This document shows positions 1 through 64,000 of a stretch of DNA of 64,000 nt, piece by piece. The number at the start of each line of letters is the position of its first letter. The first letter of the stretch is position 1. The position numbers were made by a program, and so were the translations under genes. Source of the stretch: Escherichia phage vB_EcoM_ULIM3; sequence record OQ850289; one strand, given 5' to 3'. Below the pieces are notes generated by a model. It was not told the origin of the DNA. It was given only the letters and a program-made list of their open reading frames with translations, and did not search any database.

Positions 1-5276
<5,276 letters not shown>

Positions 5277-5278
5277 TA

Positions 5279-6451
5279 ATGGCAGTAGGTGAAATTCAAA
5301 TTAGTGCCTTGCCTCAAGCATCCTTACCAATTGACCTTAGTGATATCTTCCATCTTAAGCAGGGTATTGAGGATAAGAGGTGTACTCTTGAGCAATTACT
5401 TGCTCCACACGCAAGCCTAAGAAATAACCCTCATGGTGTTACTAAAACACAAATTGGTTTAGATAATGTTATTAATGCTCTTCAGTTAGTCGCTGAAAAT
5501 AACTTATCAGATATTGTTAATGTAGCTGAGGCAAGAGCAAATCTACAGATTATGTCTTCAGAAGAGGTTAATAACCTTGTCCAGCAACATATCAAGGACA
5601 AGAGTAACCCACACAATACAACTAAGGCACAGGTTGGTTTAAGTAATGTTCAGAACTGGACAACATCTAATCTGTATAACGAAGATGCAGATAAGTATGC
5701 TACAGCAAGAGCAGTAAATAACTTGTACAAGGCTGTTCAGGCTTCTTATCCAGTAGGTACTATCCATCTTTCTATGAACTCTGCAAACCCTTCCACATAC
5801 TTAATTTGTGGAGGTACTTGGGAGTTAGTTTCAAAAGGCAGGGCATTGGTTGGCTATGACTCTGATACAAGACCAGCAGGTTCTGTATTTGGCGCTTCAA
5901 CTGTCACTTTGTCAGTTAATAACATACCTCAGCACTCCCACTCTGTGTCTCTTAGCGGTGGTGGTCACACTCATAATGCAACTGTGTCAATTTCAGCTTT
6001 TGATTATGGGACTAAGACTACAAACTCTTTTGACTATGGGACAAAAGCTACTAACACAACTGGTAACCATACACACAGTGTGTCAGGTAACACTAGCACC
6101 AATGGTACTCACAACCATGATGTGTATCCTAGAGAAAATGATGGCACTGGTAATGCTGTGGCTGACTCTGATGGTGGTGGTGCAAGAAGGACATCAAGGA
6201 CTTCTAGTGATGGTGCGCACTCACACAGCTTTAACGTCACATCTGGTGCATCAGGTGACCACAGCCACACGGTTGGTATTGGTGCTCACAGTCATACAGT
6301 TGGTATTGGTTCACATACGCATAGTGGCACTGTAACAGTTTCTTCTTCTGAACATACACATAGTGGCAATACAAATAGTGTTGGTGGAGGTCAGGCAGTT
6401 AATATTGAACAGCCATCCTTCGTACTGTATGTATGGCAGAGAACAGCTTAA
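5279..6451 (+). CDS. tail fibre protein with C-terminal HxH repeats
   Basis: 390 aa; C-terminal third has repeated H-x-H motifs (HTHS, HSHT, HNHD) and FDYGTK repeats; terminator follows. Confidence 0.75.
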   Translation: MAVGEIQISALPQASLPIDLSDIFHLKQGIEDKRCTLEQLLAPHASLRNNPHGVTKTQIGLDNVINALQLVAENNLSDIVNVAEARANLQIMSSEEVNNLVQQHIKDKSNPHNTTKAQVGLSNVQNWTTSNLYNEDADKYATARAVNNLYKAVQASYPVGTIHLSMNSANPSTYLICGGTWELVSKGRALVGYDSDTRPAGSVFGASTVTLSVNNIPQHSHSVSLSGGGHTHNATVSISAFDYGTKTTNSFDYGTKATNTTGNHTHSVSGNTSTNGTHNHDVYPRENDGTGNAVADSDGGGARRTSRTSSDGAHSHSFNVTSGASGDHSHTVGIGAHSHTVGIGSHTHSGTVTVSSSEHTHSGNTNSVGGGQAVNIEQPSFVLYVWQRTA

Positions 6452-6497
6452 TTTCTTTACAGGGGCTTTATAGCCCCTTTTAAGAGGAAAATTTATA

Positions 6498-8852
6498 ATG
6501 GCAGATTACAAATTGAGTGAGCTAAACTCAATCGACACAATCCGTTCAGATGACCTTCTTCATGTCAGAGTTAAAAAGAGACCTGAAATGCTGGGTGATG
6601 AAGACCGTCGAATGACCTATCAAGATTTCTTAGCATCTTTTAAGCTTGAAAGATTTGTTCAGATTGCTGGTAGCACTATGACGGGTGACTTAGGAATTGT
6701 TAAGCTACTTTACGGTGGCAAGGCTGTATTCGACCCCACAGGCTCTTCTGAGATTACTGTTGGTGATGTTTTAAAGACTTTTAAAATCAACGCAAACGGC
6801 CTTAAACTAACTATTGCAGACGCTTCAAGGTCGGCAACTGTTTATCATACTTTGAATAAGCCAAGCCCTAATGAACTTGGGATGAGAACTAATGAAGAGA
6901 ATGACGCAAGGTATGCAAGACTAGCCGTGAATAATACCTTTAGAGGTACTCAAGCTATCCTCTCTGACAATGAAGCGCTCATTATTAAAAATATCACTCA
7001 AGGTGCTCCACTCTATCTTCGTGGTCAAGATGCAGATGGTACTAACAGATGGTATCTAGGTAATGATAATAGGGGTACAAATAATCTTGTATTGAAGAAT
7101 GTAAAGTCTGACGTTTCAATTGCTATTTTAGAGAATTTGGTGACAGTCAACAGAACTCTTCAAATTGCTGGCCAAGTTCAGCCTTCAAGTTTTGCTAACT
7201 TAGATGCTAGGTATTTTACCCAGACAGCAGCTAATCAGAGATTTGCGCAGTTAGCTGGCAATAATACATTTAGTGGTTCTAATATTTTCACTAATTTTGT
7301 TATTAAGAAGAATGCTAATGCTATTACTATTCAAAATGTAGATACAACTGCGGCTTTGTATATCCAAGCAAGGAAATCAGATGGAACTAATAAGTGGTAC
7401 ATTGGTAATGATGGTGATGAAAACATTGTAAACATCTATAACTATTTAGCAAAAACACAAATCTCATTAGGTAACACCATTACCATGAGCAGAACAGTCC
7501 AAATTGGTGGTCAAGTACAACCTTCTGATTGGACTAACATTGATTCTAGATATATTCCGGCAGCCACTTTGAGTAATCTCCCTAAACTTAATGTGTCTAA
7601 TACTTTTACAAATGTGCAAACTATTGTATCTAACAACGAGGGTTTGGTATTAAGGAACTTGACACAGGGGCAGCCACTATATATCCGTGGTGTTGATACT
7701 GAGAATGTTTCTAGATGGTGGTTAGGTGTAGGTGGTCCAAACTCTAATGTGGTAACACTTAACAACAACTATTCTGACACTAAAATCTCACTTGGTGGCT
7801 CATCAGTAATGACTAATAAGAGCTTAGCTATTACTGGTCAAGTACAACCTTCTGACTTCTCTAACTTAGATGCTAGATACTATACCCAAGCTGCCGCAAA
7901 CGCAAGATATATGCTTGCAAGCATCACTGGTTCGGCTTCTGAAGCAGATGGTGGTGATGGTGTTGCATGGGATGCAAAAACAGGTCTTTATAAGGTTACT
8001 AACACCACTGGACAGTCTTCTTCACTTGTATATCACATGTTTTTAGGGACTAGTTCTACACCATCTGCACAATTAAAGTTTTCGTTTAAAAATGGTGGGA
8101 TGTGGTATAGAACATCAAGAGATGCCTATGGCTTCGAAGTTAATTGGTCTAAAGTTTACACGGAAGCACAAAAACCAACCCCTTCAGAGATTGGTGCATA
8201 CACTAAAGCTGAAACTGACCAGAAAATTGCAACAGCAATTAGTGACTCTACAGACCTTAACAAAATCTATCCAGTTGGTATTGTAACGTGGTTTAACAGT
8301 AATGTTAACCCTAATACAGCACTCCCTGGTCTAACTTGGACGTACCTGAATAATGGTGTTGGTAGAACTATCAGAATCGCAGCAGCAAACGGTTCAGATG
8401 TTGCTACAACTGGTGGTTCAGATTCTGTGACATTAGCTGTTGGTAACTTACCATCACACACTCACAGTTTCTCTGCTACCACTTCATCTTTTGATTATGG
8501 TACGAAGAACACTAACAGTACTGGTGCACATACCCATTCAGTTAGTGGTACTGCTGCATCTGCTGGGCAACACGCACACAGAATTTCACAGGGTGACAAC
8601 GCTAACGTTTCATCAGGTAGAGTCGCATCTTCAAACTCTGCTCAGACCCATGTTGGTTGGACTGAAAATGATGGTGTTCACACCCACTCAGTTAGTGGTA
8701 CTGCTGCATCTGCTGGTGGACATGCTCACTCTGTAGGTATTGGTGCTCATAGCCACACAGTTAGTGGTAACACTGGTGGTACAGGTTCTGGTTCAGCATT
8801 TAGTGTTACTAACCAGTTCTACAAGTTAATGGCTTGGGTAAGAACTGCTTAA
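6498..8852 (+). CDS. long tail fibre protein with triplicated shaft repeat and HxH tip
   Basis: 784 aa; three ~110 aa internal repeats each ending GQVQPS(D/S)(F/W)xN(L/I)D(A/S)RY; C-terminal FDYGTK and HxH repeats shared with 5279-6451. Confidence 0.8.
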   Translation: MADYKLSELNSIDTIRSDDLLHVRVKKRPEMLGDEDRRMTYQDFLASFKLERFVQIAGSTMTGDLGIVKLLYGGKAVFDPTGSSEITVGDVLKTFKINANGLKLTIADASRSATVYHTLNKPSPNELGMRTNEENDARYARLAVNNTFRGTQAILSDNEALIIKNITQGAPLYLRGQDADGTNRWYLGNDNRGTNNLVLKNVKSDVSIAILENLVTVNRTLQIAGQVQPSSFANLDARYFTQTAANQRFAQLAGNNTFSGSNIFTNFVIKKNANAITIQNVDTTAALYIQARKSDGTNKWYIGNDGDENIVNIYNYLAKTQISLGNTITMSRTVQIGGQVQPSDWTNIDSRYIPAATLSNLPKLNVSNTFTNVQTIVSNNEGLVLRNLTQGQPLYIRGVDTENVSRWWLGVGGPNSNVVTLNNNYSDTKISLGGSSVMTNKSLAITGQVQPSDFSNLDARYYTQAAANARYMLASITGSASEADGGDGVAWDAKTGLYKVTNTTGQSSSLVYHMFLGTSSTPSAQLKFSFKNGGMWYRTSRDAYGFEVNWSKVYTEAQKPTPSEIGAYTKAETDQKIATAISDSTDLNKIYPVGIVTWFNSNVNPNTALPGLTWTYLNNGVGRTIRIAAANGSDVATTGGSDSVTLAVGNLPSHTHSFSATTSSFDYGTKNTNSTGAHTHSVSGTAASAGQHAHRISQGDNANVSSGRVASSNSAQTHVGWTENDGVHTHSVSGTAASAGGHAHSVGIGAHSHTVSGNTGGTGSGSAFSVTNQFYKLMAWVRTA

Positions 8853-8931
8853 TCCCTTGTTGACTGATTGTTAAGATGGTGTTAATATTCTTTATGGGTA
8901 TTCTCACCATCTTGGCTGATGAGGTGATTAA

Positions 8932-9129
8932 ATGCCTACAATCCTAGCAATTCTTCTAAAAAATCTAGGCAGCTTCTTCTGGAAACTCATTTTATCCCTT
9001 CTAAGTGAATACATGATTGAGAAAGTGTTCTTTAAGCTTGCAAGATACCTTGCGAGTAAAACAGACACACCTATTGATGATGAGTTCGTAGATAACTTAG
9101 AAAAAGCTTTTAAGGGGGAGAATAAATGA
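8932..9129 (+). CDS. small hydrophobic protein
   Basis: 65 aa ORF with hydrophobic N-terminus, after the tail-fibre genes. Confidence 0.4.
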   Translation: MPTILAILLKNLGSFFWKLILSLLSEYMIEKVFFKLARYLASKTDTPIDDEFVDNLEKAFKGENK

Positions 9130-9497
9130 AGTGGCTAGAGGAAGCTTTTAAAAATAATATTGGTGCAATTGTAGTTGGTATTTTTAGTGTTATTGGGATG
9201 TATACCACGATGCAAGTTTCAAGTGGTAAACAAGAAGTGTCTGTCACAACAAAGTTACAGCAGCTAGATAATTATTCCAAAAGTAACTATTCAGCTATTC
9301 GTGATTTACAGTCTGACATGAGACTGATTCAGCTAGGGATGGAGAACCAGAAAGTTCAGTTAGAGAATGTTAAGGGTGAAAACGCAAAACTTACCAAAAC
9401 TCTTGATAAATTCTCTGACAGTGTGAACAATCTGGCTCAATCAGTATCAGCCTTGCAAGCTATTACTGAGAAGAACACAAAGAATACTGAAAAATAA
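9126..9497 (+). CDS. membrane-anchored coiled-coil protein
   Basis: 123 aa; N-terminal TM segment (IGAIVVGIFSVIGMY) then coiled-coil-like sequence; ATGA overlap with upstream ORF. Confidence 0.5.
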   Translation: MKWLEEAFKNNIGAIVVGIFSVIGMYTTMQVSSGKQEVSVTTKLQQLDNYSKSNYSAIRDLQSDMRLIQLGMENQKVQLENVKGENAKLTKTLDKFSDSVNNLAQSVSALQAITEKNTKNTEK

Positions 9498-9503
9498 AAT
9501 TTT

Positions 9504-9535
9504 AAGGCTCCTTTTTACGGGAGCCTTTTTTGTTT
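9504..9535. terminator. bidirectional intrinsic terminator between convergent units
   Basis: Hairpin AAGGCTCC-TTTTTAC-GGGAGCCTT with T-run on + and A-run upstream (T-run on -). Confidence 0.7.
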
Positions 9536-10434
9536 TACTTGCCTACTGACAGAGGTGCTTCAATCTTCCCTGCATGTTGGTAGTTGTTAATACCACCAAT
9601 AAAGTCACTTGCAGTAAGGTGTTTTAGGTCACTTAGTGTGTTAAGCTGCACACCAATCTCAAAAGTAGGTGCATGGAACTCTTTATTGTTCATCAGTTCA
9701 TAAACCTGCTTCATATGATTCTGATAAATCTGAGTGTCTCCAAAGACACCTATCAAGTATCGTGGAGTGTATCCAGTCATCTTACAAAGAACTTCTAAGA
9801 TGAAGCCATAAGACGCAATATTAAACGGAAGCCCTAAAAAGGTGTCTACAGAACGTTGATACCATTGCAAATCCACTTCACCTTCGTTAGTGATATAAAT
9901 CTGAAACAGTACATGACAAGGTGCTAAAGCCATCGAATTAGCTGCAATATCTGCTGCATTCCAAGCATTAACAAGCATGTAGCGGTCTGTGATATCACCT
10001 TTCATCTTCGTTACTAAGGTTTCTAACTGGTCTACAACACAACCATTATGACCTTCAAAGTTTCTCCACTGAACCCCGTAGATTCTCCCACCTGCATCTT
10101 CTAACCAGTCTTGTTCAGAAGAATAGTTAGAGCTTAACCAGCGTTTAAAATCATCTGACCAGATAGTCCAGCGTTCCCCATCATTTTCACCCCAAGTACG
10201 GTAACGGAGTTCACCAAGTTTATTCTCACCGTTCAGGAACCATAAAGCTTCCCCAATAACTTGCCGTGTAAACACCTGTTTAGATGTTAAGAGTGGGAAA
10301 CCAGTTCTCATATCAAAACGAAATTGTGGTGGAGCAAATGCAGAGATAACGTCTCCAGTTCGTGTAGTACGCAGTTCACCAACGGATAGAACATGGTTCA
10401 GAATATTTTTGTAACTTGAATCTGCTTGTGACAT
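9535..10434 (-). CDS. thyA: thymidylate synthase
   Basis: 299 aa; ThyA motifs ALWFLNG, MALAPCH, LGLPFNIASY, DTQIYQNHM. Confidence 0.9.
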   Translation of the reverse strand: MSQADSSYKNILNHVLSVGELRTTRTGDVISAFAPPQFRFDMRTGFPLLTSKQVFTRQVIGEALWFLNGENKLGELRYRTWGENDGERWTIWSDDFKRWLSSNYSSEQDWLEDAGGRIYGVQWRNFEGHNGCVVDQLETLVTKMKGDITDRYMLVNAWNAADIAANSMALAPCHVLFQIYITNEGEVDLQWYQRSVDTFLGLPFNIASYGFILEVLCKMTGYTPRYLIGVFGDTQIYQNHMKQVYELMNNKEFHAPTFEIGVQLNTLSDLKHLTASDFIGGINNYQHAGKIEAPLSVGK

Positions 10435-10435
10435 A

Positions 10436-10981
10436 TCAAAAGTGTCCTTTTACTTGTGGAACATAAATTTCAAAGGTTGCTTTACCATCATCTGAGGGTC
10501 TTGACTGCACCTTTGCAAATACACGGCTATCATACAATTTATCGAAGAAGTTTTCAAAAGGTAAATACACAGTGGCCTCTTCAGTGACTTTATGGAAAAC
10601 TGTATGGAAAACCACACCAGCATACGGCAAAGCATCGACAAGAACACCTGCACCACCAATTACAAAGACATCTTCATCAATAGAGCTGTCAAGATACTTC
10701 AAAAATGCTCCAAAGGATTCTTTACTAGCCTTAGCATACATTACATCGTCTTTGTCAAAGTCTATACCCAAATATGGAACAGAGTTCGTTAAGACGAGGT
10801 TTGTACGTTCTGGTAATGGTTTGCTACCCAGAGTCTTAAAAGTTTCATTACCCATGACTACTAAGTTATCTTTAGTGAGTCTCTTAAACTCTTGCATATC
10901 CTGTTTATGTCGAGGCCACGGCATACCAGTTGGAGTACCAAACTCCCCATTTTCACCACTTGCAAAGATTAATTTAATCAT
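10436..10981 (-). CDS. frd: dihydrofolate reductase
   Basis: 181 aa; DHFR-like N-terminus (IFA..GxPW, VVMGNETFKTLG, NLVLT); adjacent to thyA as in T4 frd-td. Confidence 0.8.
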   Translation of the reverse strand: MIKLIFASGENGEFGTPTGMPWPRHKQDMQEFKRLTKDNLVVMGNETFKTLGSKPLPERTNLVLTNSVPYLGIDFDKDDVMYAKASKESFGAFLKYLDSSIDEDVFVIGGAGVLVDALPYAGVVFHTVFHKVTEEATVYLPFENFFDKLYDSRVFAKVQSRPSDDGKATFEIYVPQVKGHF

Positions 10982-11238
10982 TTTGTAAATCCTTTCTTAA
11001 TGAACCAGTTGATAACACTCTTCACAGCTTTATTGCTATGGTAGATTAAGTGTGGTGTAGGTTGGTATGAACCATAAGCCCAGAAAGCAATGATTTCATT
11101 ACATCCTGTACACCTTGTACTCTCTTCAGCAATATGACCGTTGACTATTTCACTTACCTCGCCTTGTAAGTCTGTACACCCACAATGTGGACATCGGATA
11201 GGTGTTCCATCAGACTCATAGCAGTGTTCAATTTTCAT
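10978..11238 (-). CDS. small zinc-ribbon protein
   Basis: 86 aa with CPHCGC ... CTGC cysteine pairs. Confidence 0.5.
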   Translation of the reverse strand: MKIEHCYESDGTPIRCPHCGCTDLQGEVSEIVNGHIAEESTRCTGCNEIIAFWAYGSYQPTPHLIYHSNKAVKSVINWFIKKGFTK

Positions 11239-11755
11239 CTATTTAACCTCAAAAACTGGCTCAAGAACCAATATAAAGTCTACACAGTCATCTTCTTCAT
11301 CCAGAATACCATCAAAGTTCTTAGGAACGAAGTCGAAGAGGCTCATAACAAAACAGTCAGAAGTGACCTTAATAGTTCCTCCCATGTTCTCTACAGTTAA
11401 CACTGTACGACTTTCTTTTACCTCCCTCAGAAGATTACCCACAAAGTCATCTAAGAAATACTTCATCAGTGACTTGAAACCTTTAGGGTAATCTGTACCA
11501 GAGTATGTTTCAATCTGAGGAACAAGTTTAACATTTATACTCGTCTTTGTTAAGAACGTGCTAGAGAACATACTATCAGGTAACTTACAAACAGTCTTTC
11601 CAGTACCTTCATGCTCAATCTCAACAAAACCAGCTTCATCGCCACATGTAACTATTTTAAAAGATGCTTCATTCTCATACTGTGAAGCCATAAACTTTTT
11701 AAGCATCTCTTTAAGGAAATCTGCATGAGCATCTTGTAAGTAGATATCAATCATA
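11239..11755 (-). CDS. hypothetical protein
   Basis: Track ORF 11239-11856; shortened to ATG (MIDIY) preceded by AGGTG, which removes overlap with the upstream gene. Confidence 0.5.
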
Positions 11756-11767
11756 GTTAAACACCTA

Positions 11768-12127
11768 TTATGGGAACAGACACTTAATGTCATCGTTTTT
11801 GAAAACGAAGCTTGTGTAGTTGTGACCATCAACATCCAACCAAACAGCCTGAACATCTACACCATCAAGATTCTGGTAAAGCTCTTTGATGAAGTGGTCT
11901 TTCACAATCTGACTGCTAGTTGTTTCCAGCTTAATGTTCGAGATTGCTGAACCTACAGCCATATAGCCCATGACACGTTTCTTCTCAGTATGCTTAATCT
12001 TACCATCTTTGTAAGCCATAATGAGATTGGAGAGAATCTTCACACCATAATACTTTTCAAGGTGAGTTGGTACGCCATAAAAGCCTAATGCGAAGTTTTC
12101 AGAGTGGATAATGTTTTCACGTTTCAT
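11768..12127 (-). CDS. hypothetical protein
   Basis: 119 aa ORF. Confidence 0.5.
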   Translation of the reverse strand: MKRENIIHSENFALGFYGVPTHLEKYYGVKILSNLIMAYKDGKIKHTEKKRVMGYMAVGSAISNIKLETTSSQIVKDHFIKELYQNLDGVDVQAVWLDVDGHNYTSFVFKNDDIKCLFP

Positions 12128-12128
12128 A

Positions 12129-12458
12129 TTAATCTGCCAACCTTAAATTGAAATTAACACCAAATTTTTCACATACTTCCAACATATACTCAAGGGAGAC
12201 GTTACCAGTGAGATGGATTATGTTGGATACACGAGCCTGAGAGATACCACAAATTTTAGCAACTTGCTCTTGAGAAAGGCCTCTGGATTTAATCTCTCTC
12301 TTAAAACGATGTGCAACGAAGTCTCTCATTTCGTCTACATCCATTGGACAAATATAACTCTCCATTTCAGCCTCTCTATCAGCCTCCCAATCATCTTGTG
12401 GGGCATAAGGGTCAAAAACCTCATTCATCTTTCTTCTTCCGTTTGCGTGAAGTGTCAA
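12129..12458 (-). CDS. putative HTH DNA-binding protein
   Basis: 109 aa; helix-turn-helix-like segment LSQEQVAKICGISQARVSNI; start may be the internal Met (MNEVF). Confidence 0.55.
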   Translation of the reverse strand: MTLHANGRRKMNEVFDPYAPQDDWEADREAEMESYICPMDVDEMRDFVAHRFKREIKSRGLSQEQVAKICGISQARVSNIIHLTGNVSLEYMLEVCEKFGVNFNLRLAD

Positions 12459-12633
12459 TCAATGAATCTATGTTTGTAGCCCTAACCTTTTCACGTTCAT
12501 CATTAAGATAATCATCAAGAGCCTTTTCAATCTGTGAATCATCTTGACAGATAACTGTAAAGACTGTAAATCCGTCTGTATCGTCAATTATCTTACCATA
12601 ACCGCTTCTGGGATGTAACTTTTTAAGAGCCAT
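12421..12633 (-). CDS. hypothetical protein
   Basis: 70 aa ORF. Confidence 0.4.
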   Translation of the reverse strand: MALKKLHPRSGYGKIIDDTDGFTVFTVICQDDSQIEKALDDYLNDEREKVRATNIDSLIDTSRKRKKKDE

Positions 12634-12634
12634 A

Positions 12635-13018
12635 TCAAATACCTGTGCAGCTTCTGTTTTCTAAGAAATACTCCACACCATACATAGCTTTTTGCATTAA
12701 ATCTTCTTTAAACTGGATACGATGATTGAGCATAGCCTGTACATCAATATCATCAGGGTGCTTCTCTTTAATGTTTGCAGATTGCAGGAAGTACTCTGCA
12801 AGAACGCGATACTGGTAGTCAGTCACCTTATCAGTCATCTCTGTCAAAGACTCTTCAGAGATGGGTTTAAGTAACTCACCATTAGCTAGAGCAACACCTT
12901 TTACAATCTGGCAAGTGTCTTCTGGAACACCTGATAAGTCCACATTTGGAAGTTCTGTTGCATTGACTGGTAAATTCATTGCCATAACCATTGCAGCAGC
13001 TAATAAAATCTTTTTCAT
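12635..13018 (-). CDS. secreted/periplasmic hypothetical protein
   Basis: 127 aa; N-terminal signal-peptide-like MKKILLAAAMVMAMNLPVNA. Confidence 0.55.
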   Translation of the reverse strand: MKKILLAAAMVMAMNLPVNATELPNVDLSGVPEDTCQIVKGVALANGELLKPISEESLTEMTDKVTDYQYRVLAEYFLQSANIKEKHPDDIDVQAMLNHRIQFKEDLMQKAMYGVEYFLENRSCTGI

Positions 13019-13068
13019 AATGACCTCAAAGTTATATTAAATTTTGTATTACATTGAGTATAAAAATA

Positions 13069-13107
13069 AGCTATAACACCTGACTTGTCAACAGATTTTA
13101 TAGCTTA
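13069..13107 (-). promoter_or_regulatory. palindromic operator-like site overlapping a TTGACA -35 element upstream of 12635-13018
   Basis: AAGCTATAA ... TTATAGCTT 9 bp inverted repeat with TTGACA in the 21 nt spacer (minus-strand reading). Confidence 0.4.
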
Positions 13108-13139
13108 TTTGGCAGATTTTTTATAAGGCTACTGCCATC

Positions 13140-13480
13140 CTTCCATACCAAACCTCACCTGACCTCGCCTAACCCTACCTTACTCCACCATACAGCACCT
13201 TATTAAAACACCCTGTTTAAAGACCTTTTAAAAAGGTAAGTCTCATTTTAATGTAGCTGAGACTAACTACCCATACCTCACCCTACCAGACCCTACCGAA
13301 CATCACTTAAAAACCCTCTTAGAAGACTCTTAAGTGATGTAATCGAATTTTAATGTAGCTCCGATTAACTACCCATACCTCACCTCACCCAACCATACCA
13401 TGCCTTGCCAGACCGCACCTTACCTCATTAAAAGACCCTCTTAAAAGACCTTTTAAAAAGGAGCCTCCGAAGAGGCTACC
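13140..13480 (-). repeat. non-coding repeat region (purine/GGT-rich on - strand) with conserved ~150 bp element
   Basis: No ORF; contains 7 bp inverted repeat AGTCTCA..TGAGACT and 10 bp inverted repeat CATCACTTAA..TTAAGTGATG; element recurs at 14720-14895. Confidence 0.6.
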
Positions 13481-13488
13481 TAGTCAAC

Positions 13489-13929
13489 TTAGAAAGGTTT
13501 TCTACGTTGCTTGTTAATGTTAGCTTTCATAGCAGCTAAATGGTTTTGCTGTTCAATCAGTCGTGAACGTTCTTGATGACTAAGCGCCATAGTGTTCACA
13601 TTCTCAATTGCTTGAGTGGCTTGCTTTAAAGCTCGACCAATCTTACCAGACATTTTGCGTTTTGCAATAGTTGCTTGATGCTTAGGTTCAACCACACGAT
13701 AACCAACACCCATTGAAGCAACCAGATAAATCTTCTCTTCTTTAAGAAGCTTTTCAATAAACTTCTCAAGTCGGTTTAGACGTGTAAGTGCATAAGCCTT
13801 CATTTCATCTTCGTACTTAACAATGTCACCTTGATAAGTTGGCTTCACAATACCTAAGAAGGTGTCCATCTCGGAATGTGATACAGTGTCGCCGTAACTA
13901 AACTTTGCTGCTAATGCTTTTGTATTCAT
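13489..13929 (-). CDS. hypothetical protein
   Basis: 146 aa ORF flanked by repeat regions. Confidence 0.55.
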   Translation of the reverse strand: MNTKALAAKFSYGDTVSHSEMDTFLGIVKPTYQGDIVKYEDEMKAYALTRLNRLEKFIEKLLKEEKIYLVASMGVGYRVVEPKHQATIAKRKMSGKIGRALKQATQAIENVNTMALSHQERSRLIEQQNHLAAMKANINKQRRKPF

Positions 13930-13931
13930 AA

Positions 13932-14537
<606 letters not shown>

Positions 14538-14589
14538 TTAGTTGATTGTTAAGTTGTTTGTAAAGAACCCTCAACAGAAGACTCTTTAG

Positions 14590-14900
14590 AAACTTGGTAG
14601 ATTTTTAACGTGGCTACTACCATCCACCCATACCTCACATCACCATACCATACCATACCATACCATACCATACCTGACCGGACCTAACCAAACTCCACAG
14701 CACCATACATCACATCACACAACCTTATTAAAAGACCCTGTTTAAAGACCCTTTAAAAAGGTAAGTCTCATTTTAATGTAGCTGAGACTAACTACCCATA
14801 CCAAACAGCACCGCACTATGCCTTACCCCACCTCACCGAGCCTCGCCCCACATCACTTAAAAACCCTTTTCAAAGACTCTTAAGGGATGTTGGTGAGTAC
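14590..14900 (-). repeat. non-coding repeat region, second copy of the conserved element plus (CATAC)6 microsatellite
   Basis: No ORF; 14720-14895 near-identical to 13195-13345; pentanucleotide CATAC x6 at 14644-14673. Confidence 0.6.
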
Positions 14901-14954
14901 CCGTTGGTTTATGCTGCTCAGTATACTCACCAAATTTTCTATGTCAACAACTTT

Positions 14955-16055
14955 TTACTCATAATCCCTAATAACTAACCCAACAGGGAACTGTAAAGAC
15001 CCCTTACGAGTCATCTTCTGGAACTGAACCGTTAAAGGCTTCCCGATAAACTCTTCAGGATGCTCAGCCAGATACTGCTTTTTCTCATGAGTGGTTTTCC
15101 ATGAGACATCTACAAAGACGTTAGGAAGAGTCTCTACAACGAACTTACCATGACCACGTTTATCAGTCTTTACACCAGTTACTTTAAACTCTTCAGTGTG
15201 CATCTTCTTGTGCTTAATCAAGAAGTATGAACGGTGACAACACTCATAGAAGGAGTCTTCAGAGATTGAACGGTACATTGCACCTTCAAACTTAGCTTCA
15301 ACCCACTTATCATGAGCTTCATCAAATTCTTCCCAAGAATTTACACGGATAGTCTGCACAGGAACAACTCTACAGGTATCCCCAAGCTCAACAATAGGTG
15401 AGTTATCAATAACTTCACGACGCTCAGGCCAAGATTTTGAATTGTCACAGATATCATACCAGTAGAATTTAAGAAGGTGACGGTCTGGATTGTCAGCATT
15501 CTTAATCATAGACACAATATCTTCTAAGTCCCAACCATGAGCATAAATCTCTCCATCAAAGTCTTCAACTTGCGGATGTAATTTAAGCAACAAAAGTAAG
15601 TCTGGTATTAGTTCTGCTGGAACGTTGTAAACAGTATTCTCACGAGAATAAGCTGTGAAACCGACTGAATCAGCATCTCTTGAAATTCTACAACGTACAC
15701 CATCCAGTTTCGGTTGAGCATCAGCAGGGAACTTCAGATACTTTGCATGACTAACCTTTGCAGCATCATGAGCAAGCTGTACACCTACCTTCTCAGTATT
15801 CTGTGCAGACTCTTTTGTGTAAGCATACCCTTTACGGTCAACTTGCTTTTTATACTTAGCAGCAACTTCAAAGAGAGCTTGCTGTTCAGCATTACGCTCA
15901 TTCTTTTTACCGATGTTTTTAGGTTCTGCTGTATACTCTTCAAACATCATCTTGCCATTTTCTTTGCCATAGGTTGTAATAACCTTGTCACCTACAGCAG
16001 TACATGACCAGATGTTAAAAGAGCCATCTTTATTTTGTTTGTACAGTATTGTCAT
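14955..16055 (-). CDS. ATP-dependent DNA ligase
   Basis: KLDGVRC adenylation motif (KxDG), EGAMY and LIKHKK downstream motifs; start set to ATG 16055 (MTILY) with GAGGA SD. Confidence 0.8.
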   Translation of the reverse strand: MTILYKQNKDGSFNIWSCTAVGDKVITTYGKENGKMMFEEYTAEPKNIGKKNERNAEQQALFEVAAKYKKQVDRKGYAYTKESAQNTEKVGVQLAHDAAKVSHAKYLKFPADAQPKLDGVRCRISRDADSVGFTAYSRENTVYNVPAELIPDLLLLLKLHPQVEDFDGEIYAHGWDLEDIVSMIKNADNPDRHLLKFYWYDICDNSKSWPERREVIDNSPIVELGDTCRVVPVQTIRVNSWEEFDEAHDKWVEAKFEGAMYRSISEDSFYECCHRSYFLIKHKKMHTEEFKVTGVKTDKRGHGKFVVETLPNVFVDVSWKTTHEKKQYLAEHPEEFIGKPLTVQFQKMTRKGSLQFPVGLVIRDYE

Positions 16056-16056
16056 T

Positions 16057-16248
16057 TTATTCCTCTGAGTGATACCAAGTATTGCAAGCATTACATGCGT
16101 AAAGCTCTAAATCATTTTTATCTGGTTTATGAAAACAGTTTGCTCCGCAGTGGCAACGAAACGGTTTTCCACCAACTGTCAGGATGAAGGATTGAACCTT
16201 TCCATCAGGAGTTCGTACAGCATTTTTATGCTTATCTTCTTTGTTCAT
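16057..16248 (-). CDS. small zinc-finger protein
   Basis: 63 aa; CHCGANC ... CNACN cysteine pairs. Confidence 0.5.
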   Translation of the reverse strand: MNKEDKHKNAVRTPDGKVQSFILTVGGKPFRCHCGANCFHKPDKNDLELYACNACNTWYHSEE

Positions 16249-16451
16249 TTTCTCTTACCACCAATCTCTACGTCAATCACTTGAACATCACCAGCAACAT
16301 CGAACTTATGAATGATGCTTTCCACAGTGTAAGTCCAACCCTCGATTCGAACCAACTCACCTTCTCGTGGAACTATTGGATTACGTTGAGCTACGGTTGT
16401 AGTGGAGTGAACAACATCATAACAGTAGATATAGTTTACTAGGACTTCCAT
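16245..16451 (-). CDS. hypothetical protein
   Basis: Track ORF 16245-16550 trimmed to the internal ATG (MEVLV) with GGTGAGGTG SD, avoiding overlap with the lipoprotein gene. Confidence 0.4.
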   Translation of the reverse strand: MEVLVNYIYCYDVVHSTTTVAQRNPIVPREGELVRIEGWTYTVESIIHKFDVAGDVQVIDVEIGGKRK

Positions 16452-16461
16452 CTTGAGCACC

Positions 16462-16719
16462 TCACCCAATAACAGTAGTGTGTGATTGACCATTTTTGCC
16501 ATAGCTATAAGATGTTGTTGTTTGAGAGTTTGGACACCTGACAACAACAATGTCTCTGCTTATGGCATCACCATGTAACTTATAGACTCTGCAATCTTGC
16601 ATCTCTGGTGGGAGGCTATAAGAAGCGTTTTTGTCCTCGTAAGAGGGATTACAGCCAGATAGAAAAATTACTCCAAGTGCAACCATTGCTTTCACACAAC
16701 TCTCAACCTTATTGTTCAC
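16462..16719 (-). CDS. putative lipoprotein
   Basis: 85 aa; signal peptide ending in lipobox-like LSGC. Confidence 0.55.
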   Translation of the reverse strand: MNNKVESCVKAMVALGVIFLSGCNPSYEDKNASYSLPPEMQDCRVYKLHGDAISRDIVVVRCPNSQTTTSYSYGKNGQSHTTVIG

Positions 16720-16851
16720 GATAGTCTACCTCTCTGTATGTTTTTAAATAGTGAGTGATGAGTTCTGGTAATTCACTACGTTTAACGTTTGAACGAAGAA
16801 GTGTCCAGTCAAAACCTTTACCAACCCTTCCCCAGAGACTGTACATTTTCT

Positions 16852-17085
16852 TCATAGCAACTCCAGAATATCAATACGTTCACCTTTGAGTACTCCAGTA
16901 CGGTCTTTTGCAATCTTACCTTCAACAATAAGAATGTGTGCAGACCTTAAAGTGTCACTGTTAAAGGCTTTTACGAACTTGCTAGGCATCACTACAATAC
17001 ACATCTCCTGAATCAACTCTGGAGTATAGCAATTGTCGTGAAGTTGCTGAATAACGTCTGCAAGTGTCATTTTTGATGTCTCCAA
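16852..17085 (-). CDS. small protein, paralogue A
   Basis: 77 aa; shares the motif GKIAKDxTGxLKGERxxIxxLL with 17273-17491. Confidence 0.55.
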   Translation of the reverse strand: METSKMTLADVIQQLHDNCYTPELIQEMCIVVMPSKFVKAFNSDTLRSAHILIVEGKIAKDRTGVLKGERIDILELL

Positions 17086-17276
17086 TACTCAATATCAATA
17101 AGTTCTTGTGCAATGCTTTTCAGATTACCTTTCAAGAAAACCTTCTCAGAACCTGAAAGAGATGAATTGTCAATTAACCTGTTCATTCTCTCAAACAACT
17201 TCTGCTTACGATTCTTGATAGTTTCCTTTGAAGCACCTTTCATCATCGCTGCATGGGTTCTTCCACGGTGGCTCAT
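17067..17276 (-). CDS. small basic protein
   Basis: 69 aa ORF between the two paralogues. Confidence 0.45.
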   Translation of the reverse strand: MSHRGRTHAAMMKGASKETIKNRKQKLFERMNRLIDNSSLSGSEKVFLKGNLKSIAQELIDIEYWRHQK

Positions 17277-17491
17277 AGTAAACTCTCAATATTTACACGC
17301 TCACCTTTCAAGTATCCTGTCTTATCTTTTGCGATTTTGCCTCCAGCGATAAAGATATCTACTCTACGTAGAACTTCAGGGTTTACCTTCAAATTCCTAC
17401 AGCTACTGCAAAGAACAATAAACAGCCCTTCAATCTCTTTTTGAGAGTAACCAGCACATTGCAACTGGACTTCAATTTCTGAAAGTGTCAT
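17273..17491 (-). CDS. small protein, paralogue B
   Basis: 72 aa; C-terminal motif shared with 16852-17085. Confidence 0.55.
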   Translation of the reverse strand: MTLSEIEVQLQCAGYSQKEIEGLFIVLCSSCRNLKVNPEVLRRVDIFIAGGKIAKDKTGYLKGERVNIESLL

Positions 17492-17552
17492 GTGACCTCC
17501 TATACAAGATACAGTATAAGGTACTCTTCCATGAGCACCTTGTCAATACTAA

Positions 17553-20252
17553 TTAGTGTACTTCAAGCCAGCTTTTACCAACCTTACCAGTACCTGTAAC
17601 AAGCGTTTCTTTCTTAAGGCCTAAGTTCTTAGAAGCTTGTCCATAATACCAGTCAGTAACTGCTTTCACTTCTGCCGTCATACTTTCTGGGCATTCCCAA
17701 CTCGTCTCATCGTGATATGCGCAGAGTAAGCGAGCACCAATAGCTGGTTGACGACCATTCAACTTCATCAAACCTTCGTCAATCATACGACGACAAGCAA
17801 GGTTAATTGCCTCATTTTGAATCTGAGCCTCTGAACCCATCAAAAGATAGTTCAATAATTTGTGTGGAGATTTACACCACAACCAAGCTCCAGCAACCTT
17901 TACAAAGCCCCCTTTAGAAATTGCAGCAGTCTTACCAAACACCTCTTCAAGAGCCTTTTTAGTTGCTTTGTAGTCAGCTTCCAAGTCATCTAGTAGCTTC
18001 TTAATTTTAGGCAAACGGATAAAGTAAGTCTGTTTAGTCAGCGCACCTTCCTGAGTAGTCGCAGCTTTAATCGTCTTAGCAAACTTCTCATCACCTGCAC
18101 CGAATAGCAGTGCATAGATACCATTCTTAGCTTTCTTACGACCTTTGCTAATCTCATGAAGAAGATTCTCATCCTGAGTAGCTCGACAAGTCAAGATGTC
18201 CTGCTCATCGTTCAAGCTAAAGTAGATACTGTTCAGTGTATGTGCATCAGTCCCTGAATAGACAACGTACAGGTCATTCTCAGAGTCATAGCGAAGGTAC
18301 TTATCAATCTCTGGGTTTAGGTACTCATCAAAATGTTTGCAGTAATAGCGTCCATCTTCTTGACGAATGAACTCAATCTCTTCTTTACCTTGCGTTACCG
18401 CTTTGGTGAAGTCTTTGTCACCCATAAAGTTACAAAGGAGAACTAGCTGGGCTGAGTTCATGTCTACAGAGACAACGTTAGTACCTTCTTCACAAATCCA
18501 CACTGCCCTCATTGGTTCCCCATAGACAGCAGCACCAGATGGTACGTTTACAATACCATATTGTGTCATACGTCCAGTTGAAGTACCAAACACCATTGCA
18601 CCAGCACTAAGGCGACCATCGGGACGAATCTGGTTCAACCAACCTTTTTCATCATCCTTTGAGTTCTCAATAGTTCTGCGTCGGTGCATCAAAGTATAGT
18701 ACTTAGCAATCTTCTGTCCAAGTTCACCTTCAATCGTATCATAAGATGATTCAGTAAGTTTTGGTGAAGTACGGATTAAGCAAGGCTCAAGCAAATCTGT
18801 GTATTTCTTCACAGACCAGTTATGCTCAATGTACTGGACACCTTCATGTTCAACATAACTTAAACCACATCGTTCCACCATTTCCTGCCACTTAGGATGT
18901 TTTGTAATCATCTTTTTATTGTCTTTGAAACGACAAACTTTGACAGGGCGACCGTCTGAGTCTTTCTTGTAGTTCCAGTCATCTGGAATCCAACCAACTG
19001 ATTTCAAGTAGTCTTTAACAACTGCTACCTGAGTCATACGAGAAACTTCAAACTCAATTGGTGTATATGGTGCATCAATCAAACCTGTGTAGCGACTTGA
19101 CTCAAGTTCAAAGTGGTTAACAACGTGGCTGTTATAGTACTTCACAGTTTTGACTGTTTTTACTGGCTTCCAGTCTTTGCACTTCTTACCAATCTTTGCA
19201 TTCAACTCATTGCAAATTGCACGAGCATCCTTCATTGCTACAAAACCTTCCTTGTACTCTTCACCAGTTACAGAGTTGGTTGGTGTATAGCAATTTCTCT
19301 TTTCAATGTTAAAAATCTTCGTAGTTGGCTTACCAAATGGTTTGATTTCGTATGTCTGCATCTCACCATTACGTACCTGCTGACGATACTTTGTCTTAGG
19401 GTACTTGGTAATTCTTTTCAGTCCATCTGCATGACCAAATGTTTCAACATACTCATTCCAAGCTTTTGCAAACTCTTCTCCAGTGACTTTACCTTTGGTC
19501 TTAATAGTTGGAGGTAGATGTGGTTCAACCTCTGAAGCAAGCTCATTAGTCAACTTGTCAAGTTCCTTTACATGGAACTCCATAAGCTCTTTATCAGCTT
19601 TCCAACCATTGATAGCTTGCTGGCTCATCCAGAAAGATGTCTCTTTAGCTCGCATGTAGGTTTCATAAGTGTCTATGCCACACTTCTTAAGCTTGAGATA
19701 CTCGTTATCAAGTGCCCGTTTAGTTTTGGCGTTAATACGGATATCTTCTACAACACGAGTGAAGATTTCTGCATTCCACACACCCCAATGCTCAATCTCT
19801 GGCTTACGAACACCAACACGAGCACCCCATGCAGCCAAGCCATGAGCACCTTTATAACCCTTTGGAGTTGGTCTATCCATCCACTGAACACGAGACTGGA
19901 TAAGAGAATCCTGAAAGAAATTACTCCACGGCTTACACTTTGGATTATCAAAGTTCCATAAATCAGGTGCAATGTGATTAAAAACCCACCAGTCATAACC
20001 GAGACCGTTATGGATGCAAAGACGTTTCGCCTTTAATGCAAACTCAATACCTTCACGCAAACCACCCTTAATGTACTTGGTGTACTTGTGACCGAGGATA
20101 GGCTCATCTGTAAAAACCCATACAGGTGGCTCTTCATCATCAGATTTATAGTCTGCGAAAGCCATTACGTGCACTTTAGTGAACTCAAGGAGTAAACCAT
20201 CAGTTTCTGTATCACCAACTAAATGTAAGTTTTTAAAATCTACGTTTTCCAT
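17553..20252 (-). CDS. DNA polymerase, family A, with 3'-5' exonuclease domain
   Basis: N-terminal exo motif GDTETDG; motif A (VVSVDMNSAQL), motif B (KxxxYALLFGAG), motif C (YHDE); start moved to ATG 20252 (MENV) with GGGAG SD. Confidence 0.85.
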   Translation of the reverse strand: MENVDFKNLHLVGDTETDGLLLEFTKVHVMAFADYKSDDEEPPVWVFTDEPILGHKYTKYIKGGLREGIEFALKAKRLCIHNGLGYDWWVFNHIAPDLWNFDNPKCKPWSNFFQDSLIQSRVQWMDRPTPKGYKGAHGLAAWGARVGVRKPEIEHWGVWNAEIFTRVVEDIRINAKTKRALDNEYLKLKKCGIDTYETYMRAKETSFWMSQQAINGWKADKELMEFHVKELDKLTNELASEVEPHLPPTIKTKGKVTGEEFAKAWNEYVETFGHADGLKRITKYPKTKYRQQVRNGEMQTYEIKPFGKPTTKIFNIEKRNCYTPTNSVTGEEYKEGFVAMKDARAICNELNAKIGKKCKDWKPVKTVKTVKYYNSHVVNHFELESSRYTGLIDAPYTPIEFEVSRMTQVAVVKDYLKSVGWIPDDWNYKKDSDGRPVKVCRFKDNKKMITKHPKWQEMVERCGLSYVEHEGVQYIEHNWSVKKYTDLLEPCLIRTSPKLTESSYDTIEGELGQKIAKYYTLMHRRRTIENSKDDEKGWLNQIRPDGRLSAGAMVFGTSTGRMTQYGIVNVPSGAAVYGEPMRAVWICEEGTNVVSVDMNSAQLVLLCNFMGDKDFTKAVTQGKEEIEFIRQEDGRYYCKHFDEYLNPEIDKYLRYDSENDLYVVYSGTDAHTLNSIYFSLNDEQDILTCRATQDENLLHEISKGRKKAKNGIYALLFGAGDEKFAKTIKAATTQEGALTKQTYFIRLPKIKKLLDDLEADYKATKKALEEVFGKTAAISKGGFVKVAGAWLWCKSPHKLLNYLLMGSEAQIQNEAINLACRRMIDEGLMKLNGRQPAIGARLLCAYHDETSWECPESMTAEVKAVTDWYYGQASKNLGLKKETLVTGTGKVGKSWLEVH

Positions 20253-20424
20253 TTTTACTCCCTCTAAAATCATTAACCTCATACATTACTGCAAAAAATT
20301 ATAAAAAGCAAGTTGACAATGTACTTGACAAGGTGTTAATCTTTGCGAAGTGGGTTTTTACTTAAAAGGTTACTTAACAGTTTAACTATACAGATACTTT
20401 AAAACTCTTAAAAGATTATTTAAT

Positions 20425-20465
20425 AGCTTTTAAAAAGCTTTAAAGTATAACGTATAGAATACGTT
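20425..20465. promoter_or_regulatory. two palindromes in the divergent intergenic region
   Basis: AGCTTTTAAAAAGCT (15 bp) and AACGTAT-AGA-ATACGTT in AT-rich spacer between polymerase and 20510 ORF. Confidence 0.4.
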
Positions 20466-20509
20466 AAGATAAAAGATTAAAACTTAATAGTTACTTAAAA
20501 GAGGCTTAC

Positions 20510-20932
20510 ATGCAGAAAATGTTTGTTCACCCAGACATAGCTGACTTTGTTAGAGCTTTGCAGAAGTTGGAAGAACTTGACATTGCTGCTCAACGGGAAT
20601 ATGCTCACCATCACAGGAGAATGGTTGATATACAACATGAAATAGAGTTGTCTGAAAACTATGAAGATGACTTAAAATGCTCTGTATTTGAGCATATGAA
20701 AGATGTTGCTACAGCTAGACGTAAAGCTAAAGACACAGTTGCTTTACTAGATTCTCTTAAAAAGAGGTTGCAAAGTGGTACAGACCTGTGTAATCTAGCG
20801 TCACTGATTAATGATGTTGAAACTTCTTGGGATAGACATTACTATCCACGTTCTGAAAAGACACTTGACTTTTCTTCATCCGAAAACTTAAAATGTTCTA
20901 GAAAGAAACTTAACCAACTGAGAGAGAAATAA
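20510..20932 (+). CDS. hypothetical protein
   Basis: 140 aa ORF. Confidence 0.55.
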   Translation: MQKMFVHPDIADFVRALQKLEELDIAAQREYAHHHRRMVDIQHEIELSENYEDDLKCSVFEHMKDVATARRKAKDTVALLDSLKKRLQSGTDLCNLASLINDVETSWDRHYYPRSEKTLDFSSSENLKCSRKKLNQLREK

Positions 20933-20933
20933 T

Positions 20934-21746
20934 ATGAATATCAATGTAGAACAAATGCTTGAAGAAAAAGGTATTGACGAAGCATTCTTAATCAATGCCG
21001 TAGAAAGCATGGCTATGATTCTTCGTGGAAACAACTATACAGAACAGTTTATGCCTGCAAGCTATAACCTGCCTAAAGACAAGTCTGATAACGGTGCTTT
21101 TGCAGAACAGGTTAATATGATGCTGTGTGACAAAACACTTGCTTTAGCATCTATTGTTGTAGGTGTTGATGCTCTTGCAGAGTTCATTTTTTATGAGATG
21201 CAGAAAAATGACTATATCGCCATGACCTCTGAAGAAAAAGACTCGCTACTGCTCTTAGGTTATGATGAGCTAGTTAACCTATTAATTTCGTCAACGAGTG
21301 CTGTTATGGCTGCTCTTGAGAAGCGCATGGAAGAGAAGCTGTCACGATATGGAAAACTTGATTGGGGTGTAGAGGAATTAAACCCACGAATCAAAGAGAT
21401 TATCCAGCAAACCAAAGATTCTTTGGAAGAAGCTGTAAAAAATGATTCTGTAGCTGACATAGAGCCACTTCAGGTGAAAGTTGCATTGATGATTCCAGCC
21501 ATCTCCACGATGATGAATATCGTTGCACTAATCCAGCTTTCACAGATGATGGGCACAAGCATTGAGTTCATTGAGAGTATGACTGGTGGTGTGAGTATGC
21601 AAGCAATCAATGATGTTCTGGTGAGCATTGGTGCTTCAATCATTGAAGAGAAGCTGCGCATTAACTTTGGTGATGATTTTGTGAAGCAAATCTCAGCTAT
21701 GGCTGAAAAAGAGTATTCACAGACTAATACTGACCAACTGCACTAA
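20934..21746 (+). CDS. hypothetical protein
   Basis: 270 aa ORF followed by terminator. Confidence 0.55.
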   Translation: MNINVEQMLEEKGIDEAFLINAVESMAMILRGNNYTEQFMPASYNLPKDKSDNGAFAEQVNMMLCDKTLALASIVVGVDALAEFIFYEMQKNDYIAMTSEEKDSLLLLGYDELVNLLISSTSAVMAALEKRMEEKLSRYGKLDWGVEELNPRIKEIIQQTKDSLEEAVKNDSVADIEPLQVKVALMIPAISTMMNIVALIQLSQMMGTSIEFIESMTGGVSMQAINDVLVSIGASIIEEKLRINFGDDFVKQISAMAEKEYSQTNTDQLH

Positions 21747-21764
21747 GTCTTTATAAACCTTACA

Positions 21765-21789
21765 AGCCTCCTTAGTTGGGGGCTTTTTA
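21765..21789 (+). terminator. intrinsic terminator
   Basis: AGCCTCC-loop-GGGGGCT followed by TTTTT. Confidence 0.6.
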
Positions 21790-21807
21790 GTAATTAAGGG
21801 AGATAGA

Positions 21808-22551
21808 ATGAGTAATATTATCGCATTTACTGGAAAGGCACGTTCTGGAAAAGACACCTCATGTTCTATTGTTAAGAATATCCTAGAAGATGAGTATGGC
21901 TACAATGTTGCAGTAATGGCCTATGCAGACAACCTTAAACTCTCTGCATCAAGGATATTTGACTTGACTTGGAATGACCTGTACGGTGAAACTAAAGAGA
22001 CTCCACAGGTTTTTGATTTATCATACTCTGAACTGATGTTCAAGGTCACAGAAGCTATGGAGTTTACCTTCAGAGGCGAACGTTATCATACGGACTTCAA
22101 ACTCATGTCAGAGTTAACCGGACGATTAATTATGGAACTAAAGAAGGTTGCTAAACCGACTCTATTAACACGTCTGGGATTTAGTAAAAAGTATAAATTT
22201 TCATCAAGACAGATTCAACAGATTTGGGGTACTGAAGTTATCCGTAAAGTTATGGGTGACAAATTCTGGGCTAAAGACCTCGAAAAACGAATGGTAAATT
22301 TCTTTGACGTTTGCTCACTTAAGAATCAGGACGGTGTTGTTTTAATCAGTGACTTAAGGTTTGACTCTGAAGCTGAGTGGCTGAGCAGATTTGCACACCA
22401 AACTATTGAAGTAAAAAGAGACAATGTGGATAAGGTTTCGTCACATGTTTCAGAAAATGGGATTTCTACCAAATATGCGCGTGACATTATTCATAATAAT
22501 GGTACTCTTGCAGACCTTGAAAGCAAGTTAAGAGCTATCCTGAAAATTTAA
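21808..22551 (+). CDS. putative deoxynucleoside monophosphate kinase
   Basis: 247 aa; N-terminal P-loop IIAFTGKARSGKDT closely resembles T4 gp1 (LSGVKRSGKDT). Confidence 0.65.
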   Translation: MSNIIAFTGKARSGKDTSCSIVKNILEDEYGYNVAVMAYADNLKLSASRIFDLTWNDLYGETKETPQVFDLSYSELMFKVTEAMEFTFRGERYHTDFKLMSELTGRLIMELKKVAKPTLLTRLGFSKKYKFSSRQIQQIWGTEVIRKVMGDKFWAKDLEKRMVNFFDVCSLKNQDGVVLISDLRFDSEAEWLSRFAHQTIEVKRDNVDKVSSHVSENGISTKYARDIIHNNGTLADLESKLRAILKI

Positions 22552-22559
22552 AAGAGAGA

Positions 22560-22760
22560 ATGAAGATGAGAGTAAAAGATAATTTTAAAGTTATTGACCA
22601 TCGTTTAGTGGAACTCTCATCTCTTTCCAATGAGGTAATGATTGAACGTCTTAAGAGAGTTGAATCACGAAGGAAAGAGATTGCAGATGAGATTCATGAA
22701 CTGGACAAGATTGAAAATGGATTGAAGGCAGAACTACAACGAAGAGGTGCTAATGTCTAA
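22560..22760 (+). CDS. hypothetical protein
   Basis: 66 aa ORF, coiled-coil-like. Confidence 0.4.
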   Translation: MKMRVKDNFKVIDHRLVELSSLSNEVMIERLKRVESRRKEIADEIHELDKIENGLKAELQRRGANV

Positions 22761-24738
22761 AGGTCGTAAATTGAAAGAGGCTGGTCAGTTTGTTGGTCAT
22801 TGTGCATGTCCACGTTGTGGTTCATCAGATGCTGGTTCAATCTACCATCACGACGATGATTCTTATTCAATGACTTGCTTTAGTTGTAATAAAGGTTTCC
22901 CAGAGTGGGATTTTGATAAAGGACAAATTGTGAGCACTTATTCTACTGGTTCAGATAATAAAAACCGTACTTTCCGTGGGATGGATTTAGACGATGTAAA
23001 AGAAAACCTTGAAGCAATGGACTTGAAAGACAGGAAGATTCCTGCAAAAGTTCTTGAACGCTTAGGTATCAAGGTTGACATTGACAGTGATGGTGAAATT
23101 GATGCACATTTCTATCCGACTTACAAACGTAATGAAGATGGCAAACTAGAACATGTTGGCTACCGTGTTCGTCACCGTTACCCAGAGGACCATCCAAAAG
23201 AACACCTACGTGGTAAGCTAAAAGACTTTTCAGGTGGTGTTGGAGACATTAAAGGTGAACTGGCAATGTTCGGTTCATGGATTGCTCCAGAAGGTGGCAA
23301 CCGTCTATTCATCTGGGAAGGTGAGATGGAATGTGCTACGGCAATCTACATGACTTCTCTGGCAATTAAAGATAAGTCTCGTCGTAAGAACTACTGTCAC
23401 GTATCTGTTCCATCAGGTGCAAACATTAAGTCTATCAAAGACAACTATCAGTACATTACATCATTTGATGAGATTTACTTGTGCTTTGATAACGATGAAG
23501 CAGGTGCTAAAGCAACAAAAGAGGCTGCTGGCATCCTACCTATTGAGAAGGTTCGTTTATTCCAGTATCCAGAAGGTGTAAAAGACCTTAATGAATGGTG
23601 GACAAAGTTCTATAAAGAGAAAGATACAGTTCTGGAAGGGTTTAAGCAGCGTATCTACAATGCACCTCGTTACTGCCCTGCTGGTATCAAGAACTTTGCA
23701 GACGGTTTTGAGGCAATGAAGAATCGTGGTCAGATTCCATTGATTCCTTTTCCAGAATCTTTCGGAGACTTGAACAGGCTAACTTACGGTGGTTACGGTT
23801 TAGGTGAGATTACGACTATTGCAGCACCATCTTCAGTAGGTAAGTCAGCTTACACTCGTGAGATGATTTATTCAGCTTGGAAAGAAACTGATTATAATAT
23901 CGGTGTAATTCCTGTAGAAGATACCTATGAAGAGTTGATGGAAATGCTCTGTGCAATCCACCTGAGCAAACAGATTTCTGAGATTCCTTATGATGAACGG
24001 GATTGGGATGAATTAAAGGGAGCACACGCAGAGCTTTCAAAAGGTCGTCGCATCCATATCGTTGACCATCAAGGGGCGATTGACCAAGATAACCTGCTGG
24101 AGTTTGTTGACTATCTTGTTAACAGTTTAGACTGTAAGATTATTATTCTTGACCCTATTACATTGGCTCTGTCACGTTCTGATACGGATGAAGAGGAAGT
24201 CTTGTCTGAACTATTGCGTCGTTGCAAACGCTACCAGTATGCACAGGTAAACGTTTGTCACGTTCGTAAGAGTGCAGGTGGTCAGAAAGCTAACTCTGAA
24301 GGTGGAGATATCTCTGAAGAGGATATTAAGGGTTCTGGTGCGTATTTCCAGATTTCCATGAACAACATTCTGTTAATGCGTAACAAGGTTGACCCAGACC
24401 CTGTTAAGAAAAACTTGACAAAAATCAAGTTAACTAAGTGTCGTCGTCATGGTAAGTCAACAGGTATTGCTGGTCATACTTGGTACAATCCAGACACAGG
24501 ACGTCTTATCAAAGCTTCTGGATGTGGTGTTGACATTGATGGTGCAGCAGAAAATATTCGTCAACAGTTTGGTATTGGTGAAGCTGAAGACCATTATGAC
24601 GACTCTTTACCTCATTATGAGGATGAAGTGTTTGACCGTGAGACTGGTGAAGTCTATACTGAAGAACAGCGTCAAAGCTCAACGATTCCACCTGTATTAA
24701 GTGAGGATGCAGATGACTGCCCGTTTGAAACTGAGTGA
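22747..24738 (+). CDS. DNA primase-helicase
   Basis: 663 aa; N-terminal zinc ribbon CPRCGSSD..CFSCN, TOPRIM-like LCFDNDEAG, Walker A APSSVGKS. Confidence 0.8.
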   Translation: MLMSKGRKLKEAGQFVGHCACPRCGSSDAGSIYHHDDDSYSMTCFSCNKGFPEWDFDKGQIVSTYSTGSDNKNRTFRGMDLDDVKENLEAMDLKDRKIPAKVLERLGIKVDIDSDGEIDAHFYPTYKRNEDGKLEHVGYRVRHRYPEDHPKEHLRGKLKDFSGGVGDIKGELAMFGSWIAPEGGNRLFIWEGEMECATAIYMTSLAIKDKSRRKNYCHVSVPSGANIKSIKDNYQYITSFDEIYLCFDNDEAGAKATKEAAGILPIEKVRLFQYPEGVKDLNEWWTKFYKEKDTVLEGFKQRIYNAPRYCPAGIKNFADGFEAMKNRGQIPLIPFPESFGDLNRLTYGGYGLGEITTIAAPSSVGKSAYTREMIYSAWKETDYNIGVIPVEDTYEELMEMLCAIHLSKQISEIPYDERDWDELKGAHAELSKGRRIHIVDHQGAIDQDNLLEFVDYLVNSLDCKIIILDPITLALSRSDTDEEEVLSELLRRCKRYQYAQVNVCHVRKSAGGQKANSEGGDISEEDIKGSGAYFQISMNNILLMRNKVDPDPVKKNLTKIKLTKCRRHGKSTGIAGHTWYNPDTGRLIKASGCGVDIDGAAENIRQQFGIGEAEDHYDDSLPHYEDEVFDRETGEVYTEEQRQSSTIPPVLSEDADDCPFETE

Positions 24739-24994
24739 TAGTTACAAAAGAGAGGGGTTCATACCCTTCTTTGAAGAAAAAAGTTTAAATGAATTTCAGG
24801 AAGAGTGTTTGACAAAGGTTGATAGGTTCTATAGAATGCTCTACATGAAATGTGATGGAGGCGTTGAGGTAGAAGAAAAGTTCCATCACAGTATGATAAC
24901 AGTCACTATTACTATACCTCGACATAATATTGGTTGGCTGTTTATAATTAAAGAAAATGTGTTTGAATATCAAGTATATCGGAGAATATCATGA
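24701..24994 (+). CDS. hypothetical protein
   Basis: 97 aa ORF overlapping the 3' end of the helicase gene; weak. Confidence 0.3.
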   Translation: MRMQMTARLKLSDSYKREGFIPFFEEKSLNEFQEECLTKVDRFYRMLYMKCDGGVEVEEKFHHSMITVTITIPRHNIGWLFIIKENVFEYQVYRRIS

Positions 24995-25140
24995 AACACT
25001 CTAAAGCATTTGAACAAGTTTTTGGGGATTCCTTAAAAGCCACTGCTGGTAAACCAGCAAAATACTATGAAGAGAAGCGTGTAAGAACTGGAAAAACTGC
25101 ACGTAAAGCAGCTTCTAAAGATAAGCACAACTTCCAGTAA
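24991..25140 (+). CDS. small basic hypothetical protein
   Basis: 49 aa ORF not in track; GGAG SD 7 nt upstream of ATG; lysine-rich. Confidence 0.3.
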   Translation: MKHSKAFEQVFGDSLKATAGKPAKYYEEKRVRTGKTARKAASKDKHNFQ

Positions 25141-25146
25141 TTAATG

Positions 25147-25175
25147 TTTGACAATAGAGTATCAACAAATTAGAA
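25147..25175 (+). promoter_or_regulatory. sigma70-type promoter upstream of SSB-like gene
   Basis: TTGACA - 17 nt - TAGAAT. Confidence 0.55.
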
Positions 25176-25212
25176 TTGGTACTCTTCATAAATTGAGATA
25201 GAGGTTTAAATA

Positions 25213-26070
25213 ATGTCTAAAGTTGTTAAAATGAAAGCTCCGGTAGAGAAGTACAACGGCACTGAACGTCAAACTCTGCGTTACCTTCTGAAAGATGTCT
25301 GGTTTTATTACCTGAACACTTCACCACGTCCGGGAAAAGGTAAATCTATTGATAAGAAATTCCCAGGCAAAGACTGTAACTACAGCGTATCAATTCTGGC
25401 AGAAGACGGTAACAAACTTTTTAAAGAGTTTACTAAGTCTAAGAAAAATCCAGAAGGCTGGGATAAAGTTACTACTGAAGCAGTTGATGCAGATGACTTC
25501 GAAGAGAAGTTTGGTTGTAAACCACCTTTTGAAGCAGACACTTACTACATCTTGAAAGTAAGTCGTGCAGCAGCTTATAAAGATGGTGCTGTATGGACAG
25601 CTAAACAGTCATTCCCTGTAATGCTGATTGAAGAAGTAAATGGTAAGCGTGTAGCTGTTAAACAGCCGATGAAGAAAATCAAAGCTCAAGCATCTGATAA
25701 ACATGAAGATGACAAGAACTATGATGTAATTCATCCAGATATTGCAGTTGGTAACGGTTCTTTCGGTAGTGTGATTCTCTCTACTCACTTCTACACTTTT
25801 GAGAACAATGTTCTGACAAAACCTATTCAGGAACAGTTTATCATTGATACTCTTGTACCTTACACTGGTGGTAACGGTGCTAATGGTGAACCTGAACTGG
25901 ATGAAGATGAACTGGCTATGCTTGGCCTTGACGGTGTTGAAGATAACGGTGAAATCACTGAAGAAGACGCAACAGACCACAAACCTTCGAATAATTCTGA
26001 TGATGGTGACGATGAAGACTTGCCAGACCCAGATGACGAAGAAGATGAAGACTTCGATACAGAAGACTAA
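25213..26070 (+). CDS. putative single-stranded DNA-binding protein
   Basis: 285 aa; highly acidic C-terminal tail (DDGDDEDLPDPDDEEDEDFDTED); located between helicase and exonuclease. Confidence 0.5.
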   Translation: MSKVVKMKAPVEKYNGTERQTLRYLLKDVWFYYLNTSPRPGKGKSIDKKFPGKDCNYSVSILAEDGNKLFKEFTKSKKNPEGWDKVTTEAVDADDFEEKFGCKPPFEADTYYILKVSRAAAYKDGAVWTAKQSFPVMLIEEVNGKRVAVKQPMKKIKAQASDKHEDDKNYDVIHPDIAVGNGSFGSVILSTHFYTFENNVLTKPIQEQFIIDTLVPYTGGNGANGEPELDEDELAMLGLDGVEDNGEITEEDATDHKPSNNSDDGDDEDLPDPDDEEDEDFDTED

Positions 26071-26089
26071 TCTCTAAAAAGTTACTTTA

Positions 26090-26117
26090 AAGCCCTGTAC
26101 TTAGTATGGGGCTTTTT
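26090..26117 (+). terminator. intrinsic terminator
   Basis: AGCCC-loop-GGGCT hairpin followed by TTTTT. Confidence 0.5.
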
Positions 26118-26133
26118 CATATGGAGAGCCATA

Positions 26134-27174
26134 ATGGAGAAGTACACATTAACAAAACTTCCCGATTCAGTTACACATGTTTTTATTGACTCTGACAGTA
26201 TTGCCTATAAAGGTGCTTGTGTAGTTGAGAAAGCAAAATATAAATATGTCAATAAACTCACAGCAGAGGAATCTGATTCGTTTGATAATGCAAAAGATGC
26301 TGCAAGATGGTTAGCAGACCAGAGAATCCTTGTGGAAGAGCTTGGCCTGACATTTGATGAAGATGAATGGGAAAGACAGACTTGGAAAGAAGCTAAGAGT
26401 GAGAAAGAAGCTATCATGGCGACTCAACAGGTGCTTCAGGAATGGCTTAAGGTTGTTGGTAAAGAAAGAACTTGGGTGGGTTATTTAACAGAGAAAGGTG
26501 TGCATAAGCATAAAGACATTAAAGGTCTTGAGCACCAATATCAAGGTAACCGTAAAGATGCTGTCACACCAACACACTTAGTTGCTTGTCGTGAATATCT
26601 TCTGTCAAGACCAGAGTTCAAACTCTTAAGGGGTGGCTTCGAAGCCGATTCAATCGTAATTGCTAAAGCTGAAAAGATGGGTAAGAAAGCTGCTCTTATG
26701 AGTATTGACAAAGACCTTCGACAAGCTGAAGGGACTTATTGTATTGATATGACTTATGAAAAGTCACCACTGATTTTTATTGCTGACAACAATGTTGGTG
26801 ATATCTGGGATTGCCCTATCAAATCAAAACCAAAAGCTGCAAAAACAGTTGGTGTAGGTTTTAAATTCTTGTGTTATCAGGCTGTTGCTGGAGATAATGC
26901 AGACAACTACTTTGGCCTTAAAGGTGCTGGTAAAGTAGCTGTGATGAATGCTTTAGATGGTAAAGAGACCTACAAAGAGTGTCTTGATGCTATCTATGAA
27001 CTCTATGCTAAAAAAGAGTCTTACACCTATGTGTCATGGGATGGACAGACTGTTACCAAAACACCATTAGAGTTAATGGAACAACATTTCTGGGTAGCAT
27101 ATCAAGAGAGAAATCCAAAAGATAATTTCTCTTTTAAGAAATATAATTGGGAGCCGTGTATGAATGAAGATTAA
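26134..27174 (+). CDS. putative 5'-3' exonuclease / RNase H (FEN family)
   Basis: 346 aa; acidic clusters THVFIDSDSIA and FEADSIVIAKAEK...MSIDKD resemble T4 RNase H. Confidence 0.55.
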   Translation: MEKYTLTKLPDSVTHVFIDSDSIAYKGACVVEKAKYKYVNKLTAEESDSFDNAKDAARWLADQRILVEELGLTFDEDEWERQTWKEAKSEKEAIMATQQVLQEWLKVVGKERTWVGYLTEKGVHKHKDIKGLEHQYQGNRKDAVTPTHLVACREYLLSRPEFKLLRGGFEADSIVIAKAEKMGKKAALMSIDKDLRQAEGTYCIDMTYEKSPLIFIADNNVGDIWDCPIKSKPKAAKTVGVGFKFLCYQAVAGDNADNYFGLKGAGKVAVMNALDGKETYKECLDAIYELYAKKESYTYVSWDGQTVTKTPLELMEQHFWVAYQERNPKDNFSFKKYNWEPCMNED

Positions 27175-27661
27175 AGGATTTGGCAATTGCCCCACCTATG
27201 GTCATTGGGTATCTTTGTGTGGGGAAGTTGACCCCACTAAACATTTTGGCTTTGTCTATTTAGTATACTGTAAGAAAACCGGACAATATTATATCGGAAA
27301 GAAACAGCTTAATAGTGTGACCAAAAGAAAAGTTGCTGGCAAGACTCGGAAGAAGGTAGTCACTAAGGAAAGTGATTGGATGACTTATGAGACTTCTTCT
27401 GAGTATATTAAAAAAGATATTGAGAGCTTTGGAAAAGAATTTTTTGACTTTTATATTATTCAAACCTACCACACAAAAGGTGGTCTAGTTTATGGTGAAG
27501 CAAACCTTCAACATAAATTCGATGTAATGACAAAAAGGATTGACTCTAAGCTCAGACTCTTCTACAATGCCAATATTGCAGCAATTAAGTTTATTACTAA
27601 AGAAACTTATGAAGATGCTGAAAAAAGAATCCATAAGGTAATGAAAGCAAACTGTGCTTGA
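27164..27661 (+). CDS. putative GIY-YIG endonuclease
   Basis: 165 aa; motif FVYLVYCKKTGQYYIGKK (GIY..YIG). Confidence 0.55.
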   Translation: MKIKGFGNCPTYGHWVSLCGEVDPTKHFGFVYLVYCKKTGQYYIGKKQLNSVTKRKVAGKTRKKVVTKESDWMTYETSSEYIKKDIESFGKEFFDFYIIQTYHTKGGLVYGEANLQHKFDVMTKRIDSKLRLFYNANIAAIKFITKETYEDAEKRIHKVMKANCA

Positions 27662-27667
27662 TAACTA

Positions 27668-27931
27668 TTGAGAGAGAATAAAATGTTTAACAAAAGTAAA
27701 GCTGTGAGTCATGTAGCAAAAGTTGACAGCAAGATTGAAGAACTTGAGCGCATTCTTGCAAATGCCAGAGAGTCAATAATTAAAGAGGTTGAAGCTGTTG
27801 AATCTCAAATGCAGCACCTAATGCTTAAACGTCAAGAGCTACGTGAGCATCTGGAATATATTGAAACACGAGAGCTAAAGGTTAACAGATATTTTAAGGA
27901 GTCAGAATGTTTAACTCAAGAGAATCAGTAA
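27668..27931 (+). CDS. hypothetical protein
   Basis: 87 aa ORF. Confidence 0.45.
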   Translation: MRENKMFNKSKAVSHVAKVDSKIEELERILANARESIIKEVEAVESQMQHLMLKRQELREHLEYIETRELKVNRYFKESECLTQENQ

Positions 27932-28662
27932 AAAACTGGAATCTTCGTTGTGGAAACACTCAAAAGCAACCCTACAGCAATGAGTATTGGGAATCTTTGA
28001 AATCTCAATCTCTATGTATGCTTGAAGAAGCAAAAGAGCTTGTAAAAGCAATTGAAGAGAAAGACCCCATTGAGACACTGGATGCTCAGGCAGATTTGCA
28101 ATATGTTCTTGACGGTTTGATTTACCTGTCACAACATGACCATAATGGTGCTATGGAAGCTGTTTGCCATAACAATGACCTAAAATACACAGACAACTAT
28201 GAAGAAGCTTTAAAACGTCTTGCAGATATTGAGAAGCGTACTGGTCAAGAGTGTATCATCAGAATGTCAGTAGTTGATGGCAAAGAATGGTATGCAATTG
28301 TTCGTGCAGCCGATGGGAAGATTATGAAGCAATCTAATCTCCCTAAAGTTCAGCTTGGTGAATACATTGTAGAACTTGAAAGCCAAGAACTTTTTGTGGT
28401 AGTATCTGAGACATGCGTTATCTGCAAAGGTATTGTATGTAGCTTAAAGGATTTGGGTGTAGATGGTTTTGTAGAAGTTAATCCAATTACCTCTAAAGCA
28501 GATAAAGATTTCTGTAAAGAGAATGGACTATGGATTGCAGATATTGTCTACTATGATGGTGAGCAGTTCCATGTAACCTCATACCCAAAACTGAATTATG
28601 ATGCTAATAACCTGAAGTGCTGGTTAAAAGGGGTTGGTTATAATGGATTCACAGAACATTAA
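27907..28662 (+). CDS. hypothetical protein
   Basis: 251 aa ORF. Confidence 0.55.
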   Translation: MFNSRESVKNWNLRCGNTQKQPYSNEYWESLKSQSLCMLEEAKELVKAIEEKDPIETLDAQADLQYVLDGLIYLSQHDHNGAMEAVCHNNDLKYTDNYEEALKRLADIEKRTGQECIIRMSVVDGKEWYAIVRAADGKIMKQSNLPKVQLGEYIVELESQELFVVVSETCVICKGIVCSLKDLGVDGFVEVNPITSKADKDFCKENGLWIADIVYYDGEQFHVTSYPKLNYDANNLKCWLKGVGYNGFTEH

Positions 28663-28966
28663 TAAAGAAGGTGTGGCTCAGAAGAGCCACTTCTCAAACT
28701 ACAATATCTCTATGACGGTGTTTATGAATGACCCGTTACTTGAGAAGTATGGTGAGACTCCAGATACACTTCTGGATAATGAACAAGTTTTAAAAGCAGT
28801 TCTGTACAAATACGGGATTGATATTGAGAAAGAGTATTCTTTTGAAATCTGTCAACACAGGAATACTTTTGGTAAAGTTGTAATGGCTCCACTCTTCATG
28901 GGTGTAGAAAGAACTGACTATGGTTGGTTATATCTAAAAAGAAACTTGGAGAAATACCGTGTCTAA
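28634..28966 (+). CDS. hypothetical protein
   Basis: 110 aa ORF. Confidence 0.45.
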   Translation: MVIMDSQNINKEGVAQKSHFSNYNISMTVFMNDPLLEKYGETPDTLLDNEQVLKAVLYKYGIDIEKEYSFEICQHRNTFGKVVMAPLFMGVERTDYGWLYLKRNLEKYRV

Positions 28967-29291
28967 AGCAAAAAAGCTATCTTATGATGACATTATCTCA
29001 GGTGCTAAATTAGGTGTTGATAGTATCGGACAAGATGTTAAGCACGGGGACACAGTCATGTACTGTGACGACAGAAGAGGCAGAAGTGCAATCTTGTTTG
29101 GAAGAGTTGTGTGCAAGATGCGAGGTAATTACGTTGTTGAAGACATGAATGTGGATGTCACAAAACAGCTTGAAATAATTATGAATAGTAATATATCATG
29201 GTTCGTGAATTGTATGCACACCTCTTCAGTCACAAAGGTAAGTGATAAGTTTTACGATATGTGGCAGAATGAGCAAATTTTCAAGATTTAA
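28959..29291 (+). CDS. hypothetical protein
   Basis: 110 aa ORF followed by terminator. Confidence 0.5.
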   Translation: MSKAKKLSYDDIISGAKLGVDSIGQDVKHGDTVMYCDDRRGRSAILFGRVVCKMRGNYVVEDMNVDVTKQLEIIMNSNISWFVNCMHTSSVTKVSDKFYDMWQNEQIFKI

Positions 29292-29295
29292 ACTA

Positions 29296-29321
29296 GGGAG
29301 CCTCTTCGGAGGCTCTTTTCA
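29296..29321 (+). terminator. intrinsic terminator
   Basis: GGGAGCCTC-TTCG-GAGGCTC followed by TTTTC. Confidence 0.7.
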
Positions 29322-29337
29322 TCTGTAGGATTCAAAA

Positions 29338-31572
29338 ATGATTAAGACAATTAAAAAATCAAACGGTACAGTAGTAAGCTTTGACCCAGAAAGACTGAAT
29401 AAGTGGGCATCATGGGCAGATAAGCGTGGAATCATCTGGTCAGAAGTCACTATGGAAGCCATGAAACGTGTCTATGAAGGTTGCACTACAAAAGAGATGC
29501 ACCAAGCTATGATTGATGTTTGTGTTGATAAACAAACTCAAGAGTACTCAGACATGGCTGGGCGGCTACTTCTGGGGATTATCTACAAAGAAGCCTTTGG
29601 GGGCTTTACTAAGGTTCCTACGCTGATTACCTTCGTTAAAAATATGGAGAGAGCAGGACTTTGGGAGAAGATGGATTATTCACAGGAAGAGCTTGAATAC
29701 CTGCAAGGTTACATCGTGCACTCAAAAGATATCTCTTACGGTTATGCAGTCTTGAAACAGTTCAGAGACAAGTACGGCATCCGTGATATTAAAACGGGAA
29801 GACTGTTTGAGTCACCACAATTTATGTTTATGGGTATGGCTATGAAAGCCTTTGAGAAGCAACCAAAGCACCGTAGACTGCAAGATGTTATCAAGCTGTA
29901 CACTTACCTATCTGACCTGAAGATTAACGCTCCTACGCCTTATTTAAACGGTTTAAGAGCCACCAAGTCAGGCTATGCGTCATGCTGTTTGATTAAGGCA
30001 AATGATACTGCTGAATCACTTGGTATTGCTGCAAAGGTTGCTTATGATATGACTACAAAGCAAGCTGGTATTGGTATGCTGATGGAGACTCGCACTATTG
30101 GTGATGGTATCCGTCAAAATACTATTGAGCACATGGGTAAACTACCTTATTACAAGCTTGTACGTTCATCTGTAGAGGCAAACAAACAGAAGAGTCGTGG
30201 TGGTTCAGCTAATAACTTCTACACTGCTCTAGACCCGCAGATTGAAGATTTACTGCGTTTGAAGCACCCTACAACGGTTCCTTCTAAACGTATTAATGAG
30301 ATGGACTACTCATTCGGCACAAACGATTATTTCTGGCAGTGTGTTCAGTATGATACAGATTGGTTGCTATTCTCTTACAAAGATGCACCAAAACTCTATG
30401 ATATGTTCTACACAGCATCTGCTGATGAGTTTGCTATGGCAGTTGGTCACGCAGTACATTCAGGAGTTAAGCACAGACGAGTCAAGGCTCGTGAAATTGC
30501 TAAGCTGTTTATTCAACAGCGTTATGCTACAGGTCGTGTGTATCCATTCTTCACTAACAACGCAAACACACATACACCATTTAAAGAACCATTGAAGATG
30601 TCAAATCTTTGTATGGAAATTGTATTGCCAGTGTATGGTTTTGAGAAAGAGACAGACCTTTACAGAGACGATGCTGTGAAAGAGGATGGTGAGGTGGCTC
30701 TTTGCTTCCTAGCTAGTTTGGTTGCAGGGAGAATTTCAGAAGATGAATACGCTGACGTTGCTTATTATGCTCTTGCAATGGTTGACTCCGTTATTGACCT
30801 TATGGATTATCCGTATCCGTCGATGCGTAACCATGTTCAGAAGCGTCGTTCTGTTGGGATTGGCCTTACAAATGTGGCTCATTACCTTGCGAAGAACTAC
30901 GTGAACTACTCTTCACGAGCAGGTAAAACGAAACTTCATGAACTTGCAGAGATGCACTCTTACTATCTGCATGAAGCCTCGCTGAGACTTGCTAAAGAAC
31001 GTGGCGTGCCAGAGTACATGAAGTTCACTAAGTATCCTGAAGGCTGGGTTCCTCCAAAGACAGCTAACAAGAAGATTGATGAAAAGCATGATGCAAAACT
31101 ACGATATGATTGGGATGACTTAGCACAACGTATCAAAGAAAATGGTGGAATCCGAAACTCTGTATTAGAAGCTTACATGCCTAATGAGAGTTCTTCACTA
31201 GCAACTAATACGACAAATGGCTTGTACCCAATTCGTGACTTTATTTTAACTAAAAAGTCTGCAACTGGTAACGTGCTGTTTATTGTTCCAGATTATGAAG
31301 AGTTGAAGTATGTCTATGAAATTGCTTGGGGTATTGACACCTTTGACCTGATTGATTGTTATGCAATTGTTCAAAAGTTCACTGGTCAAGCTATCTCTTC
31401 AGATTTCTATGTTGACTACGCAAAAGCTAAGAAGGTATCATTGGCTCAAGCTTTGAAGTACATGATTTATGCCAACTCGGTAGGTATGAAAACCATGTAC
31501 TACCTTAACAGTCGCATTGGTGTAGGTAAATCTGCACTGCAAGATGCTTATTGCGAGGGTTGTGGTGTTTAG
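29338..31572 (+). CDS. nrdA: ribonucleotide reductase class I alpha subunit
   Basis: 744 aa; N-terminal ATP-cone-like region (VVSFDPERL), large-subunit size, immediately followed by nrdB and glutaredoxin. Confidence 0.85.
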   Translation: MIKTIKKSNGTVVSFDPERLNKWASWADKRGIIWSEVTMEAMKRVYEGCTTKEMHQAMIDVCVDKQTQEYSDMAGRLLLGIIYKEAFGGFTKVPTLITFVKNMERAGLWEKMDYSQEELEYLQGYIVHSKDISYGYAVLKQFRDKYGIRDIKTGRLFESPQFMFMGMAMKAFEKQPKHRRLQDVIKLYTYLSDLKINAPTPYLNGLRATKSGYASCCLIKANDTAESLGIAAKVAYDMTTKQAGIGMLMETRTIGDGIRQNTIEHMGKLPYYKLVRSSVEANKQKSRGGSANNFYTALDPQIEDLLRLKHPTTVPSKRINEMDYSFGTNDYFWQCVQYDTDWLLFSYKDAPKLYDMFYTASADEFAMAVGHAVHSGVKHRRVKAREIAKLFIQQRYATGRVYPFFTNNANTHTPFKEPLKMSNLCMEIVLPVYGFEKETDLYRDDAVKEDGEVALCFLASLVAGRISEDEYADVAYYALAMVDSVIDLMDYPYPSMRNHVQKRRSVGIGLTNVAHYLAKNYVNYSSRAGKTKLHELAEMHSYYLHEASLRLAKERGVPEYMKFTKYPEGWVPPKTANKKIDEKHDAKLRYDWDDLAQRIKENGGIRNSVLEAYMPNESSSLATNTTNGLYPIRDFILTKKSATGNVLFIVPDYEELKYVYEIAWGIDTFDLIDCYAIVQKFTGQAISSDFYVDYAKAKKVSLAQALKYMIYANSVGMKTMYYLNSRIGVGKSALQDAYCEGCGV

Positions 31573-31627
31573 TTTTAACAACTATGAGGGTCGTAAAAGA
31601 CCCTCTAAAAATAACTTTGGAGAGACC

Positions 31628-31885
31628 ATGAAAGATTTAATAGAAAAACATGAGCGACCAATATACTTGCTCTACAAACCCCGCAAAACATTGTACTATG
31701 TGAGCAGCACAGGTATCATGATAAAGCAGAATGATGACTTATGGGTCACTGGAGCATCTTACATCTCTACAGCAGATGGTAAAATCTACGCAAGACCTTA
31801 TGAGATGTTTAACAAAGAGAATTGGGAAGTTTTAGACAGAAAACAAGCCTTAGAAATGATAAAGAAAGGAGAAATCACGCTATGA
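31628..31885 (+). CDS. hypothetical protein
   Basis: Track ORF 31544-31885 trimmed to ATG 31628 (MKDLIEK) with GGAGAG SD. Confidence 0.4.
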   Translation: MKDLIEKHERPIYLLYKPRKTLYYVSSTGIMIKQNDDLWVTGASYISTADGKIYARPYEMFNKENWEVLDRKQALEMIKKGEITL

Positions 31886-32955
31886 TTAACCAGCACCCAA
31901 TCTTTTTAGGTGGTGAGAGAAAAACTTTTGACTCACTTAATAAGCACTACCCAAAAATCTTCGAACTTTATAAACAACAAAAAGCACAAGACTGGTCAGA
32001 AGATGAGTTCCCTTTTGAACAATCACGTCTTGATTTTGAGAGTGTCCCAGCATCAATGTCAGGTGTAATGCTTGAGATTCTTAAGTGGCAGTGGGAAGCA
32101 GACACTCAAGTTGCTAAGAGCTTGGCATTTGCCTTTGCACCCTTTATCTCTGATGACATCTATGCAACTGCAATTATGAAGCAGTCTGAGATTGAAAACC
32201 TACACGCTCTTACTTACTCAGAGATTGTAAGACAATGTATTAAAAACCCTGAAACAATCTTAGATGAGATTAACCAGAATGTTGCTGTACAAGACCGATT
32301 AAAAACTGTGAATCGTGTTCTTGAAGAATTACTGGATGAAGGTATAAACTATCGTCTGAGTTATGTGCGTGACTCACTTCTGGACAAAGACCCTTTACAC
32401 TTCCATAAAGTGATTCTAAAAGGTCTATTTGCAGTGACTGCACTTGAAGGTATTTCTTTTATGGCATCTTTTGCATGTACTTTTGCACTTGATGCTCAAG
32501 ATAAATTTCAAGGTATTGCTCAAGCTGTCCAGAAAATTATGCTTGACGAAATCCTTCACACTAAAATTGATATTGAAGTTTTAAAAGAAACTTTAAGAGA
32601 TGATGAGTGGCAAAAAGCTTTCCAACAAATTCTTCCAGAGATTAAAGTAATCTTAGATGAAGTAGTTGAAAGTGAAGAGAAATGGTCGTATTATATCTTC
32701 TCCGAAGGACGTGCTGTAGTTGGGTTAAATACAAAGCTTCTTCATGAGTGGGTTTACTATAATGCTGCCCCACTGTATGATATGTTTGGCATTCCCAGAG
32801 ATTTTGTAGCTCCTAAAGAACCACCTTTGAAGTATATGATTAAGAAGATGGAAATTGATAAAGAGCAGAATGCTAATCAGGAGCAACAGAACGGTGCGTA
32901 TTTATTGAATACTATTGTAGATGATTTGAATAGTGGATTTTTAGAGGTTCCTTAA
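31882..32955 (+). CDS. nrdB: ribonucleotide reductase class I beta subunit
   Basis: Start set to ATG 31882 with AAGGAG SD; small-subunit size, directly after nrdA. Confidence 0.8.
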   Translation: MINQHPIFLGGERKTFDSLNKHYPKIFELYKQQKAQDWSEDEFPFEQSRLDFESVPASMSGVMLEILKWQWEADTQVAKSLAFAFAPFISDDIYATAIMKQSEIENLHALTYSEIVRQCIKNPETILDEINQNVAVQDRLKTVNRVLEELLDEGINYRLSYVRDSLLDKDPLHFHKVILKGLFAVTALEGISFMASFACTFALDAQDKFQGIAQAVQKIMLDEILHTKIDIEVLKETLRDDEWQKAFQQILPEIKVILDEVVESEEKWSYYIFSEGRAVVGLNTKLLHEWVYYNAAPLYDMFGIPRDFVAPKEPPLKYMIKKMEIDKEQNANQEQQNGAYLLNTIVDDLNSGFLEVP

Positions 32956-33197
32956 TGACTTATGTAATTTACTCCAAAACTGGATGCCCTCAGTGTGAGA
33001 CTGCAAAGAATTTTGCGAAAGCTCGTGGTATTGACCATGTTGTGAGAATGTTAGGGCAGGATTATGAACTGCCAGACCTGATGGATATTGCACAGATGCC
33101 AGTTCGTCAGATGCCATTCATCATGAAAACTGACGGTCAAAACCTAAAACCTGTTGGGACGCTACAGAATTTTATGGCAGAGGTGAATAATGCTTAA
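32955..33197 (+). CDS. glutaredoxin-like protein
   Basis: 80 aa; N-terminal CPQC redox motif (YSKTGCPQCETAK). Confidence 0.75.
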   Translation: MTYVIYSKTGCPQCETAKNFAKARGIDHVVRMLGQDYELPDLMDIAQMPVRQMPFIMKTDGQNLKPVGTLQNFMAEVNNA

Positions 33198-33396
33198 ACG
33201 CATTTGGGAAGGTTTGGTTGTTGATGCACCAGCTATTGTGATTGGTATGCTGATTGTTAACCTATTTACTGACTTTGAACAAGGTTCATTGTTTGGAGCC
33301 ATGTTACTATGGGTTATCTTCGAAATATTAGAGATACAGCTAGGCATCACTGAAAAACTAAGAAAACTCGTTTCAAAGTTTTCTAAAAAGATTTAA
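33190..33396 (+). CDS. small membrane protein
   Basis: 68 aa hydrophobic ORF. Confidence 0.4.
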   Translation: MLKRIWEGLVVDAPAIVIGMLIVNLFTDFEQGSLFGAMLLWVIFEILEIQLGITEKLRKLVSKFSKKI

Positions 33397-33401
33397 AATG
33401 A

Positions 33402-33425
33402 AAGGGTCTCTTCGGAGACCTTTTT
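33402..33425 (+). terminator. intrinsic terminator
   Basis: GGGTCTC-TTCG-GAGACC followed by TTTTT. Confidence 0.7.
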
Positions 33426-33444
33426 AGCATGTAAAGGTGCAATA

Positions 33445-35589
33445 ATGAACAAAGTACAGATTATTAAAAAGAATGGCTCACTTGAAGAACCTGATATCAA
33501 AAAAGTTTTAGCAGCAGTAACTAAGTCAGCTAACAGGGTTGGATATAAAGAACTCCCACCAGATGTTACCCAAGCTCTTGAGTCAGCATTCATGAGGATT
33601 CTGGTAAAGTCCACTAAGCAGAATAATTTACTCATCTCAGTCAATGATATTCACAGCATTGTTGAGGGTGCTTTGGCAGAAGTCAATCACGAGATTTATG
33701 AGTCTTACTCAACATACAGAAATTACCGGAAAGAGGTTGCTCAAAATTGGGATGAGCTTTACCAAAAGACTAGAGACACGCTCTTCTTAGGTGACCGTGA
33801 AAACGCTAACTTTGACAGCAGTTTAATTTCTACAAAAGGTTCAATTATTCGTGGTTACCTGACTAAAGAAATCTTTAAGCAGTACCATTTAACACCAGAG
33901 GAACTTGAAGCCATTGAAAAAGGGTTTATCTACATCCATGACTTAAGAGACCTGATTTTTGGCGGCATTAACTGTTGCTTGTTTGACATTGGTAAAGTAC
34001 TGAAAGGTGGCTTTGAAATGTCTGGCATCGAATACTGTGAACCGAAGTCTGTACTGTCAGCCTTACAGGTTATTGGTGATGTAGTTCTTTCAGCAACTGC
34101 ACAGCAATTTGGCGGCTTTACTTTAGCAGAGATTGATAAGGTACTTGTACCGTATGCTAAGAAGTCTCTACGCTACCATGCTGAGAAAGCAGCATCTTAT
34201 GGTATTCCTAAAGAACATTACCATAATTATATCATGGAGCAGCTACAGATTGAATTAACTCAAGGTTTTCAGTCACTTGAAATGAAACTGAACACTGTAC
34301 CTTGCAGCCGTGGTGATTTCGCATTCACAACTTTAACATTTGGTTTACTTGACTCAGATATGTCTAATGAAGACAACCGACTACAATACATGATTGCAAG
34401 TACTCTCCTAGATGTTCGTATGAATGGACAAGGTAAGAGCAAAAAACCTGTTGTATTCCCTAAACTTGTTTATATCTACGACCAGAAGAGACATGATGAA
34501 AATATCTGTCAAGGTCACCTGTACAGTAAAGCTATTGAGTGTTGCTCTAAAGCAATGTATCCAGATTTCTTAAGTGTATCTGGTCATGGTGCTGTAGCAG
34601 AGGCTTTTGAGCGTTCTGGTAAGGTGATTTCACCGATGGGTTGCAGAGCCTTCTTATCTCCATATCTTAATGAGGATGGGGAAGAGTTCTATGTTGGTCG
34701 TGCTAACATTGGTGCTGTATCTTTGAACTTGCCAATGATTTACCAGTATTCTAAAGAGAATGGTTTAGATTTCTGGAAAGAGCTTGATAAGTACCTAGAG
34801 ATGATTCGCAGCTTCCACAAGAAACGCTACGAAATGATTGCTAATATGCCAGCAAGTTCTAACCCTCTTGCATTCACACAAGGTGGTTTGTACAAAGGTA
34901 TTAAGAAACCTACTGATAAGGTTGGTTGGGATATTGTGAAGTCCTTCACAGCTTCTTTTGGGGTTACCGCACTGGATGAGTTATCTGTTCTTGCTGAAGG
35001 TAAACGGCTGCATGAAGCTGGGAGCTATAGTTTTGCATACGATGTTCTGGCATACATTAACATGAAAACTGAAGAGTTTAAAAATGAAGATGGCTTCTTA
35101 TATGCTGTCTATGGTACTCCAGCAGAATCACTTTGTGGAACTCAGCTAAAACAGTTCAGAGAAATGTTTGGTGTTATTAAAGGCGTTTCTGACAAGGAAT
35201 ACTTTACAAACAGTTTCCATATGAATGTTACGGCAGACATCTCACCATTTGAGAAGCAGGACTTAGAAGAGCCATTCTTCCATATCTGTAGAGGTGGCAG
35301 AATCCAGTATGTAAGGGTAGCTAACCCAGAAAACTTAACAGCACTTAAAAGTTGTATTACCAGAGGGATGTTGAAGGGTTTTTATCAGGGACTTAACTTT
35401 GACTTAGCAATCTGTGAGCATTGTGGTAACAGACCAAAGGCTGATGTTGAAGAATGTGAGGTTTGCCATTCACATGATATCTCTGTGATTAACAGGGTGT
35501 GTGGGTATCTTGGGTGGACTAAGATTAAAGGCGAATCCCGAATGAACGATGCAAAAATTGCTGAGATTCGTGACAGAATCTCTATGTAA
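33445..35589 (+). CDS. nrdD: anaerobic ribonucleoside-triphosphate reductase
   Basis: 714 aa; C-terminal Cys cluster CEHCGN..CEVCH and glycyl-radical motif RVCGYLG. Confidence 0.85.
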   Translation: MNKVQIIKKNGSLEEPDIKKVLAAVTKSANRVGYKELPPDVTQALESAFMRILVKSTKQNNLLISVNDIHSIVEGALAEVNHEIYESYSTYRNYRKEVAQNWDELYQKTRDTLFLGDRENANFDSSLISTKGSIIRGYLTKEIFKQYHLTPEELEAIEKGFIYIHDLRDLIFGGINCCLFDIGKVLKGGFEMSGIEYCEPKSVLSALQVIGDVVLSATAQQFGGFTLAEIDKVLVPYAKKSLRYHAEKAASYGIPKEHYHNYIMEQLQIELTQGFQSLEMKLNTVPCSRGDFAFTTLTFGLLDSDMSNEDNRLQYMIASTLLDVRMNGQGKSKKPVVFPKLVYIYDQKRHDENICQGHLYSKAIECCSKAMYPDFLSVSGHGAVAEAFERSGKVISPMGCRAFLSPYLNEDGEEFYVGRANIGAVSLNLPMIYQYSKENGLDFWKELDKYLEMIRSFHKKRYEMIANMPASSNPLAFTQGGLYKGIKKPTDKVGWDIVKSFTASFGVTALDELSVLAEGKRLHEAGSYSFAYDVLAYINMKTEEFKNEDGFLYAVYGTPAESLCGTQLKQFREMFGVIKGVSDKEYFTNSFHMNVTADISPFEKQDLEEPFFHICRGGRIQYVRVANPENLTALKSCITRGMLKGFYQGLNFDLAICEHCGNRPKADVEECEVCHSHDISVINRVCGYLGWTKIKGESRMNDAKIAEIRDRISM

Positions 35590-35598
35590 AACTTGACA

Positions 35599-35639
35599 AG
35601 GTGATGTGGGTGTTGATAGGCTTACATCACCTTTTTTAT
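35599..35639 (+). terminator. intrinsic terminator
   Basis: AGGTGATGT-loop-ACATCACCT followed by TTTTTT. Confidence 0.6.
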
Positions 35640-35743
35640 TGGATGTTAGACATGGCAGAGAGTATTATTGGGTTGTTCATAGGTTCTGTCTTACTAGGGT
35701 TCTTTTTAGGACTCTCTTATTGTGAGTTGAGAGATAAGTTAAA

Positions 35744-35944
35744 ATGTTTAAAATACCAAAAACGTTGATATACATACTACATATTCTAGTCTTCTTCTTT
35801 GGGGTTAGTGTTATGGTATGGGGTTTCTCAGACCCACAATGGAGTTTTGCATATCATGGTCAGATGGATTTATGGTCATGCTTCAAACCATTTTTAGGGT
35901 TAGCTATAGCATTCAGTGCATTGCCAACTAAGGTGAAATTATGA
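35744..35944 (+). CDS. small membrane protein
   Basis: 66 aa, two hydrophobic segments. Confidence 0.45.
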   Translation: MFKIPKTLIYILHILVFFFGVSVMVWGFSDPQWSFAYHGQMDLWSCFKPFLGLAIAFSALPTKVKL

Positions 35945-36336
35945 TTAAGTTGAACCAAAAACAGTTAGAGTGGATTAAAGATTATGCCTCAGAGTGTGGC
36001 TCTTATGAAAAGAATCACGTAAGATACTCAACATTCCACACGACCTTTACATTGTACATTAGTGACAACGTTCTAAGTGATTCCGTAGAAGATTGTGCAG
36101 CGTTGCCTAATGAGTTGCTTGACAAATTAGTTGTAGTCACTGGAACTTGGTCTGAAGAAGACGGCCATGAATTATCTAACGATGTTGTCTTCTACAGTAT
36201 TGATAACATTATGAATCCAGAGTACATTATGTTAATGACTTGTGCACAAGACTGTGTGCCATTGCAAAACTTCATTAAAGAGCACTGTGAAGAGTTTATT
36301 ACTAAACTGGTTCCTTATCAGGTGGTATTTGAATGA
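35941..36336 (+). CDS. hypothetical protein
   Basis: 131 aa ORF. Confidence 0.5.
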   Translation: MIKLNQKQLEWIKDYASECGSYEKNHVRYSTFHTTFTLYISDNVLSDSVEDCAALPNELLDKLVVVTGTWSEEDGHELSNDVVFYSIDNIMNPEYIMLMTCAQDCVPLQNFIKEHCEEFITKLVPYQVVFE

Positions 36337-36395
36337 GTAAAACAATTCGAAGAAAAGGTTTAAATAATATTTATATGTATTGGTGAGGTAACTAG

Positions 36396-36881
36396 ATGAA
36401 TTACATGGAGATTAGGCCATTTGACACAGCTAATGGTGAAGGGGTTCGTGTAAGCCTCTTTGTAGCTGGTTGTAAGCACCACTGTGAAGGCTGCTTCAAC
36501 AGGGAGTCTTGGAAGTTTAATGCTGGTAAAGAGTTTACTTATGCAAACCTCTACGGCATCATTAAGTTAATGGATGATGAGGCCATCAGTGGGTTGTCAA
36601 TACTCGGTGGAGAACCTCTGGATGATAGAAATATTCGGGAGGTCACCAACATTTGTAAACGTATTAAAACTGTTTACCCAGAAAAGTCTATCTGGCTCTG
36701 GACAGGGTTTCAACTACACGAAAAAATTCACTTAGATGTGATGAAATATGTTGACGTGGTGATTGATGGTAAGTATGATTCATCTAAACCAACAGTCAAA
36801 CCTTATCGTGGTTCTGATAACCAAAACCTCTGGAGAAAAGAGTATGGGTGGCAAGGTGATTGTCAATGGCGAGCAGAATAA
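36396..36881 (+). CDS. nrdG: anaerobic ribonucleotide reductase activating protein (radical SAM)
   Basis: 161 aa; CKHHCEGCFN = CxxxCxxC radical-SAM cluster motif near N-terminus. Confidence 0.8.
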   Translation: MNYMEIRPFDTANGEGVRVSLFVAGCKHHCEGCFNRESWKFNAGKEFTYANLYGIIKLMDDEAISGLSILGGEPLDDRNIREVTNICKRIKTVYPEKSIWLWTGFQLHEKIHLDVMKYVDVVIDGKYDSSKPTVKPYRGSDNQNLWRKEYGWQGDCQWRAE

Positions 36882-36962
36882 ATTTAAATGTTGGTGACAG
36901 TATTGTTGGTGTCACTGAAAAGAACTTAAAACATTTTGTGAAAAGATTGAGAGAGATATGAA

Positions 36963-37220
36963 ATGGGACTCTGGAATAGTTTTAAATCAAAAGTAAAAGC
37001 AGCACTAGCTTCATTAGGTATGCTCACTGGTGTTGATGTGGCTCATCTTATGCAGAACTTCAAGATGGATGAGAAGCTGGCTAATGAGATTATGAAAAGT
37101 ATCTATGTAGGCCGTGGTAAAGGTGGTAAGAAACAAGCACATCGACCAACTGGTGCAGCAGCTATTAAACGGGCAGCTAAGAAAGCTCGTAACCGTAAAC
37201 GTAATAAGAAGGCTAAATAA
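36963..37220 (+). CDS. hypothetical basic protein
   Basis: 85 aa; Lys/Arg-rich C-terminus. Confidence 0.45.
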   Translation: MGLWNSFKSKVKAALASLGMLTGVDVAHLMQNFKMDEKLANEIMKSIYVGRGKGGKKQAHRPTGAAAIKRAAKKARNRKRNKKAK

Positions 37221-37222
37221 TC

Positions 37223-37543
37223 ATGAGCAAAGTTTATAACACTCGTAAATTACAGATTTTCGTACTGTGCCAGTTTATGGCTAAAGAGTATAACTACTAC
37301 TACTGTGGCACAGGGTTCATCAGTGACAATGACGGCTCATATCTACCGTTCAAAGAGGCTGTAAAACTCTTCAATGAAGAAGTAAGCTCTAAGAAAGATA
37401 TCGAAAAGGTTAAGCTAACCTACAGTAAGAAAGATAAGAAGATTATCTGCCTAGATAACTTTGTAAAAGTTACTGGAGAAGCAAAAGAGTTTATGGATGA
37501 GAGTGAGATTTCATTCACAAGCATCTTGAAAGTAGCTCAGTAA
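37223..37543 (+). CDS. hypothetical protein
   Basis: 106 aa ORF followed by terminator. Confidence 0.5.
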   Translation: MSKVYNTRKLQIFVLCQFMAKEYNYYYCGTGFISDNDGSYLPFKEAVKLFNEEVSSKKDIEKVKLTYSKKDKKIICLDNFVKVTGEAKEFMDESEISFTSILKVAQ

Positions 37544-37555
37544 ACAGATACTATA

Positions 37556-37581
37556 AGGGAACTGTAAAGGTTCCCTTTTTA
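37556..37581 (+). terminator. intrinsic terminator
   Basis: AAGGGAAC-loop-GTTCCCTT followed by TTT. Confidence 0.65.
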
Positions 37582-37594
37582 TTTTGGAGATAAC

Positions 37595-37945
37595 ATGTAT
37601 CTGTCAAACCTGAAACGTTCTGCTGCAATGTCAGTGTTAAGACTCAGTTTTGATGAGCGTCAAGAGTTTATAGACTCCCACAAATATGACCCTTCAAATT
37701 CTAATCACATGGTTCTTTGGAATCGTGATAACTTCCGTGAAAGAGCACTTGTCCGTTATTACCCACACTACACAATAGATAACCTGTATGAATGGTGTGT
37801 TGTGAAGAACACCATTGCAACACTGAACAATCTTTGCAGGTATACGGGTAAGCAAACATTTACATTAGGTCATCACAAACCTGTTACAAAAGGTGGTGAA
37901 CATCACTGTGCAAACTGGTTTATCCAAACTAAAGCTGATAACTAG
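37595..37945 (+). CDS. putative small HNH-like nuclease
   Basis: 116 aa; C-terminal GHHKPVTKGGEHHCANW resembles an HNH motif. Confidence 0.35.
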   Translation: MYLSNLKRSAAMSVLRLSFDERQEFIDSHKYDPSNSNHMVLWNRDNFRERALVRYYPHYTIDNLYEWCVVKNTIATLNNLCRYTGKQTFTLGHHKPVTKGGEHHCANWFIQTKADN

Positions 37946-38102
37946 AAGCAAGGAGATAGCCTCCTAAGTATCCCTAAGATGACCTATGAAGAGCAAGAGA
38001 AATATATCAAAAATAATATGCCAGATGTGCTTGACAACAACTATACAGATTTGGCAATATCTCTCCTGTTGAAGTTCGAGACAGTTTATAGGGCAACTTA
38101 TA

Positions 38103-38381
38103 ATGGCTAAAGAAAAGTGGGAGATTTTACCATTAGTCAGTGAAGGAGGTAATGGTTGTGAAATGTACATGATACGTGGTCATGTTCCAGAGCCAATTGC
38201 ACTTGAGATGGTAAACAACTTTACAGATGGTTCTTACAAAGACTTAGGCGAACCAACTGTCAAGCAACAATGGGTTAAACCTGTACCAGACAGCACAGGT
38301 AACTGTAGTGTACTTTATCACGTTGTAGACCCTGCAAAATGCAAATCTGCAATGGCAGTAACAAACGTAACTTTTGATTGA
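38103..38381 (+). CDS. hypothetical protein
   Basis: 92 aa ORF. Confidence 0.45.
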   Translation: MAKEKWEILPLVSEGGNGCEMYMIRGHVPEPIALEMVNNFTDGSYKDLGEPTVKQQWVKPVPDSTGNCSVLYHVVDPAKCKSAMAVTNVTFD

Positions 38382-39274
38382 GAGAGAAAACTATGAAAAC
38401 ATCTATCCGTGTCACAATTCATTCACCGACTAAAGGAACTCATGAAGAAGAGTTTAACATAATCCAATTCCCTTCTGGTGAGATTGGTGGCCACTTTTCA
38501 CAAGAGCTTGTTGATTTTACTGCTTATGCAGCATCATCTATTAACAATGTGGTTATGATTGTAAAGGGTTATGACAAAGACACACTGTTTGCTGTGGCAC
38601 TGGCTAAAGAAGCAATTGACGATTTAGTTCCTCATGATTATGCCCTGAAGACTGTCATTTTTTACTACTTGCCAAATGCACGATACGACCGTCACATGTT
38701 TAAAGGCGACGCAGCAGCTTTAAAGGTTTTTGCTAAACAGGTAAATGCAATGGGATTTGGTGCAGTCTGTGCAGTTGACCCTCACAGTTATGTACCAGAT
38801 AACCTGTTTAACTGCTTCCAAAGTATTCCTCAAAAGGAGATTGCAGTCCACTATGCAAATGACCCTCTAATTGATTACTTAGTAGCCCCAGATGCAGGTG
38901 CTTCTAAGAAGATTGCAGAGACTGCTAAAGAGGTGGATAAACCATATATCACAATGTCTAAGGTGCGAAATCTTAAGACTGGAGAAATCACTGGTATGCG
39001 AATCCTTGACGATGTTGATTTGACCGATAAAACCGTCATGATTCTTGATGATATCTGTGATGGTGGTCGAACCTTCGTAGAGGCAGCTAAACACCTACGT
39101 GAAGCAGGTGCAAAACGTGTTGAGCTTTATGTAACACATGGTATCTTCTCTAAAGGTGTTGAAAACCTTCTTGACAACGGTATCGACCATATTTACACTA
39201 CAAACTCTTTAGGCGAAGCTAAAGACCGTGGCTTAACACATTATGGTCAAGTTACTGTAGCAAACATTGATTAG
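38378..39274 (+). CDS. ribose-phosphate pyrophosphokinase family protein (Prs-like)
   Basis: 298 aa; PRTase motif VMILDDICDGGRTF, PHDYALKTVIFYYLPNARYDR and VAPDAGASKK collinear with Prs. Confidence 0.8.
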   Translation: MREKTMKTSIRVTIHSPTKGTHEEEFNIIQFPSGEIGGHFSQELVDFTAYAASSINNVVMIVKGYDKDTLFAVALAKEAIDDLVPHDYALKTVIFYYLPNARYDRHMFKGDAAALKVFAKQVNAMGFGAVCAVDPHSYVPDNLFNCFQSIPQKEIAVHYANDPLIDYLVAPDAGASKKIAETAKEVDKPYITMSKVRNLKTGEITGMRILDDVDLTDKTVMILDDICDGGRTFVEAAKHLREAGAKRVELYVTHGIFSKGVENLLDNGIDHIYTTNSLGEAKDRGLTHYGQVTVANID

Positions 39275-39282
39275 GTAACAGT

Positions 39283-39774
39283 ATGAATAAGGGTTATTTT
39301 GAAAGATACCTAATATATGAACCAGATACAGGTTTATTAATTTGGAGAGTAACCCTTTGCAGTACCGCTATTGCTGGTAATGTGGCTGGCACAAGGTCTA
39401 AGAAGGGTTATATCCAAGTCCAGATAAATAAGAAGAGGTACTATGCACATAATATTGCATGGATTATGTCTGGAGGTGAGATACCAAGTGGATATGAGAT
39501 AGACCACATAGACCTTGATAAATCTAATAATAAGTTGGAGAATTTAAGACTTAGCACAAAGTCACAAAATCAGAGGAACAGGGGTATATACAAGAATAAT
39601 AAAACTGGTGTGAAGGGTGTAAGTTTTTGTAAACAAACAGGTCTTTACAAAGCAAGAGTCATGCTTTACCATAAAGAATACTTTTGTGGAAGATTTAAAA
39701 CGGTAGAAGAAGCAAAAGAAGCTGTAATTAAAAAGCGAATAGAACTTCATGGTGAGTTTGCAAGACATAACTAA
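39283..39774 (+). CDS. HNH homing endonuclease with AP2-like DNA-binding domain
   Basis: 163 aa; HNH region YAHNIAW..IDHIDLDKSNNKLENLRLSTKSQN; AP2-like KGVSFCKQTGLYKARV..FKTVEEA; inserted between Prs-like and NAMPT-like genes. Confidence 0.75.
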   Translation: MNKGYFERYLIYEPDTGLLIWRVTLCSTAIAGNVAGTRSKKGYIQVQINKKRYYAHNIAWIMSGGEIPSGYEIDHIDLDKSNNKLENLRLSTKSQNQRNRGIYKNNKTGVKGVSFCKQTGLYKARVMLYHKEYFCGRFKTVEEAKEAVIKKRIELHGEFARHN

Positions 39775-39788
39775 GAGAGAGATAAAAT

Positions 39789-41570
39789 ATGAGTAAGTCA
39801 CTTTACGCAGTACCAGCAGGTCTTAATGCAGATGCTTACAAGGCATCACATATATATCAGTATCCAGATGCTACGCAATATCTTATGTTGAACCTGACAC
39901 CACGTAGTGACAAATGGTTTAACAGCCCCTTAGCAATTGATGGTGTAGTAGCTTTTGGTATTCAACGTTTCGTTAAAGATTACTTGATAGACCACTGGAA
40001 CGCCACTTTCTTTGAACGTGATAAAAAAGAAGCCATTGATGAAATCTTAGAAGTCATGAATGGTGTTCTGGGTAAAGATGCTATCAGTCGAGAGCATTGG
40101 GAAGCACTTCACGACTTAGGTTATCTACCAGTTGAAGTATACGCTGTAGAAGAAGGTACAGTTGTCCCTATGCGTGTCCCAATGATTGTTTTCCAGAACA
40201 CTGTTTCAGGTTTCCATTGGGTAGCAGGTTATCTGGAAGATGCTTTCTCTGCTGAGATTTGGAAGGCTTGTACCATTGCAACTATTGCATTGCACTACAA
40301 ACGTATCTGTAAGAAGTGGGCTGACCTTACTTGTGACAATGACTTACATTTACCTTATCAGTGCCATGATTTTGCTATGCGTGGTATGTCCGGCTTTACT
40401 GATGACGCATTTAATGCTGTAGGTCACTTAACCAGCTTTAAAGGGACTGATAGCTTCCCTGCTGTGTACACAGCTAAACGCATCTATGGACAGTCCTACC
40501 CAATTTCTGATATTGGTAGTTCTGTACCAGCCACTGAACACTCTGTCATGTGTGCAAACATTGCTTGGGAAGGTGGTAATGAGTTGATTGAAGAGGAAAG
40601 ACGCTTTAAAGGTGAGTTACAAACCTTCCGTCGTTTCTTAACAGAAACTTACCCAACTGGTATTGCAAGTATTGTTTCAGATACTTATAACTTCTGGAGA
40701 ACTGTGTCAGAAATCTTACCAGCACTCCGTAAAGAAATTATGGAACGTGATGGTAAACTGGTAATTCGCCCTGACTCTGGAGACCCTGTACATATTGTCA
40801 CAGGTTATAAAGCAATCCACTTAGAGTGTGCTAAAAAGGCTTATTACGAGCACCTAAGCAAGCTTGAAGCCAGCGACACAATGTTGAATGCTGTTCTGAA
40901 CATGAAGCTTGAAAACATCAACTATGGTGTTGCTGGATGGCTACTGTCAGAAGGCTACGAAATGGTTGTTGACAGAGAAGACTTTGAAGTTGCTGATACA
41001 GTGCTGTTGAAAAACGCTTATATGGTTGGCTCTGCAAACGTTGTAACACGTCCTGTAGCGGAGATTGATGGAGCTATCAAGACACTGTATAACATCTTTG
41101 GAGGAACTATCAACTCTAAAGGTTTTAAAGTACTGGATGAGCATATCGGGCTTATTTATGGCGACTCTATCACGTTGGAACGTGCAAACGAAATACTGAA
41201 GCGTTTGTATGAAATGGGTTTTGCAAGCTCTAACGTAGTGTTTGGTGTAGGTTCTTACACTTACCAGTACATGACTCGTGACACCTTTGCATTTGCTGTC
41301 AAAGCAACTCTTGCAAGCATTGGTGGTAAAGAGATTATGCTTGCAAAAGACCCTAAAACAGATAGTGGTGTTAAGAAGTCTGCTTTTGGTGGTGTAGCAC
41401 CTATGTGGGATGGTGAAAATCTGAAAGCTGTCGATGGCTATGGGTTCCAGAGCTTTGCAGATGCACTTGAACACCCAGCTTGTGCTTTACGTCTAGTCTT
41501 TAGCGACTCTGAGCAGTTCGGCTACACGACTCTTGGTGATATTCGAAATAATATTGACAAGCAGCTTTAA
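39789..41570 (+). CDS. nadV: nicotinamide phosphoribosyltransferase family protein
   Basis: 593 aa; size and overall similarity to NAMPT/NadV-type enzymes; gene symbol tentative. Confidence 0.7.
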   Translation: MSKSLYAVPAGLNADAYKASHIYQYPDATQYLMLNLTPRSDKWFNSPLAIDGVVAFGIQRFVKDYLIDHWNATFFERDKKEAIDEILEVMNGVLGKDAISREHWEALHDLGYLPVEVYAVEEGTVVPMRVPMIVFQNTVSGFHWVAGYLEDAFSAEIWKACTIATIALHYKRICKKWADLTCDNDLHLPYQCHDFAMRGMSGFTDDAFNAVGHLTSFKGTDSFPAVYTAKRIYGQSYPISDIGSSVPATEHSVMCANIAWEGGNELIEEERRFKGELQTFRRFLTETYPTGIASIVSDTYNFWRTVSEILPALRKEIMERDGKLVIRPDSGDPVHIVTGYKAIHLECAKKAYYEHLSKLEASDTMLNAVLNMKLENINYGVAGWLLSEGYEMVVDREDFEVADTVLLKNAYMVGSANVVTRPVAEIDGAIKTLYNIFGGTINSKGFKVLDEHIGLIYGDSITLERANEILKRLYEMGFASSNVVFGVGSYTYQYMTRDTFAFAVKATLASIGGKEIMLAKDPKTDSGVKKSAFGGVAPMWDGENLKAVDGYGFQSFADALEHPACALRLVFSDSEQFGYTTLGDIRNNIDKQL

Positions 41571-41584
41571 AAGTATATGATAAG

Positions 41585-41608
41585 AGGCTCCTACGGGAGC
41601 CTTTTTAA
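41585..41608 (+). terminator. intrinsic terminator
   Basis: GAGGCTCC-TAC-GGGAGCCTT followed by TTTT. Confidence 0.7.
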
Positions 41609-41623
41609 TTTCTGGAGAATGCT

Positions 41624-41968
41624 ATGGACAACCTTTCCATATGGTTTAACAAGAAACCTGTGCAACCGAAATACTTACAAGTTGCCTATACAGACATCCT
41701 TGAAGTTCTCGGTAAAGAAAAGTTTGAAAAGTTTTGTGAAGGTATCTACAATCACCACTGCCAATTTGCTACAAAAGAAGGTATGTTTGTCATAGAACAG
41801 TTCTTTGGCAGAGACCCAGATGACTACGAAGAGATTAGCTTTGTAATGAAATACATGATAGAGTATATTGAAAATCGTGGATTCGAAGTTAATCCTGAAT
41901 TTTATGAACATGAGGGTGTGCCTTTAGCAAAAGGTTTTGATGGCATACTCGTTAACTGGACTTGGTGA
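41624..41968 (+). CDS. hypothetical protein
   Basis: 114 aa ORF with GGAGA SD. Confidence 0.5.
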   Translation: MDNLSIWFNKKPVQPKYLQVAYTDILEVLGKEKFEKFCEGIYNHHCQFATKEGMFVIEQFFGRDPDDYEEISFVMKYMIEYIENRGFEVNPEFYEHEGVPLAKGFDGILVNWTW

Positions 41969-42309
41969 AAATTATGAAAATCAAAGAGATGAACATCAAC
42001 ATTGTCTTAGAAGAGCGTTGGGAGAACATCAAGAAACCTGAAAATGGTCATAAGCTCCTTAACAAAATTTTAGTAGCAGCTAAAGAAGAACTGACTGGTA
42101 AGATTGCAGCAGCAATCACAATAAAGGTCTGTGTAAAAGGTCTTCCAGACAATCACCAATTTGCACTTGACGAGTTTAAAGAAAGCTTCTACAATCCAAA
42201 CAAACAGATGCTTGAAAGTAACTTTGCAGTGTCTACAAGTATTGTCCATGACAGAAGCTTTATCCTTTACAAGAATATGAGAGGTGAGTCATGCAAGCAT
42301 ATTGGATAG
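41962..42309 (+). CDS. hypothetical protein
   Basis: 115 aa ORF. Confidence 0.5.
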   Translation: MVKIMKIKEMNINIVLEERWENIKKPENGHKLLNKILVAAKEELTGKIAAAITIKVCVKGLPDNHQFALDEFKESFYNPNKQMLESNFAVSTSIVHDRSFILYKNMRGESCKHIG

Positions 42310-42467
42310 AAATTCTACTGTCACTTGGTAGCGTAGCAGTATTTGTTTATCTTCTTTGTAAGTACTATGCAGAGCACAAAAAATGTGACTACTGTAATGG
42401 AGAAGGTTATACAAGAGCAGGTTGCTGCCCTATGTGTGGTGGTTCTGGTAAAATGTTTAATAAGTGA
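42291..42467 (+). CDS. small membrane-anchored protein with two CxxCxGxG (DnaJ-type zinc finger-like) motifs
   Basis: 58 aa ORF below track cutoff; GAGGTGA SD; TM segment then CDYCNGEG and CPMCGGSG. Confidence 0.4.
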   Translation: MQAYWIEILLSLGSVAVFVYLLCKYYAEHKKCDYCNGEGYTRAGCCPMCGGSGKMFNK

Positions 42468-42495
42468 TTTAACAGTAAACTAAGAGGAAAGTATT

Positions 42496-44862
42496 ATGCG
42501 CATGGTAAACGACCACGCAGAAGTGATTAAGAGTTCAACTTCTTTAGAGACGTCTCAAGCACAGATTACAATGACACCTGAAATGTTCAGCCTTTTGAGT
42601 TCTGGTGTATATACCTTTAAAGAAAGGGCAGTTATTCGTGAACTGTCATGTAACGCAGTAGATGCTCAGAAAGAAGCTGGAAAAGAGAACATCCCATTCC
42701 ATGTGCATTTACCTACTCGTTTTGAGCCTTACTTTGAAGTTCGTGATTTTGGAACTGGATTAACTCATGACAAAGTTATGAGCTTGTACCTAAACTACGG
42801 GGCTTCTACAAAGAATGACTCCAATGACTACATTGGTGCAATGGGTATCGGCTCAAAGTCACCATTTGCAATTGCTCAGTCATTCACAGTATCTAGCTAT
42901 GTTGATGGTGTTGTTAATAAGTACTCTGTTTACCTTGAGAATGGTATCCCTCAAGTAACTAAGCTGACAACTAACCCAACAAAAGAACCTAATGGTTTAG
43001 CTGTACGTGTGGCAGTTGCTGACCACCGTATCTCAAAGTTCTTTGAAGAAGCTGGTAATGTATACTCATACTTTGCTGTAAAACCAGAAAGTAATATTGT
43101 GTACGACGATGTATTAGCAGATATGAACGTCATTGCCCGTGAAGAGGGTGTTTATGATGCCATGATTCATAAGCAAAGTTGGCGTTCTAGTGGTAACAGG
43201 ACAGAGTTTAATGTGGTGATGGGTAACATTGCCTACCCTGTTAACATGGAAGCATTACTTGGTGATGACTTCTTCAAAGTATTGCCAGAATTTTTCCGTA
43301 GGAGCGTAGACCTTGTAAACATCTACATGCCTATTGGTTCAGTTGCTATTGCAGCTTCTCGTGAAGCATTGCAGATGAATGACACGACAAAAAATGTTAT
43401 CATTGAGGCTACTAAAAAGATAACTGAAGCCATTACAAAGGATGTTATCAAGAAAGTTAATAGCCAACCTACACTTATGGATGCTGCACAGGCTTATGCA
43501 GAGTTACGTTTGAACTCACGAGAAATGTTTAATGCTGTGTGTCCAAAGCTAGAGTGGGGAGGTGTTAAGCTTGACTCTCTGGAAGAAGAATTACTAAACA
43601 TTCGTCGTGGGATTATCTACGCAGAAGACGGCTCAGTCATTTATGAACGTGATGGTAAAGGTAATATTAAGGTTGATAGGAACGGAAACAATATACCTAA
43701 AGTGGACTACCTATACAATCCAGTTGCTTATGTCAAGTTCAACTCTTTAGAGAGTAAGATTCGTGCAACAGCACTTTCCTACACTCAAGAGGCAAGTATG
43801 TTCAATATCTTTGGCGCAATGCGTAAAAGCCAAATTGAACAGTTTTTGTTCGTGATTAATGACCGTCGCAATAAAAACGGTACTGAGAAGACTGTAGGAC
43901 GCAATCAAATCTTGCGTGGTGCATGTCGAGACTACGCTAACGAGTCAGGTCTGTTCCACAGATACAATGGTATTGTGTTTGTATTCTCGACTGAAAAAGA
44001 GTTAGATGATTTAATCAATCTACACAAACTTGATAAAAGCTTGTTAAAGATTGTGAAGATGTCTGATAAGGAACATCACTATCAGCGTAAAGAAGCTGTA
44101 AGAGGTGTTGTAAAACTCTGGAAAGCTGTTCCAGCAGAAGGTGTAGCTTCCTATAAAGAGGTTTCAGAGGACTTTGATACAATTGAAGAGCCTCAACTTT
44201 ATATCAAGGCAGTAGGTGACACTGTTGATGGCGAATGTTTTTGCTCATCTCCAGAAGATGTAGCCAAGTCAGTTGCTAATGTTACAGGGAAGACAGTCTA
44301 TGTTTTCCGAAAAGCAAATTGGAAAAAGATACCAGAAGACTGGATTGAAGTAGATGAGAAACTCTTGAACGACAGCTTAACTGATGTTCATTGGATTAAT
44401 CATAACAGGTATATGACACGCATCTACATGAATGGTGTTCTTGACCTTACAAGTAGCTGGATTATTGCCAGAAACTTTACATTCAATAATAGGAAGATTT
44501 CTCGTGGTTATTGCTATTCACGGGATACAAACAAAACTATCTTCCTAGAAGGTAATGAAGAGGCTGTAGAGGCAATGTTCGGTAAAATCCAATACGTTGC
44601 TGCACCGTTTGCATACACTTATACTATTAGTGTATTGAAAACTTTGAAAGACTGTCTTGACAATGATACAAAGCTTTACAAGAAAATTAAGAAAGCTGGT
44701 GACCGTATGGTCATTAAGGTGACAAACTACCTTTCAAAAAGAAAACAAGAAAACTTCTTGCTTTCTCATTTAGATTGGAATAAAGTGTCACCCATCGAAG
44801 TGAGTAAGTTCTTAGGCTTTGATGTAAAATGTGTTCCAGAAGGGACTACAATTTACGATTAA
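42496..44862 (+). CDS. rIIA: rIIA-like protein
   Basis: 788 aa; N-terminal region collinear with T4 rIIA (FSLLSSGVYT, RELSCNAVDA, RDFGTGL, NDYIGAMGIGSKSPF). Confidence 0.85.
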   Translation: MRMVNDHAEVIKSSTSLETSQAQITMTPEMFSLLSSGVYTFKERAVIRELSCNAVDAQKEAGKENIPFHVHLPTRFEPYFEVRDFGTGLTHDKVMSLYLNYGASTKNDSNDYIGAMGIGSKSPFAIAQSFTVSSYVDGVVNKYSVYLENGIPQVTKLTTNPTKEPNGLAVRVAVADHRISKFFEEAGNVYSYFAVKPESNIVYDDVLADMNVIAREEGVYDAMIHKQSWRSSGNRTEFNVVMGNIAYPVNMEALLGDDFFKVLPEFFRRSVDLVNIYMPIGSVAIAASREALQMNDTTKNVIIEATKKITEAITKDVIKKVNSQPTLMDAAQAYAELRLNSREMFNAVCPKLEWGGVKLDSLEEELLNIRRGIIYAEDGSVIYERDGKGNIKVDRNGNNIPKVDYLYNPVAYVKFNSLESKIRATALSYTQEASMFNIFGAMRKSQIEQFLFVINDRRNKNGTEKTVGRNQILRGACRDYANESGLFHRYNGIVFVFSTEKELDDLINLHKLDKSLLKIVKMSDKEHHYQRKEAVRGVVKLWKAVPAEGVASYKEVSEDFDTIEEPQLYIKAVGDTVDGECFCSSPEDVAKSVANVTGKTVYVFRKANWKKIPEDWIEVDEKLLNDSLTDVHWINHNRYMTRIYMNGVLDLTSSWIIARNFTFNNRKISRGYCYSRDTNKTIFLEGNEEAVEAMFGKIQYVAAPFAYTYTISVLKTLKDCLDNDTKLYKKIKKAGDRMVIKVTNYLSKRKQENFLLSHLDWNKVSPIEVSKFLGFDVKCVPEGTTIYD

Positions 44863-44867
44863 AGTGT

Positions 44868-44897
44868 TTGACAAGGGGCTTCAAAGCCCCTTAAAAT
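44868..44897 (+). promoter_or_regulatory. TTGACA element with embedded stem-loop between rIIA and rIIB
   Basis: TTGACA-AGGGGCTTCAAAGCCCC-TTAAAAT; hairpin lacks a T-run, so terminator function is uncertain. Confidence 0.35.
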
Positions 44898-44941
44898 AGC
44901 ATCACAAAATGATTTATTAACTAACAAGAGAGAGTAATAAG

Positions 44942-46051
44942 ATGACTACTAAAACTAAAGCACAGATTGACGCAGAAATTTACAAACTGGTTAAAGAGGG
45001 CAAGCTGACTAAAACCGCTATTGCACAGAAATTTAACACCTCAACCCGTTCAGTCGGTCGTGCTGTAGAGCGTCATGAAGCAACCTTAAAAGGGAATAAG
45101 AAGGTGACTTCTACACCAGCTACGAAGACTTTGAAGCAAGTTGCTAAGACCTTTAAAAAGAAAGCTGACAAACCAGTTGAAAAGGTTGTTAAAGATGCTG
45201 TACAGAAAGCTCCGGTAAATAAACTGCATGAAGCTATGCAGAAAGATGACAAGATTGAGTACATGATTACTGGTGACTCTGTAATTATGACTTACGGTTC
45301 AGAATCTGAAATTGTTGAGTCTACTCATCCGAACTATCAAGAGATTGTAGTTCATGTTGTGAAAGGTGAGTTCAAAAAAGCCTTTGAACTGATGAACATT
45401 CGCAAGTCTATCGAAAACTTCACTCAGGGCGCTATCACAATCAAAGGTGACAAGTTATTCTACGGTGCTGTTGAGATGCGTTCTACTCTGGTTGACCGTA
45501 TTCTTCACATGATGAAGACTGGTGATAAAGGTTTTGAACGACTTGTAATGTTCTTCGAAAAACTGATGGAAAACCCATCTAAAGATTCCGTAGAACAACT
45601 TTGGGGCTTCGTATCTCACCTTGATGTTGAAATTGATGAAGAAGGCTACATCATTGGTTGGAAGAAAGTATCTACTCGTGAAGGCAAGCTGGTTGACTCC
45701 CACACCTACAGAGTACCTAATGATTTGGGTAACATTGTAGAAATGCCACGTTGGATGGTTGATAATAACCGTAACGTGACTTGCTCTCAAGGTCTTCATG
45801 TTGGTGCTTGGGATTATGTTCGTTGTTTCTCAGGCGATACAATTCTGAAGGTTCGTGTCCATCCACGAGACGTTGTATCCGTACCAACTGATTACAACGA
45901 TATGAAGATGCGCTCGTCTCGTTATGAAGTTGCAGCAATCGTTGATAATCAACGTAAAGTGCTGAAAGCATGGGATGGTAAGACTGAAGCTTTACATGTC
46001 ATCGTCGGTACTGCTGGAGAACTTATCTCCCAACGTAAACGTGAAATCTAA
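44942..46051 (+). CDS. rIIB: rIIB-like protein
   Basis: 369 aa; collinear with T4 rIIB (LFYGAVEMRSTLVDRIL, FFEKLMENPS, VHPRDVVSVPTDYNDMKMRSSRYEV). Confidence 0.85.
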   Translation: MTTKTKAQIDAEIYKLVKEGKLTKTAIAQKFNTSTRSVGRAVERHEATLKGNKKVTSTPATKTLKQVAKTFKKKADKPVEKVVKDAVQKAPVNKLHEAMQKDDKIEYMITGDSVIMTYGSESEIVESTHPNYQEIVVHVVKGEFKKAFELMNIRKSIENFTQGAITIKGDKLFYGAVEMRSTLVDRILHMMKTGDKGFERLVMFFEKLMENPSKDSVEQLWGFVSHLDVEIDEEGYIIGWKKVSTREGKLVDSHTYRVPNDLGNIVEMPRWMVDNNRNVTCSQGLHVGAWDYVRCFSGDTILKVRVHPRDVVSVPTDYNDMKMRSSRYEVAAIVDNQRKVLKAWDGKTEALHVIVGTAGELISQRKREI

Positions 46052-46066
46052 TAAGTAATTTCTTAA

Positions 46067-46092
46067 AAGGCTGCTTCGGCGGCCTTTTTTAT
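46067..46092 (+). terminator. intrinsic terminator
   Basis: AGGCTGC-TTCG-GCGGCCT followed by TTTTTT. Confidence 0.65.
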
Positions 46093-46151
46093 TTGTATTT
46101 TGTGCAGAGTGCTGTATAATTGTTGTCACGATAAACTAAACAGGAGAACCA

Positions 46152-46700
46152 ATGAAGAAATTGATTCTAGGTTTGTGCTTAATGTTTACAGCACACTTAT
46201 CTTATGCAGTTGACTGCCCAGAGCTATCAATTAGCCAAAAAGTAAACATGTTAAAAGCTTACCAGTATGGTGAGAATAACATGGGTAAAGGTTGGGGTAT
46301 CACTCTAGCTGCTATAGCCTTACAAGAGTCAGAGTTAGGTCTGAAGGTAGAGAATAAAAAGACACATGATTATGGTATTTTCCAGAATCACTTGAAGACT
46401 GTTGTAAAGCGTAACAAAATTAGCCCTAATGTGGCTAAAAAGAAACTCTTAAGAGACTTTGATTATGCTGCGAAGGAAACTCACAAAGAGCTTGAGTTTT
46501 GGACAAAGGTGCATGGTCAGCCAAAGTCAAAGAAGACTTTACAAAAAGTTTTAGCATCATATAATGCTGGGTATTCGTACAGAATCCCTAAAGCTAAGAA
46601 GTATTCTCAAGATGTCTATAACAACATGAAAGTAATTGCTCAATGTGAATTTGCAACAAACATTTCTAAGGTAAATCATGAAAAAATTAAGAAAGTCTGA
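46152..46700 (+). CDS. putative secreted lytic transglycosylase-like protein (candidate endolysin)
   Basis: 182 aa; signal peptide MKKLILGLCLMFTAHLSYA; SLT-like AIALQESE and DYGIFQ motifs. Confidence 0.45.
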   Translation: MKKLILGLCLMFTAHLSYAVDCPELSISQKVNMLKAYQYGENNMGKGWGITLAAIALQESELGLKVENKKTHDYGIFQNHLKTVVKRNKISPNVAKKKLLRDFDYAAKETHKELEFWTKVHGQPKSKKTLQKVLASYNAGYSYRIPKAKKYSQDVYNNMKVIAQCEFATNISKVNHEKIKKV

Positions 46701-47373
46701 TGAAGTACTGTGTCATGCTTATGACTTACATCCTCATGAGTTAGGTCTTGATTCCTGTGTATGGACTCCAGAACAGTGTAGGGATTTTGAAGACACTGCA
46801 AGAGAAGTTGTATGTTCACTAGAAGAGTTTCACACATCAGAGCCAATTGTGAATGTTGTAGATAAAGAGACTGGACAAACTATAGGTGTAAGTCGTGATA
46901 GCTTAGTCATAGTCAATAAAGACCTTGTAGAAAAAGGGAATCTCATCTTAGCAGATATTGATGGTGTTCTTACAAATTTTAATCACGAAGATTGTTCAAC
47001 GGAATTGACTGACGGTTCATTCTCGCAGTACACTAATCTTCTTGACTCTGTAAGAGCAAAACCAACGTATGTTTTCAATATCATTGATGCAATTGCTAAT
47101 CATGCTGCTGTTGGACTCTTGACAGCGAGAGGTGAATCTCAGAGAATACCTACTGAGATGTTTTTAAGGCATAACACAGAGCATGACTACATGCTTTTTA
47201 TGCGTGGTTTTGGGACTAACTCTATAAGTGCAGAAAGTTTGAAAGTGAGGATGATTCAGTCTTGCATTCTGCCTTACTTTAATATAGTATGTTTTATAGA
47301 AGATACAGAGAAGAATGTTCAGAAGGTAAACAGAATCCTTCCACACATTAAAACCATGTTAGTTAAACATTGA
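46678..47373 (+). CDS. hypothetical protein, possible HAD-like hydrolase
   Basis: 231 aa; LILADIDGVLTNF resembles HAD motif I (DxDG); weak. Confidence 0.35.
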   Translation: MKKLRKSDEVLCHAYDLHPHELGLDSCVWTPEQCRDFEDTAREVVCSLEEFHTSEPIVNVVDKETGQTIGVSRDSLVIVNKDLVEKGNLILADIDGVLTNFNHEDCSTELTDGSFSQYTNLLDSVRAKPTYVFNIIDAIANHAAVGLLTARGESQRIPTEMFLRHNTEHDYMLFMRGFGTNSISAESLKVRMIQSCILPYFNIVCFIEDTEKNVQKVNRILPHIKTMLVKH

Positions 47374-47849
47374 GAGAAGAACTTATGAACAATATCATTA
47401 CGGTAGCACTGGACGATACGGCAAACAAATCTGAAGTAGTTCGTAAAATGATTCAAGGTAACTTTGAAGGTAAAATTTTCCGTGCTGTTAATGTAAAAGC
47501 TGATGGTAGCATTCGTGAATATCGTGCATTGTTGAACGTTAAGAAGCACGTAAAAGGTGTTGGTTCAACGACTGCACACAAAGAAAACCTGATGACTATC
47601 TATGATATGGGTAAGGCTTCAGAGTTAGGTGCTGAAGGTATCGTTAAAGAAGGTGCTCCGTATCGCTCTTTCAATCTGGAAACTACTCTTATGCTTTCCT
47701 TTACAAGTGGTTCTAAAACAATCACTTATCTCTTTACTGATGCTGCAACGGTATCTGCTATTAAGGATAGCACTGTCAAAGCTGGCGTAGTTGCTGCTGC
47801 AAAAGCTTCTTCGATGGCTGCGAATATCCTTGCTAAAGTCCTCGGTTAA
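47370..47849 (+). CDS. hypothetical protein
   Basis: 159 aa ORF followed by terminator. Confidence 0.5.
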   Translation: MREELMNNIITVALDDTANKSEVVRKMIQGNFEGKIFRAVNVKADGSIREYRALLNVKKHVKGVGSTTAHKENLMTIYDMGKASELGAEGIVKEGAPYRSFNLETTLMLSFTSGSKTITYLFTDAATVSAIKDSTVKAGVVAAAKASSMAANILAKVLG

Positions 47850-47859
47850 GGTTAAGATA

Positions 47860-47883
47860 CAGGCTCCTTCGGGAGCCTTTTTC
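47860..47883 (+). terminator. intrinsic terminator
   Basis: AGGCTCC-TTCG-GGAGCCT followed by TTTTT. Confidence 0.7.
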
Positions 47884-47901
47884 ATTTCAGGAGATTGTTA
47901 A

Positions 47902-48249
47902 ATGACATTTAAAGAGTTCTGTCAAGCTACTTTCATAATTGTTTTCTTAGTTGGGGTAGGTGTCTGGGGAGGATACTCTTACAGAGACTATCAAGTTGCT
48001 GAAGCTGAGCTAAATAATGAGAAACTAATAAGTGTTGCCAAAGATGCTTATCAGGAAGGTTTAGTCACACTCAGCACCAATTACAAAAATGATTTGAAAG
48101 ATGTGCTTGCTAAGAATAAGCACACAAAAGAGGTACTAACATATGAAAAAACTAAGCCAGAGTTTTATAATGTTTGTGTTACTGATAACTATGTCAGGGT
48201 GTTCAACGAACAAAGTGAGCAGTACATTCAAAAACTCCCAAGTAAGTGA
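47902..48249 (+). CDS. putative i-spanin-like protein
   Basis: 115 aa; N-terminal TM (FIIVFLVGVGVWGGY) then coiled-coil-like domain; 3' end overlaps a lipoprotein ORF in another frame. Confidence 0.45.
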   Translation: MTFKEFCQATFIIVFLVGVGVWGGYSYRDYQVAEAELNNEKLISVAKDAYQEGLVTLSTNYKNDLKDVLAKNKHTKEVLTYEKTKPEFYNVCVTDNYVRVFNEQSEQYIQKLPSK

Positions 48250-48412
48250 GAGTGATAAGTACACTCAAGAAGACTCAAGATTCACTATTAAAGGTAATAC
48301 TGGTAGTGATGTGGCAGCAGCCCTTGAGTTCTATCGTGATGGGTTTTACCAGTGCACAATCAAAGCTAATAACCTTATTGATATGATTTTATTAGGAAAT
48401 AAACAGCAATGA
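48143..48412 (+). CDS. putative o-spanin-like lipoprotein
   Basis: 89 aa; signal peptide with lipobox-like ITMSGC; start embedded in 47902-48249. Confidence 0.4.
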   Translation: MKKLSQSFIMFVLLITMSGCSTNKVSSTFKNSQVSESDKYTQEDSRFTIKGNTGSDVAAALEFYRDGFYQCTIKANNLIDMILLGNKQQ

Positions 48413-48678
48413 CAGAGAATGAAGATACTTTTTACGTAGAGGGGTACTTACTGTTACCGCGACCAAAAGAAACTTATATGCGAATCGACTTCATACCAAC
48501 CATTATGGATAATGTGATGTGTCATATCTTTATGCAGGGTGTCACAGCACAGCTTAAGCATGTTGGTAAAGACTGCAAAATAAAGGTTGACACTCATCCA
48601 GAAATCAAAGAGAATCACTACACATGGTTCTTACCAGACTCTAAAGAAATCTTAGCAATTCTTAAAACGAGGAAATGA
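48409..48678 (+). CDS. hypothetical protein
   Basis: 89 aa ORF. Confidence 0.45.
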   Translation: MTENEDTFYVEGYLLLPRPKETYMRIDFIPTIMDNVMCHIFMQGVTAQLKHVGKDCKIKVDTHPEIKENHYTWFLPDSKEILAILKTRK

Positions 48679-48989
48679 TTATGCAATTCCAGCCAACAAA
48701 TCGTGGATTTTCTTATGCAGAATTTAAAGATGCTAAAGGGGAAGTTTGTACTTTACAAGAGAGTTCATCATACGAACCATGTGTCTGGTTAGGTGCTAAA
48801 GAGGTCTCTGTTCAGTACCTAGATGGTGGCTGGAAAACACTTGATATCCCAGCATTAGTAGGTAAAGATTTTGTAGGTAACCAAAGAATGAAACTCAATC
48901 AAGAACAGGTAAAAGAACTGTTGCCGTACCTTCAATACTTTGCTGAAAATGGTGAATTGCCAACAGAGGAACTTACAAATGCAGATTAA
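48675..48989 (+). CDS. hypothetical protein
   Basis: 104 aa ORF. Confidence 0.45.
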   Translation: MIMQFQPTNRGFSYAEFKDAKGEVCTLQESSSYEPCVWLGAKEVSVQYLDGGWKTLDIPALVGKDFVGNQRMKLNQEQVKELLPYLQYFAENGELPTEELTNAD

Positions 48990-49305
48990 TGGAAGAGACT
49001 TTGTAGCCGTTTACTATGAGAAAGGTAAAGAAGTTGGCGTAGCACAATTGTCTTATGGCAATGGTAAGTGGTTATATGGAACAATCGCAGTAGTCGGGAC
49101 AAGAAGTGATACAAAAACCTTTAAAGATTGTGTTGAGCTTCTTGAAGAATCCATCCAGAATCATTGGTGTCTGATATGGATGACTGACAATGAAGTGATG
49201 GAACGTTTCAAAAAGATTGATATCAACATTGATAGTATTGAGCATGTTGATTTATATGAACTGACTGAGAAGGTAAATTATGAGAGTAATTCTAGCCAGA
49301 GATAA
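48979..49305 (+). CDS. hypothetical protein
   Basis: Track ORF 48940-49305 trimmed to internal ATG (MQINGRDF) to reduce overlap. Confidence 0.4.
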   Translation: MQINGRDFVAVYYEKGKEVGVAQLSYGNGKWLYGTIAVVGTRSDTKTFKDCVELLEESIQNHWCLIWMTDNEVMERFKKIDINIDSIEHVDLYELTEKVNYESNSSQR

Positions 49306-49507
49306 AAAGACACGGAAAATTATCCGGTCAGCAGTATTCATTGGAAGAAATAAAGTGATTCCATTTACAGCAAATGATGTGATAGCCTACAGGGAAAAAT
49401 TAGCATTTAGTTATTGCTTGCGTGGCTTCATCTCACAACCATTGGAAGACTTCAAAAGTCGTTGTGGTAAAGGTATCATCATTCAAGAGGCAATTATCAA
49501 TGGCTGA
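49280..49507 (+). CDS. hypothetical protein
   Basis: 75 aa ORF. Confidence 0.4.
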   Translation: MRVILARDKKTRKIIRSAVFIGRNKVIPFTANDVIAYREKLAFSYCLRGFISQPLEDFKSRCGKGIIIQEAIING

Positions 49508-49700
49508 CTTCTGCAAAGACTGTTCTATTGAAATGTTCGGACGTGATACAGGTGACTTAAAAGGTCTCATCACTGAAGATGACTTTAAAGCTGGTTATGC
49601 AATGCCAGTAATCTGTGAAGGCTGTGGGTGTATCTGGGTAGACCACGAAGGACAGCGTGTAAAACCTTCAGAAGATAAAGAATCTTGGGAGAGATGTTAA
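49500..49700 (+). CDS. small zinc-ribbon protein
   Basis: Track ORF 49422-49700 trimmed to ATG 49500 (MADFCKDC); CKDC ... CEGCGC. Confidence 0.4.
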   Translation: MADFCKDCSIEMFGRDTGDLKGLITEDDFKAGYAMPVICEGCGCIWVDHEGQRVKPSEDKESWERC

Positions 49701-50486
49701 ATGGGTATTGTAAAAATCATCAAAGGTGATATCTTTGATGCCTTTGATAAAGGCAAATTTGATATCATTGGTCATGGTTGCAACTGTATGAATTTCATGG
49801 GTGCAGGTATTGCAGCAACTATTTCTAAGCGTTATCCAAAAGTGTATGATACTGACACAGAAGTTTACCTGTTTGCAGGTGGCATTCGTCACAAACCCTG
49901 TGAAAATTTACTAGGTAATTTCTCTGTAGCACGTTTAAAACAAGGCCGTATAGCTAACCTTTACACCCAACTTCATACTGGTAAAGATGCCCGATACAGT
50001 GCTTTAGAGTCATCTTTGAAACAGCTTAACAGATACTGTGAAGTTAACCAGTTGAAGAAAGTTGGTCTACCTATGATTGGTGCAGGTATCGGTGGGCTTG
50101 ACCCTCAAGCTGTCACAGTTATCATTAATCAGGTGATGAAGAGTGTAGATGTTTATCTGTATGTCTATGAAGCAAAAATGTATAATGAGTTACACTCAGG
50201 TTGGAAAAACTACTGTGAACCAGAATACTTTGCAGGTGTAGTTGTGTTCACAGATAACGAAGTTACCCTCTTCAGACGAAGAAAAGGTAAGATACATCAA
50301 AGTAACCCTCCGGTTGAAAAGATGTCTCTGAGTAACGCTCTAGTTACCCACCTGTCGAAGAGCAATCACAGGATTGCAGTAACATTTGGCAGTGATGCAG
50401 ATACTTATATCTATGCAAGAACTGATGAGGATATCGAGACAGTTTTCTCTTCACCAGAAGTTACCTTCTTAGACGCAAAGAACTAA
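49701..50486 (+). CDS. putative macro-domain protein (ADP-ribose binding/processing)
   Basis: 261 aa; N-terminal IIKGDIFDA ... IIGHGCNCMNFMGAGIAATISKRYP resembles macro domain signatures. Confidence 0.5.
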   Translation: MGIVKIIKGDIFDAFDKGKFDIIGHGCNCMNFMGAGIAATISKRYPKVYDTDTEVYLFAGGIRHKPCENLLGNFSVARLKQGRIANLYTQLHTGKDARYSALESSLKQLNRYCEVNQLKKVGLPMIGAGIGGLDPQAVTVIINQVMKSVDVYLYVYEAKMYNELHSGWKNYCEPEYFAGVVVFTDNEVTLFRRRKGKIHQSNPPVEKMSLSNALVTHLSKSNHRIAVTFGSDADTYIYARTDEDIETVFSSPEVTFLDAKN

Positions 50487-50557
50487 GAAACTCTGTAGAA
50501 TATTCACAATAGACCAAGCCTTTCTTATCTGGTAAATTTTTCAGGTAAGGAGGCTTT

Positions 50558-50753
50558 TTCATTTCAGAATTGTGCAGGTAGATTTCTATAGAGAAACCTG
50601 TAGAGAAAATATTGAACTCCAAAGAGAAAATTCATTTTCAAACTGTGCAGATAATCTCCAAAGAGCTTTTTCATTTTCAAAACGTGCAGACCCCGCTCAG
50701 GTCGGGCAAGAAAAATCATTTTAGATTTGTGCAGGTAGGTTTTTATAGAGAGC
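50558..50753. repeat. four direct iteron-like repeats
   Basis: Core TCATTT(T/C)(C/A)(A/G)A(A/T)(T/C/A)(T/C)GTGCAG(G/A)(T/C) at ~50558, 50631, 50670, 50714; copies 1 and 4 share ~38 bp. Confidence 0.6.
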
Positions 50754-50761
50754 CAGACCAA

Positions 50762-50792
50762 CCCCTCTCCCCCTCTTACTCCCCCTCTCCCC
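50762..50792 (-). other. G-quadruplex-forming motif (C-rich on + strand)
   Basis: + strand CCCC-TCT-CCCCC-TCTTACT-CCCCC-TCT-CCCC, i.e. four G4-5 tracts on - strand. Confidence 0.55.
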
Positions 50793-50914
50793 AAAAGTCA
50801 AGAGAAAAATTTGTAGCGGATTGAAAAATAATTCTTGATTTGTGTTCTGTTTTGTGGTAGTCGTGTGCGCCCGTTTCATTACAGTTTTGCCAAAAATATT
50901 TTTAAAATTTTTTC

Positions 50915-50974
50915 TTGACTCTTTGAACGTGGTTATCTAGTATTTGCATCAACGGGGAGGGAATGACCTTCCCC
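50915..50974 (+). promoter_or_regulatory. early promoter cassette 1 with 5' leader stem-loop
   Basis: TTGACT-17-TAGTAT, then GGGGAGGG-AATGA-CCTTCCCC hairpin and conserved RBS (CTGGAG-9-ATG). Confidence 0.6.
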
Positions 50975-51006
50975 ACTAAATAAAGTCCTAAACTGGAGGT
51001 TCAAAA

Positions 51007-51387
51007 ATGGCATATCGCGCACCTAAATTCATCAATAAAGACAACTTTCGCAACGCACTGGAGAAGTCACTTGATGAAAATTTTAAAGGTAACATTATCG
51101 TTGTTCACGCATTCAATTTTAAGTATGATGTAAACGGGAATAGAATCAACCATTACACGGCAACCATGTTAGATGGTACACTATCAAGTGAAAAAGCCGT
51201 ACTGAATGCACTAGCAGGACGCGGAAAAGTATTAGTAAGATGCGATAAGCGACGTTATCAGGGTGGCGCATATGGTTATGATGATGCTGTTTATCATCTT
51301 GAAAATATGGGCTATAAAGTAGAAAAAGCTGGGGTATCGCAAATCATCGGGAGCGATGGTTATGTAACAATCTTCAAAATTAACTGA
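51007..51387 (+). CDS. hypothetical early protein
   Basis: 126 aa ORF directly after promoter cassette. Confidence 0.55.
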   Translation: MAYRAPKFINKDNFRNALEKSLDENFKGNIIVVHAFNFKYDVNGNRINHYTATMLDGTLSSEKAVLNALAGRGKVLVRCDKRRYQGGAYGYDDAVYHLENMGYKVEKAGVSQIIGSDGYVTIFKIN

Positions 51388-51388
51388 T

Positions 51389-51477
51389 AAAGTACTTTAC
51401 AAGGGGCTTATAGTTCAATAGAGTAAGCCCCAGATAAAGAGCTTTACCACTCAATCCTAAATTGGAGAATCTGAAAA
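51389..51477 (+). promoter_or_regulatory. class B intergenic element, copy 1
   Basis: AGTACTTTACAAGGGGCTTA..TAAGCCCCAGATAAAGAGCTTTACCACT..GGAGA..ATG; hairpin with TTTACA-17-TAGAGT embedded. Confidence 0.5.
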
Positions 51478-51771
51478 ATGGCTATTATCAAAAACGTTGT
51501 AATTACTGCAAAAACTCGTGATGACGCTCGCGTTATGGCTAAAAAGTTATGCGGGAAAGTTGTTGACAATGGGAAAAAATCTGCTGTAAGATGGGGCGTA
51601 AAGGTTGATAAACAGTTGAAGTTAAAAAATTCACCGATAAACCTTTTTACATGTGTAAACACTATCGGGAAGACAAATGTATACACGAAAAAGGCATACA
51701 TTAGACGCGTAGCATTAACATCCCCCATTCGTACAATGAGAGGTTATGCAAAGCTGAAAATTAACAAATAA
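51478..51771 (+). CDS. hypothetical early protein
   Basis: 97 aa ORF after class B element. Confidence 0.5.
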   Translation: MAIIKNVVITAKTRDDARVMAKKLCGKVVDNGKKSAVRWGVKVDKQLKLKNSPINLFTCVNTIGKTNVYTKKAYIRRVALTSPIRTMRGYAKLKINK

Positions 51772-51856
51772 AGTACTTTACAGGGGGCTTAAAAGTTGAT
51801 ATCTTAAGCCCCAGATAAAGAGCTTTACCACTTAATCCTAAACTGGAGATTCAAAA
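51770..51856 (+). promoter_or_regulatory. class B intergenic element, copy 2
   Basis: Same conserved element with GGGGGCTTAA..TTAAGCCCC hairpin. Confidence 0.5.
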
Positions 51857-52369
51857 ATGAAAACTGTAGACGCTACCTTTGAAGTTGTAAAAGAAAAATT
51901 TTCCATCATCTACGAAGCGGTAAATTGCTACGAAGCAAGCCATAATCTTGATAATTGGGAGTTTACAGATGACCATCAAGGCGGTGTGACTGTTAAAAAT
52001 CCTAACTGTCAGCGTAATGATTTTAAATATGCAATCCCTTTGCATTACAGCCTTAAACAGCTTTCAAGTGACTATGCAAAACAAGGCCGGGAAAATCCAT
52101 CAAAAGAGGCTTACGCAAGCTTACAAAAAGAACTAGAAAGAGATTTAGAGGCTTCAGAGTACAACCTTGCCGCGAAAGTTGTGGATGCAAATGGTCAAAC
52201 AATTTTAGACAGTTTTTATATTGGCTACGCTTTTGATTGGTGCTATAGTGACGGCGATGATTTAGAGGATAGACTAAAAGAAGAGGTGAACAATTCAGAC
52301 GCAGAATCTGAAGTATTAGAACGTTTGGAATCACTAAAAGATTCAGTGATGAATATCTTTAAGAACTAA
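51857..52369 (+). CDS. hypothetical early protein
   Basis: 170 aa acidic ORF. Confidence 0.55.
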   Translation: MKTVDATFEVVKEKFSIIYEAVNCYEASHNLDNWEFTDDHQGGVTVKNPNCQRNDFKYAIPLHYSLKQLSSDYAKQGRENPSKEAYASLQKELERDLEASEYNLAAKVVDANGQTILDSFYIGYAFDWCYSDGDDLEDRLKEEVNNSDAESEVLERLESLKDSVMNIFKN

Positions 52370-52374
52370 ATAGA

Positions 52375-52461
52375 TTTCTTTACACGGGGTTATCAAGCTG
52401 GTAGGATAGCCCCAGATAAAGAGATTTATCAAATAAAGCCCTTAAACTAGGAGATTCTAAA
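52375..52461 (+). promoter_or_regulatory. class B intergenic element, copy 3 (divergent)
   Basis: GGGGTTATC..GATAGCCCC hairpin then AGATAAAGAG and RBS. Confidence 0.45.
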
Positions 52462-52758
52462 ATGAAATTATCAAATCAAGTGCGTGAAAATCTAAGCAAA
52501 TTACTCAACAAAATTGATTTCATTGAAACATCAAGGAATAATCATGATGTTATGGAATGGTTACACGGCAAAATAAAAGGCCGTCGTGTAGTGATTTGCT
52601 TATGGAACAGTTGCAGGGAGTATAAAAAACCTGTATTGCAAGTTAATATCTATGATGATACTTTTAAAAGTCCTGTAAAGTCTAAAAGCGATTTATTAGA
52701 ATCCTATGAGATAACTGTAAATGGCAAAGTATCACGTAAAGAGGAAACACCATGTTAA
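52462..52758 (+). CDS. hypothetical early protein
   Basis: 98 aa ORF. Confidence 0.5.
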   Translation: MKLSNQVRENLSKLLNKIDFIETSRNNHDVMEWLHGKIKGRRVVICLWNSCREYKKPVLQVNIYDDTFKSPVKSKSDLLESYEITVNGKVSRKEETPC

Positions 52759-53084
52759 TGACTGGTATCACTGCAATCATTGCCATTTTCGCGCTATATA
52801 AGGCATATAAAGCCTATAATCTAGCAAATAAGGCAATCACACAGCAGGTTAGTAATAGCCTTGTAGAAAGCTTTCTAGGGCGCCTCAGTGATGAGCAAAT
52901 AAAGCGGCTAGAGATGAGCTTCAGATATAAAGCGAAAACCTATCAGATAAGTGACATCTTCAAAGATAATTTTCAGTTAGTTGATGATTATAATTCTCTG
53001 ATAAATGCTTTAAATGTCAGTGACTTAAAAGACTACTACGCTGTAATTGTTCAAGAATTGAGCAAACGAAAACAAAACTGTTGA
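52752..53084 (+). CDS. hypothetical early protein with N-terminal TM
   Basis: 110 aa ORF; hydrophobic N-terminus; stop overlaps -35 of next cassette. Confidence 0.5.
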   Translation: MLMTGITAIIAIFALYKAYKAYNLANKAITQQVSNSLVESFLGRLSDEQIKRLEMSFRYKAKTYQISDIFKDNFQLVDDYNSLINALNVSDLKDYYAVIVQELSKRKQNC

Positions 53085-53140
53085 CACTGGTTTTTAGATA
53101 GATTAAATTACACATCAACGGGGAGGGAATGACCTTCCCC
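53081..53140 (+). promoter_or_regulatory. early promoter cassette 2
   Basis: TTGACA-17-TAAATT then GGGGAGGG..CCTTCCCC hairpin; ~95 bp near-identical to 53942-54037. Confidence 0.6.
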
Positions 53141-53172
53141 ACTAAATAAAGTCCTAAACTGGAGATTCCAAA

Positions 53173-53445
53173 ATGTATACTACTAACAACGGTCGCACCT
53201 TAAACGTAACCCTACGCCACTATGTGAACGGTGTAATGCACTTCGAGGATTTACAAGCTGAACAGCACATTTTGGATTGGCAAGTTGCAGGACTCCAAAA
53301 AACTGCTACAGGATACGGGAAAAAGATTCCAACCAGTTGGAAAGTATACTACGAAGGACGTTTGCGCAGAATTTATCAAGATGTGCAAAGCAATAGCGCA
53401 TCGAGTTACATTATAGTAAAAGGCAAAAAACTGCATTTAATGTAA
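53173..53445 (+). CDS. hypothetical early protein
   Basis: 90 aa ORF. Confidence 0.5.
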   Translation: MYTTNNGRTLNVTLRHYVNGVMHFEDLQAEQHILDWQVAGLQKTATGYGKKIPTSWKVYYEGRLRRIYQDVQSNSASSYIIVKGKKLHLM

Positions 53446-53516
53446 AGTACTTTACAAGGGGCTTATAGTTCGATAAAGTAAGCCCCAGATAAAGAGCTTT
53501 ACTACTCAATCCTAAA
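53445..53516 (+). promoter_or_regulatory. class B intergenic element, copy 4
   Basis: GGGGCTTATAGTTCGATAAAGTAAGCCCC hairpin and conserved flanks. Confidence 0.5.
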
Positions 53517-53936
53517 TTGGAGAACTTAAAAATGGCTATTAATAACCGTGAATTATCAATGTTAAAAGCACGTTTGACCGTTAATCGAATCAACATTATG
53601 ACATCATCAGCGCCTGATGAGACATTGCACAACATTATCGGAAAGATTCAAAGCGTTATTTTAGACGTTGAAAACGTAAAAAGTTCATTGGCTGACGTTG
53701 CAGCAGGTATCACGCTAGACGGTGCGCAATATGAAATGTCCGACATGTTAGGCAAATCAAAGGTAATGAATAAAGAGCTTGATTTAAAGATGTTCCGATT
53801 TGCTGTTAAAGTATGGCTATCCGTCGAGTATGACGCTAATTTTGCAATCGCTGATTTCTTTGCCACTTGGTTACAACGTAATTTGACAAATCACGATTTT
53901 CGTGATGTCTGTGATGCAATTTATGCAGAACTCTAA
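53517..53936 (+). CDS. hypothetical early protein
   Basis: 139 aa ORF. Confidence 0.55.
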   Translation: MENLKMAINNRELSMLKARLTVNRINIMTSSAPDETLHNIIGKIQSVILDVENVKSSLADVAAGITLDGAQYEMSDMLGKSKVMNKELDLKMFRFAVKVWLSVEYDANFAIADFFATWLQRNLTNHDFRDVCDAIYAEL

Positions 53937-53945
53937 AAAATTTTG

Positions 53946-54005
53946 TTGACACTGGTTTTTAGATAGATTAAATTACACATCAACGGGGAGGGAATGACCT
54001 TCCCC
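53946..54005 (+). promoter_or_regulatory. early promoter cassette 3
   Basis: TTGACA-17-TAAATT then hairpin; duplicate of cassette 2. Confidence 0.6.
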
Positions 54006-54037
54006 ACTAAATAAAGTCCTAAACTGGAGATTCAAAA

Positions 54038-54241
54038 ATGGCTATTATTAATGGTTTAACCATTGAAACTACACACATCAAAGATATCAAAGTTGGTGAT
54101 ATAGTCCTTTCCCACGGCGTAGAAAAAACTGTCACTGCAAAGGATATCAAAGAGGATTCTTTCATGGGTAGGACTCTCTTCGGTGATTCTTATTGCTTAG
54201 GCTATCTTGCAGTTTTAAAAGTTGTCAAAAATAACAAATAA
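54038..54241 (+). CDS. hypothetical early protein
   Basis: 67 aa ORF. Confidence 0.45.
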   Translation: MAIINGLTIETTHIKDIKVGDIVLSHGVEKTVTAKDIKEDSFMGRTLFGDSYCLGYLAVLKVVKNNK

Positions 54242-54327
54242 AGTACTTTACAAGGGGCTTAAAAGTTGATAACTTAAGCCTCAGATAAAGAGCTTTACCA
54301 CTAAATCCTAAACTGGAGATTCTAAAA
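54241..54327 (+). promoter_or_regulatory. class B intergenic element, copy 5
   Basis: Conserved element, hairpin with one mismatch (GCCTC). Confidence 0.45.
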
Positions 54328-54576
54328 ATGATGAACTACTTTAACATTCCCGATACCTGTAGATTATTGACACAAGAAGAAAATTTGGGTAAACCTTTCA
54401 TTTACCACATGCCAGATAACACGGCAAAAACTTATAGTTACAATGTTAACCGTTTCACCGCATACGCTGCAAAGAACGGCTATAGGTTGGTTACTCAAAA
54501 AGTAATGCTGGTTACAACTGCTGGCGAGATTCCTACAGTTGCAGTCAAACTAGTTTTCTCAAAGAAAGTTAAATAA
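54328..54576 (+). CDS. hypothetical early protein
   Basis: 82 aa ORF. Confidence 0.5.
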   Translation: MMNYFNIPDTCRLLTQEENLGKPFIYHMPDNTAKTYSYNVNRFTAYAAKNGYRLVTQKVMLVTTAGEIPTVAVKLVFSKKVK

Positions 54577-54661
54577 AGCACTTTACAAGGGGCTTATAGT
54601 CCGATAAAGTAAGCCCCAGATAAAGAGCTTTACCACTAAATCCTAAACTGGAGATTCAAAA
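54577..54661 (+). promoter_or_regulatory. class B intergenic element, copy 6
   Basis: GGGGCTTATAGTCCGATAAAGTAAGCCCC hairpin and conserved flanks. Confidence 0.5.
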
Positions 54662-55204
54662 ATGAAATGTTTTCACGGAACTACTCAAGAAAATTTCCTC
54701 AACCTGATTAATAACGGTGATAAACCATCGGGCGCATGGAATTGTTCGGATATGGACGGCAATTTTTACGTGTATCCAGAAAATAAAATCTATGGCGACG
54801 ATGATGAAGAGATAACATCGGAAGGTATTCAGCAAGCTCTAGGCAATGCCACTATTACGGCGGCCTTCCAGATGAAAACCCAAAATATTGTTATCTTAGA
54901 ACTCGATATTCCAGAGGATGAGCTAAATGATGATTATTCTTGTGATAATATGTCGAGTGTAGCAAGTTTTACAGAGTACTTTGATGTAAATTGGATTAAA
55001 AAGGTCTATACAACAGAGTTTAACGCTATGTATTCGCCTTTTTGTCTTCCTTCACTGGATAACCCAAATATGAACTATCTTGATGAGACATTAGAACTAC
55101 TTGCTAAAAGTGTTCAACAGTCGGACAGTATTCAGGTTTTTTGTGACATCATGGATACACTGACAGGAAACATTGCAGAAGAGGATTTAAAGAGCTTTTT
55201 CTAA
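54662..55204 (+). CDS. hypothetical early protein
   Basis: 180 aa acidic ORF, followed by terminator. Confidence 0.55.
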   Translation: MKCFHGTTQENFLNLINNGDKPSGAWNCSDMDGNFYVYPENKIYGDDDEEITSEGIQQALGNATITAAFQMKTQNIVILELDIPEDELNDDYSCDNMSSVASFTEYFDVNWIKKVYTTEFNAMYSPFCLPSLDNPNMNYLDETLELLAKSVQQSDSIQVFCDIMDTLTGNIAEEDLKSFF

Positions 55205-55235
55205 AAACCTATGCAATAACCTTATAAACACTGAT

Positions 55236-55257
55236 TAGCCCCTCACAGGGGCTTTTA
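55236..55257 (+). terminator. intrinsic terminator
   Basis: AGCCCCT-CACA-GGGGCT followed by TTT. Confidence 0.55.
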
Positions 55258-55270
55258 GAGGGCTTAAATC

Positions 55271-55504
55271 ATGCTTACAACCGTTTACCTTATCCTTTCT
55301 ATTTGTAATGGCCATTCATGTGATTTTAAAGGGCTTGAGGAGTTCACAGGAAGTAAAGAAAATGCTATTCAAGTTTGCCAGATAGCAAGACAAGACTATC
55401 CCGCTAGTGATGATATACAATGTTACTTTAAGACAGAAGATGAAGACGGTATCTATTTTGACAGCGTAGATGGTCAGTATGAAATTATCATTGAAAAAGA
55501 CTAG
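55271..55504 (+). CDS. hypothetical early protein
   Basis: 77 aa ORF. Confidence 0.45.
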   Translation: MLTTVYLILSICNGHSCDFKGLEEFTGSKENAIQVCQIARQDYPASDDIQCYFKTEDEDGIYFDSVDGQYEIIIEKD

Positions 55505-55561
55505 ACAAGCCTGATAAAAATCTGTAAATTGTCAATCAACGGGGAGGGAATGACCTTCCCC
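55502..55561 (+). promoter_or_regulatory. early promoter cassette 4
   Basis: TAGACA-17-TAAATT (TGn extended -10) then GGGGAGGG..CCTTCCCC hairpin. Confidence 0.55.
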
Positions 55562-55595
55562 ACTAAGTACAATCCTTAAACTAGGAGATTCAAAA

Positions 55596-55937
55596 ATGGC
55601 TTATGTAACCGTAATTACCGATAAAGAAAATTCATCTTGGTCAACTCAAGTAAGTGATAAGATGTCACCTATGCAGTGCCTAAAATACTTTGAGCAGTGG
55701 AATAAAGGCGAGGACACAAGCCCCTTTCAAGTGATGCAGATTATCCATGTAGACAACGAAGGGAATAAAACGGTTTTAAATAGTGAGTACTACGCAAGCC
55801 GTTTTGAAACGAGAAGTAAAACAATGAAGCTTTTACGTGAATCCGGTTACTCCCATATCGCCGCGCTAATCTGGGATGACCTGCTAAAAAGTCAGCGTAT
55901 CAGCTATGTAAAACCTGAAAAAATATTCATCAGTTAA
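55596..55937 (+). CDS. hypothetical early protein
   Basis: 113 aa ORF. Confidence 0.5.
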   Translation: MAYVTVITDKENSSWSTQVSDKMSPMQCLKYFEQWNKGEDTSPFQVMQIIHVDNEGNKTVLNSEYYASRFETRSKTMKLLRESGYSHIAALIWDDLLKSQRISYVKPEKIFIS

Positions 55938-56065
55938 TCAATAACTTACAAAAAACTTTTAAAAAAGTGTTGACAATACCCATTGACATTGGTAACTTTG
56001 TTCGAGGGGGTTATCTAAAAGGGATTCACTTAAAAGATTCTTTATAGATAAGCTCAAAAAATTAC

Positions 56066-56124
56066 TTGCAATCAACTATCAAAACAAGTAAATTACTAAT
56101 CAACGGGAAGGCAATAACCTCCCC
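56066..56124 (+). promoter_or_regulatory. early promoter cassette 5 (variant hairpin)
   Basis: TTGCAA-17-TAAATT then GGGAAGG-CAATAA-CCTCCCC hairpin. Confidence 0.55.
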
Positions 56125-56156
56125 ACTAAATAAAGTCCTAAACTGGAGATTCTAAA

Positions 56157-56687
56157 ATGAACAAATTTCAAGCTATCAACTTCATTCGTTCAAATGCTGT
56201 AATGTCTAAGCCTGTAAAAGATACATACGAATTCCGTTGTAATGGGGTACATTTCGCAACAATCACCAAATCAGAAAACGGGGCTTATTACGTTCATCGT
56301 CGTAATGTCTCAACCGTTGTAGTCTCTCACTTTATGCAAGCTGTAGCGGAATTATTACCGTTATTCTTAGAGATTTATCTAGATGAGTGTAAAAACGTTC
56401 ACAACCACGTTAAAAGCCTTTTAAACGGTTATAAAATGGCTTATGAACGCTCTATCAAGTCCTTAAACAAGTTTTACAATGCACCTGCAAATACTGTTTC
56501 AATGGCTTATGATGTAAACGGTGAGTTAGTTAGTCTCTTTAAAGTGGAAGAAATTAAGCTGTATAATTTACGTCCTAGTGGTTACTCTAAGACTCTTGGT
56601 GAAGGTTTATCATTTAATATCAAGAACTTAGAAAAAACTTTAAAAGACATTGAAAAAGATATTGACGAGATAATCAAAAGTCTGTAA
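56157..56687 (+). CDS. hypothetical early protein
   Basis: 176 aa ORF. Confidence 0.55.
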   Translation: MNKFQAINFIRSNAVMSKPVKDTYEFRCNGVHFATITKSENGAYYVHRRNVSTVVVSHFMQAVAELLPLFLEIYLDECKNVHNHVKSLLNGYKMAYERSIKSLNKFYNAPANTVSMAYDVNGELVSLFKVEEIKLYNLRPSGYSKTLGEGLSFNIKNLEKTLKDIEKDIDEIIKSL

Positions 56688-56721
56688 ATTGTCAATCAAC
56701 GGGGAGGGAATGACCTTCCCC
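56662..56721 (+). promoter_or_regulatory. early promoter cassette 6
   Basis: TTGACG-17-TAAATT then GGGGAGGG..CCTTCCCC hairpin. Confidence 0.6.
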
Positions 56722-56753
56722 ACTAAATAAAGTCCTAAACTGGAGTTATCAAG

Positions 56754-57017
56754 ATGGAAAACGTAGAATTAACCACACTTTTACAAATTGCAACTGACAA
56801 AGAAGATGTAGCACTGTTTCACCGTATCGAAAGCGATTTATTCAATGGTGAAATCATCAAAGAATCTTATGAAGTTGTCGGATTCAAAGATGGTAAAGCG
56901 TTTGGCTTTTTTGACCTCGACAAAGGCAACGCTGTCACAAAGTATGATGTTGTATCTTGTGAGATTCTTACAAAATACAACGAAAAAAGGCTTGCAACAT
57001 ACGCCAATATGCAGTAA
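56754..57017 (+). CDS. hypothetical early protein
   Basis: 87 aa ORF. Confidence 0.5.
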   Translation: MENVELTTLLQIATDKEDVALFHRIESDLFNGEIIKESYEVVGFKDGKAFGFFDLDKGNAVTKYDVVSCEILTKYNEKRLATYANMQ

Positions 57018-57049
57018 ATTACTAATCAACGGGAGGCGATAACCTCCCC
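56992..57049 (+). promoter_or_regulatory. early promoter cassette 7 (variant hairpin)
   Basis: TTGCAA-17-TAAATT then GGGAGG-CGATAA-CCTCCC hairpin. Confidence 0.55.
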
Positions 57050-57083
57050 ACTAAATAAAACCCTTAAACTAGGAGATTCAAAA

Positions 57084-57332
57084 ATGGCAACTATCCGCGC
57101 TACTGTCAATGCCTATGGCTGTTATACTCTGGACGTTAAATTCGATATTGGTGGAACTGATGAGTGTTTTTCATTAGTGAAGACAGTTATCAAACAAGTT
57201 ATTCCAGATTATAACCCTACTGATGACTTCTGGAAAGATGCTGTAAAAGAGGCATTAAACGACGAGCATCACTATCATTACTGGGGTGACTTGATTGTTT
57301 CCCTGTACTACAATAAACAAGGTTACAACTAA
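57084..57332 (+). CDS. hypothetical early protein
   Basis: 82 aa ORF followed by tandem hairpins. Confidence 0.5.
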   Translation: MATIRATVNAYGCYTLDVKFDIGGTDECFSLVKTVIKQVIPDYNPTDDFWKDAVKEALNDEHHYHYWGDLIVSLYYNKQGYN

Positions 57333-57342
57333 TCGACGCAAC

Positions 57343-57397
57343 GGGGCTAAATAGCCCCAGATACCTCAACAGCCCCTGTTTAAAGGGGCTTTTTTAC
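57343..57397 (+). terminator. tandem stem-loops ending in an intrinsic terminator
   Basis: GGGGCT-AAAT-AGCCCC then AGCCCCT-GTTTAA-AGGGGCT followed by TTTTTT. Confidence 0.7.
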
Positions 57398-57399
57398 GT

Positions 57400-58940
57400 C
57401 TATTGAATCCTTATACAATCCCTTTCCAGAATCTTATCAGACCTTAAAAGCAATAACTCTATAGTCTACTCTATAACCTCTTATCAAATCAACTTAAATA
57501 AAAGCCAATAACCCCAGAAAGGGGATGGCCCATTTAAACGCTCTATAAAGCTCTATAACAGCCTTATCAACCTAACTTAAGGGATTGCATTACCTCACCC
57601 TAAAAAGCCCTTTATAAAGCTTCTCAGAGCCTTAAAAGAATCTTATAAGGGTGTAAGCTTTATCATCTCATTAGTATTCTTGTGAATAACTAAACAACCC
57701 CTTGATAGTCACTAAAAAGTATGTTATAGGGGGCTTTAAAGTTACTTTGAAGTAGCTTAAAAGTTACGTAAAAGAGGCTATAAAGTTACGTAAATGCTAG
57801 CCCCCTTAACATTTTCTTAACAATTTCTTAACAATCCCTACATAGTTATGCTTTTAAGGCACTTGTTAGCAACTTGTTAGCCCCTTGTTAAATCTCTGTT
57901 AAGACCACGTAAAAGCCTTGTAAGAGTCTTTGACATAGCCTTAAAAGCTCCTGTAAAGCCCTATAAAGAGGTATCTGTACAGTTGGGGGATAGATACTAG
58001 GAAGAGGTTTAAAAGAGGCTATAAAGAGCTATAGAGAGCTTTTAAGAGGTATGTTTAAGGAATCACTAAGAAGCAAAGGGAACGATAAGAAAAGAGTAGT
58101 GACCATGTTAATAGCTTGTTAAAAAGATTAAACACTTGTTAAAAACTTGTTAATTATCTTAACAAAATAACTCTTAAAAATTAACTTGTTAGCTCTTGTT
58201 AGTCATCTGTTAAGAGACTATAAAGACCATGTATCGACTGTTAAGAACTTGTTACAGCCTTGTTAGTTCTGTTAAGAATCTGTTAAGACCTTTGAAGAGT
58301 TGTTAAGAAGATGTGAGAGCTGTTAAGAGATTGTTAAGGATATTTTAAAATTTTGCAAAGTACTTGTAAGGGAGCTGTTAAGGGCTACCAAGCAGATATA
58401 CATCTTCTACAGATATTTTTGAGTTCCTTCAAAGACCCTAAAAAATGACTTGATAGTCCTATTTTATAAAAATTTTAAGATTCTGAATAATTACCTATAC
58501 AGTCTTTTAAAAATACAGGCAGAAACAGGCTTATAAGATACCTTGTTAGTACCGTGTTAGACCTTGTGAGATAAGGTCTGTAAAGATATTCCTGTTAAGT
58601 TTGTTAAAACAGTCTATATAGAGGCTTAGTATTCCCTAGTGAACACCTATAGAGAGTGTCATAGGTAACATAGAGATTAAGAGGTGTATAGGAGCTTCTA
58701 AGAAGGTGTAGAGAGATGGTTAAGGTGATTGTATAGGTTGTTAAGAAGGCTTGTTAGAAGAGTGTTTAGAAGGGCTATACAGAGGGGCTATTAAGACCAC
58801 TAGATAGTTACTAAGATACTATATAGTACTATATAACTATATATAGAGAGTAAGATTAAGAAGGTTGTTAAGAAGGGTAGATATTTTATTCACATATGAT
58901 GGTGACCCAGAGGTTGGGACAACCGATAAAATTTTATAAA
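57400..58940. repeat. ORF-free region dense in short degenerate motifs
   Basis: No ORF >60 aa on either strand; >25 copies of (C/T)TGTTA(A/G)(G) and CTATAAAG-like motifs; purine-rich + strand; between convergent units. Confidence 0.7.
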
Positions 58941-58968
58941 AATTAAAAAGCCCCCGATTAAGGAGGCT
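58938..58968 (-). terminator. putative intrinsic terminator for the minus-strand cluster
   Basis: Minus-strand reading: GAGCCTCC-TTAATC-GGGGGCT followed by T-rich run. Confidence 0.45.
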
Positions 58969-58979
58969 CTTAAGATATT

Positions 58980-59528
58980 TTAAATCAGTGTTTCCAGAAC
59001 TGTTTTTAATGATGACTTGGTTGTCTGATAAAAATGAGTAAATCCATTGTTGTTATCAAATACCTGCATCATGATATCATCTCCCTTGATTGGGTACACT
59101 CGGATATCATAGTGAAAACCATTAAAGACACAAGAACCACTACAGAATGCTCTAAAGTCATCCACTGAGATGTACTCTTCATGACCTGTGATTTTTATAC
59201 AAACACCTTTACTCGGTCTCTTAGGGTTGATATCTTCCATCACAGACATACTCTGTCCACCAAGAGATACCATAGTGACTACTTTACGGTTCTTCTGTCT
59301 AAAGTACATCTTAACTTTCTGCAAAGTGTCTTCATAGAACGGATAAGACCTTTCTACAAAGATTCCTTCAAGTGGCTCTTTACCATTTTCAACTTCTCTG
59401 TTATGCCGTACTGCAAAGATAATTTGTTCGAACCAGTCAAGATTTTCTTCGGAGAGTGCTTCCCGAATATCACTCCAATCAAGAACTAGATAGTTACCTT
59501 CAACTTCTTTTAAGTTATCTTTTTCCAT
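58980..59528 (-). CDS. hypothetical protein
   Basis: Track ORF starts at a TTG codon (59573); first ATG is at 59528 (MEKDNL). Confidence 0.5.
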   Translation of the reverse strand: MEKDNLKEVEGNYLVLDWSDIREALSEENLDWFEQIIFAVRHNREVENGKEPLEGIFVERSYPFYEDTLQKVKMYFRQKNRKVVTMVSLGGQSMSVMEDINPKRPSKGVCIKITGHEEYISVDDFRAFCSGSCVFNGFHYDIRVYPIKGDDIMMQVFDNNNGFTHFYQTTKSSLKTVLETLI

Positions 59529-59541
59529 ATCTATCACACCA

Positions 59542-60006
59542 TTATCGTAAAACTTGGTAAGCTGGAACTGCAAACTTGTTGCCGTTGTTCTTAATGAGGT
59601 CTTCTTCTGTTACTAAGAATGTAATCCCACACAAGTGTGTGTAGTGGCTACCATACTCAAATATTTTAAGTAAGTATTTACCATCGTGATAAACAGATTC
59701 TACTACACCTTTTGCAACAATCTTTCCAGTCTTGAAATCTTTAAGAGGGTATACATTACCAACTTTAGGGACTGTTTTCATCTCAGGTTCTTTTAGCTTC
59801 TCACTAACTTCTACATCACCTAGTAAGTGAGAACTTTCAAACGCTACATATTGCATATAGGCTTCTGAGCATTCCCAGATAAAACAATGTACAAGAACCT
59901 TAGCAGCATGTCTTGAGCAATTTAACTTATCACAAATTTCTTTGTACATTTCGTCTTTAGTTGAGTTGTCAAGCATTGCTTTTTGAACTACTTCTTTAAC
60001 TTTCAT
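59542..60006 (-). CDS. hypothetical protein
   Basis: 154 aa ORF. Confidence 0.5.
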   Translation of the reverse strand: MKVKEVVQKAMLDNSTKDEMYKEICDKLNCSRHAAKVLVHCFIWECSEAYMQYVAFESSHLLGDVEVSEKLKEPEMKTVPKVGNVYPLKDFKTGKIVAKGVVESVYHDGKYLLKIFEYGSHYTHLCGITFLVTEEDLIKNNGNKFAVPAYQVLR

Positions 60007-60424
60007 AAGCTCTCCGAATAACCCTATTAAGCATCTCTAAAGTCAGTTTTCCAGACTCTAAATGTGGCATAACAAGCTTTAAAGCTTTTTCAACATCATG
60101 CACAACATCTATTATACCTTCTGCATAGGCTTCTACAAGGATATCTTTTACATTTTGTGATTTACCTTTTTGTGGTATCACTAGACGCATATCAAACTCA
60201 TTTGCTTGAGGATGGTTCTTACCACGCCAGAAACCGTCCTTATCAAAGCTTATAAAGTTATCCTCATTAAAATTAATACCACAAACAACAAACTTATCTA
60301 GCACTATGCAGTTGAGAGGGTAATCATCACTTGCATCATTCATTCCAAGAAACTTAACAGTAGCTATATACCTCTGTGTCTTTGCATCTACAATGTCAAG
60401 TTCTTTACCTATGTACTCTTTCAT
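59996..60424 (-). CDS. hypothetical protein
   Basis: 142 aa ORF. Confidence 0.5.
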   Translation of the reverse strand: MKEYIGKELDIVDAKTQRYIATVKFLGMNDASDDYPLNCIVLDKFVVCGINFNEDNFISFDKDGFWRGKNHPQANEFDMRLVIPQKGKSQNVKDILVEAYAEGIIDVVHDVEKALKLVMPHLESGKLTLEMLNRVIRRAYES

Positions 60425-60427
60425 CTC

Positions 60428-60700
60428 TTAAATCCTATCAATTTGAAACTCTTCAGGTAACTCAGCCACCACTTTTAAATAGTAAGCATCAGAGATTGTA
60501 TGCTTTGTCTCATAGCTACCATTCTTAATCCAGTTATAATTTTCTGGTATTCCATCATCATTACAAAAACCTGAGTACATAATTGCTCTGTGGATTATAT
60601 TTTTATTAGAGTATGCAACATCTACAATATAGTATGTTTTTTCTTTCCAACCACCTTCAGGTTTACAAATACCTGAGATACCCTCTAATTCTGGTGTCAT
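60428..60700 (-). CDS. hypothetical protein
   Basis: 90 aa ORF. Confidence 0.45.
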   Translation of the reverse strand: MTPELEGISGICKPEGGWKEKTYYIVDVAYSNKNIIHRAIMYSGFCNDDGIPENYNWIKNGSYETKHTISDAYYLKVVAELPEEFQIDRI

Positions 60701-60753
60701 TTCACTACCTTCTAAGTTTCTACAAAGGGGCTATCAAGTAACCCCTTAATCTA

Positions 60754-60978
60754 TTACTCAGACTTTTCAGTCTTCTTATCGGATTTCTTACTGGTCTTCT
60801 TCTCAGCTTTCTGTTCAGGTTCCTTCTCAGAAGTTGCCTTGATAAACATATCAAGAAGCTCTGATAAGTCACTTTTCAGCAAAGTAACAGGCTGCTCATT
60901 GTAGAAGTTTTTGTCAAGATAAACTTTGAACTCTTCTATAGAAGGAAATCCAAAAATTGGTACAGGTGTCTTAATCAT
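60754..60978 (-). CDS. hypothetical protein with lysine-rich C-terminus
   Basis: 74 aa ORF. Confidence 0.45.
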   Translation of the reverse strand: MIKTPVPIFGFPSIEEFKVYLDKNFYNEQPVTLLKSDLSELLDMFIKATSEKEPEQKAEKKTSKKSDKKTEKSE

Positions 60979-61054
60979 TACTTAGTCTCTCCATAGGCAT
61001 CTTTCAAGATTGCCTTGTTAATCATTTCAGCGATTGCAAAACGAACACATACAG

Positions 61055-61588
61055 CTATAATTGTAGGTTGCATTCTTTACTTACCTCTTCAAGTTTAATC
61101 TCCGAGTCCTTAAGTCGTTTCTTATGAACTCTGAATCTTAGTAGTGAGACGATGATACCAGCTAAAGGAACAGCATACAAGTACCAAACATCATATACCT
61201 TTGCAGTAATCTGTGTAATAGTCAAGTCTTGAGCTATGTAGCTGATTGCTGATACGGCTAGTAATGTTGCTAAGAAGAAAACCAGTATCATAGCAATATT
61301 CAGACAACCTCTGGCATGGTATTCATGCTTAATGCACTTATTCTTTTCGTCAACAACCCTGTTGTAGTCATTTGTAAAGTCTCTGTAGAAAGCTTTCAAG
61401 TATTCTTGAGTGTAGCCTTCAAAGCAACCTGTACCGTACCAATAATCACCACCAAAGTGTGCTATGATACCGGTATCCCCATTCGGTTTGGTTACTCTCA
61501 AAGAGGTGTGATGACGAGTATCTTGATAGTCTATTTTGTATCTTTCTTCATAAATCATTTTCCAATCCCTCTCAGTCGTTTGTTCCAC
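61055..61588 (-). CDS. hypothetical membrane protein
   Basis: 177 aa; hydrophobic segments (ILVFFLATLLAVSAISYIA, VPLAGIIVSLL). Confidence 0.5.
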   Translation of the reverse strand: MEQTTERDWKMIYEERYKIDYQDTRHHTSLRVTKPNGDTGIIAHFGGDYWYGTGCFEGYTQEYLKAFYRDFTNDYNRVVDEKNKCIKHEYHARGCLNIAMILVFFLATLLAVSAISYIAQDLTITQITAKVYDVWYLYAVPLAGIIVSLLRFRVHKKRLKDSEIKLEEVSKECNLQL

Positions 61589-61773
61589 TCAATGTCAACA
61601 AGTCTTTGCAGGACTTTCCCTCTAGGTGTTACACCTTTTAAATCTGCATCGTAGCAACGGTAAAAGTCACCTTCAGCGTGTTTACTATAGCATTTTCTGA
61701 TATTCTGACTTCTACGATATTGCTCTAATAGGGACAGCTTGTAGTAATCTTCAACTGTAGTTAGTTTTTTCAT
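61555..61773 (-). CDS. hypothetical protein
   Basis: 72 aa ORF. Confidence 0.4.
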   Translation of the reverse strand: MKKLTTVEDYYKLSLLEQYRRSQNIRKCYSKHAEGDFYRCYDADLKGVTPRGKVLQRLVDIEWNKRLRGIGK

Positions 61774-61856
61774 TCTTTCACCACGTATCTTCTCAAGAAA
61801 CTAAAAAGGGAACTACCTCTCGATAGCTCCCATCATAGTTAATGTTGTATATTTGG

Positions 61857-62438
61857 TCAAGAGTATTTTTTAGGCAGTAATGCACTGCGCTTGTTCCTCT
61901 CTTCACTCAATAGTGCGATAAATTCGTCGCCTTTACCTTTCCACGGGCTGAATGAAGGGATATGCTCACGAATAGCCTCAATAACCGTCTTAAGTGCTGT
62001 ATTTTTCATCCACCAATCAGAATCTGCTGATGCCACTACGTAGAATCCACCTTCATCAGTCAGAATTGGCTCTGAGATACATGGAGAAATCAAAGTTGTG
62101 ACGATTGAACCATTGTTCATGTAGTATGTGCGCTTAATAACCTTTTCAAGAAGCTTGTGGAGGTCACCAAACAGTGTGACAAGCTCTTTATGGTCAATGT
62201 CTTTTTCGAGGCTTGCTCGATACTTCAATAGCGCAGCGTCAACCTCTCTGTCATTAAACTTGAAGTATTGTACTTCATCAACAAGGCAAACACTGATATT
62301 GTTGACATTCATAGTCAACTTACAGACTTTTGCAGGAGAATTGATACTTGGTTGAAAAAGTGCAACACAACCTTCAATGTTCCCAAAATGTTGGACTAGT
62401 GTTACTTGTGGGGTAATATTCTGTTGCTCTTCGGACAT
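61857..62438 (-). CDS. hypothetical protein
   Basis: 193 aa ORF. Confidence 0.5.
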   Translation of the reverse strand: MSEEQQNITPQVTLVQHFGNIEGCVALFQPSINSPAKVCKLTMNVNNISVCLVDEVQYFKFNDREVDAALLKYRASLEKDIDHKELVTLFGDLHKLLEKVIKRTYYMNNGSIVTTLISPCISEPILTDEGGFYVVASADSDWWMKNTALKTVIEAIREHIPSFSPWKGKGDEFIALLSEERNKRSALLPKKYS

Positions 62439-62782
62439 TACAGTTTCCTCATTAAATACTTTTTAAGTTGTGTGTTAGGTTTCTCAAAAACTTCTACAGA
62501 AGATATCTTGACAGCTTCACCACGCATACCTGTGTGTTTGAATATATAGTACTCTAACATCCCTATATACTTTGCTGGTAAGTCATGTTTGACATACACC
62601 GTTACAGAATCTTCAAATTCAACAACCTTTGTACCATCTTTGTAGTTAAACTCTTTAGGATGGTTGTAGTTGTCGATGTCGTACATTAAAAAGAGTCTTT
62701 TCCGTTGCATATCAAGCTTATTGGTTAAAGACTCTTTGATGTCTGAGAAGTTTTTATACACTATGACGTGGAGCTTACTCAT
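62438..62782 (-). CDS. hypothetical protein
   Basis: 114 aa ORF, start/stop coupled to neighbours. Confidence 0.5.
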   Translation of the reverse strand: MSKLHVIVYKNFSDIKESLTNKLDMQRKRLFLMYDIDNYNHPKEFNYKDGTKVVEFEDSVTVYVKHDLPAKYIGMLEYYIFKHTGMRGEAVKISSVEVFEKPNTQLKKYLMRKL

Positions 62783-63068
62783 CGTTAAACTCTCTGACGA
62801 AGAAGTAGTTGACTTTATTATTACCTACCATAAGGTCAAAGCAGGTATTCTCAAAAGGTTTGTTGTAGGCATCATATGAAGTATACGTATCAGCTACTTG
62901 TTTAGTATTGAGCTTTTTACTTGATGGGTTTAAGAGGCCACCATACAGCTTCTTGATAGCCTCTTCTACAACAGACCAGATAATTTCGTCAGTAATTTCT
63001 TCGTACAGGTCAAGTTCACGCTCTAGTGAGAAGTCACAAATAGGGAAGATAACCTGTACTTTACTCAT
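62775..63068 (-). CDS. hypothetical protein
   Basis: 97 aa ORF. Confidence 0.5.
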   Translation of the reverse strand: MSKVQVIFPICDFSLERELDLYEEITDEIIWSVVEEAIKKLYGGLLNPSSKKLNTKQVADTYTSYDAYNKPFENTCFDLMVGNNKVNYFFVREFNDE

Positions 63069-63463
63069 TAACGAATCACCTGTGAGACTTGAATTGCTTC
63101 AGTTACTGACAAGTCACCTACCTTCTCTTCTTTAATAAAAGTGAAGGTAAGTTCAACAGGTTCTTGCTCTTCTTGCTCAACTGGAACACCATTAAGCTCA
63201 TCAAAGATTGATTGAGTTGTCCAGTCTTCTCCACCATCTGGATAGTGGATTGCATAAAGAGGAAACTCTAAATTATACCAAGCGAAAACAGGACAACCAT
63301 CTGCATCATCTCGACATCTGTGGAGATATGTATTCGTACCTTCAAAATGCAAATGAAGATTACCATTCTTCTCAAAGAGAAGAGCATCTTGCAGGTCTAA
63401 TTCTTCATTTTCACTGTAACGACTGACATCAACTTTAACGTGGATATGACTGCTATTATTCAT
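63068..63463 (-). CDS. hypothetical protein
   Basis: 131 aa acidic ORF. Confidence 0.5.
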   Translation of the reverse strand: MNNSSHIHVKVDVSRYSENEELDLQDALLFEKNGNLHLHFEGTNTYLHRCRDDADGCPVFAWYNLEFPLYAIHYPDGGEDWTTQSIFDELNGVPVEQEEQEPVELTFTFIKEEKVGDLSVTEAIQVSQVIR

Positions 63464-63854
63464 AAAAACCTCTCTCTGCTTGTTCGATTTTTGCTCTTAA
63501 AGCTTCACAATGTTGTAAATGATAGTTAGCTTCTTGTTCATGTGTTGCTAACTGCCTTTCAAGAACAGTTTTATAATAACTTGCGAGTTGCTCTTTTGTC
63601 AATGGGTGCTCTGAAATAATATCAAGTCCACTTTCACCAAGAGGATTGAATTGTCCATGTTCGTTGACATTGTAAGTCTCAAACTTGAACAGGCCATTGT
63701 TCACAGACTCAATAGGTGACAATTCAACAAGCTCTACAGTAAACCGTGTATATACCTTGTCACCTCTTGAAACCACATTGTTTCCGACAATGCGTACAAG
63801 CGAGCCATTACGAGTGTACTTAAAAGTACCAAAGTCACTAGCCCAAAGTTTCAT
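63456..63854 (-). CDS. hypothetical protein
   Basis: 132 aa ORF with AAGGAG SD upstream. Confidence 0.55.
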   Translation of the reverse strand: MKLWASDFGTFKYTRNGSLVRIVGNNVVSRGDKVYTRFTVELVELSPIESVNNGLFKFETYNVNEHGQFNPLGESGLDIISEHPLTKEQLASYYKTVLERQLATHEQEANYHLQHCEALRAKIEQAERGFYE

Positions 63855-63873
63855 GGTTTTCTCCTTAGAAAAT

Positions 63874-63903
63874 AAAAAAAAAAAAAAGGCTCCCGAAGGA
63901 GCC
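63874..63903 (-). terminator. intrinsic terminator (minus strand) with long T-run
   Basis: GGCTCC-TTCG-GGAGCC followed on - strand by T14; appears as A14 before the hairpin on +. Confidence 0.7.
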
Positions 63904-63913
63904 TATGAAGATA

Positions 63914-64000
63914 TTACTTTGGATATACACTGTCAAGATAAATGTTAGCTTCCATTCTACGTCTGTTTTTCAGGCCGTTTGAAGTGACCTTCTCACCTTT
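63914..64000 (-). CDS. 3' end of a minus-strand gene extending beyond the window (5' partial)
   Basis: Open reading frame from window edge to TAA at 63914-63916, then terminator. Confidence 0.3.
   Translation of the reverse strand, partial: KGEKVTSNGLKNRRRMEANIYLDSVYPK

What the first reader, a model, noticed from the sequence alone, without database searches (positions are those of the whole stretch)
27164..39774. Free-standing homing endonucleases embedded in metabolism and replication genes
A GIY-YIG ORF overlaps the 3' end of the exonuclease gene, an HNH-like ORF precedes the Prs-like gene, and an HNH-AP2 ORF separates the Prs-like and NAMPT-like genes. Their placement suggests mobile-endonuclease insertions that may drive spread or exclusion of the flanking genes.
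Basis: inference. Interest (0 to 1): 0.4.

Follow-up and report, generated by a model that had tools for sequence, protein, structure and literature searches.

The report
One mobile endonuclease, two resident genes
In this Felix O1-like phage only the HNH-AP2 gene between prs and nadV behaves as a mobile homing endonuclease, a kind already known in these phages; the GIY-YIG gene and the 'HNH-like' gene are fixed residents present in nearly all relatives.

Summary
The window comes from a Felixounavirus (Felix O1-like myophage); 262 GenBank phage records match this 16-kb module.

All three ORFs exist at the stated coordinates, but they behave differently.

- **C (39283-39774, HNH_3 + AP2).** This is a genuine free-standing homing endonuclease gene. 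About 60 genomes carry it and 191 have a contiguous empty site. It always sits between prs and nadV, where it replaces a 30-nt hairpin. Between genera it is 90% identical while its flanks are 75-77%. It travels with about 105 nt of the nadV 5' end.
- **A (27164-27661, SegE-type GIY-YIG).** It overlaps the exonuclease gene by 11 nt. It is present in essentially all relatives, including other Ounavirinae genera and metagenomic relatives at 50% identity, always right after the exonuclease. dN/dS is 0.03-0.06. It is a core gene, not an insertion.
- **B (37595-37945).** It is a conserved 171-aa protein cut short here by a private CAG>TAG mutation. Its HNH nature rests only on a motif.

Felix O1 HNH and HNH-AP2 endonucleases are already published, so the finding is ordinary and its interpretation is right for one ORF of three.

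The parts
26134..27174 (+). 5'-3' exonuclease gene. Its last 11 nt overlap the start of the GIY-YIG gene. This is the endonuclease-free allele of the exo|A junction.
   Evidence: phrog_107 exonuclease 1.4e-63. In relatives that carry an HNH-AP2 insert, the exo 3' end is replaced by a different sequence.
27164..27661 (+). A: conserved single-domain GIY-YIG (SegE-type) protein, 165 aa. It is a core gene of Ounavirinae, not a sporadic insertion.
37223..37543 (+). DUF7390 ORF, 106 aa. Several GenBank records label it 'putative HNH endonuclease', but nothing here supports that. It is conserved in relatives.
   Evidence: Pfam DUF7390 1.5e-17 and no HNH hit. Annotations. Present in L001-L008.
37595..37945 (+). 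B: amber-truncated allele (116 aa) of a conserved 171-aa protein that carries an HNH-like motif GHHxPxxxGGxHxxxNWxIQxxxxN.
   Evidence: DNA found in 265 records.
37943..37945 (+). Private nonsense codon TAG; relatives have CAG. It is the only difference from phage SeKF_63 across 37595-38412.
   Evidence: No 116-aa copy exists in the 5.8-billion-protein database.
37946..38110 (+). In-frame remainder of B (55 codons) downstream of the amber codon; still intact.
   Evidence: The family HMM scores it 1.1e-10.
38393..39274 (+). prs (ribose-phosphate pyrophosphokinase-like). The ORF listing extends it to TTG 38378. The stop codon is TAG in all genomes carrying C and TAA or TGA in all genomes lacking it.
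   Evidence: phrog_619 3.2e-97..
39275..39282 (+). Left junction GTAACAGT between the prs stop codon and the start of C. Together with C it replaces 30 nt of the empty-site spacer, including its hairpin.
39283..39774 (+). C: free-standing HNH_3 + AP2 homing endonuclease gene, 163 aa, with an intact D74-H75...N87...N96 motif.
   Evidence: Pfam and PHROG. 63 records, 21 of them at 99% identity or more. All ten copies fetched are intact. Paralogue alignment.
39775..39788 (+). Right junction GAGAGAGATAAAAT, the nadV ribosome-binding region. It is kept in both occupied and empty sites.
39789..39893 (+). First ~105 nt of nadV: a haplotype block linked to C. It is the co-conversion tract and the candidate target or immunity region.
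   Evidence: Divergence between genomes with and without C is 0.21-0.32 here against 0.04-0.06 elsewhere. 91-92% identical to Moogle and SUSP1 while the rest of nadV is 75%. In a tree of this segment all genomes carrying C cluster together across genera.
39842..39848 (+). The five nadV sites (39842, 39845-39848) at which all 10 genomes with C differ from all 8 without it (codons 18-20: AAG GCA TCA against AAA TCT GGT).
39789..41570 (+). nadV (nicotinamide phosphoribosyltransferase).
   Evidence: phrog_448 1.1e-201; Pfam NAPRTase 7e-35.
37565..40929 (.). 3.4-kb divergent, internally mosaic patch relative to the nearest relative VpaE1_ev035, which lacks C. C lies inside the patch, and the patch has near-identical DNA on both sides.

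Best explanation
The region is the standard nucleotide-metabolism and replication module of a Felix O1-like phage: exonuclease, MazG, nrdAB, glutaredoxin, nrdDG, prs and nadV. Only C (39283-39774) is a mobile free-standing homing endonuclease gene.

How C most likely works:
- Its HNH_3 domain cuts or nicks the allele that lacks C, at or near the prs|nadV junction. The AP2 domain binds the DNA. This step is inferred.
- The likely recognition region is the first ~100 nt of nadV, with codons 18-21 as the prime candidate. This is inferred.
- Repair from the genome that carries C copies in the gene together with flanking DNA. The sequence footprints of this are shown here.
- Genomes that carry C hold a recoded nadV 5' end that would protect them from cutting. 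This is inferred.

A (27164-27661) is a vertically inherited single-domain GIY-YIG nuclease gene. It is translationally coupled to the 5'-3' exonuclease gene across the subfamily and is under strong purifying selection. It is most likely a domesticated nuclease working in phage DNA metabolism, for example nicking DNA for the exonuclease. That function is inferred.

B (37595-37945) is a lineage-restricted conserved gene, possibly a divergent HNH-type protein. A recent nonsense mutation has inactivated it in this phage.
For: Identity of the phage: 262 phage records match, 207 of them over at least 80% of the query, and almost all are Felixounavirus.

C:
- Pfam HNH_3 1.7e-19 plus AP2 4.5e-4; phrog_99 2.9e-68.
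- Its DNA is in only 63 records, 21 of them at 99% identity or more.
- The empty junction is contiguous in 191 records, and 57 more match only the nadV half.
- Empty sites are a 44-46-nt spacer with a conserved hairpin GGGGCT-N4-AGCCCC followed by ATTTT or ACTTT. Occupied sites replace 30 nt of that spacer at the same nucleotide in three genera.
- Against Moogle and SUSP1, C is 90% identical and nadV nt 1-105 is 91-92%, while prs is 76-77% and the rest of nadV is 75%.
- Divergence between genomes with and without C peaks at 0.21-0.32 only in nadV nt 1-105. Five fixed differences lie at nadV nt 54-60.
- Carriers and non-carriers are interleaved in the tree of the rest of nadV, but carriers are monophyletic in the tree of nt 1-105.
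- Against ev035, which lacks C, the window has 0-2 mismatches in almost every kb over 9000-37564 and one mismatch in 40930-42000, but 401 mismatches over 36000-42600, almost all in 37565-40929 around C.
- All ten copies fetched are intact, with dN/dS 0.12-0.19.

A:
- Pfam SegE_GIY-YIG 1e-27.
- DNA in 297 records, including Erwinia and Hafnia phages at about 69% identity.
- Immediately after the exonuclease gene in phiEa104, L019 (50% identity) and L022.
- dN/dS 0.03-0.06, as low as the exonuclease and nrd genes.
- Catalytic-type residues are invariant.

B:
- DNA in 265 records.
- 171 aa in relatives; a single C>T creates TAG in the window.
- dN/dS 0.08-0.25.
- Conserved motif across a family at 23-46% identity.
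Against: - No cleavage data exist for any of the three proteins.
- The target site of C is inferred from linked polymorphisms. These could be pure hitch-hiking with no role in immunity.
- The AP2 match is below Pfam's cut-off.
- The 3.4-kb patch against ev035 is itself a mosaic of at least three donor types. The window also differs from ev035 in other tracts (6-9 kb and everything beyond 42.6 kb). Ordinary recombination, not a homing event, could therefore have made the patch.
- A's cellular function is entirely inferred from gene context.
- B's HNH assignment failed every significance test.
Confidence: 0.85

Rival explanations
1. One reading: all three ORFs are free-standing homing endonuclease insertions that currently drive the spread or exclusion of their flanking genes.
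For: A has a bona fide GIY-YIG domain of the T4 Seg type. Several GenBank records call it a 'GIY-YIG homing endonuclease'. B has an HNH-like motif. The surrounding module holds many endonuclease insertions in relatives.
Against: A and B are present at the same position in essentially every relative. They diverge in step with the genome. No empty sites were found. A lacks a separate DNA-binding domain. B is not demonstrably a nuclease.
Confidence: 0.03
2. C is ancestral at the prs|nadV junction and has been lost repeatedly. Its patchy distribution reflects deletion and ordinary recombination, not active homing.
For: C occupies exactly the same site in three genera. JH2 lacks C yet carries carrier-type sequence for nadV nt 1-53. 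That fits a loss or a partial back-conversion.
Against: Between genera C is 90% identical while its flanks are 75-77%. This shows transfer after the genera diverged. Empty sites in both Felixounavirus and Mooglevirus share a conserved hairpin spacer, which independent deletions would not recreate. The outgroup phiEa104 has prs and nadV 13 nt apart with no insert. 21 copies are at least 99% identical in genomes whose flanks are about 94% identical.
Confidence: 0.07
3. A is a homing endonuclease that has reached fixation in Ounavirinae and is still selfish. It would persist by cutting the genomes of more distant co-infecting phages (marker exclusion) and would serve no function for its own phage.
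For: It has a Seg-type GIY-YIG domain. T4 Seg proteins mediate marker exclusion (established knowledge). Its position overlapping a conserved DNA-metabolism gene resembles the layout of free-standing endonuclease genes.
Against: Endonuclease genes that become fixed normally decay. A instead shows dN/dS of 0.03-0.06 and is intact down to 50% identity. It has no DNA-binding extension that could give site specificity. No relatives lacking A were found to serve as targets.
Confidence: 0.12

Closest known systems
Felix O1 ORF128 (NP_945017) and VpaE1 gp049 (YP_009147398): HNH endonucleases between prs and nadV. Felix 01 HNH-AP2 endonucleases are cited as exemplars of the HNH-AP2 class (PMC4237383). 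Whichard et al. 2010 report six HNH homing endonuclease genes in Felix O1 (PMC3185647).
   Same: C is the same gene at the same locus. It is 99.8% identical in DNA to the VpaE1 copy and 89.6% to the Felix O1 copy. It has the same HNH_3 + AP2 architecture.
   Different: Nothing of substance differs. New here is the population-level description: about 24% occupancy, the empty-site hairpin, and the 105-nt nadV haplotype block that travels with the gene. I did not find that description in the papers I read.
T4-type free-standing homing endonucleases (Seg and Mob families, e.g. SegG at gene 32, MobE at nrdB), which cut a neighbouring conserved gene and spread with co-conversion of flanking markers (established knowledge; review cited in PMC8300805 as its ref. 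38).
   Same: C shows the same features: an intergenic position between conserved metabolic genes, sporadic distribution, a tract of flanking sequence that moves with it, and carriers that differ in sequence close to the insertion point.
   Different: C's nuclease is HNH_3 + AP2, not GIY-YIG (Seg) or the MobE-type HNH. Its cleavage site and cutting chemistry (nick or double-strand break) are unknown.
T4 SegE and Pfam PF19835 (SegE_GIY-YIG). For architecture, the small single-domain GIY-YIG nuclease T4 endonuclease II (DenA, 136 aa; from memory, not tested here).
   Same: A matches the SegE GIY-YIG domain almost end to end (profile positions 10-123 of 123, E=1e-27). It keeps the GIY...YIG...E...N residues. 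Like EndoII it is a single domain, and it sits among nucleotide-salvage genes.
   Different: T4 Seg proteins are about 190-225 aa with a C-terminal DNA-binding region and are sporadic among T-even phages. A is 165 aa with no such domain, and it is universal and syntenic in its subfamily. No sequence or fold match to EndoII was obtained; it is not among the hits.
HNH (ββα-Me) nucleases of the H-N-N type (Pfam PF01844 and PF14279; PDB 4h9d).
   Same: The B family conserves GH[HW]xPxxxGGxHxxxNWxIQxxxxN. The model predicts strand-strand-helix across exactly that segment. The weak hits all fall on that segment.
   Different: No hit is significant: Pfam HNH E>=0.033 in 2 of 13 members, PDB 4h9d E=0.83, and hhalign against HNH_3 E=0.3-0.5. 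The motif has no zinc-binding cysteines. The protein is truncated in this window.

Membership tests
Free-standing homing endonuclease gene: C (39283-39774) | Nuclease domain with an intact catalytic motif | tested here: met
   Pfam HNH_3 at 69.6 bits against a cut-off of 24.8. D74, H75, N83, N87, N96 and N99 are invariant across paralogues at 37-43% identity.
Free-standing homing endonuclease gene: C (39283-39774) | Separate DNA-binding module | tested here: inconclusive
   AP2 scores E=4.5e-4 at 20.9 bits, below the Pfam cut-off of 33.3. The C-terminal half aligns with HNH-AP2 PHROGs (phrog_99 2.9e-68, phrog_33760). G109, K111, G112, V113 and G136 are conserved.
Free-standing homing endonuclease gene: C (39283-39774) | Present or absent among close relatives at one precise site | tested here: met
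   63 records carry it (61 of them over at least 80% of its length), against 191 contiguous empty sites. The junctions are identical in all 10 copies fetched.
Free-standing homing endonuclease gene: C (39283-39774) | Phylogeny incongruent with the flanks, and better conserved than the flanks | tested here: met
   90% identity in C against 75-77% in the flanks between genera. Carriers and non-carriers are interleaved in the nadV tree.
Free-standing homing endonuclease gene: C (39283-39774) | Co-conversion tract or target-site polymorphism linked to the gene | tested here: met
   Between-group divergence of 0.21-0.32 confined to nadV nt 1-105. Five fixed differences at nt 54-60.
Free-standing homing endonuclease gene: C (39283-39774) | Site-specific cleavage of the allele that lacks the gene, and super-Mendelian inheritance | not testable with these tools
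   This needs cleavage assays and phage crosses.
Free-standing homing endonuclease gene: A (27164-27661) | Present or absent among close relatives | tested here: not met
   297 records hold it, against 262 that hold the module. It is present after the exonuclease gene in every locus fetched, including other genera and relatives at 50% identity.
Free-standing homing endonuclease gene: A (27164-27661) | Better conserved than the flanks, or incongruent with them | tested here: not met
   Its dS tracks that of the neighbouring genes (for example 2.39 against Moogle, where exo is 1.59). dN/dS is 0.03-0.06.
Pfam PF19835 SegE_GIY-YIG: A | Score above the curated cut-off, and conserved GIY...YIG...E...N residues | tested here: met
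T4 Seg-type architecture: A | N-terminal GIY-YIG domain plus a C-terminal DNA-binding domain (about 190-225 aa in total) | tested here: not met
   A is 165 aa. The domain spans residues 21-138, leaving about 27 residues that form one helix. All family members are 157-180 aa.
HNH nuclease (PF01844, PF13392, PF14279): B (37595-37945) | Significant profile or fold match to an HNH family | tested here: inconclusive
   There is no Pfam hit for the window protein or for its full-length relative. Pfam HNH scores E>=0.033 in 2 of 13 relatives. PDB 4h9d scores E=0.83. hhalign against HNH_3 gives E=0.32-0.54. The model has pLDDT 60 and gives no fold hit. The motif is conserved.
Free-standing homing endonuclease gene: B | Present or absent among close relatives | tested here: not met
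   265 records hold it, 241 of them over at least 80% of its length. Every Felixounavirus, Mooglevirus and Suspvirus locus fetched carries a full-length copy (473-534 nt as annotated) at this position.

The most novel reading that the evidence does not exclude
The GIY-YIG gene A may be a domesticated Seg-like nuclease that has become a core partner of the 5'-3' exonuclease across Ounavirinae. It could nick host or phage DNA to feed the exonuclease and the adjacent nucleotide-salvage genes, in the way T4 endonuclease II does. The coupled exo|A junction may also be a recurrent landing pad for unrelated HNH-AP2 homing endonuclease genes. Such inserts are seen in Felix O1, VpaE1, wV8 and Moogle, and in a metagenomic relative at 57% identity.
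Probability: 0.3. Interest if true: 0.45.

Novelty: already known. Interest (0 to 1): 0.18.

Why it matters
- It corrects the annotation of three genes. One is a real, probably active homing endonuclease. One is a core GIY-YIG nuclease that is widely mislabelled 'NAD synthetase' or 'homing endonuclease'. One is an amber-truncated conserved gene of unknown function.
- For phage phylogeny and for engineering therapeutic Felix O1-like phages, the prs-nadV and exonuclease junctions are gene-conversion hot spots. They should be left out of trees, and they can be used as natural insertion sites.
- The nadV codon 18-21 polymorphism gives a concrete, testable candidate target site for an HNH-AP2 enzyme whose specificity is unknown.

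Tried and rejected
- **Structure of B.** The AlphaFold2 model from a 12-sequence alignment had pLDDT 60. Foldseek against the PDB gave nothing below E=0.39, so it is uninformative.
- **Profile of B against the PDB.** The only 'significant' hits were tandem Protein A domains (E=9e-13). Single Protein A domains score E about 0.8-0.9, so the score comes from the repeats, and I dismissed it as motif-level similarity.
- **hhalign of B against the HNH_3 family.** It aligned the expected motif once, at E=0.32, and aligned a different segment with the more diverse profiles, at E=0.54. There is no support here.
- **Exhaustive HMMER search for distant B relatives.** Only 19 representatives were found among 1.84 billion proteins. 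The family is tiny and none of its members is annotated.
- **NCBIfam.** No hits for A, B, C or the DUF7390 ORF.
- **Terminator scan of the empty-site hairpin.** It was not called, because it has only four T residues. I describe it as terminator-like only.
- **Amber-suppressor tRNA that might read through B.** ARAGORN found no tRNA genes in the window.
- **Paralogues elsewhere in the window.** HMMs of the A, B and C families found only these three loci.
- **Origin of the 'VpaE1_ev' phages.** The literature search found nothing.

Full report
**What the window is.** The 16 kb around the finding match 262 GenBank phage records. Of these, 207 match over at least 80% of the query at 80-97% identity, and almost all are Felixounavirus: Felix O1, wV8, VpaE1 and relatives infecting Escherichia, Salmonella and Shigella. 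The genes are the well-known Felix O1 early/middle module:
- 5'-3' exonuclease
- a small GIY-YIG protein
- a MazG-like pyrophosphatase
- nrdA and nrdB
- glutaredoxin
- nrdD and nrdG
- several small ORFs
- prs
- an HNH gene
- nadV

**Checking the observation.** All three ORFs exist at the stated coordinates.
- **A (27164-27661, 165 aa)** matches Pfam SegE_GIY-YIG at 1e-27. It overlaps the exonuclease stop codon by 11 nt and has a GGGAG ribosome-binding site 9 nt upstream.
- **C (39283-39774, 163 aa)** matches HNH_3 at 1.7e-19. It also matches AP2 at 4.5e-4, which is below Pfam's cut-off. It matches HNH-endonuclease PHROGs at up to 2.9e-68.
- **B (37595-37945, 116 aa)** has no Pfam or NCBIfam family. 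Its PHROG, phrog_3500, has unknown function, and the profile is 170 positions long although the ORF has only 116 residues.

**B is a truncated allele.** Relatives annotate this ORF at 473-534 nt, and most have 516 nt (171 aa), ending 8 nt inside the next gene. The window has one C>T change that turns CAG into TAG at 37943-37945. The remaining 55 codons are intact and in frame.

Across 37595-38412 this is the only difference from phage SeKF_63. No 116-aa copy exists among 5.8 billion database proteins. The mutation is therefore private and recent, or a sequencing error.

**Test 1: are the genes sporadic?**
- A's DNA is found in 297 records. That is more than the 262 that hold the module, because Erwinia and Hafnia Ounavirinae also match at about 69% identity.
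- B's DNA is found in 265 records.
- C's DNA is found in only 63 records. Of these, 61 match over at least 80% of its length, and 21 are at least 99% identical.
- A 101-nt probe across the unoccupied prs|nadV junction matches contiguously in 191 records. In 57 more it matches only on the nadV side.

Occupancy of C is therefore about 24%.

**Anatomy of the C site.** In genomes without C, prs and nadV are separated by 44-46 nt. The spacer holds a conserved hairpin (GGGGCT-N4-AGCCCC, about -12 kcal/mol), then ATTTT or ACTTT, then the nadV ribosome-binding region. The strict terminator scan does not call this hairpin.

In all ten carrier genomes fetched, 30 nt of this spacer including the hairpin are replaced by GTAACAGT plus the 492-nt ORF. 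The carriers come from three genera (Felixounavirus, Mooglevirus, Suspvirus), and the boundaries are the same in all of them. The prs stop codon is TAG in every carrier and TAA or TGA in every non-carrier.

**Footprints of mobility.**

Against Moogle and SUSP1, identity to the window is as follows:

| Segment | Identity |
|---|---|
| prs | 76-77% |
| C | 90% |
| nadV nt 1-105 | 91-92% |
| rest of nadV | 75% |

- Within Felixounavirus, divergence between carriers and non-carriers is 0.04-0.06 along most of prs and nadV. It jumps to 0.21-0.32 in the first ~105 nt of nadV. It rises slightly in the last ~120 nt of prs.
- Five sites at nadV nt 54-60 (window 39842 and 39845-39848) separate all 10 carriers from all 8 non-carriers.
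- In a tree of the rest of nadV, carriers and non-carriers are interleaved: window with ev035, LinBro with bumzen, SUSP1 with Michonne. In a tree of nt 1-105, all carriers cluster together regardless of genus.
- JH2 has an empty site but carries carrier-type sequence up to nt 53. It is a recombinant.
- All ten copies of C are intact, with dN/dS 0.12-0.19.

**Comparison with the nearest relative.** VpaE1_ev035 lacks C. The window is nearly identical to it over 9000-37564, with 0-2 mismatches in almost every kb, and again after 40929. In between, the stretch 37565-40929 accounts for almost all of the 401 mismatches counted over 36000-42600. C sits inside this patch.

This is what co-conversion during homing would leave. 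However, the patch is itself a mosaic: SeKF_63-like over 37595-38412, VpaE1-like over about 39200-39800. The two phages also differ in other tracts (6-9 kb, and everything beyond 42.6 kb). Ordinary recombination therefore cannot be excluded for this particular event.

**A is a core gene.**
- In Erwinia phage phiEa104 (genus Kolesnikvirus) the homologue follows the exonuclease gene with an 8-nt overlap.
- In a 90-kb metagenomic contig whose A homologue is only 50% identical, the same order holds: primase/helicase, exonuclease, A, then RNR.
- Family members are all 157-180 aa and consist of the PF19835 domain alone.
- Residues G29, F30, Y32, Y43, G45, K46, K47, E112, N114, H117, R131 and N135 are invariant.
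- dN/dS is 0.03-0.06, and dS tracks the neighbouring genes.

A is thus a conserved, probably active, single-domain GIY-YIG nuclease with no separate DNA-binding module.

Its function is inferred from context. It is translationally coupled to the exonuclease gene and lies among nucleotide-salvage genes. This suggests a role in DNA processing, comparable in architecture to T4 endonuclease II; that comparison is from memory and was not tested.

The label 'NAD synthetase' in phrog_447 and in many GenBank records has no support in any search here.

**The real mobile element at the exonuclease junction is absent from the window.** In Felix O1, VpaE1, wV8, pinkbiff and SeKF_63 a ~170-aa ORF lies between the exonuclease gene and A. 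Moogle has a 112-aa remnant there, and a metagenomic relative at 57% identity (L021) has a 163-aa HNH_3 ORF.

The Felix O1, VpaE1, Moogle and L021 copies were aligned with C. They are HNH_3-AP2 paralogues of it at 37-43% identity. They rewrite the last ~15 exonuclease codons.

**Is B a nuclease?** An exhaustive HMMER search found only 19 representatives among 1.84 billion proteins. Across members at 23-46% identity the motif [FA]T[LM]GH[HW]xPxxxGGxHxxxNWxIQxxxxN is conserved. The model places strand-strand-helix exactly there. This is compatible with an H-N-N ββα-Me site.

Nothing reaches significance, however.
- Pfam HNH scores E>=0.033 in 2 of 13 members.
- PDB 4h9d scores E=0.83.
- hhalign against HNH_3 gives E=0.3-0.5.
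- Foldseek gives nothing.

The verdict on B as a nuclease is inconclusive.

**Comparison with what is known.** Whichard et al. reported six free-standing HNH homing endonuclease genes in Felix O1 (PMC3185647). Felix 01 HNH-AP2 endonucleases are cited as exemplars of that class (PMC4237383). Homing endonuclease content is described as variable among Felixounavirus genomes (PMC8300805). The BASEL study warns of gene conversion around such genes (PMC8594841).

C is Felix O1 ORF128 and VpaE1 gp049. The finding is therefore already known in kind and as a gene. What this analysis adds:
- the occupancy figure;
- the exact empty-site structure;
- the 105-nt nadV tract as a candidate target or immunity region;
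- the reclassification of A and B.

**Verdict.**
- Observation: partly confirmed.
- Interpretation: right for one ORF of three.
- Novelty: already known.
- Interest: low.

Noticed in passing
window 37943-37945: A private amber codon (CAG>TAG) truncates a gene that is otherwise universally conserved, 171 aa in most relatives. It is the only difference from phage SeKF_63 over 818 nt. It could be a recent natural mutation, a laboratory amber mutant or a sequencing error.
   Followed up: yes
window 27140-27174; L003:1434-1949, L004:1434-1958, L006:14480-15004, L021:3523-4014: The exo|GIY-YIG junction is a recurrent landing site for an HNH_3-AP2 gene, a paralogue of C at 37-43% identity. The insert rewrites the last ~15 exonuclease codons. 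The window carries the insert-free allele.
   Followed up: partly
window 1-64000 against LR699048.1 (L023, L001, L024): The window is a mosaic relative to VpaE1_ev035. It is nearly identical over 1-6000, 9000-37564 and 40930-42500. It diverges over 6000-9000 (the tail-fibre gene region), over 37565-40929, and by about 4-8% from about 42600 to the end.
   Followed up: partly
window 37625-37765 (B residues ~11-57): The N-terminal part of B resembles the staphylococcal Protein A IgG-binding domain (…EERQEFIxSHxYDPSNSN… against …[20 protein letters not shown]…). The E-value is 9e-13 against tandem-repeat constructs but only about 0.8-0.9 against single domains, so it is probably a chance or motif-level similarity.
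   Followed up: partly
window 27164-27661: phrog_447 and many GenBank records call this GIY-YIG protein 'NAD synthetase'. No search here supports that name, which appears to be a propagated misannotation.
   Followed up: partly
window 37223-37543: This DUF7390 ORF is annotated 'putative HNH (homing) endonuclease' in wV8, BPS17W1, pinkbiff, bumzen and Sf17. It has no HNH hit in Pfam or PHROGs, and it was found in all eight Felixounavirus and Mooglevirus loci checked for it.
   Followed up: partly
window 35589-36963; L003:10404-10940, 11694-11993, 12451-12828; L005:9436-10267: Relatives carry extra ORFs that the window lacks: a MobE-like endonuclease gene after nrdD (VpaE1), an endonuclease gene that splits nrdD (pinkbiff), a 99-aa ORF before nrdG, and a 125-aa ORF after nrdG.
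   Followed up: no
window 38393-39274 (prs): Among Felixounaviruses prs falls into two deeply divergent haplotype groups, about 78-81% and about 90-95% identical to the window. The difference is concentrated in the 5' half and is independent of whether C is present.
   Followed up: no
L018:~3130-3150 (phage radambza nadV): There is a 15-nt in-frame insertion, which looks like a tandem duplication of TGGTTTAACAGCC-like sequence, near nadV codon 45 in one carrier genome.
   Followed up: no
window 1-64000: ARAGORN finds no tRNA genes in the window, although Felix O1-like genomes are reported to carry about 20. The tRNA cluster must lie outside this window.
   Followed up: no

What the first reader, a model, noticed from the sequence alone, without database searches (positions are those of the whole stretch)
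38378..41570. Prs-like plus NAMPT-like gene pair split by an HNH endonuclease: candidate NAD+ salvage/reconstitution counter-defence module
A PRPP-synthetase-family ORF (PRTase motif VMILDDICDGGRTF, diverged R-x-D-R loop NARYDR) lies 500 bp upstream of a 593 aa NAMPT-family ORF, with a free-standing HNH-AP2 homing endonuclease between them. No NMN adenylyltransferase is recognisable nearby, so a classical three-step salvage route looks incomplete. This argues for a self-contained two-enzyme route in which the Prs-like enzyme acts on ADP-ribose rather than ribose-5-phosphate and the NAMPT-like enzyme condenses the product with nicotinamide. Such pathways are thought to let phages restore NAD+ after NAD+-depleting host immunity.
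Basis: partly seen in the sequence, partly recalled or inferred. Interest (0 to 1): 0.85.

Follow-up and report, generated by a model that had tools for sequence, protein, structure and literature searches.

The report
Known phage NAD+ rebuilding gene pair
This is the already-described two-enzyme phage pathway NARP1, which rebuilds NAD+ after bacterial immunity destroys it; here it sits in a Felix O1-like phage with a common selfish endonuclease gene between the two genes, so it is real but not new.

Summary
The window holds three intact, tightly packed + strand genes:
- an HNH(+weak AP2) endonuclease gene, 39283-39774;
- a 593-aa Nampt-like gene, 39789-41570.

The window is a Felixounavirus genome segment (about 96-97% nt identity to many GenBank phages). 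The two enzymes are syntenic orthologues of genes 79 and 80 of phage Bas63, at 79% and 97% aa identity. NARP1 (Adps + Namat) was discovered in that operon by deletion and metabolomics (Osterman et al. 2024).

The published Namat signature (GSYTYQYMTRD, K-W in the selectivity loop) and catalytic residues are present. So are the catalytic residues of the ICP1 Adps structure. Both genes are under purifying selection.

No NMNAT or Nudix domain was found among 96 window ORFs, which excludes the NARP2 layout. The HNH gene is an intergenic insertion found at this locus in 61 phage records, including Felix O1. It is absent from Bas63.

One loose lead: a Poa1p/TARG1-like Macro protein lies 8 kb downstream (49701-50486) and could be a distal ADPR-1''-P phosphatase (Adpp-like).

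The parts
37555..37577 (+). Terminator-like hairpin plus T-run upstream of the gene block. Probable 5' boundary of the transcription unit that contains the module (inference).
   Evidence: The same hairpin sits at the same relative position in Bas63 (L006 14809-14831).
38393..39274 (+). adps: ADP-ribose pyrophosphokinase (Prs fold), 293 aa from the ATG.
   Evidence: Pfam and PHROG hits. 79% aa identity to Bas63_0079. 37% identity (120 bits) to the biochemically and structurally validated ICP1 Adps, against 29% (60 bits) to E. coli Prs. ICP1 residues R87, H121, D161, K185, D212, D213 and D216 are all conserved. All NCBIfam Prs equivalog cut-offs are missed. dN/dS is 0.16 against Bas63.
39283..39774 (+). 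Free-standing HNH (HNH_3, weak AP2) homing-endonuclease gene inserted in the adps-namat spacer.
   Evidence: Absent from Bas63, which has a 45-nt spacer with a short GC hairpin. Present once per genome at this locus in 61 phage records at 89-99.8% nt identity, including Felix O1.
39789..41570 (+). namat: nicotinamide ADP-ribose transferase (Nampt fold), 593 aa.
   Evidence: 97% aa identity to Bas63_0080. 434 bits to SPbetaL1 Namat structures 9W5W/9W5X, against about 143 bits to human NAMPT and 179 bits to 7yqo, a 'Pre-B cell enhancing factor related protein'. SCH motif GSYTYQYMTRD at 488-498 and SCL K42-W43, with all catalytic residues conserved. dN/dS is 0.07.
41582..41605 (+). Terminator-like hairpin (10-bp stem, T-run) 12 nt after the namat stop. 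Probable 3' end of the unit (inference).
   Evidence: The identical hairpin follows Bas63 gene 80.

Best explanation
The locus is a NARP1 (NAD+ reconstitution pathway 1) anti-defence module of a Felix O1-like phage.

Host SIR2-, TIR- or SEFIR-type immune effectors cleave NAD+ into ADP-ribose and nicotinamide. Adps (38393-39274) then transfers the beta-gamma pyrophosphate of ATP to the 1'' hydroxyl of ADP-ribose, giving ADPR-pyrophosphate. Namat (39789-41570) displaces that pyrophosphate with nicotinamide and regenerates NAD+ directly, with no NMN intermediate and no NMN adenylyltransferase.

The HNH gene between them (39283-39774) is a selfish homing endonuclease that landed in the intergenic spacer. 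It is presumably co-transcribed and is not part of the pathway.

What is shown here: gene content, orthology, conserved residues, purifying selection, and the optional nature of the HNH gene.

What is inferred from published work on orthologues: the chemistry and the anti-defence phenotype.
For: (1) The window is a Felixounavirus segment: 259 phage records match the 4-kb region, the best at 96.7% nt identity.

(2) It is syntenic with Bas63 genes 77-81. Adps is 79% and Namat 97% identical to Bas63_0079/0080.

(3) Published experiments on Bas63:
- Deleting genes 79-80 sensitises the phage about 20-fold to SIR2-HerA and deepens NAD+ loss.
- ADPR-PP (m/z 720.010) appears only with both the genes and the defence system present.

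(4) Published biochemistry on homologues:
- SPbetaL1 Adps gave no product in the PRPP-synthetase control reaction but converted ADPR + ATP to ADPR-PP.
- SPbetaL1 Namat makes NAD+ from ADPR-PP + nicotinamide.
- ICP1 Adps structures define R87, H121, D161, K185, D212, D213 and D216. All are conserved here.

(5) The Namat-specific signature GSX-phi-X-phi-X-phi-TRD with aromatic X reads GSYTYQYMTRD here. The selectivity loop has K42-W43 exactly as in Bas63. D13, Y15, F189, R192, D215, H245, R306, D308, G360, D361 and T398-R399-D400 of SPbetaL1 Namat are all conserved.

(6) Scores favour Adps and Namat over the housekeeping enzymes.

(7) dN/dS is 0.16 for adps and 0.07 for namat.

(8) No NMNAT or Nudix domain was found in 96 other window ORFs.

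(9) The HNH gene is intergenic, both flanking ORFs are intact, and the same arrangement occurs in 61 phage genomes.
Against: No experiment exists on this exact sequence.

The N-terminal about 185 residues of Adps belong to a different allele from the one in Bas63: 71.5% nt identity and dS about 1.4 over the first 555 nt. The genetically tested protein is therefore not identical in the domain that helps bind the adenine of ADPR. ICP1 F18 and F92 align with T16 and M102 here. Bas63 also has M102, and the alignment is unreliable around residue 16.

Sequence alone cannot strictly separate Adps from Prs, because the catalytic residues are shared.

Namat retains PRPP-dependent NMN synthesis in vitro, so a side contribution through NMN cannot be excluded.

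Co-transcription across the HNH gene is inferred only from spacing and from flanking terminator-like hairpins.
Confidence: 0.93

Rival explanations
1. Classical salvage, as the GenBank annotations say. A true PRPP synthetase supplies PRPP to a true Nampt that makes NMN, and host NadR/NadD or PncC finishes NAD+ synthesis.
For: Pfam, PHROG and NCBIfam names are Prs and Nampt/NAPRTase. The Prs catalytic residues are shared. [quoted passage not shown]
Against: [quoted passage not shown] SPbetaL1 Adps gave no product in the PRPP-synthetase control reaction. Every Prs equivalog model is missed by about 190-480 bits. The Namat adenine clamp absent from Nampt is present here. The protein is much closer to Namat than to bona fide Nampt (434 vs 143-179 bits).
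Confidence: 0.04
2. The module is decoupled or decaying. The HNH insertion separates the two genes transcriptionally or translationally, so the pair no longer works as a pathway in this phage.
For: The HNH gene replaces the native 45-nt spacer seen in Bas63. A neighbouring gene, the homologue of Bas63 gene 77, carries a premature TAG in this window, which shows that some local decay occurs.
Against: Both enzyme ORFs are full length with conserved active sites and low dN/dS. The spacers are 8 and 14 nt, and a GAGAGAGA ribosome-binding run is retained before namat. The same arrangement is kept in 61 phages including Felix O1. Adps and Namat do not need to form a complex.
Confidence: 0.03

Closest known systems
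NARP1 of Escherichia phage Bas63 (JohannRWettstein, MZ501086) genes 79-80: Adps + Namat (Osterman et al. 2024, bioRxiv 10.1101/2024.02.11.579819)
   Same: Same phage genus and same genomic position between the nrdG block and rIIA. Same flanking genes and terminator hairpins. Namat is 97% identical and the same length (593 aa). The Adps C-terminal 113 residues are about 98% identical.
   Different: The window has a 500-bp HNH endonuclease gene in the spacer, while Bas63 has a 45-nt spacer with a small GC hairpin. The first 555 nt of adps are a divergent allele at 71.5% nt identity. The window-type allele is the commoner one in GenBank: about 159 records at 80% identity or more to the window, against 93 records at 60-80%, which are Bas63-like.
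SPbetaL1 Namat (PDB 9W5W/9W5X) and ICP1 Adps (structures of NAR 2026, PMC12774641 and PMC13586617)
   Same: Same folds, catalytic residues and adenine-clamp motif.
   Different: Namat here carries two insertions relative to SPbetaL1: 15 aa within 256-277 and about 77 aa at 351-427, after RPDSGDPVxIxTG. The second site is variable among Namats: about 55 aa in PaoP5, about 45 aa in Vibrio phage Chester, and none in ICP1. The selectivity loop uses K-W rather than R. Adps is only 37% identical to ICP1 Adps over 218 aa.
Felix O1 and about 60 other Felixounavirus records with prs-HNH-nampt annotated
   Same: Identical three-gene arrangement. The HNH gene is 89-99.8% identical in nt sequence.
   Different: Nothing of kind. 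This window is another mosaic member, with a best 4-kb match of 96.7%.
NARP2 (KVP40 NadV + bifunctional NMNAT/Nudix NatV) and NARP1-AP (Adps-Adpp-Namat, Vibrio phage Gary)
   Same: Same purpose, restoring NAD+ during NAD+-depleting immunity, and a Nampt-fold enzyme.
   Different: No NMNAT/Nudix partner, so this is not NARP2. No Macro-domain gene lies within two genes of the pair, so it is not NARP1-AP by the published criterion. A Macro protein does lie about 8 kb downstream.

Membership tests
NARP1 (Adps + Namat) | A Prs-fold gene and a Nampt-fold gene in close proximity on one strand. | tested here: met
   38393-39274 and 39789-41570, both on the + strand and 514 nt apart.
NARP1 (Adps + Namat) | Orthology to an experimentally validated NARP1 operon. 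| tested here: met
   79% and 97% aa identity to Bas63_0079/0080, with conserved flanking genes. The Bas63 deletion phenotype is given.
NARP1 (Adps + Namat) | Namat selectivity-clamp helix motif GSX-phi-X-phi-X-phi-TRD with aromatic X, plus a stacking residue in the selectivity loop. | tested here: met
   GSYTYQYMTRD at residues 488-498, and K42-W43 as in Bas63.
NARP1 (Adps + Namat) | Nampt-like catalytic core of Namat (SPbetaL1 D13, Y15, F189, R192, D215, H245, R306, D308). | tested here: met
   All are conserved: D15, Y17, F195, R198, D221, H251, R327, D329.
NARP1 (Adps + Namat) | Adps acceptor and catalytic residues (ICP1 R87, H121, D161, K185, D212, D213, D216), a DDICD PP-loop start, and loss of the Prs C-terminal alpha11-alpha12 module. 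| tested here: met
   R97, H131, D167, K190, D219, D220 and D223 are present. DDICDGG is present, against DDMIDTGG in E. coli Prs. The protein ends without the C-terminal Prs helices. Most of these residues are shared with Prs, so they are permissive rather than discriminating.
NARP1 (Adps + Namat) | ADPR + ATP gives ADPR-PP, and ADPR-PP + nicotinamide gives NAD+. | not testable with these tools
   Biochemistry is available only for SPbetaL1, ICP1 and Paenibacillus homologues.
Canonical class I PRPP synthetase (Prs) | Reaches the curated equivalog score of the NCBIfam Prs models. | tested here: not met
   Best equivalog is NF002095 at 103.5 bits against a cut-off of 296. Only the broad subfamily model TIGR01251 is just passed, at 118.7 against 113.
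Canonical Nampt (NadV) | Lacks the adenine clamp and is closest to bona fide Nampt. | tested here: not met
   The clamp is present. Scores are 434 bits to Namat 9W5W against 143-179 bits to human NAMPT and 7yqo. The NCBIfam model NF006629 is passed (471 bits against 405), but that model does not separate Namat from Nampt.
NARP2 (NadV + NMNAT/Nudix) | A bifunctional NMN adenylyltransferase/Nudix gene accompanies the Nampt-fold gene. | tested here: not met
   No NMNAT, cytidylyltransferase or Nudix Pfam family was found in 96 other window ORFs. None is annotated anywhere in Bas63.
NARP1-AP (NARP1 with associated phosphatase Adpp) | A Macro-domain gene within two genes of the Adps/Namat pair (published criterion). 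| tested here: not met
   Four flanking ORFs (37595-37945, 38103-38381, 41624-41968, 41962-42309) have no Macro hit; the small 37979-38110 remnant of the same split upstream gene was not scanned. The only Macro protein is at 49701-50486.
Free-standing HNH homing endonuclease | An HNH nuclease domain, sporadic presence or absence at one locus among close relatives, and intergenic insertion. | tested here: met
   HNH_3 E=1.7e-19. Present in 61 records and absent from Bas63 and from many of the about 250 Felixounavirus-type records that carry adps. Cleavage activity and target site were not tested.

The most novel reading that the evidence does not exclude
Felixounaviruses may run a dispersed form of the extended pathway NARP1-AP. 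The Poa1p/TARG1-like Macro-domain protein about 8 kb downstream (49701-50486, orthologue of Bas63_0095 'putative phosphatase') could dephosphorylate ADPR-1''-phosphate to ADPR. That would let this NARP1 also counter aRES-type NAD+ phosphorolysis. The published survey would have missed it because it looked only within two genes of NARP1. A smaller possibility is that the divergent N-terminal Adps allele, or the 77-aa Namat insertion, tunes substrate range or regulation.
Probability: 0.2. Interest if true: 0.4.

Novelty: already known. Interest (0 to 1): 0.12.

Why it matters
NARP1 lets phages defeat a whole class of NAD+-depleting bacterial defences: SIR2-HerA, DSR1/2, type I Thoeris and SEFIR. 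Recognising it matters for predicting the host range of therapeutic Felix O1-like phages, and for correcting the widespread 'Prs/Nampt' annotations.

This instance adds no new principle. The pathway was discovered in the same phage genus, and the HNH-interrupted layout is already in dozens of GenBank genomes. What the analysis does add:
- It corrects the probable start codon of adps.
- It shows that two old adps alleles and an optional homing endonuclease segregate at this locus.
- It flags one testable lead, the distal Macro/Adpp-like gene.

Tried and rejected
- The PDB sequence search with the Prs-like protein returned only canonical Prs entries (best 4twb, E=8e-18). The ICP1 Adps structures are not in the PDB copy, so I fetched ICP1 Adps from GenBank instead.
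- Finding Bas63 took several accession guesses.
- I looked for an NMNAT, Nudix or NadR partner by scanning 96 ORFs against Pfam in three containers. None was found.
- I considered that the HNH gene might carry a real AP2 DNA-binding domain. The hit is below Pfam's cut-off, so it stays 'weak'.
- I considered that the Bas63 spacer hairpin (GGGGCT-TGAA-AGCCCC plus ATTTT) is an internal terminator removed by the HNH insertion. The scan did not call it a terminator, so no claim is made.
- I considered the 77-aa Namat insertion as something unique. It is shared with Bas63 and sits at a site that varies among Namats of other phages.
- I did not run structure prediction, fold search or the very large protein-database searches. 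Orthology to the experimentally characterised operon already settles the question, and those runs would not change the verdict.
- The literature search for an earlier description of the Felix O1 prs-HNH-nampt layout gave only general genome papers.
Full report
**1. What is in the sequence**

| ORF | Coordinates | Length | Main hits |
|---|---|---|---|
| Prs-like | 38378-39274 | 298 aa from TTG | Pribosyltran E=3.5e-11; Pribosyl_synth E=1.8e-9; PHROG 619 E=3e-97 |
| HNH | 39283-39774 | 163 aa | HNH_3 E=1.7e-19; AP2 E=4.5e-4, below Pfam's cut-off; PHROG 99 E=3e-68 |
| Nampt-like | 39789-41570 | 593 aa | NAPRTase E=7e-35; NAMPT_N E=6.5e-6; PHROG 448 E=1e-201; NCBIfam NF006629 471 bits against a 405 cut-off |

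The quoted motifs VMILDDICDGGRTF and NARYDR are both present. NARYDR aligns with the canonical (A/S)RQDR of Prs.

One correction concerns the start of the Prs-like gene. The TTG at 38378 overlaps the stop codon of the upstream ORF. The ATG at 38393 has a GAGAGAGA run 5 nt upstream, and a similar run precedes the Nampt-like gene. The ATG is also the start annotated in the closest characterised relative. The gene is therefore most likely 38393-39274, 293 aa.

**2. Where the window comes from**

The 4-kb region matches 259 phage records. The best match is 96.7% nt identity, and the hits are overwhelmingly Escherichia, Salmonella, Shigella and Citrobacter Felixounavirus genomes.

Composition (GC about 0.38) and gene content fit an Ounavirinae genome. 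That content includes baseplate and tail-fibre genes, thymidylate synthase, DHFR, DNA polymerase, primase-helicase and aerobic and anaerobic ribonucleotide reductases. An rIIA-sized 788-aa ORF follows at 42496-44862.

**3. Identification as NARP1**

Literature search found that a Prs-like plus Nampt-like 'two-gene operon' was first noticed in BASEL phages. It was dissected in Bas63 (JohannRWettstein), a Felixounavirus. The published findings were:
- Deleting genes 79-80 cost about 20-fold in plating on SIR2-HerA and deepened NAD+ loss.
- The rescue did not need host PncC or NadR.
- ADPR-pyrophosphate appeared only when both the genes and the defence system were present.
- With purified SPbetaL1 homologues, the first enzyme (Adps) gave no product in the PRPP-synthetase control reaction but converted ADPR + ATP to ADPR-PP. 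The second (Namat) made NAD+ from ADPR-PP + nicotinamide.
- The pathway defeats type I Thoeris, DSR1, DSR2, SIR2-HerA and SEFIR.

I fetched Bas63 (MZ501086). Its genes 79 and 80 lie in the same context as the window genes: downstream of the nrdG block and upstream of rIIA, with the same flanking small ORFs.
- The window Adps is 79% identical to Bas63_0079 with no gaps.
- The window Namat is 97% identical to Bas63_0080 and has the same length.
- The upstream 800 nt align at 94% column identity.
- Identical terminator-like hairpins flank the block in both phages: window 37555-37577 and 41582-41605; Bas63 L006 14809-14831 and 18366-18389.

**4. Family-defining features**

For Namat, a 2026 structural study (PDB 9W5W/9W5X) defined an adenine 'selectivity clamp' that Nampt lacks. 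It has two parts:
- a helix motif GSX-phi-X-phi-X-phi-TRD with aromatic X;
- a variable loop whose third residue is R, K or Y. When that residue is K or Y, the fourth residue stacks on the adenine, as in Bas63.

The window protein reads GSYTYQYMTRD (488-498) and RSDKW (K42-W43). All catalytic and NMN-binding residues of SPbetaL1 Namat are conserved: D13, Y15, F189, R192, D215, A242, H245, R306, D308, G360, D361, G390, S391 and T398-R399-D400 (built on the alignment).

The window protein scores 434 bits against SPbetaL1 Namat. It scores about 143 bits against human NAMPT and 179 bits against 7yqo, a 'Pre-B cell enhancing factor related protein'.

For Adps, the ICP1 structures single out R87, H121, D161, K185, D212, D213 and D216. 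They also describe a remodelled PP loop and loss of the Prs C-terminal helices.
- All seven residues are conserved here, as R97, H131, D167, K190, D219, D220 and D223.
- The PP loop starts DDICDGG, against DDMIDTGG in E. coli Prs.
- The protein lacks the Prs C-terminal module.
- BLASTP gives 120 bits to ICP1 Adps and 60 bits to E. coli Prs.
- Every NCBIfam Prs equivalog cut-off is missed by a wide margin.

Most of the Adps catalytic residues are shared with Prs. They therefore permit the assignment but do not prove it. The assignment rests mainly on orthology to Bas63 gene 79.

Both genes are under purifying selection relative to Bas63: dN/dS is 0.16 for adps and 0.07 for namat.

**5. No third enzyme**

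Pfam scans of 96 further window ORFs found no NMNAT/cytidylyltransferase or Nudix family. In one search, three weak families with E>5.7e-4 were not displayed. The Bas63 annotation has no NMNAT or Nudix gene anywhere in the genome. The part of a Felixounavirus genome outside this window consists of head, tail, lysis and tRNA genes.

The NARP2 layout (Nampt + NMNAT/Nudix) is therefore excluded.

**6. The HNH gene**

Bas63 has no gene between 79 and 80, only a 45-nt spacer containing a short GC hairpin. In the window about 500 bp replace most of that spacer. The HNH ORF starts 9 nt after the adps stop, and its own stop abuts the GAGAGAGA run before namat.

The same insert occurs once per genome in 61 phage records at 89-99.8% nt identity. 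These include Felix O1 itself. About 250 Felixounavirus-type records carry adps.

The insert occurs with both adps alleles: BPS15Q2 has a Bas63-like adps plus the HNH gene. Conversely, Bas63 has a homing endonuclease inside an nrdD intron, whereas the window's nrdD is one uninterrupted 714-aa ORF.

This is ordinary homing-endonuclease presence/absence polymorphism. The HNH gene is a passenger, not a pathway component. Because Adps and Namat act sequentially without forming a complex, separating their genes should not matter, provided transcription reads through. That read-through is inferred, not shown.

**7. Variation worth recording**

Divergence between the window and Bas63 starts a few codons into adps and runs for about 555 nt, at 71.5% nt identity and dS about 1.4. 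Identity then returns to above 91%. This points to two old alleles of the Adps N-terminal domain that recombine within the genus.

The window-type allele is the commoner of the two: 159 records are at least 80% identical to the window, against 93 records at 60-80%.

Namat has a 77-aa insertion after RPDSGDPVxIxTG relative to SPbetaL1. It is shared with Bas63 and lies at a site that also carries insertions of other lengths in PaoP5 and Vibrio phage Chester.

**8. Side lead**

ORF 49701-50486 (261 aa) has a Macro domain (PF01661, E=5e-7). It is the orthologue of Bas63_0095, annotated 'putative phosphatase'.
- Its first about 155 residues are 29-30% identical to the Macro proteins that sit inside or next to NARP1 operons in Vibrio phage Chester (between Adps and Namat) and Pseudomonas phage PaoP5.
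- A profile of the three proteins hits TARG1/OARD1 (E=5e-19) and yeast Poa1p, an ADPR-1''-phosphate phosphatase (E=7.5e-8).

A 2026 preprint showed that such an operon-linked Macro protein (Adpp) turns ADPR-1P, the product of the aRES defence, into ADPR. That extends NARP1 to 'NARP1-AP'. The authors' survey looked only within two genes of NARP1.

The window's Macro gene is about 15 genes away and would not have been counted. Homologues also occur in many T4-like phages, so the link is not specific. This remains a hypothesis.

**9. Verdict**

The system is already known, and was in fact discovered in this very phage genus. The HNH-interrupted arrangement is already present, though mis-annotated as Prs/Nampt, in dozens of public genomes.

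Interest is low. The only open points are the untested distal Macro protein, the function of the Namat insertion, and the two Adps alleles.

Noticed in passing
window 49701-50486 (+): A 261-aa Macro-domain protein (PF01661, E=5e-7), orthologue of Bas63_0095 'putative phosphatase'. Its N-terminal about 155 aa are 29-30% identical to the Macro proteins embedded in the NARP1 operons of Vibrio phage Chester and Pseudomonas phage PaoP5. It is in the TARG1/Poa1p class and has an extra C-terminal extension of about 100 aa with no family hit. It could be a distal Adpp (ADPR-1''-P phosphatase) serving NARP1.
   Followed up: partly
window 37595-38110 (+): The homologue of Bas63 gene 77 (171 aa, PHROG 3500, weak HNH-like similarity) is cut by a single CAG-to-TAG change at 37943-37945. 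This leaves a 116-aa ORF and a 43-aa remnant.
   Followed up: partly
window 38393-38947 (first about 555 nt of adps): A sharp mosaic block: 71.5% nt identity to Bas63 (dS about 1.4), flanked by sequence at more than 91-97% identity. This suggests two old alleles of the Adps N-terminal domain segregating in Felixounavirus. The window-type allele is the commoner one in GenBank.
   Followed up: partly
window 40839-41069 (Namat residues about 351-427) and about 40554-40619 (residues about 256-277): Two insertions in Namat relative to the crystallised SPbetaL1 enzyme. The 77-aa insertion lies after RPDSGDPVxIxTG, at a site that also carries insertions of other lengths in PaoP5 and Chester Namats but none in ICP1. 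Its function is unknown.
   Followed up: partly
window 33445-35589 (+) compared with L006 9530-12416: nrdD is a single uninterrupted 714-aa ORF here. In Bas63 it is joined from two pieces around a homing-endonuclease gene. The two phages thus carry their homing endonucleases at different loci.
   Followed up: no
window about 285-29291 (one ORF among the 34 in container A3; exact ORF not identified): One ORF in this part of the window matches the SegE-type GIY-YIG endonuclease family (PF19835, E=1e-27). This is a further free-standing homing endonuclease besides the HNH gene.
   Followed up: no
L007 3853-5172 (Vibrio phage ICP1 isolate 2017_Dha_AB): The Namat-like ORF as annotated is N-terminally short (439 aa, lacking the region with D13, Y15 and the selectivity loop). 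It reads TCD instead of the conserved TRD in the clamp helix motif. This is possibly an annotation start error, a degenerate copy, or both.
   Followed up: no
L006 16528-16572 (Bas63 spacer between genes 79 and 80): The HNH-free spacer contains a small GC hairpin (GGGGCT-TGAA-AGCCCC) followed by ATTTT. The HNH insertion in the window removes it. It was not called a terminator by the scan, and its role is unknown.
   Followed up: partly

What the first reader, a model, noticed from the sequence alone, without database searches (positions are those of the whole stretch)
42291..42467. Unannotated 58 aa ORF encoding a membrane-anchored mini DnaJ-type zinc finger
Below the ORF-track cutoff but with a good SD (GAGGTGA): one TM helix followed by two CxxCxGxG repeats (CDYCNGEG, CPMCGGSG), the signature of the DnaJ zinc-finger domain. 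Sits immediately upstream of rIIA and could be a chaperone-mimicking or membrane-associated host-interaction peptide.
Basis: seen in the sequence. Interest (0 to 1): 0.4.

Follow-up and report, generated by a model that had tools for sequence, protein, structure and literature searches.

The report
Phage membrane-anchored mini zinc-finger protein
A 58-residue gene just upstream of rIIA in this Felix O1-like phage is real and strongly conserved, and encodes one membrane helix plus a single DnaJ/anti-TRAP-type zinc knuckle; public genomes already annotate it as a hypothetical membrane protein, it is dispensable in laboratory screens, and its function is unknown.

Summary
The ORF at 42291-42467 (+) is exactly as described. 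It has a GAGGTGA Shine-Dalgarno, one hydrophobic helix (residues 5-23) and two CxxCxGxG motifs, the only two in all six frames of the 64-kb window.

The window is a Felixounavirus. The gene is intact in 273 of 274 matching phage records and is under strong purifying selection (dN/dS about 0.06). It keeps its place (Namat/NAMPT, 111-aa gene, mini gene, rIIA) in three Ounavirinae genera. It also occurs in RB49-like T4-type phages, there next to nrdH.

A family profile matches the E. coli DnaJ cysteine-rich domain (E=4e-12) and anti-TRAP (E=2e-5). The AlphaFold model superposes best on anti-TRAP. The protein is therefore half a DnaJ zinc domain: one Zn(Cys)4 centre and no J domain. Charge distribution predicts an N-out/C-in topology.

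It is not "unannotated": relatives list it as a (membrane/hypothetical) protein, in phrog_3931. Published knockout data for the identical Bas63 gene 83 show it is non-essential. They also show it is not needed for rIIA/B-dependent escape from QatABCD.

My best reading is an accessory, membrane-tethered zinc-knuckle protein binder in a counter-defence gene neighbourhood. The mechanism is inferred, not shown. Interest is modest.

The parts
42281..42287 (+). Shine-Dalgarno GAGGTGA of the mini gene. It lies inside the 3' end of the upstream 111-aa gene.
   Evidence: An SD-like purine run (GGAGA/GGAGAA, GAGGG) is present at the same place in Mooglevirus, Suspvirus and RB49-like homologues.
42291..42467 (+). 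CDS of the 58-aa membrane-anchored zinc-knuckle protein (phrog_3931; identical in protein sequence to Bas63 gene 83).
42291..42309 (+). 19-nt overlap (ATGCAAGCATATTGGATAG) between the mini gene start and the stop of the upstream 111-aa gene. Translational coupling is likely.
   Evidence: The same 19-nt overlap is seen in Felixouna-, Moogle- and Suspvirus and in metagenomic relatives.
42303..42359 (+). Predicted transmembrane helix, residues 5-23 (WIEILLSLGSVAVFVYLLC). It contains the family-invariant Glu7 (42309-42311); Ser11 is conserved in the closer relatives.
   Evidence: Mean KD 2.11. AF2 places a helix at residues 4-27. E7 is invariant in 14 diverse relatives. There is no K/R N-terminal of the helix in any of the 14, and 1-6 K/R C-terminal of it.
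42384..42407 (+). First CxxCxGxG motif, CDYCNGEG (C32, C35, G37, G39).
   Evidence: C32, C35, G37 and G39 are invariant in the 14-sequence family alignment; SUSP1 alone has D at G39.
42426..42449 (+). Second CxxCxGxG motif, CPMCGGSG (C46, C49, G51, G53). It is preceded by the nearly invariant extra Cys45 (42423-42425).
   Evidence: The C32-C46 spacing is 14 residues, as in anti-TRAP and DnaJ repeats 3-4.
41974..42309 (+). Upstream overlapping gene, 111 aa (phrog_4262, function unknown). It is the conserved partner of the mini gene in Ounavirinae.
   Evidence: The AF2 model resembles the IF3 C-terminal fold only weakly.
41554..41605 (+). Near-consensus sigma-70-like promoter (TTGACA-16-TATGAT, 41554-41581) abutting the terminator-like hairpin (41582-41605) after the Namat/NAMPT gene. 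It is the probable start of the transcription unit orf114-orf111-mini-rIIA.
   Evidence: A terminator is annotated at the same place in phage Tribble and phage Mordin. Consensus scan only; not evidence of function.
42496..44862 (+). rIIA (788 aa), 28 nt downstream. This is context, not a demonstrated functional partner.
39789..41570 (+). [quoted passage not shown] It is the upstream counter-defence neighbour.
   Evidence: preprints 10.1101/2024.02.11.579819 and 10.1101/2024.10.10.617714.

Best explanation
The ORF is a real, expressed-type accessory gene of Ounavirinae phages, and also of RB49-like T4-type phages. It encodes a bitopic inner-membrane protein.

The protein has a very short acidic N-terminus facing the periplasm, then one transmembrane helix carrying an invariant Glu. 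After a linker of only 3-8 residues comes a single Zn(Cys)4 knuckle on the cytoplasmic face. The knuckle is built from two CxxCxGxG repeats 14 residues apart. This is the one-centre version of the DnaJ cysteine-rich domain, as in anti-TRAP.

The most likely mechanism is that the membrane-tethered zinc knuckle, possibly together with the conserved polar face of the helix, binds a host or phage protein at the inner membrane. It would sequester or modulate that protein, in the way anti-TRAP and the J-domain-less DnaJ-like zinc-finger proteins act as stoichiometric binders rather than as enzymes. That role would be conditionally useful (host takeover or counter-defence).

Shown: the gene is real, its architecture, its conservation and its dispensability. 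Inferred: Zn binding, topology, binder/inhibitor action and the identity of the target.
For: Coding and conserved:
- The ORF is intact in 273 of 274 matching phage records.
- Mean pairwise dN/dS is 0.06 in Felixounavirus (18 distinct nucleotide sequences) and 0.11 in the Mooglevirus+SUSP1 group (7 distinct sequences). The window versus phage Tribble shows 14 synonymous and 1 non-synonymous difference.
- Variation is biased to the third codon position: 7/3/27.
- The SD is conserved.

Architecture:
- The TM window scores KD 2.0-3.1 in all 14 relatives, with zero K/R on the N side and 1-6 K/R on the C side.
- Invariant residues are M1, E7, C32, C35, G37, G39, C46, C49, G51 and G53.

Zinc-finger kinship:
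- The family profile against PDB gives DnaJ CR domain 1EXK at E=3.9e-12 (both halves) and B. licheniformis anti-TRAP 3lcz at E=1.7e-5, gapless over 26 residues. B. subtilis anti-TRAP scores E=0.002.
- The AF2 model has pLDDT 76.6. Its best PDB superpositions are anti-TRAP, with rmsd 1.1-1.5 A over 23-29 residues and probability 0.85-0.97.
- tblastn also picks up the Zn-finger region of phage-encoded bona fide DnaJ proteins.

Accessory role:
- Bas63 gene 83 has an identical protein. Its PhageMaP fitness scores lie between -0.17 and +1.37 in the six conditions I read: S17, MG1655, TerY-P, AVAST type 4, one sheet I did not identify by name in which g79/g80 are depleted, and qatABCD.

Neighbourhood:
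- The gene lies between the NARP1 NAD+-reconstitution genes and rIIA/B, both validated counter-defence modules in Bas63.

Precedent:
- Plant FIP has the same layout (hydrophobic anchor plus two CxxCxGxG repeats, no J domain) and binds FtsH5 (PMC5915565).
Against: - There is no direct evidence of translation, Zn binding, membrane insertion or any partner.
- The Foldseek E-values for the 29-residue domain are not significant on their own (0.1-0.5).
- Pfam DnaJ_CXXCXGXG (15.6 versus 32.7 bits) and NCBIfam RtpA (11 versus 65 bits) are far below their cut-offs.
- Net charge after the helix is negative in Moogle- and Suspvirus versions.
- Many bacterial CxxCxGxG-repeat proteins carry signal peptides or lipoboxes. 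An exported domain is therefore not excluded.
- No defence-specific phenotype for g83 was seen in the PhageMaP sheets I read, and the authors do not mention the gene.
- The gene neighbours differ between phage families, so context gives no target.
Confidence: 0.5

Rival explanations
1. Opposite topology. The helix acts as an uncleaved signal anchor that exports the Cys-rich tail to the periplasm. There the five cysteines would form disulfides or bind metal, and the protein would act on the envelope (superinfection exclusion, lysis timing or lysis inhibition), in keeping with the historical 'rapid lysis' neighbourhood.
For: Many bacterial proteins found with the family profile combine a classical signal peptide or lipobox with CxxCxGxG repeats, e.g. 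P0049, P0067, P0068, P0074 and P0142. The segment after the helix has net negative charge in Moogle- and Suspvirus versions. The gene lies next to rIIA/rIIB.
Against: None of 14 family members has a K/R in the N-terminal segment, which a Sec-type signal needs. All have an acidic residue there and K/R after the helix. The phage family is distinct from the signal-peptide proteins in this respect. The closest structural relatives (DnaJ, anti-TRAP) are cytoplasmic Zn proteins. RB49-like homologues are not near rII or lysis genes.
Confidence: 0.2
2. Redox role. The cysteine-rich knuckle would work as a thiol-disulfide oxidoreductase or redox sensor at the membrane, as reported for some plant membrane DnaJ-like zinc-finger proteins. 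In RB49-like phages it could work together with the adjacent NrdH-type glutaredoxin.
For: A fifth Cys (C45) directly precedes the second motif and is nearly invariant. In three diverged RB49-like contexts the gene overlaps the 3' end of a CYGC glutaredoxin gene by 11 nt. The statement that plant LQY1/CYO1-type proteins have disulfide isomerase activity rests on my own knowledge, not on a tool result.
Against: C45 is replaced by Pro in P0010, P0057 and P0106. In Ounavirinae the upstream partner is not a redoxin: hhalign against the NrdH profile gives probability 0.2, and the protein has no CxxC. The G-x-G residues, which have a structural role in the Zn fold, are as invariant as the cysteines.
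Confidence: 0.1
3. Third component of the rII system. The mini protein would anchor or regulate rIIA/rIIB at the membrane, and would be needed for their protective function.
For: The position immediately upstream of rIIA is conserved in three Ounavirinae genera. rII proteins are described in the records as membrane integrity protectors.
Against: On the QatABCD host, Bas63 g83 disruption scores +0.77/+0.66/+0.81. rIIA scores -1.26/-1.30/-1.61 and rIIB scores -1.05/-2.46/-2.45. T4 rIIA.1, in the same slot, is an unrelated soluble protein. The Ounavirinae phage LPML1 has an unrelated 52-aa protein there. RB49-like phages keep the mini gene about 30 kb from the genome end where T4-type rIIA lies.
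Confidence: 0.07
4. Chance ORF or non-coding spacer. On this reading the motifs are coincidental and the region serves only as the rIIA leader.
For: The ORF is short (58 aa) and no curated family reaches its threshold.
Against: dN/dS is 0.06-0.11 and variation is biased to third codon positions. The reading frame is kept down to 40-57% protein identity in other genera and in another phage family. Both CxxCxGxG motifs of the whole window fall in this ORF, against 0.13 expected per window. The full-length match to phrog_3931 has E=9e-34.
Confidence: 0.01

Closest known systems
Anti-TRAP (RtpA/AT) of Bacillus, 53 aa (PDB 2bx9, 3lcz, 3ld0)
   Same: It is a very small protein built around a single Zn(Cys)4 centre. 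The centre is formed by two DnaJ-like Cys motifs whose first cysteines are 14 residues apart. The alignment to the family profile is gapless (E=1.7e-5), and anti-TRAP is the best structural superposition of the AF2 model. It acts as a stoichiometric protein binder, not as a chaperone (PMC2896485).
   Different: Anti-TRAP is soluble. According to PMC2896485 it forms trimers and dodecamers, and its target is TRAP, which enterobacteria lack. The phage protein has an N-terminal transmembrane helix, only 5 residues after the second motif, and scores 11 bits against the 65-bit NCBIfam RtpA cut-off.
Cysteine-rich (zinc-finger) domain of type I DnaJ/Hsp40 (Pfam PF00684; PDB 1EXK)
   Same: The CxxCxGxG repeat is identical. 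The family profile matches both halves of the E. coli domain (E=3.9e-12). The spacing equals that of repeats 3-4.
   Different: DnaJ has four repeats forming two interleaved Zn centres (1+4 and 2+3), and these are embedded between the J/G-F region and the C-terminal substrate-binding domains. Here there are two repeats, no J domain, no client-binding domains and a membrane anchor. The Pfam score is 15.6 against a cut-off of 32.7.
J-domain-less membrane-anchored DnaJ-like zinc-finger proteins of chloroplasts (FIP; also LQY1, CYO1/SCO2, HCF222, OR)
   Same: The domain order is the same as in FIP: a hydrophobic membrane anchor followed by a C4 zinc finger with two CxxCxGxG repeats and no J domain. 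FIP binds the membrane protease FtsH5 (PMC5915565).
   Different: These are eukaryotic, transit-peptide-bearing and larger. No homology beyond the repeat has been demonstrated, and no phage or enterobacterial member has been described. The FtsH link is only an analogy.
phrog_3931 and other small uncharacterised phage Zn-knuckle proteins (RB49 ORF046, phiEa21-4 gp117, etc.)
   Same: The window protein is a full-length member of phrog_3931 (E=9e-34), as is RB49 ORF046 (E=4e-10). BFVD holds many 50-130-aa phage proteins with the same knuckle.
   Different: None has a known function, so this comparison gives a family name but no mechanism.

Membership tests
phrog_3931 (phage protein family, function unknown) | Full-length match to the family HMM | tested here: met
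   E=9.2e-34, 116 bits, residues 1-58 on profile positions 1-59 of 59. Moogle-, Susp- and RB49 versions also match.
DnaJ cysteine-rich domain (Pfam PF00684 DnaJ_CXXCXGXG) | CxxCxGxG repeat consensus | tested here: met
   Two exact copies are present. C32, C35, G37, G39, C46, C49, G51 and G53 are invariant in 14 relatives.
DnaJ cysteine-rich domain (Pfam PF00684 DnaJ_CXXCXGXG) | Four repeats forming two Zn centres; score above the Pfam gathering threshold | tested here: not met
   Only two repeats are present. The score is 15.6 bits against a 32.7-bit cut-off, E=0.02, covering profile positions 37-65 of 65.
Type I DnaJ/Hsp40 co-chaperone | J domain (HPD motif) and C-terminal client-binding domains | tested here: not met
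   The protein is 58 aa and has no J-domain hit in Pfam or NCBIfam. DnaJ models match only locally over the finger, at 9-18 bits against cut-offs of 338-548 bits.
Anti-TRAP (NCBIfam NF058604 RtpA) | Single Zn(Cys)4 centre from two Cys pairs 14 residues apart | tested here: met
   The C32/C35/C46/C49 spacing is 14. The profile alignment to 3lcz is gapless at E=1.7e-5. Structural superposition gives rmsd 1.3-1.5 A over 29 residues. Zn binding itself was not tested.
Anti-TRAP (NCBIfam NF058604 RtpA) | Family score cut-off; soluble protein with a C-terminal oligomerisation helix | tested here: not met
   The score is 11 bits against a 65-bit cut-off. The protein has an N-terminal TM helix, and only 5 residues follow the second motif.
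J-less membrane-anchored DnaJ-like zinc-finger proteins (FIP type) | Hydrophobic anchor N-terminal of a two-repeat CxxCxGxG C4 finger, no J domain | tested here: met
   The FIP architecture is described in PMC5915565. This is an architectural class, not a demonstrated homologous family.
J-less membrane-anchored DnaJ-like zinc-finger proteins (FIP type) | Binding to a membrane partner such as FtsH; Zn occupancy | not testable with these tools
   This needs biochemistry or an interaction screen.
rII (rIIA/rIIB) membrane-protection system | Required for the rII-dependent phenotype; linkage conserved wherever rII occurs | tested here: not met
   Bas63 g83 is non-essential on the QatABCD host, where g84 and g85 are required. 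T4 and LPML1 have unrelated genes in this slot. RB49-like homologues are next to nrdH.
Known anti-phage defence proteins (PADLOC) | Match to any defence-system HMM | tested here: not met
   There are no hits at E<=1 for the mini protein or its two upstream neighbours.

The most novel reading that the evidence does not exclude
The protein would be a phage-encoded, membrane-tethered anti-TRAP-like inhibitor. Its single zinc knuckle, held 3-8 residues from the inner leaflet, together with the invariant Glu on the helix, would bind and neutralise a specific host inner-membrane machine. Candidates are the FtsH protease (as plant FIP binds FtsH5) or a membrane-acting abortive-infection effector. That would make it a new class of minimal counter-defence or host-takeover factor, located between the NARP1 and rII counter-defence modules.
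Probability: 0.15. Interest if true: 0.6.

Novelty: new member of a known kind. Interest (0 to 1): 0.3.

Why it matters
Small phage membrane proteins are routinely under-annotated. This one is present in hundreds of therapeutic-candidate Felix O1-like phages and in RB49-like phages, always under strong purifying selection. No record I examined names its zinc-finger nature.

Recognising it as a one-centre DnaJ/anti-TRAP-type knuckle on a membrane anchor turns a 'hypothetical membrane protein' into a testable hypothesis: Zn binding, topology, and a binding partner at the inner membrane.

The finding is not surprising in kind. J-less DnaJ-like fingers, including membrane-anchored ones, are known, and the gene is dispensable under the laboratory conditions tested so far.

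Tried and rejected
1. Homology with T4 rIIA.1, which occupies the same slot upstream of rIIA. T4 rIIA.1 is a 67-aa acidic soluble protein with no Cys motif and gave no tblastn hit.

2. A conserved 'redoxin plus knuckle' gene pair. The Ounavirinae 111-aa upstream protein is unrelated to the RB49 NrdH-type glutaredoxin (hhalign probability 0.2). It has no significant PDB sequence relative, and its AF2 model resembles the IF3 C-terminal fold only weakly.

3. Programmed frameshifting at the A6 run (42378-42383), suggested by frameshifted database entries P0003-P0007. The run reads AAGAAG in 9 of 21 Felixounavirus sequences, and the shifted entries are single-member clusters. Sequencing errors or sporadic mutants are more likely.

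4. Bacterial or prophage homologues. A scan of 185,579 species genomes with the CC[PA]xC[GNH]G[ST]GK pattern found only one trivial 12-residue match. The A3 alignment was too diverse to scan with.

5. PADLOC gave no hit. NCBIfam gave only sub-threshold local DnaJ/RtpA matches.

6. Literature. I found no paper on this protein. Only the PhageMaP knockout tables carry data for it. I read six of the condition sheets, not all of them.

7. Virion component. The Bas63 cryo-EM paper does not mention gp83.
Full report
**1.

The window carries an ORF at 42291-42467 on the + strand. It encodes MQAYWIEILLSLGSVAVFVYLLCKYYAEHKKCDYCNGEGYTRAGCCPMCGGSGKMFNK, 58 aa.

- The ATG is the first start codon after an in-frame TGA.
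- GAGGTGA sits at 42281-42287, so GAGG is 6 nt from the ATG.
- Residues 5-23 form the only strongly hydrophobic stretch, mean Kyte-Doolittle 2.11.
- The two CxxCxGxG motifs (42384-42407 and 42426-42449) are the only two in all six reading frames of the 64-kb window. Shuffled windows give 0.13 on average. Two motifs inside one 58-codon ORF is therefore not chance.

**2. What the window is, and the annotation status**

The region is 94-97% identical to many Felixounavirus (Felix O1-like, Ounavirinae) genomes. In those records the same ORF is annotated:

- 'membrane protein' in HMD-P10;
- 'Hypothetical membrane protein', citing Felix O1 NP_945023.1, in Tribble;
- 'putative membrane protein' bas63_0083 in JohannRWettstein/Bas63.

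It is a full-length member of phrog_3931, function unknown (E=9e-34). None of the records I examined mentions a zinc finger.

**3. It is a real gene**

- tblastn finds the protein in 274 phage records, with at least 80% coverage in 273.
- Nei-Gojobori dN/dS averages 0.06 among 18 distinct Felixounavirus nucleotide sequences and 0.11 among 7 distinct sequences of the Mooglevirus+SUSP1 group. The window versus phage Tribble shows 14 synonymous and 1 non-synonymous difference.
- Variable sites fall 7/3/27 on codon positions 1/2/3.
- The frame, the length (57-60 aa) and an SD-like sequence are kept at 46-57% protein identity in Mooglevirus and Suspvirus.
- A 52-59-aa version exists in RB49-like (Krischvirus-type) T4-like phages.
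- A scan of one genome per bacterial and archaeal species found no cellular homologue carrying the family's GCCPxCxGxGK signature.

**4. Anatomy**

In an alignment of 14 diverse relatives the invariant residues are M1, E7, C32, C35, G37, G39, C46, C49, G51 and G53. These are the N-terminal Glu plus the two complete CxxCxGxG motifs.

- Cys45, just before the second motif, is nearly invariant but is Pro in three sequences.
- The first cysteines of the two motifs are 14 residues apart (15-16 in a few sequences).
- The linker from the helix to the first Cys is only 3-8 residues.
- AlphaFold2 with the family alignment gives pLDDT 76.6, a helix at residues 4-27 and short hairpins after it.
- None of the 14 proteins has a Lys or Arg before the helix. 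All have an acidic residue there and 1-6 Lys/Arg after it.

By the positive-inside rule (established knowledge) this favours N-out/C-in. The knuckle would then sit on the cytoplasmic face, where a Zn(Cys)4 site is chemically plausible. This is an inference. Net charge after the helix is negative in Moogle- and Suspvirus.

**5. Kinship of the finger**

- The single sequence reaches only sub-threshold Pfam hits: DUF5351 at E=0.0024 and DnaJ_CXXCXGXG at E=0.02, 15.6 versus 32.7 bits. NCBIfam gives only local hits to DnaJ and RtpA models.
- A family profile is clearer. Against all PDB sequences the top hit is the E. coli DnaJ cysteine-rich domain 1EXK, at E=1.2e-6 with 8 sequences and 3.9e-12 with 14. 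It matches both repeat pairs, and the 3-4 pair aligns without gaps.
- Next come B. licheniformis anti-TRAP (E=1.7e-5, gapless over 26 residues), human DNAJA3, another DnaJ and B. subtilis anti-TRAP.
- Foldseek of the model against PDB ranks the three anti-TRAP entries first (rmsd 1.1-1.5 A over 23-29 residues, probability 0.85-0.97). DnaJA2, 1EXK and BSD2 follow. The E-values (0.1-0.5) are not significant for so short a domain.
- tblastn in IMG/VR also pulled out the finger region of complete phage-encoded DnaJ proteins.
- A search of 1.84 billion representatives gave 1265 hits at E<=1e-3. Most are multi-repeat CxxCxGxG proteins and DnaJs.

The 'DnaJ-type zinc finger' reading is therefore supported. 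But this is half a DnaJ domain. With two repeats only one Zn centre can form, as in anti-TRAP, and there is no J domain.

**6. Context**

In Felixouna-, Moogle- and Suspvirus the gene order is: Adps/Prs-like gene; then (in some genomes) an HNH endonuclease gene; Namat/NAMPT; (small ORF); 111-aa gene; mini gene; rIIA; rIIB. The 111-aa gene and the mini gene always overlap by the same 19 nt. That overlap suggests translational coupling.

- A near-consensus sigma-70-like promoter abuts the terminator after Namat (41554-41605). This is consistent with an early transcription unit, but it rests on a consensus scan only.
- In Bas63 the flanking modules are both validated counter-defence genes. Genes 79-80 (NARP1) act against SIR2-HerA and other systems. 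Genes 84-85 (rIIA/B) act against QatABCD.
- The linkage to rIIA is not general. T4 rIIA.1 is unrelated. The distant Ounavirinae phage LPML1 has an unrelated 52-aa soluble protein there.
- In RB49-like phages the mini gene instead overlaps the end of a CYGC glutaredoxin (nrdH) gene by 11 nt.
- The 111-aa partner is not a redoxin. Its model resembles the IF3 C-terminal fold only weakly.

**7. Experimental data from the literature**

The PhageMaP preprint (10.1101/2024.10.10.617714) made barcoded knockouts of Bas63. Its gene 83 protein is identical to the window's. Fitness scores for gene 83 were as follows.

| Condition | Gene 83 scores | Source |
|---|---|---|
| S17 | 0.25 / 0.11 / 0.48 | |
| MG1655 | 1.27 / -0.07 / -0.17 | |
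| TerY-P | 0.10 / 0.51 / 1.16 | |
| AVAST type 4 | 0.39 / 0.66 / 0.88 | |
| A sheet where g79/g80 are depleted (name not read) | 1.37 / 1.16 / 0.51 | |
| qatABCD | 0.77 / 0.66 / 0.81 | |

On the qatABCD host rIIA scored -1.26/-1.30/-1.61 and rIIB scored -1.05/-2.46/-2.45. The gene is therefore dispensable in these conditions and is not needed for the rII-dependent escape from QatABCD. The authors do not discuss it. I did not read the remaining sheets. Gene 82, the 111-aa partner, has no data.

**8. Mechanism**

Shown: a conserved small protein with one hydrophobic helix and a two-repeat DnaJ/anti-TRAP-type Cys motif. It is an accessory gene.

Inferred: one Zn(Cys)4 centre, N-out/C-in insertion, and a knuckle held against the cytoplasmic membrane surface.

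The known proteins built this way act by binding partners rather than by catalysis. Anti-TRAP binds TRAP (PMC2896485). Plant FIP, which has the same anchor-plus-two-repeat layout, binds FtsH5 (PMC5915565). I therefore consider a membrane-tethered protein binder or inhibitor that acts on a host or phage inner-membrane target the most likely mechanism. The invariant Glu7 hints that the helix itself takes part in a specific contact. I put about 0.9 on the gene and its architecture, about 0.6 on the topology and about 0.35-0.4 on the binder mechanism.

Rivals, in order of weight:

- A periplasmic, disulfide-bonded tail acting on the envelope (0.2).
- A redox function linked to glutaredoxin (0.1).
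- An rII accessory subunit (0.07, largely contradicted).
- A chance ORF (0.01).

**9. Comparison and novelty**

The protein works like anti-TRAP or FIP-type J-less zinc-finger proteins. It is not a member of the curated DnaJ or RtpA families, because it fails their cut-offs and lacks the J domain. Its formal family is phrog_3931.

BFVD shows many other small, uncharacterised phage proteins with the same knuckle, for example RB49 Q7Y3T0 and phiEa21-4 gp117. This is therefore a new, phage-borne and membrane-anchored member of a known kind, not a new kind.

Interest is modest (0.3). The annotation gain is real and the hypothesis is testable. The architecture has precedents, and the gene has no phenotype so far.

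Noticed in passing
window 42378-42383 (A6 run, codons K30-K31): Several database proteins (P0003, P0005, P0006, P0007 of 63 aa; P0004 of 41 aa) are frameshifted versions that switch between the mini-gene frame and the overlapping 46-aa +2 frame ORF (42343-42483). P0004 and P0005 switch at this A-run; P0003, P0006 and P0007 switch at other nearby positions (around codons 22-38). All are single-member clusters, and the run reads AAGAAG in 9 of 21 relatives, so these are probably sequencing errors or sporadic mutants, not programmed frameshifting.
   Followed up: partly
window 41974-42309 (+): The 111-aa gene overlapping the mini gene (phrog_4262) is very conserved (82% mean column identity across three genera) but has no family or PDB sequence match. 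Its AF2 model (pLDDT 67.7) resembles the IF3 C-terminal domain fold only weakly (best E=9e-3, TM about 0.45). It has no PhageMaP data (Bas63 gene 82).
   Followed up: partly
window 41554-41605 (+): A near-consensus sigma-70-like promoter (TTGACA-16-TATGAT) ends exactly where the terminator hairpin after the NAMPT-family gene begins. Transcripts starting there would lack the 5' arm of the hairpin. This is a compact terminator/promoter junction.
   Followed up: no
window 39789-41570 (+): The gene labelled nicotinamide phosphoribosyltransferase in most records corresponds to Bas63 gene 80. [quoted passage not shown]
   Followed up: partly
L007:2236-2653 (RB49), L047, L050, L051: In RB49-like T4-type phages the homologous mini gene always overlaps the 3' end of an NrdH-type glutaredoxin gene (CYGC active site) by 11 nt. 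It is followed by 55.2 (DUF7570) and a DEAD-like helicase gene. This context is entirely different from the one in Ounavirinae.
   Followed up: partly
L004:2680-2744, L006:2680-2743 (Mooglevirus Silverhawkium and Suspvirus SUSP1), compared with window 42468-42495: Mooglevirus Silverhawkium and Suspvirus SUSP1 have a 62-63-nt spacer between the mini gene and rIIA. It contains a TTGACA...TATA-type promoter-like sequence. The window has only 28 nt and no usable promoter, so rIIA may be transcribed differently in these genera.
   Followed up: no
Proteins P0049, P0067, P0068, P0074, P0093, P0142: A large and diverse set of bacterial proteins combines a classical signal peptide or lipobox with 2-13 CxxCxGxG repeats. 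This suggests an exported class of DnaJ-like repeat proteins. I did not find it described in the papers I searched.
   Followed up: no
Phage records MG065668.1 (Campylobacter phage A126), OK283618.1 (Listeria phage LPML1) and one Staphylococcus-labelled record: Records labelled as Campylobacter, Listeria or Staphylococcus phages carry Felixounavirus/Ounavirinae sequence. The A126 mini protein is 96.6% identical to the window's. Host labels or sample purity look doubtful.
   Followed up: no
L053:2319-2477 (phage LPML1): The slot directly upstream of rIIA holds unrelated small genes in different phages: T4 rIIA.1 (67 aa, acidic), an LPML1 52-aa soluble protein, and here the zinc-knuckle protein. 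It appears to be a variable small-gene slot.
   Followed up: partly
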